64,000 nucleotides of DNA from Anthoceros angustus. Taxonomy: Eukaryota; Plantae; Anthocerotophyta. The notes beneath the pieces are model-generated. The model searched no databases, was not told where the DNA came from, and saw only the letters and a list, made by a program, of their open reading frames with translations. The stretch is from the NCBI GenBank assembly GCA_010909165.1, contig VJWM01000135.1, positions 372,001 through 436,000 of the forward strand, written 5' to 3'. Made by a program: the position numbers and the translations under genes. Below, in pieces: positions 1 through 64,000 of this stretch. Position 1 is the stretch's first letter. Every line of letters begins with the position of its first letter.

Positions 1-1948
1 ACTAAGTGATTAAGTCTTACCTTCTGATTCTGAATTGACTTCTGGGCCAGACAGTACCTCCCATGCATCTCCCACTTCAGCATCTGCAAAGCGCCCATCG
101 GATACTTTCTCTGAGGGATGATTCTCTACCCTAAGGTCATTGGTATCAACATGACCAGCCTCCGAAATGCCATCCATCGCATTGTCCTCTTTTGTTCCTG
201 CATAAGAAGCATTGTCAGACTGAGTGGTCAAAAAAGCCCTCCACCGTGGAACCATGCAGTCATAGCATATTACAATGTATAATCTCACATCTAAACAACT
301 GACAAGAGGGACATGCTGACATACTAAGACCACGTAGAGGAGAGGCAACAGCTAAGCCCATGAGGTTACCAGTTACTCGACCGCGACCTCTTCCCCGTCC
401 AGCAGCCTCTTCGCGAGTTCTGTTAATTGCTAAATCTTTATGTACAGCTCCACTACTTACAACTTCCCCTTTCCGAATGGCTTCAAGGACAGCCTGAGCA
501 AAGAAACCCCGAAATGAGGGCAGACCTCCTTGTAAGCAGCCTACACATTTACTCGAGAGCTCAAGCTGATGAATAAATGAATACACAAGCAGATGCCTTA
601 CCTCCTCCTCTGACTCAGGGGCCTGAAACGCAAGCGGCACCAATGGCTCGGCCTGCACGAGCTGAGGAACCTCCACAAAACCATCGGGATATTTGGCAAA
701 TGAGGGCAGAATGACTGTCTTCCGATATATGTCTAGCAACTTTGCCCTCGGATACCTGAACGTGCCATCCTGAAGAGAACCTACTTTTCCCTGCCCCACG
801 TCCCACCTATCTACACCAAAAGAGGCTCCAATCCCGGGAGTCGGAGGTCCATGAAGCAGGCCAGTGGCAGTGAAATTAGCACGGCCCCGCCCGGCTGCAA
901 ACCCTACAGAATTCCCATCACCCCGACCCCTACCAACCCCAAACCCCGGTGCAAACTTGGGCGGAGTGGTCCCCGGAGGAGGAGCTTCCCCACGCCCCCT
1001 ACTGGCAAAAGAAGGCCTCCAAGCACGATCCCGGACGCCGGCATCCTGCTCGCTATCCCTAGTAGTAACAACGGGGGGAGGCATATGCCTCTCACGGTGG
1101 CCTTCTCCCTCCTTCTCCGGGTCGGTCCATTTCTCCCTCCTATCTTTCTCCTCCGGCCCCCACCGATTGCTCCACTTGCTGTCCCTCCGAGCCTCAAAAG
1201 GAGCGTCCCGGTTGGAGGCATCAGTGGTCCAACGCTCCGGTGCGGCGGGAGGCCGCCTACTGTCCAGGGGATCCCTCCCGGGGGCGTTGTCGGCCCACCT
1301 TCTTGTCTCCCCGCCGTCTCTTTCTCCTCCTTCCACCGGTCCCGCCACGGCGCTGTTTTCCTCTCCTCCTCCCGCCACCGATCCCGCCGCGTGTTGTCCA
1401 CCTCCCGATCCCGTTCCATGGACATGGAGCGCCACCAGTCCCGATCCCGCTTCCCGTCCCGGTTGCTGTCCCCGCCACGCCAGCGCTCCTTCCCCACCCC
1501 GTCCCCGTTCCCTCCATGCCCGGGAGTGCTAGGTGCCCGGGGGTTCTCCTGCAGATTCATCGGCTATGAGCACAGACGCACTCGCAAGAGTCCAGCTTCA
1601 GCCTTCAGATCCACACAAGCAAGCAAGACCGTACTGTACTCCCTTCCCAACAGTGAAGAAGAGAAAGAGGCATACCCCCGCCACTCCTGCCGGCTTGCTC
1701 TCCCCAGGCTTCGAAGTGAGCCATTGCGGTGAAAGCGGTATCGCGTTGTCCGGTCCAGCCAAATCTAGGAGACAAGCCAGCCAAAAAAAAACCAAAGTGA
1801 GCCGGGACCCGGAGCCCTACCGCTGAGCAGAGCAGTAGACAGACATCCCGAACCCGGAGAACCCCCTGCTGACAGACTGCGAGCATGCAGAGGTGGGGAG
1901 GGCAGGTAGGAGCATACCTTTCATGTCGGGATCAGCGAGTCCCAGCAT
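1..1948 (-). CDS. EXA1: GYF-domain protein, EXA1/GIGYF homologue (5' exons; gene continues beyond window start)
   Basis: Spliced translation MLGLADPDMK|DLAGPDNAIPLSPQWLTSKPGESKP...DRWREEER...DSKWSNRWGPEEKD...FRYPRAKLLDIYRK matches the N-terminus of plant EXA1-type GYF proteins. GT-AG introns at 1917-1765 and 1675-1549. One apparent 1-bp frameshift near 1325. Confidence 0.85.
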
Positions 1949-2699
1949 GAGATTGGATGATCTGCCAACACCAGTCCCAGCGACGGCGGCGGCTTGCGAT
2001 CAGAGCAGCAGCGGGCGCTCAGGTTGCAGCCAGCGACGTCGCGAGCAGAGGCGAGCCCGACGAGTGGGTTTAGCAGAGCACAAGCAGAGTGGCGGCGGCG
2101 CAGAGTCGACGCGGGCGCAGGCGTGAGCGAGAGCGTGAGCCCTGTGTGAGCCTGAGCAAGGAAGCCGAGAGGGGGTTTTGCCTTGGAACGGGGTTTTGCC
2201 TTCACCCTTCACTCAAAACTTGAACGCCAACCAAAACTGCTCGTTACTTCAATTTTCAAGTATCACGTCCTCCCACATATATATGTGCATGCCTACAAAA
2301 CCCCGGGATTTCCTTTTTGGCTTTTTCCGACACAACCATCGCTTTGAAACCTTCCCACTTGGGAGTTTCTATCATATTTCTCCCACCTTTGATCTAGGTA
2401 TCTATCTACCTACACTAGTAAGGTTTCATATTACATAAGTATGAAACTATATAAAATAAAATTGATATGTGTATACTAGCTTTGAAACTTGATCCTTCTA
2501 TACCGATATTTTTTTTAAGTATGCATATCGAACCCTTCTAAGGTGAGATTCTTTATTGAGGGGAGGAGATGCCAGAGAGAGCCCATCCAGCACAAGACAT
2601 CAACGGGAGACCTCCAAGTATTAGGGTAAAAAAAAAAGTAACTAAGTTCCATCCCTAAAGTTGCCTATTGCGGCGATAATGCCATATGCAAGAAGAATG

Positions 2700-3450
2700 A
2701 AGGGCCTATGTACTACTCAGGTCAAAGAGGATGCATCACCTGCTGTTGATGCCGTACAAAGGATCGTCGCTGCAAATGCCCGTTGGAGGGCAATGGATAT
2801 GCGTTGCCAGAAGAATGTCGTAAAGTAGGAAAGTGATACCCTGCACTATGCCTGCGAGCATGGTAAGCTTTGGCACAGGACGTAAGTTCTTGAATAAAGC
2901 CCCATACGTTTCCGGGGCAAACGGAATGAAGAGATGGTGCGCTTGCATCCTGTTGTACTTCCAGACATTGAGAACTGCTGCAATAGCTGCTGCCCAACTT
3001 GGACTGTTAATTAGGTCCAGGTTGCAGCTCGTATAGGTCAAGGACCGCCACATCCGCCACCAAGACTTGGTCGCCACGGACGAGGTGCAAGTCAGTCCTC
3101 AGTGTCCAACCTGTACGAAGAGTGTACCAACGCTCCCTCCAAGCCAAGCAACCACCTTCGCGAGTCATTGCGAACATGACGTTGCGGATACCATTATGGC
3201 AATATGTTGAGCTGCATGGGGCTCAACGTATTGCCATGACGGCCTCATATTGATATATTCCACAGTCATCAAGGGCAGAGCCGCACTCACATGTAAGAAG
3301 AGCGGGCCATAGGACAAGAAGTTACAATGAAATGAGAGAATCCACCCCTCCGTGTGGAGGGGTCCAGGCAATTTGACCACCTCTCCTTTCACTGTTTCCC
3401 AATTTTCCCAACAACGAAGGGTGAGATCCGGCCCCATTAATAGGAGCCAT
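2700..3450 (-). mobile_element. Degenerate 3' part of an RLE-type (CRE/R2-like) non-LTR retrotransposon: CCHC knuckle plus restriction-like endonuclease
   Basis: Across frameshifts the minus strand gives CECGSALDDCG...CHNGIRNVMFAMTREGG...LRTDLHLVRGDQVLVADVAVLD...WAAAIAAVLNVWKY...FIPFAPETYG, the typical knuckle / RxD..D / KY / FxPxAxETxG order. Confidence 0.65.
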
Positions 3451-3523
3451 ATAAGTTTACGTCCTCCTTTTGAAGAGCATCATTTTTTATTTTCCAATGG
3501 CCCCCAAGAACCATTTGCAGTGG

Positions 3524-3711
3524 TTCTGAATCAGGCGAGACTGCCGAAGTCCCGAGTATGGTTTTAAATCAAGCGACACTGCCGATGTGCCGAGTATTGT
3601 TCTGAATCAGGCGAGACTGCCGAAGTCCCGAGTATGCTTCATGAAGGCTGGGACCGCCGAAGTCCTGAGTATGCTTCATGGAGGTTAAGACCGCCGAAGT
3701 CCCGAGTATTC
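3524..3711. repeat. Tandem repeat, 5 x ~37-38 bp (core GACTGCCGAAGTCCCGAGTAT)
   Basis: Five degenerate units read directly, adjacent to the 5' side of the RLE remnant. Confidence 0.85.
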
Positions 3712-4288
3712 CTTAGGTTGTCATCAAATATGTTAGTCTTGCAGCTAAAAATGAAACCTCTTGTCAACAAAGCATGCATTATCCAATGCAGCATATTGCT
3801 TTAGATCAAAAGGCCTACAAAGGTTGCGAGGCTAGGTGTTAGAAAATCGCACACACACGTTATGCATAGCATCCCGGCTGCTCAAGAAATACATCAGAAA
3901 CTAAAGTTCCATTTCAAAAGCTCAAAGTTTCTAGGAGTTCTCTCCTTTGCACAACGCTCCGAGCCGCAACTTCAATAACTGCAGTTTCTAGCCCTACCTG
4001 CCAGTTTTTCTTCTCACACGCCGTCATCTTTACGCTCCACCTCAGGCCACGTTCAGCCTTGCTTCAATTCATGATTTTAGAACATTCGCATTCCCTTGGT
4101 GTGGTCGTCCTACAATAGGCAGCCCTCTCCACTCGACAGAAATCAGGGTTTACTAACCCATCTTTTGATATGTGATTTAGTAATTATAATTTATCTATCT
4201 ATATAATAAGAAATTACCACAATGCTATCACGCTATGTTATGACAATGATCAAAATGCTAGTCTGCTCGCGAGGGAGCTGCTCATGTG

Positions 4289-4561
4289 CTATCTGTCATG
4301 GAGGAGGCTCCTAGGTGGAATTGTAGGATATGAAGCTGGCATGACGGAGATGGAAAACTCCACAACAAAGGCATCAATGTCCATGACAACATCCTTCACA
4401 AGGGTTTGAAGGAGCTTGTTGGTGATACTGAGGTTATCACAACGTAGTTTAGGGAGCTGTATCATGCTAGCGAAGGCTACAAGTTCAAGGCTACTATAAA
4501 GTTGCTTCCTGAGGAGTGGGCGAACATGGATGAGCTTCTTCTTCTTATCTATGGGCGACAC
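4289..4561 (-). other. Intronless ORF fragment of unknown identity, probably a TE remnant
   Basis: Protein-like 90-aa stretch (LVAFASMIQLPKLR...DAFVVEFSISVMPASYPTIPPRSLLHDR) with no assignable domain or gene structure. Confidence 0.25.
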
Positions 4562-5561
4562 CCTTCACAGAGCAATGGACAGAAAGTCCCCCGCTCCACG
4601 GAGCTTGGTATTCTCTTAGAGAAGTTGCTACACAATGCTGTTAATTAAGCTTTATGCCTTGTGAAGACCGAGAAGGTGAAGACTGCAAAGAAGAAAGAGC
4701 AAAAATCAGAGGTGGAAAAGAAGCATGAGGAACACGAGGAGGAGGTAGGGGGAGAGGCCGAGGTTGATGAGAGGAAGGAGGCACAACCTATGGTTTCAGG
4801 AAGTCACACAAGCGGCTATCATGAAATTGACAGTGAAGTTGAGATTCTGGAGTATATGGTTATGTGTTTAGCTAGCGTGCTTTCCTCTTCTTATTCCGTG
4901 AAGAGGATTGCTAGCCAGACATGGCACCCACACCTCCACAGCACAGCAGGGTAGCAGGCACAGCAGGCGAAGGCCGCGATAGAGGAATGTGGAGCAAGAA
5001 TGGAGGGCGGGGTGGAGGACGAGCCGCAGCGATGGCGGCGCGACACACAAACTCAAACGCGAGGGAGACAGTGCAGAGTTGCAGGCAATGGCGGCGCAGA
5101 GGAGATGGGCGCAAGGTAGGGGAGGGGAGGGCGGTCAGGTCGCGCTTGGGTTTCATATCAACGAAGTTACTCCATATAGCAGAAGGTAAAAAAGGTTAAA
5201 ATTAAAGGTTAATATTGAAATTAATTTTAAATCATCATATATAAGTAATTTTAAGGTAAAATAAATTGCTATAGGTAAATCATGGGAAGGTAAAAATAAA
5301 TAATTAAGTAATCACAAGTGACATTTCAAATTTTGAATTTTAACCTCACACACTCTCTTAAGGTGACCACATATGGCTTGAGATTTGGTACTAATGTGTG
5401 GCAGCTTGTACCCACTTAAAAACTTTTTCGTAAGAAAGGGGTAATGAATAGTTGTTTAATGAAATTATGAATAAATTTAAAATCACAATCATTATATTAA
5501 AAATACAATACAAATATAATTTCTTATATAATAAAATTACTATCTTTTATGTATAAGATAG

Positions 5562-6053
5562 TTAGCAAAACCAAGAATGGTTTAGAATTTGTTGTGCATC
5601 CGGTCTACACTCTTGTTCTAATTGTAACATCGAGTGCACTAGATTTTTTACTTCCTTTGAGGTGTTGGGCCACTCATCTAGGTCCAATTGAGTTATCCAT
5701 TCTCCTTTTTTAGTGTCAAACTCATAACCTATATGAGGATGATTTTTGGTTAAAGCTTCATACGGAATTACTCCTGCGCTCCAAATATCGGCTTTGAAAG
5801 TATGTAATTCATATCCGCTCCTATTTAGTGTCAAACTCATAACCTATATGAGGATGATTTTTGGTTAAAGCTTCATACGGAATTACTCCTGCGCTCCAAA
5901 TATCGGCTTTGAAAGTATGTAATTCATATCCGCTCCTATTTAGTGTCAAACTCATAACCTATATGAGGATGATTTTTGGTTAAAGCTTCATACGGAATTA
6001 CTCCTGCGCTCCAAATATCGGCTTTGAAAGTATGTAATTCATATCCGCTCCTA
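5562..6053 (-). pseudogene. Ser/Thr protein kinase C-terminal fragment (subdomains IX-XI), AT-rich, partly triplicated
   Basis: KADIWSAGVIPYE...VKNLVHSMLQLEQECRPDAQQILNHSWF. No intact N-lobe seen; the upstream repeat copies end in stops. Confidence 0.7.
5708..6053. repeat. Tandem repeat, 3 x 115 bp, near-identical
   Basis: TAGTGTCAAACTCATAACC recurs at 5711, 5826 and 5941. Confidence 0.95.
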
Positions 6054-6275
6054 TGCACAGTATGCTTATGAAACTTTATATGCAAGAATAATGGATAATA
6101 TGATTTTAAAGTTCATGGGAGTATTTATTTTAGTTTAGGTCTCGCCCTTTGAGAAATTAGCGTACTCTTCAGGGAAACTTGTAGAGAACAAGTATAGAGA
6201 ATTCGTTAACATGGGCCGGAATATATATGCATACAGTCATCCCTCACGAAAGGAGAACATCAATCTTCATTGAAC

Positions 6276-6657
6276 AAACCTTAAGAACCATAGATAACAC
6301 GATTATTAAAAGTTATTTGGAAGAATAATAAATAACGAGATTTTGAAGTTCATAGGAGGAACTATTTCGTTGTAGGTCAAGCTTGTAATTAACATAAAAC
6401 CTTAAGAACCATAGATAACACGATTATTAAAAGTTATTTGGAAGAATAATAAATAACGAGATTTTGAAGTTCATAGGAGGAACTATTTCGTTGTAGGTCA
6501 AGCTTGGCCGTTGGGTAATTAACATACAAACCTTAAGAACCATAGATAACACGATTATTAAAAGTTATTTGGAAGAATAATAAATAACGAGATTTTGAAG
6601 TTCATAGGAGGAACTATTTCGTTGTAGGTCAAGCTTGGCCGTTGGGTAATTAACATG
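6276..6657. repeat. Tandem repeat, 3 x 121-131 bp, AT-rich
   Basis: AAACCTTAAGAACCATAGATAACACG recurs at 6276, 6397 and 6528. Flanks 6170-6285 and 6660-6780 also resemble each other. Confidence 0.9.
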
Positions 6658-8805
6658 CCTTGTAGGGAAAACTGCAAGAAACAAGTATACAGAATACTTA
6701 AACACACGCCGGAATATACATGCATACACCCATCTCTCTATAAAGGTAAATATCAATCTTCAATGAACAAACCTTAACAATCGTAGATCACACTGTGAAG
6801 CTCAATCTTTTGCTTCTCTACAGTTATGTCTTTGTAAAATGCTTCCTTCTTACCTTCGATGGCTATTTCTTGCTCCTTCTATTGAGCTATTGAATCTAGC
6901 AACGTTTGCACTTGTACAAGGAGGTAATATGCAAAGTAGGCCAGCTCAAATGTACTCATCGCATACTTCTAAAATAAGAAAATTGGCATCCCGAATCCTC
7001 AATCTATAAGCTTGATCACATCTTGCGAGCACAACCAAAGAAGACTTCCATTGCAGGGTAACTTGCTTCTTTCAGAGTTGATGCTTTGCATCTCCATCCT
7101 AGCCTCAATCAAAGCCTTGTAAGGAACCTTGATCTCTCGTTGCTGAGCTGTTTTCATATTTGAATGAAAAGGCAGACAACTAAACATGCAACCTGACGGA
7201 TACCATCTCACACAATGATGTGCACATTGCGAGGATGTAGAATCGGTGGTAAGACTGAATCGAGAGGGACAGACCTAGCAATTGAGCTTTGCACAAACCG
7301 AGCTTGCTTTTAGCACGTCTCAGTCGTTGTTGTAGCTAAGTGATGAGTATATTCAGCGCATGCTTCTTCTTCACCTTCCGCCCTGACAACATGTTCCTTT
7401 CTTGCATAAGTTGCCCGTCGGCTGATTGCAATCTCAATCTTAAGCTCTTCATTGTACGCCTCGATGTGCTACAACGTAGCTCCAGGTGGGAGCCCGTGCC
7501 TAATCTCACAAATTGTAGGGTCCTGGTTTGGGACTATGTACTTGGAGTTTCACCACTTACATACAATGTTTCTTCAGGGATGAAGAAACCCCACACACCG
7601 GGTGTAATTTTTATGGATCCCTTGAATACTACCTCAAAAGGGTTACGTTTAATGTAGGGTCTACATATCAGTTGACACACCGTTTCATAACTGATAAACT
7701 ATTGTTAGAATTGCATATGAAACAAATAGAACCTTGGCACAAATTGGTGTTTGAAACACATGAGAAATAGAAACCTTGGCACAAATTGTTATTGGAAACG
7801 CAACGAAATAGAAGCCTTGGGGGTATTTTCAGGATTGTTAACCCCAGAATGCTAAATCGAGTGGATTTGCGAATGTTTGGGCTCAATGAGTTTTTTCGAG
7901 GTGCCTCGAGACTTGACACCCTTGAGCCAAGTTTGCTGTAAGTGTGTGGAGCATGGCAAATATTGAAGGGGAAAAATCGGCTATGTCAATCGTGAAACAT
8001 AGCAGAATGTCACATATCGAGCTCATAGATTCCAAAACCGCTACTCGGGAAGCTGAAAACCGCTTAGAAGAAGAAGAAGAAGAATTTTATTTCAGTCCAC
8101 TAAGGACGGATTTCCGTCATGGGACTTGGTACTTGACAACTTGTACCATGGTGTGCCTAAGCTACTTGCACCAAGGGCATCCACTCCCTTTAGGCACCCC
8201 ATCTAAGTACCGATCTAAGCTCATGATGCTTAATCATGAGCTTAGATCACGGCGTTCTTATAAATGTGTGTCCATTTGGCCTAAGCCATTTGGACACACA
8301 TTAGGCGTTATGGGATTAACATCAAAATGGGCTCAATTCGATCTTGAAGCCCTTCTTCCCTTAGGGCAAAATATAAAAAATTTGGATCAATTATCCACTG
8401 ATTTCCTAATCCTTTTATAATAGCTCTTGTATGATGAGGACGGAATCATCGTTCTTATTATGCTTACTTCATACGCAGTTAAGTGCACAAGACAAGTCTT
8501 AGATACAGTATTTCTTAGAATTATTACAAATGAAGTTAAGTGTACTAGACCACTTAAGGTGGAGAAATCATAAGAGAAGAACAGTGGAATCTGGTGCAGA
8601 GCAGGGGACAAAGGAAACTCAGCCGCCATCACCAAAAGTTGCTAGGATTACGGCTTATGCATCGTGCAGGGATTTTCACCCCGATATTAAGACGAAGCTG
8701 AATCGAAAACCTGCATAAGCGGCTCACACAGAAACTGAGACGAAAATCTGCGTGATTGGAGGAAGAGTTAAAACAAAAGAACAATCTCTGGGGTCCAACG
8801 ACCCG

Positions 8806-10936
8806 CTATACAGGTAGCCCGGAGTTGGCATTCAAGAGGGAGACTGCAGGCAACAAGCCAGCACCCTTTCCTGGTCTAGTAGATATCAAGTAACCAAGCT
8901 CTCCAGGTATCCGTGCAAGGTTGCTACTACCAGCCATTTCTGGAGGCAGGGGCAATTTATGCAAGTCCTCCAAGGAGCTTATTCCAGCTCTCTGGACCAA
9001 TGTTTGATCCCCAATAACATATCTGTACATGCAGCACGGTGGATCTTTAGCCATGTTGGGATCACTGGGAGGGGCCATGAGCATGATACCAAAATGAAAT
9101 CAGGACGGACAGCCAAACCTTGAAAGTTCGACATCAGGGCCAGGGGGGAACTGATAAAGTAGGCGGTGTAACAACTGTCCCGCAACTTCTGTGTTTCGAG
9201 CAAATAGCACAGCATTTGGACCAGCATCAAACGTGTATGCTACCTGCTCCAACCATGGAACAAGTTAGACGGCCAAGGACTCTTAACAGGAGGAAGCTTA
9301 TCCACTTCAGTGCTTGGCAGTTGAGGTAAGAAGCATGCCTGAGGGCTTCCAGTAACCTTGTTCCACCGCTCTACAAGGCCGATAATCCTGCAACCATCAC
9401 AAGGACAAGGTTATTCTGTATCACAAGCCAAGATTAGTGTGAACTGAAAGAAGAGGAAGTAGAGCTTGGCTGAAGAACAAGCCTGCGAGATGTCTCATTC
9501 AGGTAGAAGATTGGTGGGGAGGTATCCAGGCAAGTAGCATGGAACTGGTTGCTGTCCGCACAAGTAAGGGCCGCAAAGGTCCCAAAGTCATGCGTTTTAA
9601 TAGCTTCCTCCATTTGAAGGATACGTTTCGGGACGACGTTCTGAGCAACACAGCAATCAGCCCAAGAGGACCACAATGTACCTTGAAGCCCATAAGCCCA
9701 TTAACTATCATACGAGATGTCGTACCTCTGCTCTAAACTTCAAGAGAGGGCTTGTAAGTACACTTCCTTGCATTCCTGAAGTGCTACTAGTCTCCTTCTC
9801 CCGAGAGCTAACCTGCGAGAATGGAGAGAAGCAACAGTGTCAGCTGCTACCTAGTTACCAAATTCAGAGCCAACCACCAGGGCCTGCAGAGGAAGTGATC
9901 TACACACCACTGCAATGATGATAACCAGATCTTTCCAATGAGATTCGTCTGCAATTTGGACTGCAATGCTGTCCCTCCCATTTTCTTCCTTGCTTTGCAG
10001 TACAGGGAACAGAGTTCATGTCAGATGTTCTATCTGCTCTTCTTCCACATGAAATTCATACATCCACAGCAGAGCTGAAGGGTATGAAGTACCTGCCCCA
10101 TCTCCCACTTGACAAACCCGCCGTACAAACTTCGACAAGCACTACCAGATCCACGCCTGCAACAGCCATCACATGTTCTAACCTGCAGGCTTCAAACGTC
10201 GCAAAGCACACCTACAGAAAGACAATGCGAGCAATACCGAGCGATGGCAGAAAGCTCCCCGGTGTATGCCTCCTTCACCCCCATCAACTGTGCCAGGGCA
10301 TAAACTGCAGTAATTCCGGACCCCACTCATCAAATAGGCAGACTAACCCAGGAAACATCCAACCTATCTAGAACTTTCCGACCCAGCGCTGCCAACACAG
10401 GGGCGTCAAATCGTACCTAAGCACGCGAATCCCGCTGCCGATGACGCCAGACCTGCAGCTGTTGGGAAGTTATTGACAGACGCAATGTGCACATGCAGAT
10501 TCTGCCAGTCTTGCTTGGTGATGACTCGCCCAGTGCTTTCATCCAAAACATCCGAAGCTCGGGAACGTATTTCCCGCAGGCAATTCTTATACCGCTCACC
10601 ATCGACAGACACTTCCTGTAGGCCCCAATTTCAGTCCAAGCACAGGGGCATGCAATCCGAGAAAGATCACTACAATGTTGATGGGCAGCTCACCTTGCCA
10701 TTCAACCAGAGGCGATCGGAAGAAAAAGAAGAGCTGGCAGCGACAGTAGTCGTCGCCGAAAGGTGCTCCGGATCAAGAGTGACGCTGATGCTGGAGTTGA
10801 TGGGCAGGATGAGCTTCTCGTCCCGCTTTCCCCAGTACTTGATCACGGCGATGTTGCTCGGGGCCCTGGCTGTCTTCATCACGATGGGTGCCGGAGCAGG
10901 CCCATCTTCCGCCTGCGGGTTGGTCTCTACGCCCAT
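8806..10936 (-). CDS. MVD: Diphosphomevalonate decarboxylase (multi-exon)
   Basis: [86 protein letters not shown] and [13 protein letters not shown]; stop at 8806. Confidence 0.97.
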
Positions 10937-11109
10937 GTTGCCCCTCGCGAAGGCCGAGACAATGCCGACAGAAGCGGTCGATTCCGGAGACAGCGGGAGG
11001 CAGAGACAGCTTCACACTGTCGCACTTATGACGAGAGGGGAAAGAAAACACTGTTTGAGCGAGCCGCAGACCACATTCAGTGCCCTGGTATTGCTCCTGC
11101 GACGCTCCC
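10937..11109. promoter_or_regulatory. Short head-to-head intergenic region, putative bidirectional promoter (MVD / Ycf23-like)
   Basis: Divergent start codons at 10936 (-) and 11110 (+), 173 bp apart. Confidence 0.5.
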
Positions 11110-13077
11110 ATGGCTGCCTCGCTCATCCTCCCCTCTGCGGCGGCATCTGCTGTCTGCCGGCTGGCGGGCTCCAGCCAGGCCGTGGGTTCAGTGGGAGATG
11201 TCTCGCTGGCTCCTGCCAAGGCGTTTCGCAAGTCGACTTTCTTGGGGGCGCGGCTGGGAACGGAATCGCTGCTGAATGTGGTGGCGGTGGCACTCCCGGT
11301 TGCATGCTGCAGGGCATCGGCCTCTGGCGCAGCTGAGTCCTCCAGGGAATCCGTCCTGAGGGCCTTCACCGATCGCACAGCATTCAAGGTGCACTTTGCT
11401 GGTCCTTTTTGTATCCTGATTTGACGAGTAGGAAGCAGGTCGGGGCATCGTTTCAGGCATACAGAGGCTAACACCAAGGCACACATTTCCGATGTCAGGT
11501 GATTGCAGGCTTGCAAAACTTCAACGTGGACAATGTGTGTGCAGTCGTCATGGCCGCTGAGAAGGTGGGACGAGAGTACATTCTGTGAATCAGTTTTGCA
11601 TGTTTTACATCCTTCAAGCTGTTCTATGGCAATGCCCATTCAAGAACCTGTAGCTGCCATGTCTCTGCCAATGCTACAGTGTGTGTTGTGGTTGCTCCTG
11701 ATGTTCTATCCCTGGTCGAGTTGGTGGGCCAGGGTGGCGCCACTCATGTGGACATTGCCTGTGACCCAGAACTGGTGAAGATTGCCACCAGCCTGACCAG
11801 TTTGCCTGTAAGTGGCCGAATTTCAAGTCCAAACCTGGCTCTCTGTGGATTTGCTATGTGAGATGTACATACTTATCCTTTGTGTCTATGGTTTTGTCAG
11901 GTTTGTGTTTCGTCTGTGGAGCCGGAAGGTTTCGTTGCTGCAGTGCAAGCTGGAGCTTGCATGGTGAGTATCAGGCTTGAACAAGGTTTGCACTTTCGCC
12001 TCATGTGGTGACATGGTCGGCAGGTAGCTTGACAAGGTGGAAGTGAGGTCCTGCAGGTAGAGATCGGTAACTATGATTCTTTCTACAAGAGCGGCCGCGT
12101 TTTCTCAGCGGAGGAGGTAAGCTCAGCATGTTGGACAGGATGTTTCGGTATGAGTATCTCCAACGTGTAGTGTGGTTATCAGTTTCTTCGGCTTGTGCTA
12201 CCTGCTATGTAGTAGCTTGCACTTCTCTGTGTGATACTGATGTGACGAGGTTGTTATGCAGATTGTCCAGCTTACAAGGAAAACTAGACAGTTGCTGCCC
12301 AGTGTGGTCCTTTCTGTCACAGTGCCACACACAATGCCTCTGGATGAGCAGGTGGTTTATCTGTTTGTAAACTGATGTGGGTATATTTTTACATGGAAGG
12401 ATCAATGCACTGGCATTCAGCTCTTGTATGACAATCGAGTAGGAACGTTACTGACTGTCTTAGAATCCCGATTGGCTCAGGTGGCACTTGCAGAGAGATT
12501 GGAACTTGAAGGGGCTGACATCATCCAAACAGAGGGTGGTACTAGCTCTACTCCATCTAGTTCTGGAATTCTTGGCCTATTTGAGAAGGTACGGTACACC
12601 ACAGTCTGAATGAAGCACTGTTCAACACTACCTGGATGATCCGCACGACCAACATCCCGTGTTATGGACGGACTCACTCTGGAAGTGTTGTTGATTCTGT
12701 GCAGGCTGCCCCAACCCTGGCAGCGACGTACTCCATCTCCAAAGCTGTGGACATTCCAGTCATGTGTGCGTCCGGTTTAAGCTCTGTGACAGCTCCGCTA
12801 GCCATCACTGCTGGTGCTGCCGGAGTGGTAAGGATCCTAACGTTCGCACTGCTCGTTGTCGCCTAGTGTCTTCATCATTCTTTAGGTTCCTGGTATTCCA
12901 GGAATTTCAGATGTCTTAACAACCACCTTGTGGTGACAGGGCGTTGGATCCGCTATCAACAAGCTGAATGATACAATTGCCATGGTTGCCGCTGTCCGGG
13001 CCATTGCGGATGCCCTTGGCTTACCTTCCAACGTAGACCAGCCCTCTTCAAGGTCCAGCGCACTTGCAGCGAACTAA
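11110..13077 (+). CDS. Ycf23-like / DUF561 protein with a probable plastid transit peptide (multi-exon)
   Basis: Exons give GGATHVDIACDPELVKIATSLTSLP, VEIGNYDSFY, GADIIQTEGG, AAPTLAATYSISKAVDIPVMCASGLSSVTAPLAITAGAAGV, GVGSAINKLND. Ala/Ser-rich N-terminus. Confidence 0.88.
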
Positions 13078-13495
13078 GACCTGCGAACAAGCCGCCATCT
13101 GTGGACCACATTCTGGACTTGGATGCGGAGGTATATTTCCGCCATTTTTGAAATAGAGACGTGTGCTTCAACCGTCGCCTCCGGCAGCCGCTTTCAAACA
13201 TCATCAGCGGGCGATGGCCTGTCTTTTCTCCACCTACCGGCACAACTCATACCTCCTGCTTTCTGCAATGTCCGCATCATGCTGAAGCCGCTGCCCTGCA
13301 GAGCTTCCGACAGTCGAAGGTAATATCGGAGAGGGGTTCCAGCCTCCGGCCGCCCAAGTGGATGCCTGGAGTTATCACCAAGACGCCTGTGCATCTGGCT
13401 GGACACAAGCCTGGAGTCTTTACCAAGAACATGTGCATTTGGACATACTCCTAGAGTCTTCACCAAAGAAATTGCGCATTCCTCTAATCTGTGAA

Positions 13496-14437
13496 ATGGC
13501 AGCGAATAAGGATGAGCTCGTCCTCGTGGAAGACGGCATCACCGAGCCTCGCAGAATTCCGGCCCTCTCCGGCTCTTCGAAGACTCTTTTGCTGGCGGGA
13601 CAGGGTATTGATCTGCTGGAACTGGATCCTCATCTTCAGCCCGGACTTCACCAACTGTTGCCTCTGCTGCAGGTCTGACTGACATGCACATCGAAGCATT
13701 GCATGTGAAATTCACACGGATCACGGTCTATATAGAGCCCGAGGTAACCGCTCACCTCCAGACGTGGAAAGGGAAGGCCGTCGACGAGCTGATTGAGGAC
13801 TATGATTTCTTCACCGAGCTGATTCGAGGTGAGCCTCGAGGATTGCTTGCAAAATCCCGCTCTCCGCTCTCCGCTCCCCGCACTCTGCAGCTCTCTTAAT
13901 CCTTGACCGGATCTGCATCCTTGGCTCTCAATCTGCAGCGCCTGTGGAGAAGTTCGTGAAGGTTGTGATACTCAAGGGGCCGGTCAGAGGAACCGACTAC
14001 GGGAAGAGGCTGGTGTCGTCCATCAAGGAGAGGCTGCTACTAGACGAGAAGCTCGGTGAGGCAGAAGAAGAGGAACTGGAGCAGCTGGTTGCATTCTTCC
14101 AAACCTTCAAGGAGTTCCCCGTAGGCTCCGCAGTTCTCCACGCAATCCCCTCCCCTTCCGCGTTCACCGTAAGCAAACCACGACTCCACGAGTGCGAGGT
14201 CATGTGGATTTGCATCGGATCACACGTCCCGGAGCAATTGATAACCACTTCCTCTCTTCTCCATCTTTTGTTCAGGTGTCTGTCGATGGCGTTCTGGAGG
14301 CGGAGCCAGGAGCAGCGCATACAGTCTCGAGCGCTGCAATTGTGTTGTCCCTCTTGGACATCTTTCTGGGAGAGAACACGCAAAGTCCTTCCACCGCAGC
14401 TTCCGTGGCGGAAGGCGTTGCTGCGTGGCTCAATTAG
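13496..14437 (+). CDS. CHIL: Chalcone isomerase-like protein (type IV CHI-fold), 4 exons
   Basis: LLLAGQG|LTDMHIEALHVKFTRITVYIEP..HLQTWKGK..DFFTELIR|APVEKFVKVVILK..LGEAEEEELEQLVAFFQ..SPSTAASVAEGVAAWLN. GQGLTD rather than GAGxRG fits the non-catalytic CHIL class. Frame-consistent splice sites. Confidence 0.9.
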
Positions 14438-15415
14438 CACACAAATTTGCAGCTTCAGAATTTGCTAAGGATAGAATCCTTCTTCTTCTTCATACATAAA
14501 CATCACACATATCAGCCGCGGATGCTGTTGTAACTTTGTGAGCGGGTTGAGTAGTACTGATGTTTCTCGAACTTCCTGGCGTCCAATGCTGTGAAGCATC
14601 AGGTGGGTTGGTGTGATTCTGCACCTCGTCACCCATGCCAGCCAAAGAGGCCTCCGGGAAAAGACTGGATGCGGATAATAATATCATGTGTCAGGCGTCG
14701 CGTTGTCCTCCGCCTACTGATTCAAATCCCATGGATGACACCTCCCGACCTTGACCAGCATCGCCTCCCCAGGCGGGAACTACAAAAACTCAACTCGACG
14801 AGAGTCACGGGACATATGCACGCTCACTTGAATCGCAATTAACCAAGATCGAGGTGAAGTCGGCTCAATTGTCCCGCTGGAAGTTGCAAGTGTATCCCGA
14901 TGCATGCATCTCATTATCTTGGAAGCTACTGCTCACAATTGACGCCGTCTCGATCTGCAGCGCCTGTGGAGAAGTTCATTAGCGTCGGCTTTCTTTTGGA
15001 GAAAACCCCGGGGTCCAGGGTTGCTGTTCATCAAGGCGAAGCTCACCAAGGACACCACGCTCAGAGAGGCTGAGGAGAAGGAGATTCAGGCGCTGATCGC
15101 ATTCTTCCAAGGCGTCGAGAACGTAACCGCTGTCGTCTTCGCCTACCCAATCTCCAGCGGTTGTCAAGATCACGGTATGCCCTGTGCCCCACCGCCTGCA
15201 GCGCAGCAGTGATATGCCAGAACAACATTAGCGAAACTGCTTGAGACGTTCGCTCGCGAATCGCGAACCGCAAGGTGCCATGACGAGCTGGTCCCCTGCT
15301 GCAGGTGTCAGTGCCCGGCGGATCGACTCTTTCACACGAGAGCTCAAACGAGCTCTTTGTGACCACCCTCTTCGAAAACACCGTCCTCAACATCTCCGCG
15401 CCGGCCGTGGAGGGC

Positions 15416-18400
15416 GCCGGAGGCTAGTTCTCCCTGCAAAGTAATGGCGCTCTTCTCCCGAGGTGGTGGGCCCCATCGCCTAGCCTTGCCTCGCGCCATG
15501 ACCCATCCCATGTCCATAGCACCCTGTCTAGGTGAATATACGTATGAGCGCATACTATACCATACACGGCAACCCGTAGCGGCCTGCGTCGTTCATGGCT
15601 CCGGTTTGTGGAATGGCCGGTTGGGGTTCATTTTAAGCGCGAAACGTGCCCTAATCAGTTCGCCAAACAACCACATTTTAAACGGCCGCAAATCAGACAC
15701 AATCCGCTTGGCAATGCGACGGGGGCCTCCACCTCTTCTTGGAGCGCATGGGATCGGACTCTTATCGGCAGACGTCCGCTTGGCAACGCGACGGGGGCCT
15801 CCACCTCTTCTTGGAGCGCATGGGATCGGACTCTTATCGGCAGACGGAGCGTGACTCTGATAGCTCATGTTCCACGCTGACTGGCAGAAAATGGTGAAAC
15901 ATACAACTGAGAGGAGAACATCCAAGACTGTAGAGCAAAATTCCAAGGCTCAGTAACTTCAGGCAGTTGCCATGTTCGCACAACTTTCTAAGCTTAGCCT
16001 CGGAGCTATAGGCAGTTCTATGTGCTAAGGCCTAGGAACTATAGGCAGTTGTATGTTTGACCTACTGGAATTTCACTTTCTGATCTTGGGGCCGTTCTTC
16101 CTCTGCCGACTCCTCCGTTTCCCAAAAGGCTTTTCCGTTTAAGAGAATTGTCTGTATGAGCAGGATTGTGGTGTAGAATTGGTGTTTCATGCAACTGGTG
16201 AAGATGAAGATCAGCGCCCAACCCTTGGACCTGCCTTACTAATTGTCCCATCATGGCAGCAACATGATTTTCTAACTGTGGCCACTTCTCCACCATTCCC
16301 TAATCTCTGCCCAACTCACGTCCATGGACTGGACACCTGGTTCAGGCAAGGTACTTGGGGCCCTTCTTGGACAACATCCTGTTTGGGGCAGCGTAGTTCA
16401 TGCCCATCCTGGCAAACATTCACTGCAGGCTCCTCATAACTTGTTGTGTGCATGACCTGACTTGCCAAATTGAAATTATCAGTACCATGTTCCTTCGACA
16501 TATCCATCAGTTTGTGCACAAGCATCTGTAGCTGTCATTCGATTTAACATCAGCAAAACCTTCACTTGATGTTTGCAAACAAAGCCATTCAATCCTTGTT
16601 TGCAGTTGCAAGCAGCCCACGCCTTCCACCATTTAGCACCTCGTACTAACGCTGACCCGTTAAGTGCCTTCGACTTTTAACGTATGCTGAAGCATTATCC
16701 GTTGTCGAGTGTGACATCCACATTTGGAATTTGCAGTGCCTTAGTAATTGCATGGTGCACAAGTCTCTCCAACTTGGTGTTGTGAACAATATTCAGCAAC
16801 TTGCATTGTGATTGGAACCAAAATGCCGATTGACTTCATCCACAAGGATATGAAGTAACCAATCTAAACGCTCACCGTAAGCCGCTTCGTAGCGACATCC
16901 GAATTTCAAGTGCTGGTGGTAGGCTTCTATGTCATTGCGTCTTGGCCAGCATGTGGGACTTCAGCTTTGATCCACATAGTCATAATCGCCCCATTGCCGC
17001 TTAAAATAAGTCACAAATTCGGCTCATATTGCGTATGTCGAGTAGAATGCGTCAAGCTCCGCCACGCTTTCTCCATACCGCAGCCTTGCTCCTCCATATA
17101 CATAATTTTACCAAGTGTGCTCATCATCTCGCCTCCGACTTTATTTTTCACCTTCTTTATGAGTTGTCTCAACCAAGCACGCACATGCCACAAACACAAA
17201 AACACCAACATGTTAGAGCCGAATACTTGTCGATAGCGTTAATCTCGGCTTGGCAATCGTCCACCAAGAAAGCATTGGGCTTCCACTGGATCGACTTCTC
17301 CAACATCGCTTTAAAGCCCCAGCCATGCACTAATATTGTCAGGTCTGTCGAAATGATCCATGCTGGTAGCCTGCTTCATGTGGTCATCAAGACCAACACC
17401 GTAAACAACGAAATTTCCATTTGTTAGTCCCGAACGTGGCATCCATAGAGACAATCGAGTTATGGCCCCACCTCAACATACATGAGTCGAAATGGTGTCT
17501 CGAATACCGGTAAAGTGACACCACAAGACTTAGAGCTGAAGGAAGAAAAGAAAATCTCATGCTTGTGTAAGTCCATCCATATTCTCACACTTTCCTCATC
17601 GATGATGCAATCTCCATGTCCTGCAATCAAGCTCACTGTATGTTTCTTATATCCTTGGGCAATAAGAAATCATCCGGACCAAGTGGCATCTTGGGTTGTC
17701 CTTCTTCTGCGATACACATCCTCCTCATGATCACACATAATTTGGTAATTGGTCACCGGCATAAGAGCTTGTGCTTTACCCATTCCGCTTTGCCATAGAT
17801 AAAGCAGAGCAAGAGAAACATTAGCGGGGCATCGAGCTAACAAACCATGGCGTAAATCACCATTCATGTCTATGTGGTGCCATTCGTGAATTCGTATCTC
17901 GCAATTCTCGCCATTGCAATAATCTGATGAAGAACCGGAATTTACAGCCCTTTTCCTCATGTCTTCATGCGTGACGGCTGCGCCTTTCCCCTTTTTGGAC
18001 GGTTTGTCACATCAATGAAAGGCTCCACACCAAGGCGAAAATCTTGTGGTCCGTAAGCACATTCATATTTAATATATGAGCTTGGTGAATTAGGCACACG
18101 ATATACGGGTCCGTGGACCGTTTCCGACATTACGTCTTACAAGCGTTGTGGGGAAGCGAGAGTTCTCGACTTCCGCAAGAAAATCGTCCACTCTATCCCG
18201 GAAACGTAGGCTATTTTGACATTCGTAACCATCTTCCCTGCGATTGCTTGAGGGCAACCATCAGAATCTTCTTTCTTGAAATGCCCAACAATCGGAAGTC
18301 GCAGGCGGAGGGCATGTATCCATACTCACAAAGTCCGGGCGATTGTAGACATACAGCCTTAGATCCTTGCTCACAAAGGGGCATGCCATTTCGACCATGA

Positions 18401-19066
18401 ATGAAATTGCAATATGCGAGAAGAATGCAAAGTTACGAGGTAAAGATCCTTCAAGGAGCCTTGCGCCTTGCGAATGCTTGAGCCTGAGTGTTGGATGGCG
18501 TCACATCAGCGTGTGTCTCACCATCTTCGCAGGGCGTGAGCGTGGAGCATCGAAAGTAGAAATTACACAGTCTTCAAGCTCTTCACCTCACCATTCTCGG
18601 CGAAACAATTCCATTGGCAATGCGGGATGGACAAGCCTTCCATTGAACACATTGGTTCCACTGATCTCCCTACCGCGCCCCGCCAGCGAAAGTCCGATGC
18701 AATTCATGCTCACACCACGAAGAGATCGCGGCACGGTCGTGCGGCCAAGCCGTTGTGTCGGATACACGTTCCCAATGTTGGGAACACGTTTGATTTTGGA
18801 CAAACTGCGGATTGTGTCCGATTCGCGGCCGATTAGGGCACGTTCGCGCTTAAAATGAACCCCAACCGCCATTCCACAAACCGGAGCCATGAACGACGCA
18901 GCCGCCACGGGTTGCCGTGTATGGTATAGTATGCGCTCACGTATATTCACCTAGACAGGGTGCTATGGACATGGGATGGGTCATGGCGCGAGGCAAGGCT
19001 AGGCGATGGGGCCCACCACCTCGGGAGAAGAGCGCCATTACTTTGCAGGGAGAACTAGCCTCCGGC
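15416..19066 (-). mobile_element. Mutator-like DNA transposon (MULE) with degenerate transposase
   Basis: 9-bp TSD GTGGAGGGC (15407-15415 and 19067-19075). TIRs of about 260-290 bp begin GCCGGAGGCTAG (15416-15707 / 18807-19066). Internal minus-strand remnants: MDATFGTN (~17440), WKPNAFLVDDCQAEIN (~17260) and SWIM finger ACNCKQGLNGFVCKHQ (~16590). Confidence 0.93.
15706..15848. repeat. Tandem duplication, 2 x ~72 bp, just inside the left MULE TIR
   Basis: GCTTGGCAA(T/C)GCGACGGGGGCCTCCACCTCTTC...GGCAGACG occurs twice in succession. Confidence 0.9.
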
Positions 19067-19399
19067 GTGGAGGGCATACTTTCCTGGCTCAAGTGAACCC
19101 ATCTGCCACCGACAGTGTAAAACCCTGGAGGATGAACAGGCTAAACCCTCGACCCTGCATAAAACTGATGTTATGTGCTAAGTCTTAAAAAAGATACGCA
19201 AATGCTGTTGATGTGCTTATAACCCAGCTTCAATGCCCAAGTACCGGCTAATGTGGGCATAAGATTGCCGAATAACTTAGTTATTCGGCATATATGTGTG
19301 AATGTGATAAGTATGTCCTGATTGATAAACATTTTAAATGAGAGAAGAAGAGGGGCATATCACACATGCTACGAACTTCTACAAGTGGGGATTAATGCT

Positions 19400-21210
19400 C
19401 AGCTCACAAATAAGTATGACTCGGAGGATTCACACTCGTATATATGTGGTCAAGTTCTTTACTCACAAACACTTCATACGCACTTGCCCTCCAGGATTCA
19501 CATCTTGAGGGGAATGGAGCTTCATACAACAATATCATAGAATGGTAAAAAGCAGTCTTCCTGCTTTCACCGGGAGGAGTTGTAATAGCCTGGAAGCATA
19601 GCGTTCACACGGCATAGAACAAAAAAAGAAAAAAATCGTTAGCCATCATCCATCTGCCAATCATCAGACAAGGCATACTCAACAATGAAGCCAAGTAGGA
19701 CTGTAGTGCACGGTACTCATGGTAACTCAAAGGCGGCCAGGAGCAAGGCTCCGGTGTGTCTCCTCTATAAAATTCATTTCGAACCCCTTCTGACACTCAT
19801 AGAGGCACAAGGTTCGAGATACAGTTTTCAGTGTACCCACACTAAGGACCTTTCGTTTCTTATCGACTGCCCTACATCCTGGAATGCACGCTCTCCGATG
19901 CAGCCTAAGTGGTTGTGCAAAACACCCTCGCTTTGCCTAAACTCATGCCTTTCCTATTTCGGGCCTATTTGTTCCAACCCTGAGGCAGGCAGAAACTATT
20001 TGGATTACTGCAGCAAAAAAACAAAACACAAGACAGCTTGTGTGCTACTTGTATGCCAGTTGTGTGTCCATTGCCAATCCCTTGTTGCATGAGATTGTAG
20101 GTATACGTATGTGATCACCAAAAAGAGACTGTGACATGGGTTACCTGAGCGTTGTCAAATGAGGCCCTTGGTAAATCGAGAACCTGGTCTATTGTGCGGA
20201 GCGCCACAAGTTGTGCGAGCTGTGTGCTTGCACATAGGCGATGGCAATTGAGATATGAGATCTTAAGTTGCTGGTGAAAAAGTTTGACCCTTCGATCACA
20301 AACTTTCACCTATGGAACACACGCATAAGATTACTTGCTAGAAGACTTGTGTTCCATAAGATTACTCTTGGAAGAAAAGGAGGTGGGATATTCTAAACGA
20401 GGCAAGATCTAGAGCAAGACTTGCGGATAACTCTGCTCTTTGGACCTCAAACGGGCAGGATTAAGGAAAACCCGTCAGGCGTGGAATCCGATTTGCCTAC
20501 ATTTGAAGGATCCAGTGTTTGCCCAGATTAGCGCTACATTTGAAAGACAAGTGTTTGCCGAGTGTTTGAACATGTGACATATCTTTTTTTATAGTTCGCA
20601 ACAAAATGAAAAATAAGCTCGAGAAATTATGCGCGCGTGTCCCGACTGCCCAAGTGTCCCTAACGGCACGCCATAGCGCAGATGTTTCTAGAACCTTGTG
20701 GAGTCCAATGGTGTGAAGCATCAAAGTGCATGTGTGGTACAAATGTGTCACGGTTCCCGGTGTGGACCCTGCCTCAATGGGTTCTCACCGTGATGTCTCA
20801 CAGCAAATTCTGAAGCAATTTCACAGCAAGTTCATCAGGTGGGTTGGTGTGCTTCTTCACCTCGTCAGCCATTGGCCCAGCCAAAGAGGCCTCCGAAAGC
20901 CTGCAAAGACTTGACCCGGACAACAATACTTTGTGTTAGACGTCGCGCTGTCCTCCGTCTACTGGTTCAAAATGCATCGATGACACCTCCCGACCTCTTG
21001 ACCACCTTCACCGGCGTCGCCTCCGCAAACGTGACCTACCAGCTTTTGAATGGCTCCAGGGAACCTCCAATCCGGGTGCAGGCACGAGTTCAAGTACAAA
21101 AGCTCACCTCGACGAGATGTCTGTATGCTCACTTGAATCGCAGTTCACCAAGGTCGAGAATCGGAGACCTGTGCATCCAGAGCCTTGCCTGTGCAGAGTG
21201 GAATCCGCTC
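19400..21210 (-). other. Putative unidentified multi-exon gene or pseudogene
   Basis: Several AG...GT-bounded protein-like open segments (e.g. GDTPEPCSWPPLSYHEYRALQSYLASLL; AQLVALRTIDQVLDLPRASFDNAQ; VRDTWAVGTRAHNFSSLFFILLRTIKKD). At least one in-frame stop; family not recognised. Confidence 0.3.
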
Positions 21211-21342
21211 CAATCAGTTCAGGCTAGCTTCTGCACAGTTTAGCAATAGCCAGTAAGTGCATGCATGAAGCAGTTCTGCATTTGTGCAACTGGATTTCTA
21301 GAAGGCATACAGTCTTTCTCATGAAGCATTCCGGGATGTTGT

Positions 21343-22279
21343 ATGACAGTGGCCGAGACCTTCCCCGACAGCATCACCGCTCCTCCCGGCTTGTCCAAGA
21401 CTCTCCAGTTAGCAGGCCATGGTAAATTCTGCTGGAAAGCGGACCTTACCTGTTTGCAATTGACAAAGATTGCACAATGCAAGAAATAGCAATGCCACAG
21501 TGTGACAATTTCGCGCAGGCGAACAAGAAAGGGAGGTTCAGGGACGGCCTGTGAAAGTGTCCCGGATAGGAGCTTACTATGAGCCCGACGTGGTTTCACA
21601 CCTCCAGGCATGGAAGGGGAAATCCGCTGAAGAGCTCCGAACTGACGAGGCCTTCGTCGCGGCTCTCGCCAAAGGTATGTTGCCTGTCCCAATTGATGCC
21701 ACTGCCCATCATTCATGCCGTGAATTGTCCCACTGGAAGAAGCAAGTGCATCCAGATGCATGCATCTGACTGTCTGAACGCTTCCGCTCACAATTGACGC
21801 CATCTCGATCTGCAGCGCCTGTGGAGAAGTTCATTAGCGTCCGCTTTCTATTGGATCAAACCCGCGGGGTCAAGATTGCAGAGAAGGCGGAGCAGGTCAT
21901 CAGGGAGAAGCTCACCAAGGACAACACGCTTGGAGAGGCTGAGGAGAAGGAGCTTCAGGCGCTGATCGCTTTCTTCCAGGGCATCGAGAACGTAACCGCT
22001 GTTGTGTTCGCCTACCCTTCTCCCTCGGTTGTCAAGATCACGGTATGTCCTGGACCCCACAGCCTGCAGAGCAATCGTGTTATTGCGAGAACAATGTTTG
22101 CGAAAGTGTTGGAGACAAGCTGACCATGACGAGCTGGCCCCGTGCTGCAGGTGTCGGTGCCCGACGGATCGACTGTTCCACACGAGACCTCAAACGGGTT
22201 CATTGTGACCGCGCTCTTCGAATTTATTCTCCTCATCTCTGCGCCTGCCGTAGAGAACATCGCTGCCTGGCTCAAGTGA
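21343..22279 (+). CDS. Divergent chalcone-isomerase-fold protein (~196 aa, 4 exons, appears intact)
   Basis: Exons 21343-21421, 21519-21674, 21816-22042 and 22151-22279 splice in frame: TFPDSITAPPGLSKTLQLAGHG|EQEREVQGRPVKVSRIGAYYEP..WKGK..|APVEKF..|VSVPDG..AVENIAAWLK*. Same intron phases as CHIL. Confidence 0.8.
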
Positions 22280-24074
22280 GTCTGGCTAACGAAAGCCAGA
22301 GAGTCCGAGGCCTTGCTTACTCTGAGGCAGCTTTCACGTTTCCTCCCCTCACGACGATGTGTCTCAAGGCTTGGATATGGAAGATGTGCCCTGTATTGAA
22401 TAAGTAGAAATGGGTGAGCCTGTTAGAAATCTATAGGATTGGTGCAACACATCACATATTAGAGTTATGAGTATAAGTCCTAGAAGTATATAGGATTATC
22501 CCAGGAGCGAGATAGGGTTTCATACTATGGAGAGTATGACAAGGCCAAAGGCTATATATGTATGCATAGCACACCATTTCTAATGTACTGAACCTGGGAA
22601 TTACTGTTTTCTAACATGGTATCAGAGCATGGTTCAGGAGATGCGTAAAGTACTCTGCACCACCCTGTGTGGAACTCTTGCCACTTGTCTTCTATTGCAT
22701 TGTTTGTAGTTATGCAGACTAAGTGTTTGTGAAAGCTCGTTTGCAATTTCGTGAAGCTTGGTAGTAGTTTTGGTGCGAGGAACTTTTGTCTTGTCTTTGC
22801 ATAGCTTTCAAAGGTGTGCATATGGAGACTACGCGTCTAGTGGAGAAGTTTAATGGTAGGAACTTCACATTATGGAAGTTGAAGCTAAAATCTCTTCTCA
22901 TTGACAGAGGATTGTGGAAGTTTGTGGAAAATGGACTTCCAGATGGCGCTTCTGAACAGGACATAGACAAGGATGCGAAAGCCTTGGCTAATATTATCAC
23001 GAATGTGTCGGATGACATTCTCTCACAATTGAGCGAGTGTGTCTCTTGAGGATGCATGGAAAATTCTCTGCGTCGCAGAAGAAGAGCATTGTGAGCGAAA
23101 TCTTTGGAAAGTCAATTCTCCAACTTCAAGATGGTTGAGGCGACACTGTCAACAACATGTCAACAAGTTGAAAAGCTTGGTTGATCAAATGAGGGAGGCA
23201 GATCAAACCTTGAGGGTAAGGTGATCATCGCTGAGTAGTTTGTGTCGTAGAGGTGGCTTGAATTCGTATAAGCACTTCCTCGACCAACAACCAAGCAAAC
23301 AAATCTGTCACCGGTGTATAGGTGCAAACCAATAAACAACGAGGAGGAGTAGCTCGCCGTCGTGGCACAAAACACACTCTCCCACGAACAACACGCAATT
23401 CCTCACACATCGCTTCCTGAGTCATAGCTTTGGCCTCCTCACAACGCCTCAGAGATATCTAGAGGACAAGCTATGATCCGAGCTTGTCCTCAATGGAAGG
23501 GTCTATATATACTAGACCGGCATCGGCATATTCTAAGATATCCTATTGGCATCCGCATATGCCGAAATATCCTAAGAATACACTATAATATGCAAGGAAT
23601 ATGCCAAAGCATATTACTTGAGCTTATCCACTTAGCTATTGTATCCTAAGAATACACTATAATATGCAAGGAATATGCCAAAGCATATTACTTGAGCTTA
23701 TCCACTTAGCTATTGCTAACCATGTTTAATTAACACTAATCAATGCTTAATTAACATAAGCACATTAGATTAATTAACACTAATCAACGCTTAATTAACA
23801 TAAGCACTTTAGATTAATTAACACTAATTACTTACTTAAAGATAAGTAATTAGATTAATTAATGCTAATCAAACACTAAACCCAAGTGCGATTAGTATCA
23901 CACGGCATGGCAGCATGCGAGGTAAGCACTTGAATTCATATAAGCACTTCCTCGACCAACAACCAAGCAAACAAATCTAATACGCAGTATATAGGTGCAA
24001 ACCAATCCCCGATAATGTGAGACTCCAAGTCGAACATTATCATTAGTAGGACTACATACGACGCACCTCATGTA

Positions 24075-24210
24075 GTGCATTGTGCACAAAACCAATCTTC
24101 CTCGGAATGTCGTCAAGAGGTGGTTGAACACAAAACATGTGGTATCCCCTATTGCACCGATCACAAAGAAGCATTACATCATCATCATCGATCGTCCACA
24201 AACGACACTC
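24075..24210 (-). pseudogene. PHD finger (C4HC3) at the C-terminus of the gypsy integrase
   Basis: EC..(C)G..DDDDVMLLCDRCNRGYHMFCVQPPLDDIP(E)EDWFCAQC after correcting two 1-bp indels. Confidence 0.9.
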
Positions 24211-24369
24211 CAAGTCTTTGGGTGGACGCCACATTGTAGGCCGTAGTTGAGGGTCCAAATTGGGTAAGTGGCATGGTGCGCAGTTCTTGAGGTGATCCTT
24301 CCATCTTGACCATCGGATCCTTGAGCTCAAGCACTCCATCTTTGCCTACTACACGACCCGCAAGATGAC

Positions 24370-26585
24370 TCTGCTGGTGGATACCTCCAAGGTGTTGCCT
24401 GGCTTCCGATGCAGGTAGACATAATCTCCAACTTCGAACTTGCGCACCTTGGGTTTCCATGTCCCTCCTCGTGTGTAAGCATAGCGCAGTTGATCCCTGT
24501 GTTGCGCTATGGCAAGGTTCTCCATTGCCATGGGCATGATCCGTTTGAAAAGCTCTGCCCGCCTTTCCAGGTCTCGTAGGCAATCATCCGCATTGCGCCA
24601 ATCCACTGGTGCTTGTAGCCTTGCTTGCCTCACGTTTGGCAAAAATGGTTGTCGCCCATACAACAAGTAGTATGGTGAAAAATTGCTCAAGGTTGCTTGA
24701 TTGCTCACCCTGTACCCTAGCACTAGGTATGGCATCCCTTCATCCCATGTCTTGGTCATTTGTGAGACAATATTTGCGCAAGGCCGCTTGAAGGTCCGCA
24801 CCAAGCGTTCAGAAGTCCATCGGCTTGAGGATGATCTCTCGACGTCGATGATCAATCAAGCTCTGTCAAGCAAGTCTTGAAATTCCCCACGAATTCTTTG
24901 CCACAGTCGGTGAGAACCTGCACATGCTCCATATCGACTAAGAACGGAAGCCAAGAACGCCTTACTGGTAAGCCGAGAGTCACGCTTGGGTAAGATGGCA
25001 ACCTCGCACCACTTGCTGAAATGCTCCACCATTAGCATGACATGCTTGTTTCCAGTACGCGTCTCTGGCATGTATGGCATGAGATCCACACTCCACCTGT
25101 AGAAGAGTCCTCGGATCGGCAGAGAGTGAAGCACAACATCATTGGCTGTGAACCTTGCCTTCACTCGATCGCACACTCGACATTCTGCGACCAGCTTTTC
25201 CACATCTCCATACATCCTTGCCCAAAAGTGTGTGGGCCTGAGCATGCTGTAGGTGCGCTTAGCACCAAAATGCCCTAAGCCTTCATGCACCTGGGTGATG
25301 AGTCTCACCCGGTCCTCCGGCTTGGGTACAATTCTATCTCCATGAGAATCACGGACATACATTATGTCCTCCTTCCAATAGTACCGAGCCACCTTCTCGT
25401 AGCTTGGCCGCTCGAGATGAAAGCCCTTGTGGCAATTCCCGACCTTAGGAAGGTCACCGCTATTGCATCCGCCCGGATGTCCCACGGACTCTGCTGGTGG
25501 ATACCTCCAAGGTGTTGCACGGCTTCCGGCGTGTAGACATAATCTCCAACTTGAACTTGCGCACCTTGGGTTTCCATGTCCTCCTCGTGTGTAAGCATAG
25601 CGCATTGATCCACTGTTGCGCTATGGCAAGGTTCTCCATTGCCATGGGCATGATCCGTTTGAAAAGCTCGCCCGCCTTTCCGGTCTCGTAGGCAATCATC
25701 CGCATTGCGCCAATCCACCGGTGCTTGTAGCCTTGCTTGCCTCACGTTTGGCAAAATGGTTGTCGCCCATACAACAAGTAGTATGGTGAAAAATTGCTCA
25801 AGGTCGCTTGATTGCTCACCACATGCCCTAGCACTAGGTATGGCATCCCTTCATCCCATGTCTTGGTCATTTGTGAGACAATATTTGCGCAAGGCCGCTT
25901 GAAGGTGCACCAAGCGTTCGGCAAGTCCATCGGCTTGAGGATGATCTCTCGACGTCGATGATCAATCAAGCTCTGTCAAGTCTTGAAATTCCCCACGAAT
26001 TCTTTGCCACAGTCGGTGAGAACCTCGCACATGCTCCATATCGACTAAGAACGGAAGCCAAGAACGCCTTCTTGGTAAGCCGAGAGTCACGCTTGGGTAA
26101 GATGGCAACCTCGCACCACTTGCTGAAATGCTCCACCATTAGCATGACATGCTTGTTTCCGATCTGGCGTCTGCATGTATCGGCATGAGATCCACACTCC
26201 ACTGTAGAAGAGTCCTCGGATCGGCAGAGTGAAGCACAACATCATTGGTGAACCTTGCCTTCACTCGATCGCACACTCGACATTCTGCGACCGCCTTTCC
26301 ACATCTCCATACATCCTTGCCCAAAAGTGTGTGGGCTGAGCATCTTGTAGGTGCGCTTAGCACCAAAATGCCCTAAGCCTTCATGCACAGGTGATGAGTC
26401 TCACCCGGTCCTCCGGCTTGGGTACAATTCTATCTCCATGAGAATCACGGACATACATTATGTCCTCCTTCCAATAATCGAGCCACCTTCTCGTAGCTTG
26501 GCCGCTCGAGATGAAAGCCCTTGTGGCAATTCCCGACCTTAGGAAGGTCACCGCTGTGCATCCGCCCGGATGTCCCACGGACTCG
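24370..26585. repeat. Tandem duplication (~1.1 kb x 2) of the integrase region
   Basis: Integrase HHCC/core/GPY segments occur twice; junction GGACTC|TGCTGGTGGATACC at ~25490. Confidence 0.9.
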
Positions 26586-28229
26586 CATACAAAGCGATGA
26601 GTGGAGGGTCTTGACATCCTCATGCGGCATGGCCAACATGGTATCTGGACTACTCTCCCCGGTTGCTCGTCATCCGAATCTTGCACGGCCCCTGTAGTGT
26701 CTTCGTTAGGTAGAGGATTCCTTGACAACCCATCGGCATTAGAGTGAACTCTACGCTCGGTGTTCGATGACAAAGTCATACTCCGGAGAATGAGAGCCCA
26801 CCTCGCCGCCTTTCCGTAAGCTTGGCGTTCGTCATCAACCAATGCAAGGGTTGATGGTGGTGATCGAAATTGATGTCCAAACAATGCAGACGAAAGTGTC
26901 CGATTGCCCACACCGCAAGACATTCTCCTTCATAGGCGAGTAGTTGGACTCACTTTGGTTGTTGCTCCGTGGCATAGGCAATGACATGTTCCTCTTCCTT
27001 GTCATTGATCTGCGCCAAGACTGCCCCTATGCCGTACTTGCTCCAATCAGTGTAAAGTACGAACGGCTTATTGAAGTTTGGATGACCAAGAATTGGCGAG
27101 CTCATGAGTCTACCCTTCAACTCCATGAAATGTGACTCCTCCTCTTGAGTCCAACGCCAAGTCACCAACTTCTTCAACAAGTCATTCAATGGCGCAATCC
27201 TGCTCATCCGTGGAATGAACTTCTAGTAACACCAAACCCAAGAATGCCCTCAACTTCGAGATGTCGTTTGGCACAGGAATGCGCGATTGCCTCCACCTTG
27301 GTGGCATGCGGCGAGATCCGTCGGGCGTGATCCAATGACCCAAGTACAACACCTTATCCTCTCCAAATCGACACTTCCTGGATGGGCCTTCAACCCTGGC
27401 AGCGTCTAGCAAAGGCGCTCGAAGATGTTGTAGATGCTCCTCAAAGGTATTCTGAAGATGATGACGTCATCAATGTAGCACTTGGCGAAATGCAAGTCCT
27501 TGAGCTCATTGTCCATGTACCTTTGGAGCTGCGTTGGCGATGTCTTCAACCCAAATGGCATGTAATTCCACTCGTACAAGCAATCTACGCCCGAGCGCGT
27601 TTTCTTCTTGTCTTCTTGATCTCTACTTGGTGAAACCCTAGCCTCAAGTCCAATGTTGAGAAGAACTTGGCGAGACCCAATGGTGTCGAAGATCTCTTCA
27701 CCGTCGGCATGGGATAGTGGTCATGTGGGATTCGCTCGTTCAACGGCCGATAGTCACCACACATTCTCCTCTCGTCCACAATCCATTCTCATCCTTCTTT
27801 TGGAAGCACGCCGCTCTGCGAGTTAGATCGTCGAATCAGCCCTAGCTTGAGAAGCTCTTGGCATCGATTCTCAACCAAATCCCACTCGGCCTTGCGCCTC
27901 TGCGGAACCTTTGGTTCATCCGTGGTCGTTCTATGTGGAACTTCCCTTTGGTGTACTTCCCCATCTCCATAGCGTGAAAGCAAACACATGTCGCGATGCC
28001 TCCAACAACTCCTTTAGGCGCGTTGATTGCTCTTCAACTCGGCCTGTTAACCACTCATGTGGTGGCTCGGATGGCTTGCACGCTTCCTCTACGTGCTCGC
28101 TCTCCTTGCCTCCAAACTCGCCTTCTCCTGTTGAGATGCGAGTCTTGGAATTCACCCACCGAACCCGCCGCTTCAACCCCGCCTTCTTGGTTTGAAGTTG
28201 GTAAGCGACTCCGGCTAAACAACCAGTCA

Positions 28230-30957
28230 TCATGTTCACGTCAAATGCTTGCCCAAGCAATCGACACCGTTCCTTCTCGGTCACTCCGGTGTCTTCGTGG
28301 CTCGATCAAATCCCATGGCCAACTCCTCTCTGTGGTGTTGGCTCTCCCAAGGCCTCGCCATGTCATCCCACCACAACGCCGGGCCATGGTTCCCGGCGTA
28401 AGACTTGGACTTAGACACAAAGGTTGGCCAAGCCGCCATGGGGTGTCCAGCGTGTTCACAGGAAGTGCGGCGGCTTGTCGGTCTTGATGACTTGTTGGGC
28501 ATGCCTTCCGATGCTAGCACATCCTTGACAACATGATTAGGTCGCTTGGTGAGCGACCTCGCACACTTCAAATGTTCCAAGGGAGCAAGGTTAGTCCACA
28601 TGGACCTCAACCTATGAGCCCTCGAACCAAATTGAGTGCATCCAATAGAAGCTCGACCCAACACTCCTCGGATCGTGGCAAAGTCCTCCTGAACTTGCTT
28701 CTTCACGCTCATGCATCTTGGCACATTCTCCAACATGTATCCACAAGGCCTTTCTTGCCCTTTACGGATCAAGCGCAAGATCCTCATCGTCATAGAACAA
28801 TCTTTGTTCGTGGATCCTTGAGACCTTGACCCTTACTGCAGAGGATAGTCCTTGACACTCCCAACTGCGATGACAAGGTCCACGGTTGCCCAAGACAACT
28901 CAAATGGGACAACCCTATCATGCGAACATCCATCGGTATACGGTAACCCTTCACGACTCCACGTCGGAGGTTAGGTACTCCCCATCAAGTCTCTTACGCG
29001 CACGGACACAATCCTTGCTTTTGGATCCGGGTCACAATGCATGTATCTTCGCACTTTGATGCCAACACGATAATATTTGAAGCGGCTGAATATACGAAGC
29101 CGCTTTGAAACTCGGACCAATTTGAGTTCGCATACAGTCCCAAAACCCATGATTCTTAATGTTCTCGGTTTACGCATTTGGGTCTTGTTACTGCCCGTCG
29201 CGGTTTGGTCCGTTTGGACAAAATTTTGCCTCCAGGTATGGTGCACGGCGCATGTGTGTGGGTGCCGGCATGCCGGCGCCCTAAAAGAAACTCAACTTAA
29301 CTAATATAAAAACTACAATTGGATCTCGAACTCGCGATCTATGATTCTTAGCCGAGTTTTTTACCACTTTACCAACTTTAGGAGACAACAAAACTTTATG
29401 ATATGCAAATAACATATACTAATGAAGGTGCCAATATGCTAGCACCCTATGCTCTTATGCTCCTCCATAGGGCGCCGGCATGCCGGCGTCCTTAAATACG
29501 TTTTCTATGAGCGCCGGTGTGCCTGCGTCCGCATTAACACTAGGGCTTACAACCACTTGTCGTGCACCCATGCACATTATGACTTACATATATTAGGCCA
29601 CGCATCGCTTGCTTGCGCAAGAGAATGAGAGAAAACTTACCACCTTTCACACTTCTGATCACGACGCAGCCTTGGTCGCTCACAAAGATGGTGTCCAACA
29701 TACAAAAAACGTATTCAATTGCTATGACCTCAGAGAAAGATAGTCGCGGCCTACAGACTCGAGAATAGGGAAGAAACTTGGCGTGTCATGTCTCTCTTCT
29801 CCATTCCGATTCAAGTGAAATTTGAGATCATGAATATTAGGGCATGGGTAATTTCAAGCAGCTTAGAAAACCTTTGAAATTTAAAATAATTTCCATGATT
29901 TTGAGTTCAAGTATACAAATTATTAGAATAAGGAATTTAAACCAAACCAATCACTTTTACAACACATACTATGCTCTCATTTTCTCATTTCGATACATAT
30001 ATTACCTATTCCTACACAACATGAAAAGTTCACCTTCAAAGGCGCCGGCATGCGCCCTAGAAGACTTGAACTCAAGACCTCTTATTTCCAACTTTTAAGG
30101 CTTACCACTCCATTAACTTTCCCATGTACAAATAATTGAGGGACAAAGTATATGTTGAATGAGGGCCGCATGCCGGCGCCCTCATGCCCTCATTTTCTTC
30201 TTCTTCTTCATCATGCCCTTATGCTCCCCATGCTCCTTGTTTTGATAGCCATCCGAGAAGCCATCACGGTTCGTGGTTTCTTAGCCACTAGCCTAGGGTG
30301 TCTAACCGATGTTGAGCATCCGAGAAGCCATTACGGTTCGTAGTTTCTCGGCGAAGGAAAGTGTTTGTTGGACGTCCAAAAGACTCATTGCCAAAGGCCA
30401 TGAATCTTGGCGCCGATGCCGCCCAATGCACGTAGCCTTTGAGCATGACTTGGGCGCCGGCATGCCGGCGCCTAGGTGTGTCACTTACGGCGTGTTTAGG
30501 GTCATTCTACCATAATACACATGACATCGACCGTGTCCGGATTGGATGTATAGCACGATATAGAAATAGCCGATGCATTCCCTTCGATGTCACGCAGATG
30601 GTCGCCATGTTCATTTCATCGTTGTTTAACGAATGGCATGCACTAACGACATGGGCATCATTTCCATTGAAAACAATGGTCACTGTAGGTCAAATCCTTC
30701 GCCTACCATTGTAAGCCGCTAAAATATATAAAATTCTCTCGACACCCTAATTGTGTGCCTTCCCAGGGTATGCTCAAATACACATTTCAATGCCCATCGA
30801 AAACCCCTGCTCGTGAGATATTCACGCCAAAAGCCGCTTGATGTATATTCACGTCAAAAGCAGCTTGATGTATATTGACCGCTTCAAATATTATCTTGTG
30901 GCACACTTTATGCCTCCGGCAATCGATGCCTCCAAAGAGTTCCACGAGCACTATGCC
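28230..30957 (-). pseudogene. C5-cytosine DNA methyltransferase domain within gypsy pol, split by a TIR element
   Basis: Motif I GIVLVELFGGI (30957-30925); GIKVRRYMHCDPDPKAR; motif IV VDLVIA(G)WECQGLSSA(G) (Cys 28857-28855); motif VI YMLENVP (28730-28722); motif VIII FGSRAHRLR; motifs IX/X ELAMGF..GVTEKERCRLLGQAFDVN. All collinear. Confidence 0.9.
29061..30902. mobile_element. Non-autonomous TIR element (MULE-like)
   Basis: Imperfect ~35-bp TIRs (GCCA..GATAATATTTGAAGCGG..AATATAC and its reverse complement); near-9-bp TSD CACTTTGAT / CACTTT-AT; AT-rich non-coding interior. Confidence 0.8.
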
Positions 30958-32239
30958 GCCTTCCCGAGGTCGCCATGTGATGACACGGGTGTTTAGGTCA
31001 CAAACAGCTCAACCCTAGGCAAGAACTTACAGTTCTCGGCTCATAGGGCACCGGGTCCTCTTGCACCATCCTCCATGCCTTTTGCACGGCTCATTGCTGC
31101 AGCCACCAGTCCGAGTGACTTGAAGAACCTCCTCCGAGGGTGGTTGCAACCCTAGCTTGTTTTCCTCCTCCTCGTCGAAATCCTCCATCGTCGGGCCTGC
31201 TGTTGTTAGACACACGCCAAGAGGTTCAAGCACGATGGCGGTCCTTCACTACGGCGCCAAACACCGGGTAGACGCTGGCAATGAGGTTCTCATGATCCTT
31301 GCCATGTACCGCAGAGGGATGCGGGCAATCCGTTCATCGGTTTTGCTCCAGCTTCTCCGGCTGGTCGATAGTAGACTGCCTCCGCCCACAAATCCACCAT
31401 GACCTGTGTTTGTACAAAGCGTCCGCCTCCAAAAGAAGACATCAAAAGTGTCGCATCGGTGACCAAGCGGTGTACCTCGACAAAGGTGAAGTCTGCTGTT
31501 CTTGGTTTGAATGAAACCTTCAGCTTGTACCTTGTCACCCCAACACATGCTCCGTGGTCCCACGCCCGGATCTTCCACTTGGTTTCCTTCAACCTTTCTT
31601 GGTGGAGACCCAACGCTTCCTTCACTCTTCTTCCAACGATCACCGTGCTCCTGTCAATCAACACCTCCTTGGTGCGAATCCATTGATTTCAATGTGCCTC
31701 TCCCGATTGTTGACCAAAGCCACTCCCACTGCAAAGATTCCGCTTCTCCACGAGATGCTTGGCCCGAGGTCAAGAATGACATCATTGCCACCAGTGGCAC
31801 ATTGTCGACACTTGCTTCGCCTTCAAGGGTTGTCAACATCCGCCGAGTCAAACCCCGACTTCCTTCACGCCAACCCCATGTCTTGTAGGTCAAACATGGC
31901 ATCTCCGAAGCTTTTGTGCCATCGCTCCGAACTGCATGGGTTTCTCCACATCGCCCACTGACTTTGATGTTGCTCCAGCTGTTCTGCTGGCAATGGCTCA
32001 AACGACTTTGGCATCTTGGCATAGGTTCGGAAGAGGATCCCAAGCTTCCTTCCGTGTCTTCCGTGACCGCGTGTCAAGACATCCTCTTCTTCCTCGAGCT
32101 ATCTTCTCTCGTAGTCAGAGGTTTCTTCCCTTGCCCTTGATCCGGGTCACCGCCATGTATCCAAGCTTGTGCTCATCTTCTTCGCCCTCGATGATGAACC
32201 GCCTCCTTGATCTTCGCCTTCCGCACCAACTTCTCCAGC

Positions 32240-34350
32240 TTTGCAAGGCGTGCCACGTAGCTGTCCATCGCCTTCTTTGATGCTTCCCGCTTTTGTCCAC
32301 GGGACTTGGTGCCTCCTCCACGCGCCTTTGCTCTTCGCCGATTTTGTGGATGAGGTTGACGCAGATGCATTGGCCGGGTTGTTGCTCGATAACCCGTAGG
32401 CCGCAATTCCGGATGCTTCTCCCAACATGCCGCTTCATTGTGCCTGCATTCTCCCACACCTAGGGCATGGCTCCTCACCCTTGACTCCTCCGAATGCATG
32501 CTCGCACTCATGAGGGGAATGGTCCGCCCCTCGGCACCTCACGCAGGGCTCGCCACTTGGCCGTGGGCTTGGGCTTGTCTCGCCGAGCTCCTCCACTGAC
32601 CTCCGCGTCGGTCATGTCGTCCACCACTCCTACTTGTGCCGGAGTAATCACTTGCAACAAAGACGAGAGAAAGTGTCGGCCCTATCTTGTCACCATCTCG
32701 TACACTTCCTTGAGGGTGTAGTGTTGCCCCTTCGTCTTTGTGCACCGCTTGTTGCACCTTCATGCGCATATGGCAATGCCTGTCTGTACCCGCCGGTCAC
32801 TCATGATCTTGGTGTCACGTACAACCGGTCGATTCTTCGATAAGCCATCTTCAGCCTCGCCGACTTCATCTTGAAGTGTGTCACCGGAGATCTTCTCATC
32901 CGTGCTTGCGAAACTCCACGGATTAATTGAAGAGTTTGTCATCACCGGATCGATGACATACCCATGTCTATCCGCCCCCTTATCCCTTGAATCCGGGCCC
33001 AAGAGTAAAATACTCTTGTTTCTCCTTGGTTGGTTGGCCTTAAAGGCCAGCCCCCTGTGGAGGCCTCATTCCTCCTTGGTAGGGGCTTATCCCTTGAATC
33101 CGCCTCTCTCCTTGGCCTTGGGCTTGGGCTTTTGCCTCCTCTCCTTGGCCTTGGGCTTCTTCTCCTTCTCTCCTTGGCCTTGGACTTGGGCTTGCCTCTT
33201 CTCCTTGGCCTTGGACTTGGGCTTCTTGCCTCCTCTCCTGGCCTTGGGCTTGGGCTTCTTCTCTCCTTGGCCTTGGACTTGGGCTTCTCCGGCTTTTGCA
33301 AGGCGTGCCACGTAGCATCCATCGTCTTCTTTGATGCTTCCGTTTCTTTTGTCCACGGGACTTGGTGCCTCCTCCACGCGCCTTTGCTCTTGATTTTGTG
33401 GATGAGGTTGACGCAGATGCATTGGCGGGGTTGCTGCTTTCGATAACCCGTAGGCCGCAATTCGGATGCTTCTCCCAACATGCCGCTTCATTGTGCCGTA
33501 CCTCCACACCTAGGGCATGGCTCCTCACCCTTGACTCCTCCGAATGCATGCTCGCACTCATGAGGGGAATGGTCCGTCCTCGGCACCTCACGCAGGGCTC
33601 GTCACTTGGGTGTGGGTGGCTTGTCTCGAGCTCCTCCACTCGACCTCCGCGTCGGTCATGTCGTCCACCACTCCTACTTGTCTTTGGAGTAATCACTTGC
33701 AACAAAGACGAGAGAAAGTGTCGTGGGCCCTATCTTGTCGACCATCTCGTACACTTCCTTGAGGGTGTAGTGTTGCCCCTTGTGCACGCTTGTTGCACCT
33801 TCATGCATATGCATATGGCAATGCTGCAAGTACTTCTCTGACGATCGGTCACTCATGATCTTGGTGTCACGTACCAGCTGTCGATTCTTGATAAGCCATC
33901 TTCGCGGTCTCGCTGACTTCATCTTGAAGTGTGTCACCGGAGATCTTCTCATCCGTGCTTGCGAAACTCCGGCGGATTAATTGAAGAGTTTGTCATCGGG
34001 ATCGATGACATACCCATGTCTATCCGCCCCCTTATCCTTGAATCCGGGCCCAAGAGTAAAATACTCTTGTTTCTCCTTGGTTGGTTGGCCTTAAAGGCCA
34101 TTATGGAGGCCTCATTCCTCTCTTGGTAGGGGCTTATCCCTTGAATCCGCCTCCTCTCCTTGGCCTTGGGCTTGGGCTTCTTTGCCTCCTCTCCTTGGCC
34201 TTGGGCTTGGGCTTCTTCTCCTTCTCTCCTTGGCCTTGGACTTGGGCTTCTTCGCCTCTTCTCCTTGGCCTTGGACTTGGGCTTCTTTGCCTCCTCCCCT
34301 TGGCCTTGGGCTTGAGCTTCTTTGCCTCCTCTCCTTAGCCTTGGGCTTGG
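32240..34350. repeat. Tandem duplication (~1.05 kb x 2) of the gypsy gag region, including Lys-rich low-complexity tracts
   Basis: GCAAGGCGTGCCACGTAGC at ~32243 and ~33298; GATGACATACCCATGTCTATCCGCCCC at ~32951 and ~34004; (CTTGGCCTTGGG)-type microrepeats. Confidence 0.88.
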
Positions 34351-34440
34351 TCCCCTCTCTAGGCCTCAAGCCTTGGGCACACTTCAGAGAGTCCCTTACC
34401 TACTTGCTTAAAGAGCGAGCGTCGCCTCGCGTAGCCTCGC

Positions 34441-34560
34441 CTAGCACGGCCTAGCATCGCCTAGCATCGCCTAGCATCGCCTAGCATCGCCTAGCATCGC
34501 CTAGCATCGCCTAGCATCGCCTAGCATCGCCTAGCATCGCCTAGCATCGCCTAGCATCAC
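34441..34560. repeat. Minisatellite (CTAGCATCGC) x 12 in the gypsy 5' leader
   Basis: 10 perfect units (34451-34550) plus 2 variant flanking units. Confidence 0.97.
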
Positions 34561-34790
34561 ACTAAGCCTAGCACGGCCTATCTAGCGTACGCACACGAGA
34601 TCATAGCTTGTAACAACAGGAGGGAGTAGCTCGCGCATCGTGGCACAAACACACTCTCCCCACGAGAACAACACGCAAATTCCTCACACATCGCTCTCGG
34701 AGTCATAGCTTTGGCCTCCTCACAACGGTCTTTGCATTGCATATCTAGAGGACAAGCTATGATCCGAGCTTGTCCTCAATGGAAGGGTCA

Positions 34791-34796
34791 TATATA
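34791..34796 (-). promoter_or_regulatory. Putative TATA box of the gypsy LTR promoter
   Basis: TATATA present in both repeat copies (also ~23505), about 30 nt upstream of the 13-mer complementary to the primer site. Confidence 0.5.
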
Positions 34797-37700
34797 CTAG
34801 ACTCGGCATCGACATTCCTAAGATATCCTATCGCATCAAGATATGCCGTAAATATTCTAAGAATACACTATAATATGCAAGGAATATGCCAAAGCATATT
34901 ACTTGAGCTTATCCACTTAGCTATTGCTAACCATGTTTAATTAACACTAATCAATGCTTAATTAACATAAGCACATTAGATTAATTAACACTAATCAACG
35001 CTTAATTAACATAAGCACTTTAGATTAATTAACACTAATTACTTACTTAAAGATAAGTAATTAGATTAATTAATGCTAATCAAACACTAAACCCAAGTGC
35101 AGAGATTAGTATCACACGGCATGACATTTGCCACCATCATGTAGGCAATTTTTATTGTCTTATAGGGCATCCGTAGCGATGCGTCCACGTGACAATCAAC
35201 CAACCTTCGATGAGGTGGTTAGATTACTCCTACAAGAGGAGCTTGATGGTTCTTTCCAGACACAAGGCAACGAAGGCTTGGCACTCTTCTCGAAGAAGGG
35301 CACATCACGGTGGAAGACGTCGCAAGCCAAGTCTCTAGAAGGGACAAAGGATACGGATGCAAAGAGAAAGGTGAAAGGCTTTTGTTATTATTGCGGGAAG
35401 CCCAATCACCACGCAAAGGATCAAAATAAGATTGGCGGACTTGAAGAAGGGAAATCATCCCAAGCTAATCAAGTCAGAAGGACCAAGAACACATCTTCGC
35501 TTTCACCGAAAGAGATCAAGCGACTTCATCAAAGAAGGATGAGAGTTTGTACCTTGACTGTGCATCCCAAGATTTCGCTTATAACCTTCCTTGGTTCTCA
35601 AGCTACGAGGTATTGCCGGAGGGGCATACGGTGGCGCTTGGTGACAATAGGTCACATGACATCAAGGAAGAGGAGTGTTACGAGTCCATCTTCCGGAGGA
35701 CCTGTGTATTAAGGACGTGCATCATGTGCCTCATCTTGCGAGGAATCTTCTTTCGCAAAAATTGCCGATGCAGGTCATGAGGTTGTGTTCAATTCCAAAA
35801 GGATTTCGGATCCAATCCGAGCACCGAGTTATCGAATGCTAAAGTGATTGCTAGGCGTCCGAGTAGGAAATTTGTACAAGTTGTGTGCTTCGTGGAAGGC
35901 AAGCTTGCACCTTTATGGACGATTCGCAAAATAGCATTGGATCTATTGATTTATGGCATCAACGTCTAGGGCACATTGGTGTGGACAATATCAGTTGATG
36001 AAGAACCAACATATGGTTCTGAGCTTGGATTTGAAAGAAGTGGGTGAGCAAATTATGCCAAGGGTGCATAATGGAAAGCTACACCGAACTAAGTTCCCAA
36101 GATTGCAGCTGACGAGCAAAGATGGCGCTAGAGTTGGTACACACGGATGTGTGTGGTCCAATGAAAATCCACTCATGGCGGAGCCCGCTACATTCGGTGT
36201 TTGTGGATGATTTCACTAGGAAGACTGGACATATCTTATGAAGGAGAAATCCTGTATTTACACTCTTCAAGGAATGGAAAGCCATGGTGGAGAACGCAAG
36301 TGGACAACGTCAAGACTTTGCGTAGTGACAACGGAGGTGAATACATCTCCACGACTTCCAACGCTTTTGCAAGGAGCATGGAATTGGAAGGCAACTAACC
36401 ATCCCTCACACACGGAGCAAAATGGAGTGGCGGAGCAAACTTAGGAGTCCGTGGAGGCTAAATGCATGTTACATCATAGTGGCTTGGAAGTACGTTTTTG
36501 GGGTGAGGCTGTTGTTACAGCAACCTATGTTTTGAATCGAGTTCCAACCAAAGCTATTGTTGGAATGACCCCGGAGGAAGCGTGGTCTGGCGTCAAGCCC
36601 GACATAAGCCATTTGAGGATCTTTGGTTCAGTGGTTTATGCTCACGTTCCGAAGCAAACCCGAACAAAATGGGATCCAAAAGGCGTGAAGTGCCTTATGC
36701 TTGGATACTCTACTGAGATTAAGGGCTACCGGTTGTATGATCTTTCAAGGAAGAAGATCATTTTTAGCAGGGACGTTGTATTTAATGAGGTTGTGGAACC
36801 CATCAAAGGAGTGGGAGCTCCAACCCCAGCGGTTATCATGAAGGATCCGACGGCGTATGTTGACGACCCTGATGAGGATTCTGACTATGATGACACTCTT
36901 GAGCAACCTGCTCCTGAGCCCAACGAACCTTCTCAACAATGCGACATAGAGGGGGGAGAAAGGGAAATTCCTGATGTCGCGATTGGAGAAGTAGATGAAG
37001 ATCAAAGCATTGTCGAATTGTGAAGAAGAGGAAGCTCAAGTATTCGAGAGAGACAACCAATCTTGAGAAGATCAAGAGACAATGGAAACCTTCAGAAGAT
37101 CTTGGAATCCATGAATGCATGTGTGTATGAGGAGGCATGGTTGGCGATGCGGAACCACAAAGCCTAAGGGAAGCATTGGAAGGACCAAAGGCAAAGGAGT
37201 GGAAAGAAGCGTGATGAGTATAACTCTTCTCAAGAACAAAACTTGGGCAATCACTCCTCTACCTCACGGAAGGAAGAGCATAGGATCAAAGTGGACATTC
37301 AAGATTAAGCGCAAGGTGATGGAAGCATAGAGCGCTACAAGGCAAGGTGGGGAAAGGATATACACAAGTCCTGTGTGGATTATCGATACCTTCTCCCCGC
37401 CGCTAAGATAGCATCTATCCGAGCTCTCCTAGCTATCGCAGCCGCCGACATGGAGATACATCATATGGATGTTCGACCGTTCTGAATGGAGATCCGGATG
37501 AAGAGATCTACATGGACCAGCCGAGGGATACGAAATACCGTGACGCGAGGGAGAGGTATGTAGGCTGCTAAAGGCTCAGATGGTCTTAAGCAATCGCCTT
37601 GCTTGGTATCGTAAGGTTGATGTGTTTTTCCCCTAGAGGTTTCAAGAAAACCAATGATTGGAATATCTATGTGAAGAGAGTGGGAGAATCCATAATTATC

Positions 37701-39787
37701 ATTGCTGTTTATGTGGACGATTTGATTATTGCTAGCAATGACATGGAACTCTTAGACTCGAAAGCAAAGCCTTAATGCAAGCTTTGACATGAGAGATTTG
37801 GGTGAGCTCCACTATTCCCTAGGAATAAAGGTGGAAAGGAATAGGGCTAACAAAATGATCTCTTGAGCCAACAAACATATGTGGAGACCATATTGAGCGT
37901 TTGCATGCAAGATTGCAAACCCATGAAGACGCCAATGATCTTCAATGAGAAGCTATCGCAGGAGATGAGCCCTACAACGAAAAGGAGAAAGAGAAGATAG
38001 ATAAGACTCTCTATCAACGTGCGTTGGCTGTCTTACATATTTGGCAACAGGACAAGGCCCGACATTGCAGAGGCGTGGGAGTTGTGAGTCGATTCTTGGC
38101 CAACCTCGACAACAACATTATCAAGCGATCAAGAGGATATTCGATACTTGCGGCACAAAACATTGGAAGTTGAAATACCAAAAGGATCGACATGAAGGCG
38201 CCTGTGGTTGGATTTTGTGATTCGATTAATGGAGATGTCGATGGCGCAAGTCTACCAGGATATGTGTTATGCTATTTGGGGAGCCATTTCATGGAGTAGT
38301 AGGCCACCATCGTGGCTTTGTCCTCTGAGCGGAGTACATGGCAATATCTCACGCAACAATGGAAGCAATATGGCTACGACGATTGCTCAAGAAATGGGAT
38401 TTAAGGTAAGGGTGCAACAACCATCTTCAACGACAATCAAGGTTGCATTTACTTAGCAAAGAATGCTACTTTTCACGCGAGGACGAAACACATTGAAGTA
38501 AAGCATCACTTCATCAGGGAGAAAGTTCAATCCAAGGCGATAGAGCTAGCGTATTGTCCCACTGTGGACATGCCTGCAGATGTTTTGACGAAAGGGTTGA
38601 CTTTAGAGAAGCACGTTAAATTTAGCAAGATGTTAGGCTTAAAAGAGTAGCACTGATGTGTTGAGTGGGAGTGTTAGAAATCTATAGGATTAGTGCAACA
38701 CATCACATATTAGAGTTATGAGTATAAGTCCTAGAAGTATATAGGATTATCCCAGGAGCGAGATAGGGTTTCATACTATCGAGAGTATGACAAGGCCAAA
38801 GGCTATATATGTATGCATAGCACACCATTTCTAATGTAATCAACTGAATTATCTTTTAACAGAGCCCATCTACCGGGCTTTTACTGTGAGATTGTGGGTA
38901 TTGAAATTAATGGCGACTACATGTTCCCGGCCACTTCTTCTAGTACTTGCGACTGATTCCTCCATCGGACTTGGCAAGTTTCTTCTCTCTTTGAGCAAAT
39001 CGGATTACTGCTTGAGTTCGGATCGCCCTCAATCGTTCAGGCGTCCTGCCTTCGTTGTCGACACCAAGATGAATGTGTTGATCCAAGTGGAGGTCATAAG
39101 AACTACGACAGTCTCACTGCTCCATCGCAATATGAAACAAAAAGAAAATGAACAATAAATAATAAAAATGAATAATTGTAACCTATGAAGTAAGATAGGC
39201 CAGCCTCCGTTTTACATCCCACTGTGTGTGACCGTCTGTGACGTATGTATGAGCGATTGTTTTTGTTTTCCACGTCTTTCCGAAGTACTATTTTGACTTC
39301 TTGCTAGCTGTGGCTGGCAGGTGGCAAACCACATAAGAAATTGTGCGGATGAGCCTTCGGTGGACTGGCTACGGATACTGGGAGCGCCTTTGTGAGGGAG
39401 ACTCACAGTAACCAGGCTTAATAGGAATAATTGATTCTCTAGTAGCTATCTGGTTATATCAAAACATGGTCCAGTCCTGAATCGCCCCATGTTTTGGGCA
39501 CATCTGTGACATTTGGACATTTGGACATTTGGACATTTGGATGATTTTCTGTTGTATGTAAGAGTAATGAAAGAGCTGAATTGATCAATTTTGTACAGCA
39601 CCTTTCTCGAGGCCATACTCTTTTCGTGCTAGAATGAATCCAACTGGATTCCTAGCTCCAATGCTGACTGCACGCCAGATACAAGAATGGAAAAAAAGAT
39701 GGACAGGCCCGACATTATCAAGCACATTATCCACAATCCAGTTGACCAGCGCTGCTGATGCTGTGTACATTTTGCTTCTGCCATTTG

Positions 39788-41190
39788 CTAGAATTTCATT
39801 CCCAATCGCATAACTTTCTCATTGGAAATAGAGTGGGGACTGTAGGCTTCACCAATCCTGCAACATTGAGTCAGCTACTGTCAACATGTGATTTCCATTC
39901 AGTTTGCTCTGGCTTGAAGGTGCGGGTACGCAGTCAACACGTGAGAGGCACCATTCTGTTGGGGTAGGTGTGTATGTACCTGGTCATCAACGACTGTTTT
40001 GGGTAGAAACCCTGAAGAAGCTCTAACAATTCAGCTTCAGTGAGCAGGTTGTCGAAGCACAAATAGCGCCCCGATGCCGCCGGTAGTTCAAATGCTAGAA
40101 TGTGAGCTTGGGCCGCGTCATCGACATGCACATAGGCGAAAGCTCCTCGTTGGTGCGGCTCCTTGGTTGCTGGACGATTTCAGTCAGGAAATCAGCACAG
40201 TCTATTCCACATCTGCGTTCACCCAAGAGAGCTCAAGACACACAACTGAATGCGCACCCTTGGGAAAGGACTCCCTAAATTTCGTCGTTTCCCTTGGCCC
40301 AACAACCAAAGCCGAATTGATCACAACCAGATCAAGCCTTTTGTCTGTGGCAAGAGCCCAGGCATTCCTCTCCACCAACGTCTTTGACAGAGGAAACCAT
40401 AGCTGCGCAAAGGAGTGACTGTGAGATGCATATCAACGCAAATTAGACGGACTCAACAGCAAATGATGCAGCCAAGCTCTGTACCTTCTTCTCCCGGCAG
40501 AACTCCATATTGCTCCAGCACTTCTCATCCACCACAGACTGACTACTCTCTTGGGCGGAGGGCGAGGCAGAAGCACCAGGGAACTTGCCATCCCAGACAA
40601 TTGTGGAAAGTGACGAGGTTAACACCAGGCGTCTCACGGATTCGCTGTTGGCGCATGCTTCCACCACATTCAAAGTCCCTCGGACTTCGTGGTCAACTAT
40701 TTCCGCCTGCGTTCAGGCCATGCGCAATAAGTCCCCAAAATCGTCTCAGGGAACTCGGAATGGAGACTCCCAAACAACGATAGCGTCGGCTTACAGGGTA
40801 ATCGGACAAGTCTGCCAAATTAAGGGGCTGGGACGAATGGAAGACTCCAACGCAGCCACTGAAGGCCCGGGCCAGGCTGTTGTAGCGGAGCAAGTCAGCT
40901 TGCACAAGCTCCAGCCTCTCCTCTGCGCCCTCCAGAGCCATGAAAGCGGCTGCCTCATCTGCAACACCGGAGATTGAAGCTCAGACAAACGCACCCAAAT
41001 CAACCTCAAAGTCTCCCAATGGATGTCCTATCGGCAGCAGGATTGCTCACTGTCGGCAGCAGGATTGCTCACCCACTGAGGTGCGAATGGTGGTACGAAC
41101 TCTGTAGCCTTTGAGAAGCAGAAGGCGCACAAGCCAATAGCCCATCAGCACCCATGACCCGCTCACGCAGACCAATTCCTGATCCGCCAT
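39788..41190 (-). CDS. Cinnamoyl-CoA reductase-like NAD(P)-dependent SDR (multi-exon)
   Basis: MADQELVCVSG..YWLVRLLLLKGYRVRTT; ERLELVQADLL; GTLNVVEACANSESVRRLVLTSS; LWFPLSKTLVERNAW; YVHVDDAAQAHILAFE..SGRYLCF; SNEKVMRLGMKF*. Confidence 0.88.
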
Positions 41191-41792
41191 CGGACCCCAG
41201 AAGGCTGCCTGCGAAAACCAAATGGAAGGATTCCGAATGACTTCAGGGAGCCATCCGTATTGTATAGCCCAAGCCCGGTAAACAGGTAAATATAACTGAT
41301 GGACCAGAACTCTGGGAAGCGTGATGAACTTGACCAATAGAACACCTTGTGGCCCGCAGGAAGGTAGGTATGCACCTGACTAAAGGCTGTTGTTGACGGT
41401 GACCTGAGCATCGGGCGCGGCCATGGATCTAGTTACACCCAACTTTTACGCGTCCTTTGTCTCCCTGCAGTTTTTAAGGGTGGCTGGTCGACTGCACTAT
41501 CCACATGTGAAGATTCTAGCACTGCCACATATGGATCAAGCCAGTACTGAATACAAGCCATCTTGGGCGGGCTCAAAGATGTCGCTGCCACAGTTTGTCA
41601 TTGAACGACTGGATCAGTCTTGTCTACAGTTACCTACTTGTTGAGAATTAAGAAAGCATATCGTGGACGTGTGAGAATGTCTTTATCACAAAGTATATAT
41701 AAGGCCATGTCTGACCTAAATTTGCAACCTGGCCGGCCAGTCAGCAAGTGAGCGCTTCGAGGCAATCAGGTACTCTCCTTCTCTCGGTCAGG

Positions 41793-42535
41793 TCATTCCG
41801 TCTTCTGCAGCTTTTTCACTTCATCTTCTAGTCGAGTAATTTCGGTCTGGACTTGCACCAAGCGGTACAGCAACCTGAACAGCAATAAGTGAGGCACATA
41901 AGCCCGGGAAATAAGTGAGTCACTACAAAGGCACTCCAGAATATGACAAAAGCCACACCAGTAGAAGAAAGCTGCTCCAACACCAAGCAAGGCATTCCGT
42001 TGACCCTTGAACATCTGACAGTCAGAGCACGGGGAAACGTCAGTCTCGGGCATAGCTAATACCGAAACACGAAGCTTGCATTGCCGGACTCGGATGCTTA
42101 CAGATTTCTCGAAGTGGTCTCGTTCCTTCGATGTGCAGATGCCCTCGTGACAGCGAATCCGGTGTTCGTATTTCCAATACACCTCTGCAAAATCGAGCAT
42201 GCCTTTGTAAACAAGCAATCCATTGCAAACAGACGAACCCTAAAATTGACGACAAGGCGTCATCGATGCACCAAACCGAAGTCAGTCTGTTGCATCTGAA
42301 TTAATGGACAGAAGCTGTAGAAAAGCGATAAGTCTCGAAGTATTGCGTTGGTGAGAGACTGACCTAGGAGCTGGAAGAGCGCAAAAGGAATGACTGCAAG
42401 AGCTGGTTGGAGTAACGGCCGGACAAGCTTCAGCAGCTGCTTGCGCACAGTGCTAGGGACGGGGACACTTAGCAGCAACACAACCGCGGCTTCCACCGTC
42501 GCTACCAGGCCAAGGATCATCCACTGCAGCGCCAT
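41793..42535 (-). CDS. BAP31/YET-like ER membrane protein (short plant type)
   Basis: MALQWMILGLVATVEAAVVLLLSVP..LLQPALAVIPFALFQLL|..VYWKYEHR..|FKGQRNALL..FYW|LLYRLVQVQTEITRLEDEVKKL. Confidence 0.88.
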
Positions 42536-42781
42536 CTCCGATACACCGATCCGCAGCTGGAAACCAACAACGCAACGCGGAATGGGTTGAAACAAACTTC
42601 ACAGTGATTGGACTAAATAGTGAGCTTACAGGGCTCTTAACGCTTAAGAACACAAGAACGCGAAGCCTAAGTGCAAGCCGCACGCACCCCAAATAGTTAA
42701 CATATTTGATATCGTACAGAGGACCGAGCTTCTTAGTGGCTTTCCTTCTCAGCCCTCGTTTCTTTGCTCAAAACCCGTTCG

Positions 42782-43831
42782 TTAATCCTCTATTTCAGAA
42801 TCCACTCCAGAAAAATCTTCCTCCTCTTCGTTCTCGTCGGTCTTGTCTGCTGCCTCTGTGTCGTTCTTTTCTGCTTCTAAGACCTTGTCGTCCACGCTAG
42901 TCCTGCAGATAAGCTCAACTGAAGGGTCTCATTACCAAGTAATTACCATCTTCCCCATTTCACATCAGGAGCAAAACATCATTGTCCAAGGGTATCAGAT
43001 CCTTTACCTCCCCACAATCACGTCCTTCCGATGACAACATTTCGCGCACACATCCCTCTGCAGTGCACAGGCTGCATACGATCATACTACACGTTGAAAC
43101 CAAGATTCACGCTTTTCCAGTGACTACAGTGAAACGAGGGCAAGTCAGGAGAAGAAGCTACACCTGAACACAGCGTATGGTACGCTTGTTTAACTGCTCG
43201 TTTTCCACACTGATTACTGCAAAGCACAAGGACATCGAACTAAGAACCCAAACAAAATCTGAGGCACCATAATAGCTGACCACAACAATTCAGTGGTTCA
43301 CAAACTCAGAAATTCCGACTCCCAGAATACCTACTCACCATTTTGCTGGTTCTACCAATGGTTTATACTTGCCGTATCTTCCTCCACCTGTTAAGGGGAC
43401 AAAATCTGCACTTCACAAGCTGGATTTGCAAAACAGGCCATACAACGAACCCTGACCAGCAGGACAGGATACTTCCGTCTCCATTCTATCTGCTCCTTGC
43501 AGCGGTTGCACACATCCGTAACAGCAGGAAATGGATGGGATTTGCCTCCAAGCTCCTGCGTTACAGGGCATATAACAATGAGGACTCGCACACCAACCCA
43601 GCCATCTAGGCCGCAAAGATGATCAAAACATTGGAAAGTCACCTTGTCTTTTCGCTTCACTCCAGCGTTCGGCTTCCACGCATGCCTGCAGAGAATTCAA
43701 CAATCGCTCCATGTGAAAATCAGCAGGGTTTAGGGTTTAAGACATGCCGAAGAAAAAGGATTTGCAGATCAAACCTACGAGTTCTGATGCTTGGGCGGGC
43801 CCTTGGTGTTGCCACCGCGGCGGCTCGACAT
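42782..43831 (-). CDS. C9orf85-like (DUF2039) Cys-rich protein (multi-exon)
   Basis: GPPKHQN|AWKPNAGVK|..DVCNRCKEQIEWRRK|YGKYKPLVEPAKC|NQCGKRAVKQAYHTLC|..CAKC..; acidic C-terminal tail. Confidence 0.85.
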
Positions 43832-44299
43832 GCTACACCTCCCTCGCTGGTCGCATCGAAATCCCACCGCACCAAGAACGCACGCTTGTTTTTCCACGAG
43901 CTGCTATTGGCGAGAAAATGAATTATCCCGTTCCGTTATTCTTATAACGGAACAGCGCGCTCTTACGGATGACGTGGCAGTGAAAGGCACGGGAACTTCG
44001 GGAAGGCCAAAGCTCCGGGGATCCTTGTCCTCCGGCCTGGCTTGCTTCTATCTCGCCGGGCTTCGCTCCCGAATTTCGCATCTATACATAGTTGGATCAC
44101 AGTAAGCCGAGCAAACGTCCAGGCTTCTGAATTGAAGGAGACTAGGACAATTTCTAACCAGATTGTTATTATTCTTGCGGGGTAGAAGCTAGCTGGGCAT
44201 TGTCCTTCACGGGTCTTGGTATCTGGCCGGATCCACCGCAGAGTGTGCAATTTCCTTTGCCAGCTTTTTGCGATGCCTGTTCCTGTGTCTTTCGGAGAG

Positions 44300-47200
44300 A
44301 TGGGGGGACAAGAGGCTGAAATCCAGGCTTTTCTGGAGCACTGTCGAGAGTCCGGAGATCGGGCCTATGCTGCATTCAAGACGATTCTGGCCAGGCTTCA
44401 AGACGAGGAGACTCGCGGGGGAGCACGGAAGTTTCTGGGCTCGGTTGAGCTGTATGTGGAAACTCAGCTGCAGGGTGTGGACTGCCTGGCTACCTATCAT
44501 TTCCGGATTCACCAGCTCGCTCTGACCGATTATGAAGGTCTGTGACTTTAATTCTTCTATCTGATGATGTCAGTTCGGGAATTCTTGAGGTTGGTGGTGC
44601 GTCAGTCTTGGCATTGCTGCTGGACGTTTGGTATTCTGCAGTCTGCGTCTGTCGTAAGACAATGGGCCTGTGTGATGGCGGAATCAGTTTGTGGAGATGA
44701 CATTCTTGAGCACACCTTGTTTCGCCCCTGAGTCAGATGATGTCGAACAATGCTTGTGGTACTTACCGCTGTTCAGGGAACAGTAGCATGTGGTCAGGAG
44801 ACCTGCGACGAAGCGCAGCCAATGGATTTACCATGGAACAGATGCGCTCTCGGGGGTACCCTTGTCAACCTGGGGTGCTGAATTGAACAAAAGATTTGTG
44901 TGGTGCAGCTAGCTGACATCTCTGTACTAACCTGTGATTATGTCGCACCTGTGATTTTAATGAATGATGTAATACGAAGTCAACCCAGCTGCTATTGGAA
45001 ATCCTGCAACTGACTGCCTAGCTGACAGTACTACGTTCTGTCATCCAGGGTTTCAGGCCAACAGGCAAAGCCTTACGCTGCTGGAGCTTCCGAGCATTTT
45101 CATTCCAGAAGACTGGTCCTTCACTTTCTTCGAAGGGATTAACAGGCACCCAGACGTCGGTTTTAGGAATCGAGATGTTGCAGAGCTTGGATGTGGGAAT
45201 GGATGGGTGTCCATTGCACTTGCAGATAGGTGGTCTCCACGAAAGGTAAGATTCAGGTTGAGGCCGCTGATATTTGGCAGGAGTGCAAAAAGGCAAGAGT
45301 TTAAAGCTCGTGGTTCTGCAGGTGTATGGTCTTGATATCAACCCAAGGGCTATTAATGTGGCTTGGATCAATCTGTATCTTAATGCACTCACTCCAGATG
45401 GGTTTCCTATTCGTGATCATGAAGGAAGAACCCTCCTGGACCGAGTCGAGTTTCATGTCTCTGACCTGCTGGCATATTGCAGAGAGCAGAATATTGTGCT
45501 CGACCGCATTGTTGGATGCATACCACAGGTGATGTCTCGGTTGCTTTTCGATTTCTCTGGGTTGAGCTGTTGCAAGGCTGAGCATTTTAGAAGTGTATCT
45601 TTGGTCCTCCAATCGGACTTGATGTGTGAGAAATAAACTACAGATACTGAATCCAGACCCAGAAGCTATGCATAAGATAGTTACGGAGAACGCAAGTGAG
45701 GAGTTTCTACATTCCCTGAGCAATTACTGTGGCCTTCAGGTACCTGCTTTCAATACTTGAAGCAAAGGTTTTGGTTGAGATTGGCTGTTCCAATTTTGAT
45801 TTATTGCGTACATGTCAAGCCTTCTGTTCCTTCATTCCATTTACCTCGTGAATGTGGATCCCGTAGGGTTTTGTTGAAGACCAGTTTGGACTTGGCCTTG
45901 TTGCACGGGCTGTTGAGGAGGGTATAGCAAGTATCAAGCCTACTGGTGCAATGATATTTAACGTTGGTGGTCGTCCAGGCCAAGCTGTTTGTGAAAGACT
46001 GTTCCAGCGCAGGGGGTTCAACATAACAAAATTGTGGCAGACCAGAGTAAACCAGGTACATGTCCAGGTCGAGTTTGGATTGGGGTGTGGTAGCTGCTAG
46101 ACATTGGCACCCAAGGTTCATGTCCTGTTTTCTCTGGGCTTGTATGTGCCAGGCAGCAGACACGGATATTCTTGCCCTTGTGGAGATTGAGAAGAATAGT
46201 CGGCACAGATTTGAGTTCTTCATGGGTCGTAGTGAGGAGCCAATAAGTGCCCGCACTGCATGGGCTTATGCAAACTCAGGGGGCGTGATTTCACATGGGC
46301 TGTCTGTATATGAATGCAACCTCCGACAACCAAATCAGGTGACTTCAGCAGCAGCAAAGAGAGGGACGCTGCAGTTACTATGGGGAGTTACAAACTGACA
46401 CCGTGTCTTGTATCCAGGTGAAGACAATTTTCAAGTTCCTCAGTGATGGTTTTGGGGATACACGTGGTGCCGTGGATCTATCTTTTCAGGAAGATACAGT
46501 GGCAGATGAGAAGATATCGTTTCTTGCCCACCTGGCACGTGCCCTGGGGAAACTCGTGAGCTTCCCATATGAGTTGCCATCGGGAAGCTCAAGGTTTCGG
46601 AAACTTATAGCTGGGTTTTTGCGAATATATCATCGTCTTCCATTGAGCCCCAGTGTAAGAAATCTTTACTCATAGATGTCACACTTTGAGGTGATCCCTT
46701 ATATTCTGTTTGCTGTCTCCTTTTGTTTCAGCACTTGAAGTTTAGAGAGCACACATTCTTAGCTCTACATGACGCTCGTCTGTTGGCAGAATCTTATCGT
46801 TGTACCTTCAAGGCCTGTAGCAATCGAGAACATCCTGAGGCTTTATACCCCACAGCTGGCCCTAGTTGATGGTAATCTTACAAGGCTACTTCCGAAAAAG
46901 TGGCTTTCTGCTTTGCCATCTGAGGTACAGAAAAAACTTTGGTGCTTGCTGCTATTCTAAAGGATGTGGGAGTTCCCGTCTCACCGTTTTGGGGTGCATG
47001 CTCAAGCAGGGAAGTGTTGTCCACACTGCTGAGCCAACACCTCAAATTTGCGTCGTGGAGGCACCTCACCGTGCAGACTTAGTTACCCAGCTTGTCAAGC
47101 ACTTGAAACCCCAAGTTGTTATCACAAGCCTTGCAGACTTTGAGATGAGGACGACTACGGCTTTTGAAAAGCTGCTTGAAACTACCGAGAGTGTTGGTGC

Positions 47201-49058
47201 TCGCTTATTCCTTGACATCTCTGATCATGTTGAGCTGTCCAGTCTCCCAGGAACCAATGGTGTGCTGCAATACCTGGCAGTGAACCCCCTTCCACTTCAT
47301 GCAACGATCATTTGTGGCCTTGTGAAGAATCAGGTGACTCTTGTCACTGAAACTAAGCAGTGCTTGCTTCCCTTGAACGTCCTTTCTTGAACTGTTTTTT
47401 CACAGATTGACATCAGTGCAGGTCTACTCAGACTTAGAGGTGGCTTTCATCATATCTGAAAATAAAAGCTTTCTTGAGGCCTTTGCCAAGGCAGGTGAGC
47501 TAACATATGGTCGAACAGCCGTATCAAGCCAGTTTTATTACGGATGCCTCCTCCACGAGCTACTGAGTTTTCAGCTGCCAGATAGGCATCTAACGGCAGA
47601 GGTGAGTTGCTACACCATTACGTATTGTTGTAGCAGAGTTCGTCTGAATGTAGAATCAGTGATGGAAAAGGAAAGCGATCATCGTCTCATCTTGCTTGTT
47701 GCAGAGGTTGCCCAAGGACGAAGGCGCACAAAGTCAATTTATTGAGATTCCACACACAGCACTTAGAGCTATCAGCGAGGCAGAAACATTGTCTGATGAG
47801 CCCCCTGCAAGAAACGTGGTCCACATGGATTTTGATGAAAATGCTGTGCAAACTCCTTCGGCTGTGAAGGTCTCCTTATTTGAAGGATTTGCCAGGCAAC
47901 ATATTGCAGAAACTGAGATGGACCCCAAACCGGAGATTGCTGAGTATCTCTATGCCAGGTTTGGTCTTCCAGCTTGGCATTCAAACGAGCTTCTCTTCAG
48001 TGACACTTCGACAGGACTCTTCGGCAAGCTTGTCCTAGCATGTGTCCAGGAGAAAGGTACTCTCTGTTTTCCATCTGGGTCAAATGGAGCTCAAGTTTCT
48101 GCGGCCAAGTTCCTAAGTGCCAGTATCAAGGAGATTCCGACAAAAGCTTCGGATGGATTTAAGTTAACTGTGGACGGCCTTGATGACTTTCTGAGCGCTG
48201 TGCAGAATCCCTGGATATGTATATCTGGACCTACCGTAAGCCCCACGGGAGTAGTATATGCAGGTGATGAAATTGATGAACTCTTAGCTGTCTCTAAAAA
48301 ACATGGTGCACGAGTGATCCTAGACACGTCCTTTTCTGGGCTGGAGTTCGGGAAAGATACGGTTCAACTGTGGAACTTGGAGAAGATCCTATCTGAAGAT
48401 ACAGGAAACAGTACATTTGGCATTGCGCTTCTCGGAGGATCCTCAAACCAAGCTGGTACTGGGGGGCTTGAATTTGGATTTGCAGCCCTACACGACCCTG
48501 TATTCATTGATATTTTCAAAGAGTCTCCTAGCTTGAGCAGGCCACATGGCACCGTCAGATATTCGATGAAGAAGCTGTTTGGTATGCTGAATGAAGGAAA
48601 CAATGTTCTCACCAAGGACCTTGAGCATCAACGAGAACTGCTAGAACAGAAGGTTCACAAGCTGGAGCAGGTAAGGATATGTGACTTTTAATGTCTCCGG
48701 TATCTCCTTTATTTGCTCCTCAGCAGCATTTTCTTGCCCTTGACAGGTGCTTGTAACCAGTGGCTGGACAACGGTCAAGCCCTCGGGTGGTGTGTCCCTG
48801 GTGGGTCGACCATCCTCCTACGAGGGAAAGAGTGTTGCATATCAGGGCCCCGATTGTGTGAGCAAGGAAGTTGTTATAGACGACACCACCATCAGAGACG
48901 CAATTCTTCGGACAACTGGACTGTACATCAGCGATAGTTCTTGGACTGGACTCCCTGGCTACTGTCGTTTTGTTGCAGCTCTAGAGGAGGAGAACTTCAA
49001 TACAGCTCTCAGGGCCATTGAGAGGTTCAAGGAGCTTGTCTTGGATGGCACAGCCTGA
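44300..49058 (+). CDS. MMT: Methionine S-methyltransferase (multi-exon)
   Basis: AFLEHCRESGDRAYAAFK; IPSIFIPEDWSFTFFEG; AELGCGNGWVSIA; VYGLDINPRAINVAWINLYLNA; DRIVGCIPQ; C-terminal PLP-aminotransferase-like domain (GARVILDTSFSGLEF). Confidence 0.96.
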
Positions 49059-49492
49059 TCTAACGGTGTCGCAGTAGAAGGGAAAATATGGTTGTGCCAC
49101 AAAATTTCTTCGGGACATCCACTTGTCCAGCTTTGGCGGGCTGTCCATGCCTCCGTCTGATTCCTTTCAGCCAGACCTGGCTTATCTGTTTCGGCCATCC
49201 TTCATTCAAACTGAGCATACGTACCTTATTTTTGTGCCTGTCTGACCACACTACCACGCATCGAAGACCAAACGTAGGGTCGATTTGAAAAGGGCGAGGG
49301 ATGTGGATGAGGTAAATAGTGGTTGCACAAAGCAGTGGAAATTTGAACACGCACGGTTTGTTGCCAACTACAGACATCGATTTCGTGATTTAGAGAGGCA
49401 CACACTATGGATAGTTGGCTCGCTTTGGGCTTAGAAAGAGCTTCGTTCGCACGAACGTGATCGTGAGCTTTTGCAGTAGAAGAAAACAGGTG

Positions 49493-52450
49493 ATGGCAAT
49501 GTGGAGGAGTCTGCGAGCTCAGCTTGGGTCGACTAAGCAAGTTGTAAGCACTTCACGGCCACACCGGGAGACGTTGTTTGTTTCTTCGACAGTTTCAGGC
49601 ATCTTCTAAATTTTGATCACGGCCGCTGCTTGTGTGAAGCTGCCTCATTTGTTTGGCTCCTTGTGTGAAGGCTGGAGGACTTTGGCAGTTTAGCAGGCAG
49701 GTATCATCCGTGCTTCCAGAATGTGCAGCAGCAGCAGCCGAGAGGGTGCCGGATCCCGGACAGCCCTCACCCGAGACTCATCCTCAGGTAATGTGCAGGC
49801 TTCCGACAGCGTCTCCTGTTCCGCCCTTCCAGGCAGATGATCTAATTGCACTGACAGTGGGTTCTGGGTCATGTCAGCTTCTCTCCAAGGGCGAGATCAT
49901 GCCTGGCATTTCTTCAGACGAGTTTTCTCTGAGGAGAAAGAGACTGATGGCGCTGTTACCCAAGGGAAGCCTGGTTGTTATCGGATCGGCCATGGTGAAA
50001 CAAATGACAAGCGTGGTCCCGTATAGTTTTCGACAGGAATCGGACTACCTTTATTTCACCGGTTGCCAACAGCCTGGTGGTGTTGCGGTGGTATATGGCG
50101 ATGCCAAGCTATGCATGTTTATGCCAGAGCAGGATCCTGATGTAAGGGGAAGAGAGTGACTGACATGGTTTCACCTGCTGGTATCGATCGTAGAGAATCG
50201 AGTTGGTCACTTTTTACCAGAAAGCTCACACGCAGGTCCATACTGCAGAGAGCGATCTGGGATGGGCATATTGCAGGAGTGGCGGATGCTGAAGAGTTTT
50301 TCGGTGCGCAGATGGCTTACTCGACAGAAAAGCTCTCTGAGGTATCCACATGCTTCATGTGAATGAGGTTTCCTCCTGTTGTTACCAAATCTCTTGTCAT
50401 ATTGAACTGTAGCTGTGCTTGTGGTTTTCTTGTTACAAGCCTTTTCCGAAGTGGCTATGGTGGTTTACATTTCTCCTGTCTGTCGTAGTGCAGTAGCTTA
50501 ATGTGGCATGGTCATTGCAGGTGCTGTCCAAAATGATTCGTGGGTCCAAGGTCGTCTTTACTGATCTTGAATCGCCATCATCCAAGTTTGGCGGACTGAC
50601 AGCATTTAGTCAGGCCATGCTTGAGAACAAAGTCCAAAACTTGAGTACCTTCAGTCATCGGCTTCGGTGGACGAAGTCCCTTGCTGAGATCAATCTGATG
50701 AAACATTCAGCATCAATTGCCTGCCAGGTGCACATATCACCGCAGAGCTGCTGTGTGAGAGTGCTGTGTATCTTTCCTCCCAGTTGCTGTATGTTGGACA
50801 GGTTATATCTTCAACTGGTGTGTGGCAATCTGAATGTATACAGGCCTTTCTCCGAACTATGGAGGCTTCTGCAAGCCAGCAGTACGAATACCAGCTGGCA
50901 GCTCAAGTCGAGTACGAATGTAGAATGAGAGGAGCCCAGCGCATGACGTGAGTAGCACGTGTGAGTGCTGCCTGGGGACGTAACAGTCTGGGTCACCTAA
51001 ATTTTGTCCTTGTGTACAGGTTCCCTTCTGTTGTAGGGGCAGGGGCCAATGGTAGTGTTATACACTACAGTCGAAATGATAAGCTCGTAAGCTCTATAAA
51101 CCCTCCTGGCCTTGTGCTTTTCAAAATACTATGGTCAGAATGACGTCGGTCTGCAGTAACTGTAAAGTGATGGTCTGCTGGCATCTAAGTGCTGTCTTCT
51201 TCTGGATGAACAGATTGAGGAAGGGGACCTCGTGTTGATGGATGCAGGCTGTGAGTACTTTGGCTATGCTAGTGACATGACACGAACTTGGGCCCCAAGT
51301 GGGACCTTCCGTCCAGCTCAGGTATCATGGAGTCCTTATAGGTTTGTTTCCTTGTCTTAAAGCATGCTGAGGGCGAGCATGTTGCTAGCAAGTGTGCTCT
51401 CATGCGAAAGGGTGAAACTGTTTCGTTGGTGTAGTCCGGCATCTCCGTTGTGTGACAGCATATCTGCCTCACGAGTTGTGTGCAGAGGGAAGTGTATGAA
51501 GTGGTTTTGGAGACCATGGAAGAGTGTATGAAGTTATGCCACCCAGGAACAAATCTAGGCACTCTGCACAAGCACTCGGCAAGCATCAGCTTACCTTGAC
51601 CTGAGGTTGCTTCCAGCTTGTATTCGTGTATTCCTGTGTAGCCGTTCAATCCTGAGAATGATCCGCGGATGTTTCTTCGCTTCACTTTCGCCGTTCACTT
51701 TGCGTTTTACAGATGTCCATTCTGGAAGCAAAAATTGTGAAGTATGGTTTTGTGGATGAGAGCTGCGAAGTCAAGCAACATCTCCATAGAATATGGAACC
51801 CTACCATAATAGGTTTGTTCCATTACTTCATGCTTTTACAAATTTAAGCGTTTAGTCTGAAGCAATGCAAGGATCTTCTTCCGTGGTGTCAGGCCATTAT
51901 CTTGGTATGGATGTTCATGACTGCAATCACGTACGCAAAGAGGAACCTCTCAAGCCTGGTGTGGTAGGCCCAAACCCTCGTCTTGACTGAGTCGTTTGGT
52001 TTCAGCTGGAGAATACCGGATTCCAGCCTTACTGGTGTTGTCCTCATACTTGCACGCTTCCTGGTCGCAGATTATCACCATCGAGCCGGGACTGTATTTC
52101 GGTCCCGGTGACGCAAAAGTGCGGAAACAGTAAGTTCATCCGAGTCTTGAAAACTGTCCACATGCAAATCAGAGTTACCGCTCCCGGAAGTTGCTCTTGC
52201 CTAAACGATGTGCGCCTGCAGATTCAGAGGAATTGGTGTAAGGATAGAAGACGAGGTGTTGATAACTGACTCCGGCTACGAGGTTTGTGGTAATAAGTCT
52301 CTCTAAACACTTGACCGTTGAAGGAGAACCTGAACTCACATCCGCAAGTTTTCGCAGGTATTGACAGCCAGTGTCCCGAAGCAGGTAGAAGAGTTGGAGA
52401 CATGGCTGCAACAGAGCAGGCCTAGGTGCCATAAAGTAGGCTTAGAGTAG
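49493..52450 (+). CDS. ICP55: Intermediate cleaving peptidase 55 / Xaa-Pro aminopeptidase (M24B), probably mitochondrial
   Basis: DPGQPSPETHP; VVPYSFRQESDYLYFTGCQQPGGVAV; FPSVVGAGANGSVIHYSRND; DLVLMDAGCE..SDMTRTW; HYLGMDVHD; ITIEPGLYF; GIGVRIEDEVLIT. Confidence 0.92.
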
Positions 52451-52878
52451 ACAGACGCATGTTCTTCCAACTCACAGTAATTTTTATGAGTAAAGTGGTA
52501 GCTTCACTTCCCGGCCTTCTTGTAACCAACGTTGCTTGGTCAAGTTGGCCGTCGCCTCCCGGCTTGATTTCTCCAACGGCCCCGCCGACTTTCGGGAATC
52601 TGTCGTCCATGGAGGTACGCTCGGACGAGGGTGTAAATTCCTAGCACCATCAACACGGCGAGCACCAAAATGTCGCAGAATCCCGCGAGTAATATCAAGA
52701 GCACGTTCCTGAGAATGCGCTTTAGCAGTGTCAGCATCCTTCTGTTCAGGATCAAGCAGGCTTCGCAGTAGACTTCAATAATCGCCCGAGATGGTGCCTT
52801 TTATGCTGCTGCCGAGACGTTTCACGTTCCGACTATTGGCGCCCAGCGCGCATGTTGTGCGTGTTTTGGTCGGTTTAT

Positions 52879-52944
52879 TTTTCTCTTCCTACCTTCCGAG
52901 GCTGTTCCACTTTCTCTCTTCCTACCTTCCGAGGCTGTTCCACT
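52879..52944. repeat. Tandem duplication, 2 x 33 bp
   Basis: TTTCTCTCTTCCTACCTTCCGAGGCTGTTCCAC occurs twice. Confidence 0.85.
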
Positions 52945-55139
52945 TTCTATAGCTTCCTGCCCCGTGACTGGCACAGGAGAAAAGGTGTGAGATTCGTGTG
53001 CCGTCATGTGCACGGTTCGATGAGCAGGAATTCTGCCCTTCTCCAACTTCCAAACGGTGAGATGAACTTTGCTTTCAGGTTCGAAGGACTGATCAGGCCC
53101 TTCTTGTTATTTCTGAACTAATTAGATTGAAGCAGCTTGGAATCAGTTACAATGCTCTTATTATTCCATGCTCACATTCCACCCATGCACACATGCCATC
53201 CTAAACTGAGCAATTCTTGCTTAGTCTAGCGTTATCTCTAAATATGTCTCGTCCAAGGCTAGTCTCAAACTGGGCAACTCGTGTTTCAGCCCAGTGAGAC
53301 TCCCGGGAGATGGGATGTCTTCAATGATGAAGCGGAGGTCGGAGACGTTTGAGCCCCGTGGATGTCTACCGCAATGGGTGGTCCGCGCCCGAGAAGAACA
53401 GGGGCAGTCCCAACTGGGCCAGAAGACCCAGGAGCAGCAAGGGCAAGAATCCTAGGAACAGAGCTGGACTTGGCAGAAGCTGTGTTGAGGGCTCCAAAAA
53501 CAGTCACAGCTTCAAACCAAATCTAGAGAAAGCGAATGATCGGTATCCAAGTTGGTCTGGTCGTCTTCGAAGGAGGGTTATTCTATCTAGGTGGTGCATT
53601 GCGGCATGCTGGAGATAATATAATAGGTGGTGCATTACGGCATGCTGGAGATAATATAAGTGGTTCATTAGAGCACATTGGACATAAGTCAAGCGAATTT
53701 TCCTCACTTTAAAGATCCTTTATTGACGATCTCCTCAAATATGGGTTGAAGGTACTCTAAAACCACTTGGCTTTCGCATCTTCAAAGCAGCATAATGAAG
53801 AAGTGGTTTCAAGTGTTAAAAGAGGCAGAGAGCAGTGGTGTCCAAAAAAGCAAAGTGAAGAAGTGGTTTTGGGTCTTCTTCATGCAGTAAGAAGTGATTT
53901 CGGGTCTTCATCATACAGGTAGAGTGCAGGATTGGTTTTGAACGTCATGGAGGCAGAGTGAAGAATGGTTTCTTAGTGTTTAGGTTAAGGTCTAGGGTCT
54001 TATGCTTTCAGTATTTGCTAGAAGCGTTCAGCGCCTAGCCAAAGATCTTATCAGGGTGTTGTTCTTGTTAAGCTATTAATAAGCTTGGAGTAAGTTGGAA
54101 TCAAATGTTGGTGATTTGTTATGGATCCGCACAGCGGTCATTTCCAACTTGATATGTTACTCGTGCGCAGACACTTTTGAAATGCTTGCAAGTCTTGCCA
54201 ACATTGTTCATAAACTACAGATGATCGAGGATTTCATTTTAAATCCTACGCATTTTTCTCACAAAGGAGATGGTGGATGTTGCTCCAACTGTGAAGGTTA
54301 TTTATGGAATACCAAAGCGGACTGAGGGACGAGCACTTTTTTTTCACAAGTTCCTCATATAATACGCCTGAACAGCTCAGGTGTCCACTTTGGCGCCCTT
54401 ACCAAGAGCATCCATGTACCAAAGCGGTCATGTGCAGACACTCTCTTTGAAAAGTGTCTCTCTGAAAACAAGAGTGAACACGATAATTTTTGAAGGGGGT
54501 GAATAATCTCGAAGGGGGTTTTCTGCAAATAATCTCTGAAGGGGGTTTTTGATGGGCCCTAAAACAGCGTTTTGAAGGCATTGAAAACGGCCCGAAAAAG
54601 GGTGTCACGCAAGAAAGTTACTACTTTCCATCCAAAGAATGTTTGTGGGGAATGGTGGTCGAAACTCGAACCTAGGGAATAATGCAAAGTAGGAACGGTG
54701 AGGACTACCCGGAAGGGACGATCAGAACTCGCTTTGGGAGAAAAATGTGGTTTAGGAAGGACACAACAAAAGCCACGACAACGATTTCCTAACACATTAA
54801 CATCAAGAACTGACTTACAAAATTAACTCGGGACCGGAAAAATGAGATTTCATTTTCACTCATCCCGTAGTTCAATCCTTCATCACCGGTCCAGCCCCGC
54901 ATTGTCATCACTATCTTCACCGCATTTTGACTCAGTTGATGAAGAAGCCAACTCAAAAGCTTATCCCTTATCGCTTTTTGTCCACCGCATATAGATGTTT
55001 CCGCGCTCAACACAAACCCATAGCAGATGACCTGCTTCATTCATAAATACCTCCTGTATGTTTTCGTAATGGACCTTATTCCCTTTTTCCTCTCAGATTG
55101 GACCGATGGACCGACGCCCGCCAATGACCACTGTCGAGG

Positions 55140-55945
55140 GGGTCCATGATAGGAGGTCGCCGCCGCCGGCCGGCGCCCTCCTCCACGCCACCCCTAGGGT
55201 GGCGCGGAGGGAGGGCGCCATCCGCGCACCACCCGTCCAGAACGTGCGGCCGGCGCCCATCCTCCAACCGCCACCTGGCCACCGAATGGTGGCGCGGCCG
55301 GCCGGCGGCGCCGGCCGGCGCCCTCCACGCCACCCCTAGGGTGGCGCGGAGGCGGCGCCGGCCGGCGGCGCCCTCGCCAGCGCACCACTCGAGGAGGCCG
55401 AGGTGGCGCGTGGGCGGCCGGCGGCGCCGCCGGCGCCACATGTCGCGGCGCCGGCCGGCGGCCCCGCTCTGCGCACCACCCGTCGGGATCGCGGGTCTGC
55501 GTGAGGCGCCGGCGGCGGCGCCCTCCTCCACGCCACCCCTAGGGTGGCGCCGGCTGGCGGTGTATGCCCTCTGCGCACCACCCGTCGGGCAAGCGGGTGC
55601 TCGATGGGCGGGCGCGGCGCCGGCCGCCGCCGGCCGGCCGCCGCCGGCCGGCGGGTGGCGCCATCGCGCACCACCCGTCGGGGCCGGCGGCGGCGCGCCC
55701 TACCTCCGCGCCACCCCTAGGGCCTCCCGGTCGTGCGTGGAGGCGCCGGCGGCGGCCCTCCCTCACACCACCACGATGGCCACATACGGGTACGCGCCCC
55801 GGATGGGCGCCCGGCCGGCGGCGCCGGCCGGCGCCCATCCTCCAACCGCCACCCCTAGGGTGGCGCGGAGGCGGGCGCCGGCCGGCCGCGCCCGCTGCCA
55901 CCCGTTTAGTGGCCGAATGGTGACGAGGGATAGCGCCCGGCCGCG
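55140..55945. repeat. Complex GC-rich repeat array (motifs CCACCCCTAGGGTGGCGCGGAGG, CCGGCCGGCGGCGCC, GCGCACCACCCGTC)
   Basis: A few quasi-palindromic motifs recur in shuffled order; extremely CG-rich. Confidence 0.85.
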
Positions 55946-55989
55946 TTGTTGCAATGTTCCTTCGTGGAAAAGTATAGGATATTCTTGTG

Positions 55990-56790
55990 ACCATTGGATT
56001 GCATGCGCAATTGAAGGATGTGGAGGTCTTGTCGAAACTTCCCGAGGAGTTTCGCCATTTCATATTTGAGATCAATAATTGGAAGGGCTTGGAGAATGAG
56101 CAGCGGGCTTTAACAGACAAGGACTTGCAAGAGGGACTCCACGTTTTCAATGTTCCATCGACTGAAAAGCAAGTCCAGTACCAGATCGAAGGACGTAATG
56201 TTCTTGACATGCGTGGTTATCTGCGGGGAAGGAGATACACTTTGCTTGTCATGGATGTCCCCCGTGGCTTTGACATCGGTCCTATGGACAAGCGCAGGGA
56301 TTTGGCCATGTTGGGAACAGTTTTTCAGAGTTTTGAAGAGAAGACCACCAGCGAGGAGTTCAGGCTTATCGTCTTGCATGGAGTTGAAGAAGCCCACTGA
56401 TCGAAGTCTATGCGGAAATTGTGTGGGAAGGGAGGCATGGTGTCCTTCATCCGGGACAAGACAAACATGAATAAGCGGCAGTGGATTTGAGGCTGTCGAG
56501 TACGTGTGATGGGTGGATGGTGTCTAAAAGCAAGTTGTGCGAGGCGGGTTCCTATGATGCCTAACGCCATGCATGGGACTTTCAACAATGGAAGGGCAGT
56601 TATTGGGCACCTTGTCGTCAAAATGGTCCACCTATCGCACGACAAGCTGGTGGTATGCCCCACCAGCTGCTAGGCCTTATGACAAAACTTGTCAAAACAT
56701 TCTCGAGGAAGGATTGGGTTGTGGATGCTTGTGCGAGGCGGCACGACAACATTAGCGGCATTATGTGGCGGGCGCATTGCGATTGAAGCC
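55990..56790 (+). pseudogene. Degenerate beta-class N4-cytosine/N6-adenine DNA methyltransferase
   Basis: Motif IV-like YTLLVMDVPRGF (~56237-56272) followed ~140 codons later by LMTKLVKTFSRKDWVVDACA(G)GGTTTLAALCGGRIAIEAD (motif I and following strand). Frameshifts and stops present. Confidence 0.7.
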
Positions 56791-58849
56791 GATTTGAGGT
56801 GCGGGGTACATTGAACAACGCGCATGGTGTACAAGTCCTACGGGCGAGGAGGAAGAGCTAACGCTCGAGCCGCATCGCAGGGTCCATCCCGCCCGGGCAA
56901 AGGAGGTTTGCATAAGTGAGAAGGATTGCCGGCCAAGTGGTTGCATTGAGTGCGGAAGGTTGAAGACCACATTGGCGACCTTTTGGATGAGGTCACCAAA
57001 CCCTAGATGGTGTGGCGTCCACAAGACGTGGGCCGGGGAATGATACTATTGAAGCGAGCAAGCAATGGAGGAGAACGATAACTTTGAGGCGGAAGATATG
57101 GACCGCCTCGAATATGGCGGTGGTTCTTGACTCGGTGTCAAGGCATGGATGAGTCCCAGCCGCACTCTTCAATGACTATTGTCATGTCGGCCACTCCCTC
57201 CTTTAGCGGATGTTTGTTGCAATGTTATTACGGCGATTAAAATGGGACTCCCTCAGTGTGATTGTTTTACAGTTATCCATGGGGCTCCAGCCAAGCATAT
57301 CGTGGTGGAAAGGCAACATCCAAGAGCTCGGATCCCTATCCGCCTCTGCTGTTACTTTTTTCGCTCATCTTTGCTTCCTCGGACTCCACAGCGCTCGCGG
57401 CGTGGATGCTCCATGAGGTCATCGATGCACGGTGCAGCCTCACTGTGGGAGTCGTGCGATCCGTCACGCCGGTGCGGCGGTACCATGGTTAGAGTGACAT
57501 GCCCGCCTTGATGGTGATGGCAACTTGCAGCAAGAAGCAGCAGCGGCAGCAGATAGACGGCGCTGAGAGGGGACAAGAAACCGCATTCATGTTACGGCGG
57601 CAGCGGCTTGGAGGTGAGCGCGGCGAGCGGGAGGCGAGGAAGATGGCGGCGGCGGCGCGGTTCCGTGCTAGTCCTTTCCGGCCGGGAATCATGGTGGTGA
57701 GCTCTCACAAGGTTGTGGCTTTGCATGCCGCCTTCTGTGTGGCGGCCGGCTGGTCGGCCTCACGGCTCCGTGGGAGCGGGCAGTCGGGAGTGTGTCGATG
57801 CGCTGGATCCGCAGGGAGTGAAGGTGCCGGGCGGGAGAGATGCGCGGCCTCCTCGTCGGGAGCATTGAGAGCTGGGAAAGCGGGGCTGAGGCCTGGGATC
57901 CTGGCTCCTCAAAGAAGATGCGCTCCACCACTTCAAAGTAAAAGTTTTCAGGTTACTAAACATATGAAAATGGCAGCTCAAACATTCTACAAAATGCAGA
58001 CGGGCCCGCACCCCCGTGCTCCATTTCTAGGGTGTTCACTTAAGTCGGCATTTATCAATCGGTATGACCCTCGAGAAGGGTGTGCATTATCAAAGTAGGG
58101 CTAATATGCTGTTTTAGGTAAGGTGTTCTTCGTGGACCGAGGGGGTTGGCATGTCGTGGCGGTATGCCGAGAACTACTCAAGGACCGCGGTTGCAGGTAT
58201 TTGGATTAGACTTGGACTTCGTACTGAGGGTGCCTTCTTGGAGCTGGAAGCACACTATTTCATGCACGCTCATTATGATGGTTGATCTTTGGGTCCTAAT
58301 GACCACTGCAAGCCTGCATGGTGGAAGTGCCCGGAAAGCCTTGAGGACTTCAAGTTGTGGATAGCCAGATTTCATGCGGACAAGTTGACTTAGCTTGGAC
58401 AGCCGGCCGAGACGTTTTCGCTCGCTCTTAGATTTCATCACAAACTTTGCTACAAATTCAACGCCATGCCAACCACATCCTATGAGAGCATATGAATAAT
58501 CTGTCTATCACCGGGAATATTGAGCACGGGGTCGTCCGAGGAGACGCTGTCATAGAGCTCTGAATGTTCCTTCAATAGGTTTCCACAATTTTGATATGCC
58601 TTTGAGGCCTCAGGTTTTGTCATGGTTAAGGCTTGCTCCGTGAGGCAGCTTTCAGTTCAGGCTTAGAAATTGCTTTATGTCAATTTAAGATTCACTGTAG
58701 GCCACCGAGTCCTCACGGCACGATCGCCTCCTCGCGGCTCACCGCTTCCAACCCCGACGGTGAACCACACTCGAAGGTGCTTGGCGCCAAAGAGATAGCG
58801 CGAGAGCCGGGTTATGAGCAAGAGATCAGAATTGTCTCGAGGTCACGAA

Positions 58850-61800
58850 ATAAATGACCTTCCCTTCGCCGCCGCCTTTGGGAGTAACCGGGCTGAAGGC
58901 GCCCGTCTGTGAATCGAGGTCTCGCATGGCTTACTTCGACCTACGCCCGCCTTCCGCCTTACGCCACAGCTGGCCTTACGCCGCATGCGCTGTGAATACC
59001 GCTATAACGGCCCTCGCAAGCGGCCCCGGCTGCGCCGATGCCCGACCTCCACCTGTGGCCGCCCACGTGGCGCCGCCTAGTCCTCACGCCCACTCAACTT
59101 CTAAGTTACTCGCGTATTTATCCTGCTTGACCCGAGTGGGTCCGACTTATCCTGCTACCCGTCGAGTCCTGGCCATAGTAGGTCCGGTACGTTGCCCACT
59201 CCGAGTCCGAGTATACTCCGAGTCCCCGAGTGCTATCCATGCTTATTCCTCCTTTTCGCCTCATTTTATCCTTGCTCCTACAAAAAACAAACCCTACCTA
59301 ATTTCTAACCCCAAGGGAAGTCCGTAGTCCACATACTCCTTCTCATCTCACATGCCTCCGCCAACACTAGGCATACTTTTCACCGCCACCTGCTCACCCG
59401 AGTGGCGCACACCATCCAACCGTCGAACGGACCCATCGCATTGCACCACTTGGTAAGGTCCCATCCATCGAGGTGGAGTTTACCCGAAGTGCATATGCAT
59501 CGAAAGAAGGGCCAAATCTCCTCCTTCACATACTCCCGATTCCGGCGCCTGCCATGCCACCATGCTGATTCTGTACTGCCAGCTGCCGCGCTCTTCCCGA
59601 CCTCCGATGTCGAACAAACCCTAGCAACGCCTCCAGCTTGGTTTCTTCATCCGTTAAGCGCCTCCATCATGACCGGTGTTGGCACCTCAAACGACCGCAT
59701 AACGGTGAGTGCCCATAGACCGTAATACGGAGTTCACGTGGTTACCTTCTCCGCCGCTCAACGCCCATAGCTACCGATGGTAGCTTTGTATCCCGCATAT
59801 AGTTAACCGTAAGCTTATTGAGGATGCGCAGATAAGTCCGCTGGTCTTCTCCACAATCCGCTGGCCTCTGGGTTGTAGGGGCGTTTCACGATGTGTGATG
59901 CCAAATAGTCCGTCATTGCGCTTATCACATCATTGAGGAAATGGGTTCCCCTATCGCCACAAATGCAACGACACCCATACCTTGTGATGATGTTTTCAGA
60001 GGAATTTGGCCACCGTGCAGAGTCCGCTCAGTAGCGACCGCCCACCCACCGGTGCGAGTCCGCTGCCACCAAGATGTACCGCTTTTGTGTGTGCCTCGCT
60101 ATCGATAGGTCCAACGGGTCGATGCCCCACTTCTCAAAAGGCGCTAGTGCATGGGCACCAACGGCCATTGTGTTGTGGGTCGGCTTCCGATCCACGACAA
60201 GCATCACACTTCTTCAAATTGGTGTGTTTCCCCATACATGGTGGGCCACCAAGACCTCCAAGATTTTCTTGGTGGTGACTAGCATAATGTCCACCACCTA
60301 GTCCTTCGTGCATCCCTTTATTACCACCTCCGCTCACTGCTGGAGGTACCTGCTCCACGCCATCCGCCCCACCTTAAAGATGCAACCGCTATACAACAAA
60401 AGGGCGAGCGAGTGCACAAAGGCTCCGCAGACCCGGCTCACCTGCTTGGTAGCTCCATCTCCCATAGGTACTGCTCCAACTCCATAAGAGGGCCCGGCCC
60501 GCCTCCTTCTCCGCCAGGGTCCGCTGCACTTTTAGGGTTTGTCCTACTGCTTCCTCCGCCTTCCTCTATCGCCACCAATTCCTCATCCGGAAGGCGCCTC
60601 CGATCCCGCAGATGCCCGCTTTAACTGACAAGAAGTCGCTTGGTGTTGCCGCCTGCCTAGTCTCCACCTCAAATGTGAACTCCTCAGAGCAATGTAATCC
60701 ACCTCGCACCGTCCCGACAAGTCCGCTTTTGTTCACCAAATGCTTGAGCGATCAACATAGAACACAAACTCATGTATGTAGTGCCCGAATTTCTTAACGC
60801 GATACCATTCCCCAATGCCTCGCCTCCGTAGTAGTGTACCTCGCATGCGTGAGCCGCCTTCCGCCGTAGTAGATTGGGTGATCCTCCGCTTATCGCCTTT
60901 TTTGATCGAGCACTACCCGATGGCAAGGCCGACACATCCATACATGGAATCGCTCTCCCGTCCTTTGAGTACTGGGCACCGATCGAGTGGTCGAGGTCTC
61001 GAATGCCGCCTCCTGGTGTCCAGTCCATTCTTCCTCCTTCCCGAGTAGCTGCTAGCCCGAGGCCCGCTTGCAAAATCTTGGATGAAACGCCTATAGTAAC
61101 CCACCATGCCTGTGAACTCGAACTCCTTCAAGTTCGGTCAGAGGGATTGGATGACTTTCACCTTGTCTTGATCCACCTCTATCCTCTTACGACACGTGTC
61201 CCAACAAGATTCCTCCCATGCCAAGTAGCATTTCTCCGGATGCGTGCGCTTGAGTCTCCTTACATCGCTCCAAGCACTTCCGCAGATGTCCAACGTGTTT
61301 GTCCTCCTCTGCACGCAAAAGTCGCCCAAGAACACCTCCATGAAGTCCTCAGAATTCTAATTTGGTCACCATCCGCATAAATGATCCGGTGCTCTGCTAT
61401 CCCGGCGCCGCTTAGGCAAACGCCCCACTCCGTGGTGAATGTTGTCTTATCCCGACTTTAGGTGTAATGGTTGGCCGAGTAGCCATCCAAGAAGGAGTAG
61501 GTATCCGCCGCCACCTTGTCCAAAGATGTCGCCACAAAGGGCATGGGAAATGGTCCTTCCGTGGCCAGCTTTTCCACCGGCTGCATCAATGCCCTGCCGC
61601 TTCTTGGCACGACAATGGGCGCCACCCACTCATTGCTCACGATTGGGAAGATGATGTCCGCCTCAGATACTTATCCAGACTTCCTTGACCTTGAGCGAGT
61701 GCTTGGGATTCTTATACCGAATAACTGTGCACCGCCTCGCTTCAGATCTATCCTGTTCACCCCATCGCTTTGGAATGCCCTTCATGTCCGTGACCTTGAA

Positions 61801-64000
61801 GCAACACCTCACCGAATTCCCCAACAATCGGGTGAGGTCTTTTTTCCCTCAATGGCATACCCTTGCGAATTTGGAATTCGGCGGACCTCCACGCCTTCCA
61901 CATCGCCGGATTGACTGCCTCTCTTTCCTCGCTCCGCCACGCCCAAAGCCCCTCCCCCCGGGTTCATCTTCACGCATTCCCCACTCCCGAAGAGCTTGAG
62001 GTGAACCGGGTCACTTTCGGGTCCTCATCCGGGTTCCTCTTCGCCCTCGGTCCCCGTCCACTTCCACTTGAACAATCGATCACCTCCGCCTCCAAAGTGT
62101 CCCTCCTAGTCCATCTTCGACCAATGATTTTGGGAAAGGGTAGTCCTCATTCGTATCCTCGCTCATCGCCCCACTGCCTTCATGGAGGTGTACCGGTGGT
62201 GCGCCACCACAAGATGTGTCCTTACTCCGTGTAATCGCCACCCGTCCCTTCCTCACCTTCTGATCCCACCACGCTTGAAGTGTATTTCCTTCCGTCAAGT
62301 GTAGTTTTGTCCGAGCCTCAGCCAAGGGTCGCCCAACAGACACTCTGAGGTCCGGGTCCGATGACGACAAGTCCAATGTATAGGGGCTCCGCTATGGTGG
62401 CTTGACTCGACAACTCCCTCAAGGCGTGACATGTCCGCCATCCCGAGGGTTTTGGTGGATGGCTCAAGGGTGAACCCCACTGCCTTGCGGGCCTCCTGAT
62501 GAGGTTCACTCGACCCGTGTCCAGAGGCACGTTTTAATCACACACCCCGCACTTCCACCGAACCATCGGCGCCCTGTGGTCCGTATGAGATACTACCTTA
62601 CCTCCACGTTGCCCTTCCCGCCAAGGAGTTCCGCGTGGTTCCCCGATGGCCTCCCGACTTCTCCGATACTGGGTTGTCTTTAACAATCGCCTAAGGGACA
62701 CCAAGTGTTGTTGGTCCATCATCAAGTCGGCCACCTTGAAAGGCGTGGTTCTCCGCCACCGCCCGCCTTGACCTTCCAGCCCGCCACCGCCTGTGGTGGT
62801 CGGACCACTGGGTCCCGCTGAGTTCTTCCTCAAGCATCTCCGCCACTTCCACATCCGGTGGAAGCTGCGTGTTGCCTTGGGTGAGTCCGCTCCCCGAGAC
62901 TCGGGTCTTTTGGGGTTCTCCGGTGTAGCCGCTTAACTCCTGGCGGGTTCGCCTCCTTCGCAGTTCCGCCCTCCGTATCGACTATCCCCCCATTTTCTTC
63001 CTCTTAACTGCCTCTCCTTTCGCCTCCTTTCGCCGGCTGACACTTCCAAGACCTGTGTCCGCCTTCTCCTCCTTAGCCGAACTCGCTTGCATCACTGCCT
63101 GTTCCCTGCCTCCCACTCCGCCACCAGGCCTTCAATCTAGCAGCGCAGCCTTAGGAGGGAGGCGAGGCGGTCGCTCCCCGAGGGTGGCGAGCGCACCGCC
63201 TCGAGCGAGGATTCTGGACACAAGGTACCGCCGCCATGTGCCCTCCATAACTCCACACTGCGCTCAAAGTCCCGCTGCCTTGCCGAGTGGGGTATGGACA
63301 CGCTGGAGTAGTGCCCGGGTTCCCAAGCCCAGCACCACCGCCGCCCGAGAATTCTGGAGGGGCTCCCATGCGGTCTTGCGAGGTCGATGCACGATGACCA
63401 GCGGGGTACATCCCGGGATACCGGGGTCCTGTGGTGCTTCTTGCACTTGGTATGCATCCTCCACGCTCCTGACTCTTCCCGTAGTCATACTCCACCGGTT
63501 CACGGGTCCGAGGCGCTAGCCTCGAATGCCCATGTTGGTGACACACCGCACACCATGATGAGTACGGTGGTGGCCGCCTTCGCCGTTCTTTATCCTTCAC
63601 CGTTGATCGTCAACTCCTCCACCCTCTTCATTACCCGCTAGATCTTCCTCACCCCGCCACTTCCTTCAAAGGAGCTGGTCGGGACCTCTCGCACGGCATG
63701 CATCATGACCTCCTTCTTTTCCACCCTCCCGACCACGGGCTTTTTCTTCTTAATTTTCTGGGGTTCTTCTTCTTCCATGACATCCTGGATTCTTCTTCGA
63801 GTCCTCTTCCTCCGTGCTACCTCGGTCTCATCATCCTCCTCTTCCGAGGGTTCTTCATCTCGAGTCCCACCTCGCTTCTTCTTCTTATTCTTGAGGTTCT
63901 TCTTCTTCGACTCCTCGGATTCTTCTTGAGTCCTCTTCCTCTTCCTCCGATGCTACCTCGGTCTCATCATCCTCCTCTTGGGTTCTTCATCTTGGTCAGG
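58850..64000 (-). mobile_element. Degenerate Ty3/gypsy retrotransposon (gag-pol remnants; continues beyond window end)
   Basis: Integrase DRGTHFLNDVI..PYNP (~59950-59870), RNase H remnant (~60950), RT YSFLDGYS (~61500) and EVF(L/M)GDF (~61335), low-complexity gag at the right end. No LTR confidently delimited. Confidence 0.85.

Follow-up and report, generated by a model that had tools for sequence, protein, structure and literature searches.

The window, by which we mean the whole stretch of 64,000 nucleotides analysed, contains a copia element whose gag is broken by the insertion of a second retrotransposon on the opposite strand (Table 1). The original prediction had described the latter as a Ty3/gypsy element encoding its own C5 DNA methyltransferase (DNMT), and its exact ends, the TTTG target site duplication located in the copia gag and the domain order bear this out. 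In particular, Pfam, family HMM and frameshift-aware profile searches gave the order protease-DNMT-RT-RNase H-integrase-PHD, preceded by a putative Gag assigned by its position. As expected of a Ty3/gypsy LTR retrotransposon, the protease, reverse transcriptase (RT), RNase H and integrase follow one another in this order, the integrase is of the DDE type, the ends are TG...CA and the target duplication falls in the 4- to 6-bp range, whereas two identical full LTRs are absent from both the window and its relatives, which present A-internal-B-A-B ends instead. Of 9 sites across the family, 6 have perfectly matching 4-bp duplications and 2 more have one mismatch. The original prediction had noticed neither the split terminal repeats nor the signal for self-priming, nor had it noticed the PHD finger.

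Table 1. Features of the gypsy insertion and its copia host (window positions)
Feature	Position	Strand	Remarks
Host copia element	22411..38844	+	LTRs 22411-22593 / 38662-38844; gag broken by gypsy insertion
Whole Ty3/gypsy DNMT3 element	23243..35126	-	Ends TGTC (35126)...GACA (23243)
Target site duplication, element's 5' side	35127..35130	.	TTTG, 4 bp
Repeat A1, 5' terminal repeat	34612..35126	-	Contains promoter and predicted RNA start
TATA-like box	34791..34796	-	
Predicted RNA 5' end and self-primer	34752..34764	-	13/13 complementary to PBS position
Primer-binding position (PBS)	34599..34611	-	Immediately after A1; no TGG tRNA-type PBS
10-bp tandem array, 5' leader	34419..34568	.	
Gag region	32150..34350	-	Apparent ~1.05-kb tandem duplication (32230-33282 / 33284-34350); putative, by position
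Aspartic protease	31305..31753	-	Family PR HMM 31670-31362
DNMT N-terminal piece, motif I	30904..30975	-	ELFGG, 30951-30915; alone 34.5 bits vs null 14-23
Non-coding TIR DNA-transposon insert splitting DNMT	29060..30903	.	Inverted ends of 49 bp with 84% identity; duplication of ~8 bp; GC palindromes that recur
DNMT3-type catalytic domain	28216..29059	-	Motifs IV (Cys codon 28857-28855), VI (ENV), VIII (AHRLR), IX, X
Reverse transcriptase	27335..27887	-	YIDD; Pfam RVT_1 E 1e-7 and profiles
RNase H	26770..27153	-	Pfam RT_RNaseH_2 E 3e-21
Integrase region, second copy	25487..26584	-	Richer in indels; 7 substitutions, 38 gaps vs 24367-25491
Integrase	24367..25491	-	HHCC zinc domain and DDE core; Pfam Integrase_H2C2 E 1e-15, rve E 1e-4
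PHD finger	24097..24192	-	Pfam PHD E 1.7e-8
Short G-rich tract adjoining B1	24007..24014	-	PPT position; 4 G here vs 6-8 in relatives
Repeat B1	23913..24006	-	91% to B2 over 78 nt
Repeat A2	23335..23912	-	
Repeat B2	23243..23333	-	Terminal CGACA
Target site duplication, element's 3' side	23239..23242	.	TTTG, 4 bp

Outside the DNMT, the protease was matched by tblastn in a relative (L016; E 1.7e-6) and in Closterium (P0053; E 5.5e-5), and the gag region, for which the Pfam search of the window gave no gag match, shows a weak zinc-knuckle-like similarity near 32454-32371. No chromodomain match was obtained in the window pieces or in the relatives, where the PHD finger is found instead. The second copy of the integrase region is either a tandem duplication or a misassembly. 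The frameshift-aware profile reading met 17, 8, 6 and 7 frame breaks in the DNMT, RT, RNase H and integrase, respectively, against 0 stops; since the breaks are so many and occur without stops, most frameshifts in the element are likely to be assembly errors. Contigs of run X1 differ from the window by 0 to 1 substitutions and 4 to 11 gaps per 200 to 320 nt.

The collinear C5-methyltransferase motifs that had been predicted between protease and RT were recovered by the frameshift-aware profile, which, with X at every break, scored 300 bits; the reverse strand reached 18.6, and 20 shuffles gave 14 to 23. In this reading, motifs I, IV, VI, VIII, IX and X are collinear and unpermuted, and the catalytic C, E, N and both R residues are kept, with Glu replacing Pro before the Cys. 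Of the motif IV originally proposed, the WEC core stands, whereas the full string GWECQGLSSAG does not, as it spans frame breaks (the literal frame reads SWECQGLSSAV). The C5-methyltransferase profile search suggested at the time had a divided outcome: the lone stop-free DNMT piece (28284-28832) gave no Pfam match at E<=1, whereas the family HMM run against the window scored 29069-28275 at iE 6e-41. The same piece gave no meaningful PDB sequence match, and a word-seeded homologue search of 153 candidates came up empty; these blanks are explained by the shortness of the fragment and by the frameshifts. Among 1.84 billion proteins, the piece has 226 relatives at E<=1e-3. The segment first proposed for excision (29061-30902) is indeed an insert, with limits corrected to 29060-30903. 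This 1.84-kb DNA transposon may be hAT-like, judging from the length of its duplication; in run X1, it is skipped by a contig with a depth of 116, and depth over the insert is <20 in runs X7 and X18. Because the insert interrupts the domain, the enzyme of this particular copy is probably dead.

Judged by profile and predicted fold, both of which were taken from stop-free relatives (alignment A2, L003) and not from the window copy, the domain is a DNMT3-type C5 methyltransferase. In fact, the best PDB matches of the family profile were DNMT3A (E 7e-25), then 3B/3C, DRM (6e-14) and M.HhaI (5e-8), and the predicted fold of L003 (pLDDT 91) compares to DNMT3A/B with a TM of ~0.7 (E 1e-18). Of the 190 full domains examined, 189 have a residue at the motif IV Cys column, which is Cys in 188. 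Furthermore, WEC is the commonest form of motif IV in the family (45 of the motif matches in 154 proteins, versus 37 for WPC) and not a mark of decay. The SAM-binding motif I, the Cys, ENV and RxR are kept across green algae and land plants; motif VIII is conserved in the loci by construction, having served as the search pattern. As far as purifying selection on the DNMT is concerned, the catalytic columns are conserved among the domains examined, and most differences within the L003 family are transitions acquired after insertion, along with 1 to 6 stops.

The original prediction had allowed that, if other family members lacked the domain, it would be a one-off captured fragment; depth and domain order indicate instead that the DNMT is family-wide. 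Contig depths along the DNMT add up to 5,665 in run X7 and 105,554 in run X18, next to 8,334 and 124,203 over the integrase and similar values over the RT, although contig depth in these runs of related organisms does not equal copy number. The DNMT precedes the RT in 49 of 58 non-redundant clusters (81 fetched loci), and both Closterium and land-plant metagenome contigs show the same domain order; viral contigs yielded one weak locus. Contigs of run X2, which we guess to be RNA, are few and of low depth on the DNMT and uninformative on expression. The trees comprised hand-picked subsets (40 to 52 rows of 235 proteins and loci, with no REXdb references). The one from RT and RNase H sets the elements with the order protease-DNMT-RT apart from an RT-RH-DNMT-INT type (86 versus 99), and places the window beside Closterium and P0041; once the integrase is added, the L003 family becomes the sister group of the window (0.945), and in the DNMT tree the window's position has a support of 0.5 only.

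The termini are as distinctive as the coding content. Repeats A1 and A2 align with 491 matches, 7 substitutions and 25 gaps, and the A..B-A-B arrangement recurs in L003, L016, L026, L029, L039/40, L046 and L048; in runs X1 and X18, other family copies terminate with B plus TGCGACA. At the B1/A2 junction, all 10 tabulated relatives have a 2-nt spacer (6 with an exact CA-NN-TG, 4 with one transition), and the CA-NN pattern is absent from the window's own junction. At the A2/B2 junction, the PBS end abuts the PPT end, exactly in 7 of 10 cases and a few nucleotides off or with a short duplication in the other 3, a heterogeneity which includes one retained PPT G. None of the 16 distinct sites whose flanks were long enough showed the form A-B-A-internal-B. 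For the shorter A..B forms, devoid of a second A and B (L014, L022, L033, L044), we considered an origin from 1-LTR circles, but a loss that followed insertion, or a collapse in the assembly, is the simpler source, since L014 and L016 occupy one insertion site and differ in terminal form. Split ends of this kind would presumably be missed or mis-trimmed by standard LTR finders.

The best site for pairing with the PBS is found 28 to 30 nt past a TATA-like box in 14 of 17 A1 repeats, and is lost in 2. The complementarity amounts to 13/13 in the window, 15/15 in the L003 family and 16/17 in L047, with three unrelated sequences, and the MFE fold of the window pairs the self-primer with the PBS (z -4.2). 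The duplex energies of the AU-rich L003-family primers are not above controls. No tRNA gene occurs in the window. The TATA-linked complementarity suggests that the element likely primes reverse transcription with the 5' end of its own RNA, at the predicted start.

The best explanation of the locus, which we consider fairly probable, is a member of a Ty3/gypsy family of streptophyte plants that carries a DNMT3-type methyltransferase between protease and reverse transcriptase, has split-repeat ends, and is likely self-primed and likely cDNA-methylating. The observations behind it are the domain order, the catalytic residues, the family-wide presence, the termini, the 4-bp duplication and the TATA-linked PBS complementarity.

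How such ends arise can be addressed more tentatively. Transcription would start ~30 nt downstream of the A1 TATA box, and the first 13 nt of the RNA would pair with the PBS and act as primer, as in Tf1; with the PPT just upstream of B1, the resulting cDNA would be B-A-internal-B-A. Joining of its ends would create the A2/B2 junction in a 2-LTR circle, and cutting of CA-NN-TG between B and A by the integrase would give the integrated form. Inside the particle, the DNMT, set free by the protease, would carry out de novo methylation of the cDNA, and insertion would be directed to repeat chromatin by the PHD finger. The family could be an ancient, integrase-encoding streptophyte lineage, still present in high copy number and with a distribution that runs from charophyte algae up to mosses and hornworts. 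It would dispense with tRNA, its integrase would open a 2-LTR circle for integration by cutting an internal CA-NN-TG att junction, and its own DNMT3 would methylate the cDNA beforehand; methylation at the CpG of the conserved CGACA end could then choose the junction to be cut. We regard this proposal as possible but doubtful. 2-LTR circles are usually regarded as dead ends; the termini described here provide a concrete model of them as integration substrate. If circles were cut at either of the two junctions, the form A-B-A-internal-B would be expected as well, and its absence counts against the model, as does the window's own B1/A2 junction without the CA-NN pattern. A linear route, with no closed 2-LTR circle in an element otherwise as described, would account for A..B-A-B alone being seen, and strikes us as unlikely. 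The integrase could cut the B/A junction of the left repeat and keep the freed B piece until this is joined to the other end of the element, on the right; alternatively, B2 could be restored by a template switch of the DIRS/Ngaro kind; the available text of PMC5890265 does compare the repeat layout of a related element to DIRS. However, a purely DIRS-like route would make the conserved PBS-like site and the PPT needless, and the heterogeneity of the A2/B2 junction, with its retained G, resembles end joining.

As regards the methyltransferase, it would likely methylate the new cDNA. The function put forward in the original prediction, methylation of the element's cDNA or of its insertion site, finds no support in base composition: the CpG observed/expected ratio is 0.70 to 0.79 in the element, 0.74 in the copia element and 0.50 to 0.55 in host genes, so that no footprint of self-methylation is visible. 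This lack of depletion, together with the change of PC to EC in most members and the failure of the Klebsormidium enzyme to methylate in yeast, a result that its authors deem inconclusive in the text available (PMC5890265), would fit a domain kept for DNA, RNA or chromatin binding, or acting on RNA:DNA intermediates or host loci, with no cDNA methylation. We find such a role improbable, as motif I, Cys, ENV and RxR have all been retained from green algae to land plants and, according to the same text, the related SymbioDIRS-Dnmt3 enzymes do methylate CG in yeast.

The host MMT shares 52 to 53% identity with mosses and 48% with a lycophyte, moss and lycophyte themselves sharing 50 to 54%, in a tree with no algal, liverwort or hornwort reference; no algal name appears among the named ones of 120 MMT matches. 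CHIL-like genes are also present in the window, and the consulted part of PMC9670752 counts CHIL among the genes that all land plants share. Both genes agree with the embryophyte host first proposed from them, and we infer a non-moss, non-vascular plant, likely a hornwort. That the host is instead a streptophyte alga, leaving the window with no land-plant extension to offer, is very improbable: the MMT tree lacks an algal outgroup and RT and RNase H alone place the window with Closterium and P0041, but the MMT is as near to mosses and lycophyte as these are to each other, CHIL-like genes are present, and a land-plant relative exists regardless, since the L003 element is adjoined by a PPR-DYW gene, which identifies it as land-plant DNA. 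The suggestion that retrotransposon DNMTs may reach land plants is therefore upheld by L003 and by the embryophyte-like host genes; we found no published case of a land-plant gypsy with a DNMT3. DNMT3-carrying gypsies are in this way extended from an alga to land plants whose de novo methylation is unlike that of angiosperms: in the portion of PMC10952607 consulted, that of a moss depends on DNMT3 and one hornwort is nearly devoid of CHH methylation. With a family abundant and young-looking in several related species, the question of what use retrotransposons make of a DNMT, posed in 2018, becomes testable.

An element of this type has already been described from Klebsormidium; what is new here is a presumed land-plant member and a testable integration model. 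KnitGypsy-Dnmt3 of Klebsormidium nitens, as described in the accessible sections and legends of PMC5890265, shares a Dnmt3-related domain in the Gypsy Pol, conserved catalytic residues and DIRS-like repeats (A-coding-B-A-B), the likeness being one of description and not of sequence or domain order, as none of the 20 family proteins looked up bears the name Klebsormidium; its host is an alga, unlike the presumed land plant of the window, and those sections are silent on self-priming, a 4-bp duplication, a CA-NN-TG junction and a PHD finger. Tf1/Tf2, Tj1, Tf1-Sushi and the plant Tcn1 clade, compared through descriptions in parts of PMC4600332 and PMC6317226 and not through a tree, share the complementarity between PBS and RNA 5' end and a Ty3/gypsy pol, but are described as chromoviruses with ordinary LTRs, different from the split repeats, DNMT and PHD finger of the window, in which no chromodomain was found. 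DIRS, Ngaro and PAT elements (tyrosine recombinase, no integrase, no target duplication) are excluded by the DDE integrase and the 4-bp duplication, and Troyka (CG...CG ends, 3-bp duplication, animal hosts) is not matched by the ends or duplication of our element; split LTRs in Troyka are not borne out by the portion of PMC12440569 available. SymbioDIRS-Dnmt3 and SymbioLINE-Dnmt share a retrotransposon-borne cytosine methyltransferase on a different, DIRS or LINE, backbone (PMC5890265, same sections). The methyltransferase of EpiLTRs is a DNMT4 sister with DAM and a chromodomain, and the preprint that describes them, as far as its accessible text goes, treats the streptophyte Gypsy-DNMT3 as a distinct acquisition (bioRxiv 10.64898/2026.05.21.726589). 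A PHD finger is shared by the green-algal gypsies Gypsy-7a_cRei (PMC9940879, in part) and presumably REM1, and by the RT-RH-DNMT-INT-PHD type (Scenedesmus P0017; P0002, P0006). The latter has a homologous DNMT with GWECQ/GWPCQ, but places it between RNase H and integrase and forms a separate RT and RNase H clade; the A-type loci that were checked, possibly truncated ones, showed no terminal repeats. Finally, C5-methylase clusters came up in the Atlas at 0.89 to 0.90 only, and are a lead.

The DNMT-carrying Ty3/gypsy element lies in the gag of a copia element (22411-38844), and the 96-98% identity of the copia LTRs (22411-22593 and 38662-38844) indicates that this nesting is recent. Among the 23 window pieces scanned, Pfam matched RT, RNase H, integrase and a PHD finger, and gave no match for the one stop-free DNMT piece. 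In a search of 1.84 billion representative proteins, this piece hit 226 at E<=1e-3, the best 150 of which were retrieved, and the DNMT family HMM matches window 29069-28275 at 6e-41. The domain order and coordinates of the original prediction are borne out. Read with the insert removed and an X at every frame break, the DNMT domain scores 300 bits against the family profile, versus 14-23 for 20 shuffles, and spans 301 of 326 profile columns, with the C5-methyltransferase motifs I, IV, VI, VIII, IX and X in pol collinear, as had been claimed.

Features of the DNMT element, in window coordinates
Feature	Position	Strand	Remarks
Ty3/gypsy DNMT3 element	35126 to 23243	(-)	starts TGTC, finishes GACA, TTTG on either side
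A1	35126-34612	(-)	5' repeat, internal region next
Protease	about 31750-31300	(-)	family profile and translated search
DNA-transposon insert in DNMT	29060-30903		1.84 kb; inverted ends 49 bp, duplication 8 bp
B1	24006-23913	(-)	repeat after internal region
A2	23912-23335	(-)	repeat after B1
B2	23333-23243	(-)	final repeat

As for the type of the predicted enzyme, a profile of 16 relatives compared with solved structures placed DNMT3A at the top (7e-25), followed by DNMT3B/C, DRM (6e-14) and M.HhaI (5e-8). The AlphaFold model (pLDDT 91) of the domain of L003, a relative on a metagenome contig, matches DNMT3A/B with a TM of about 0.7. A set of 190 full domains, not purged of redundant loci, contains 189 with a residue at the motif IV Cys position, and in 188 of these it is Cys; the residue before it is Glu in 123 and Pro in 55. 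The consulted sections of PMC5890265 report the Klebsormidium enzyme as negative in yeast and the Symbiodinium DIRS enzymes as positive. By composition, the element presents no CpG depletion beyond the level of the adjoining copia.

This copy contains 17 frame breaks in DNMT, 8 in RT, 6 in RNase H and 7 in integrase, with no in-frame stops; decayed relatives with the same domain order contain as many as 9 stops in DNMT. Contigs of run X1, from the same organism and possibly the source sample, hence not independent of the window, differ from its RT and integrase by 0-1 substitutions and 4-11 gaps per 200-320 nt, and the copia pol also shows gaps against them. In our reading, the frame breaks are mostly long-read errors and the family is young. 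The insert is skipped by one X1 contig and barely covered in X7 and X18, runs from related organisms, and is therefore restricted to this or very few copies. A 29-nt segment at 54477-54505, matching its inverted end at 90%, is perhaps another copy of the same DNA transposon. Two apparent tandem duplications of ~1.1 kb each are located in gag and in integrase.

Contig depth, when summed for DNMT in X7 and X18, is within a factor of ~2 of the values for RT and integrase; such depth, not to be equated with copy number, excludes a one-off capture.

The protein relatives (host names were considered for 20 proteins, 3 of them host MMT) show two orders, namely, RT-RNase H-DNMT-integrase-PHD, as in P0017 of Scenedesmus, and protease-DNMT-RT, in Closterium and protein P0041, with protease-DNMT in Mesostigma. 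In the metagenome scan, the best 80 of 219 relatives plus one viral-contig locus formed 58 clusters, with DNMT before RT in 49 and before integrase in 6. The RT+RNase H tree parts the two orders (support 86 and 99), and in it a Tetraselmis element without DNMT adjoins the streptophyte clade. When integrase is added, the L003 family is the sister of the window element (0.945); L003 is land-plant DNA, since a PPR-DYW gene adjoins it. Deep branches are not separated in the DNMT tree, and the two positions may reflect either one capture with relocation or two captures.

Green-algal-type gypsies with DNMT between RNase H and integrase (P0002, P0006, P0017, L015, L054, L056 and L074) include several with long stop-free ORFs, and P0002 and P0006 have one more C-terminal domain beyond PHD. 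Since PMC5890265, in the sections consulted, gives Gypsy-DNMT3 for Klebsormidium alone, the occurrence in chlorophytes such as Scenedesmus may not have been described before. Loci L047, L012, L019, L057 and L060 and the L003 family represent two subfamilies (WPC and WEC motif IV), both present in the same metagenome contig set, with unrelated repeats and a common TGTCATG start and CA-NN-TG junction.

The repeat layout A-internal-B-A-B is that of KnitGypsy-Dnmt3 of Klebsormidium (PMC5890265, in part) and occurs also in L003, L016, L026, L029, L039/40, L046 and L048, where the elements likewise start with TGTCATG, finish in a CGACA-like sequence and are flanked by target duplications of 4 bp (perfect at 6 of 9 sites, one mismatch at 2, failed at 1); further copies in X1 and X18 finish in B. 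No tRNA-type PBS follows A1 in the window element. The 13 nt directly after A1 are complementary to 34764-34752, which begins 32 nt beyond the TATA box start, and the two sites are paired in the predicted RNA fold (z -4.2). This arrangement of PBS and predicted RNA 5' end shows the self-priming pattern of Tf1, as described in the consulted parts of PMC4600332 and PMC6317226. Complementarity is found also in the L003 family (15 nt) and in L047 (16/17), with sequences different from the window's, and this covariation across three sequences is new. In 14 of 17 A1 repeats, a distance of 28-30 nt separates the best pairing site from a TATA-like box; in AU-rich cases, duplex energies are not above controls. 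A G tract stands directly 5' of B1 in all 17 tabulated relatives.

It is possible to hypothesize that priming at the PBS and PPT would yield a linear B-A-internal-B-A cDNA, and that the integrated form would correspond to this molecule circularly permuted once its ends have been joined. The A2/B2 joint, exact in 7 of 10 relatives and slightly ragged in 3, would represent the PBS-side end meeting the PPT-side end. The B1/A2 joint is CA-NN-TG in 10 of 10, with a spacer always of 2 nt and one transition in 4, a geometry that would be needed for a staggered integrase cut. Two observations count against a circle cut: the mirror product A-B-A-internal-B occurs at 0 of 16 distinct sites in our own tally, which would require cutting on one side only, and the window's own B1/A2 joint is degenerate. 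The predicted cDNA ends (window 34611-34615 and 24002-24006; A and B ends of L003) resemble half-lost att sites and are perhaps relics of an ordinary LTR: the A end of the L003 family reads CA-AT, and B in the window starts with AT-TG.

The element type is already published for Klebsormidium (PMC5890265), cited as a streptophyte Gypsy-DNMT3 in a 2026 preprint (bioRxiv 10.64898/2026.05.21.726589). The literature covered, which leaves outside subscription journals and Repbase Reports, described neither an example from land plants nor a circle model in its consulted parts, among them PMC10952607, PMC11982613, PMC8075897, PMC9940879, PMC6673714, PMC6317226 and PMC12440569. New are a likely hornwort lineage whose DNMT3 gypsy family is abundant and apparently young, the counts of junction types and the occurrence of DNMT at two positions in pol.

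With regard to the host, the MMT exon shows 52-53% identity with its counterparts in three mosses; the value for Diphasiastrum is 48%, that for Selaginella 43%, and seed plants range over 41-45%. In a tree of 14 rows without algal, liverwort or hornwort references, MMT belongs neither to the moss clade (98) nor to that of vascular plants (89). A tandem cluster at 13612-22255 comprises at least three CHI-fold (CHIL-like) genes, partly 78-79% alike; a 3.6-kb element whose inverted ends measure ~240 bp (15415-15656/18831-19067) splits or flanks one of them. According to the consulted part of PMC9670752, all land plants have CHIL. Together with a GC content of 49% and the compactness of the genes, this makes the host very probably a land plant and probably a hornwort. 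Methionine S-methyltransferase and aminopeptidase P are encoded at 44186-52000, and MVD, DUF561, Bap31 and a kinase piece elsewhere. A second gypsy-like element with many indels occupies 59300-64000 (-), with a weak integrase match (60138-59845, iE 0.007) and no DNMT match. Finally, a repeat region at 55150-55900 (74% GC) features recurring CCCTAGGG palindromes.
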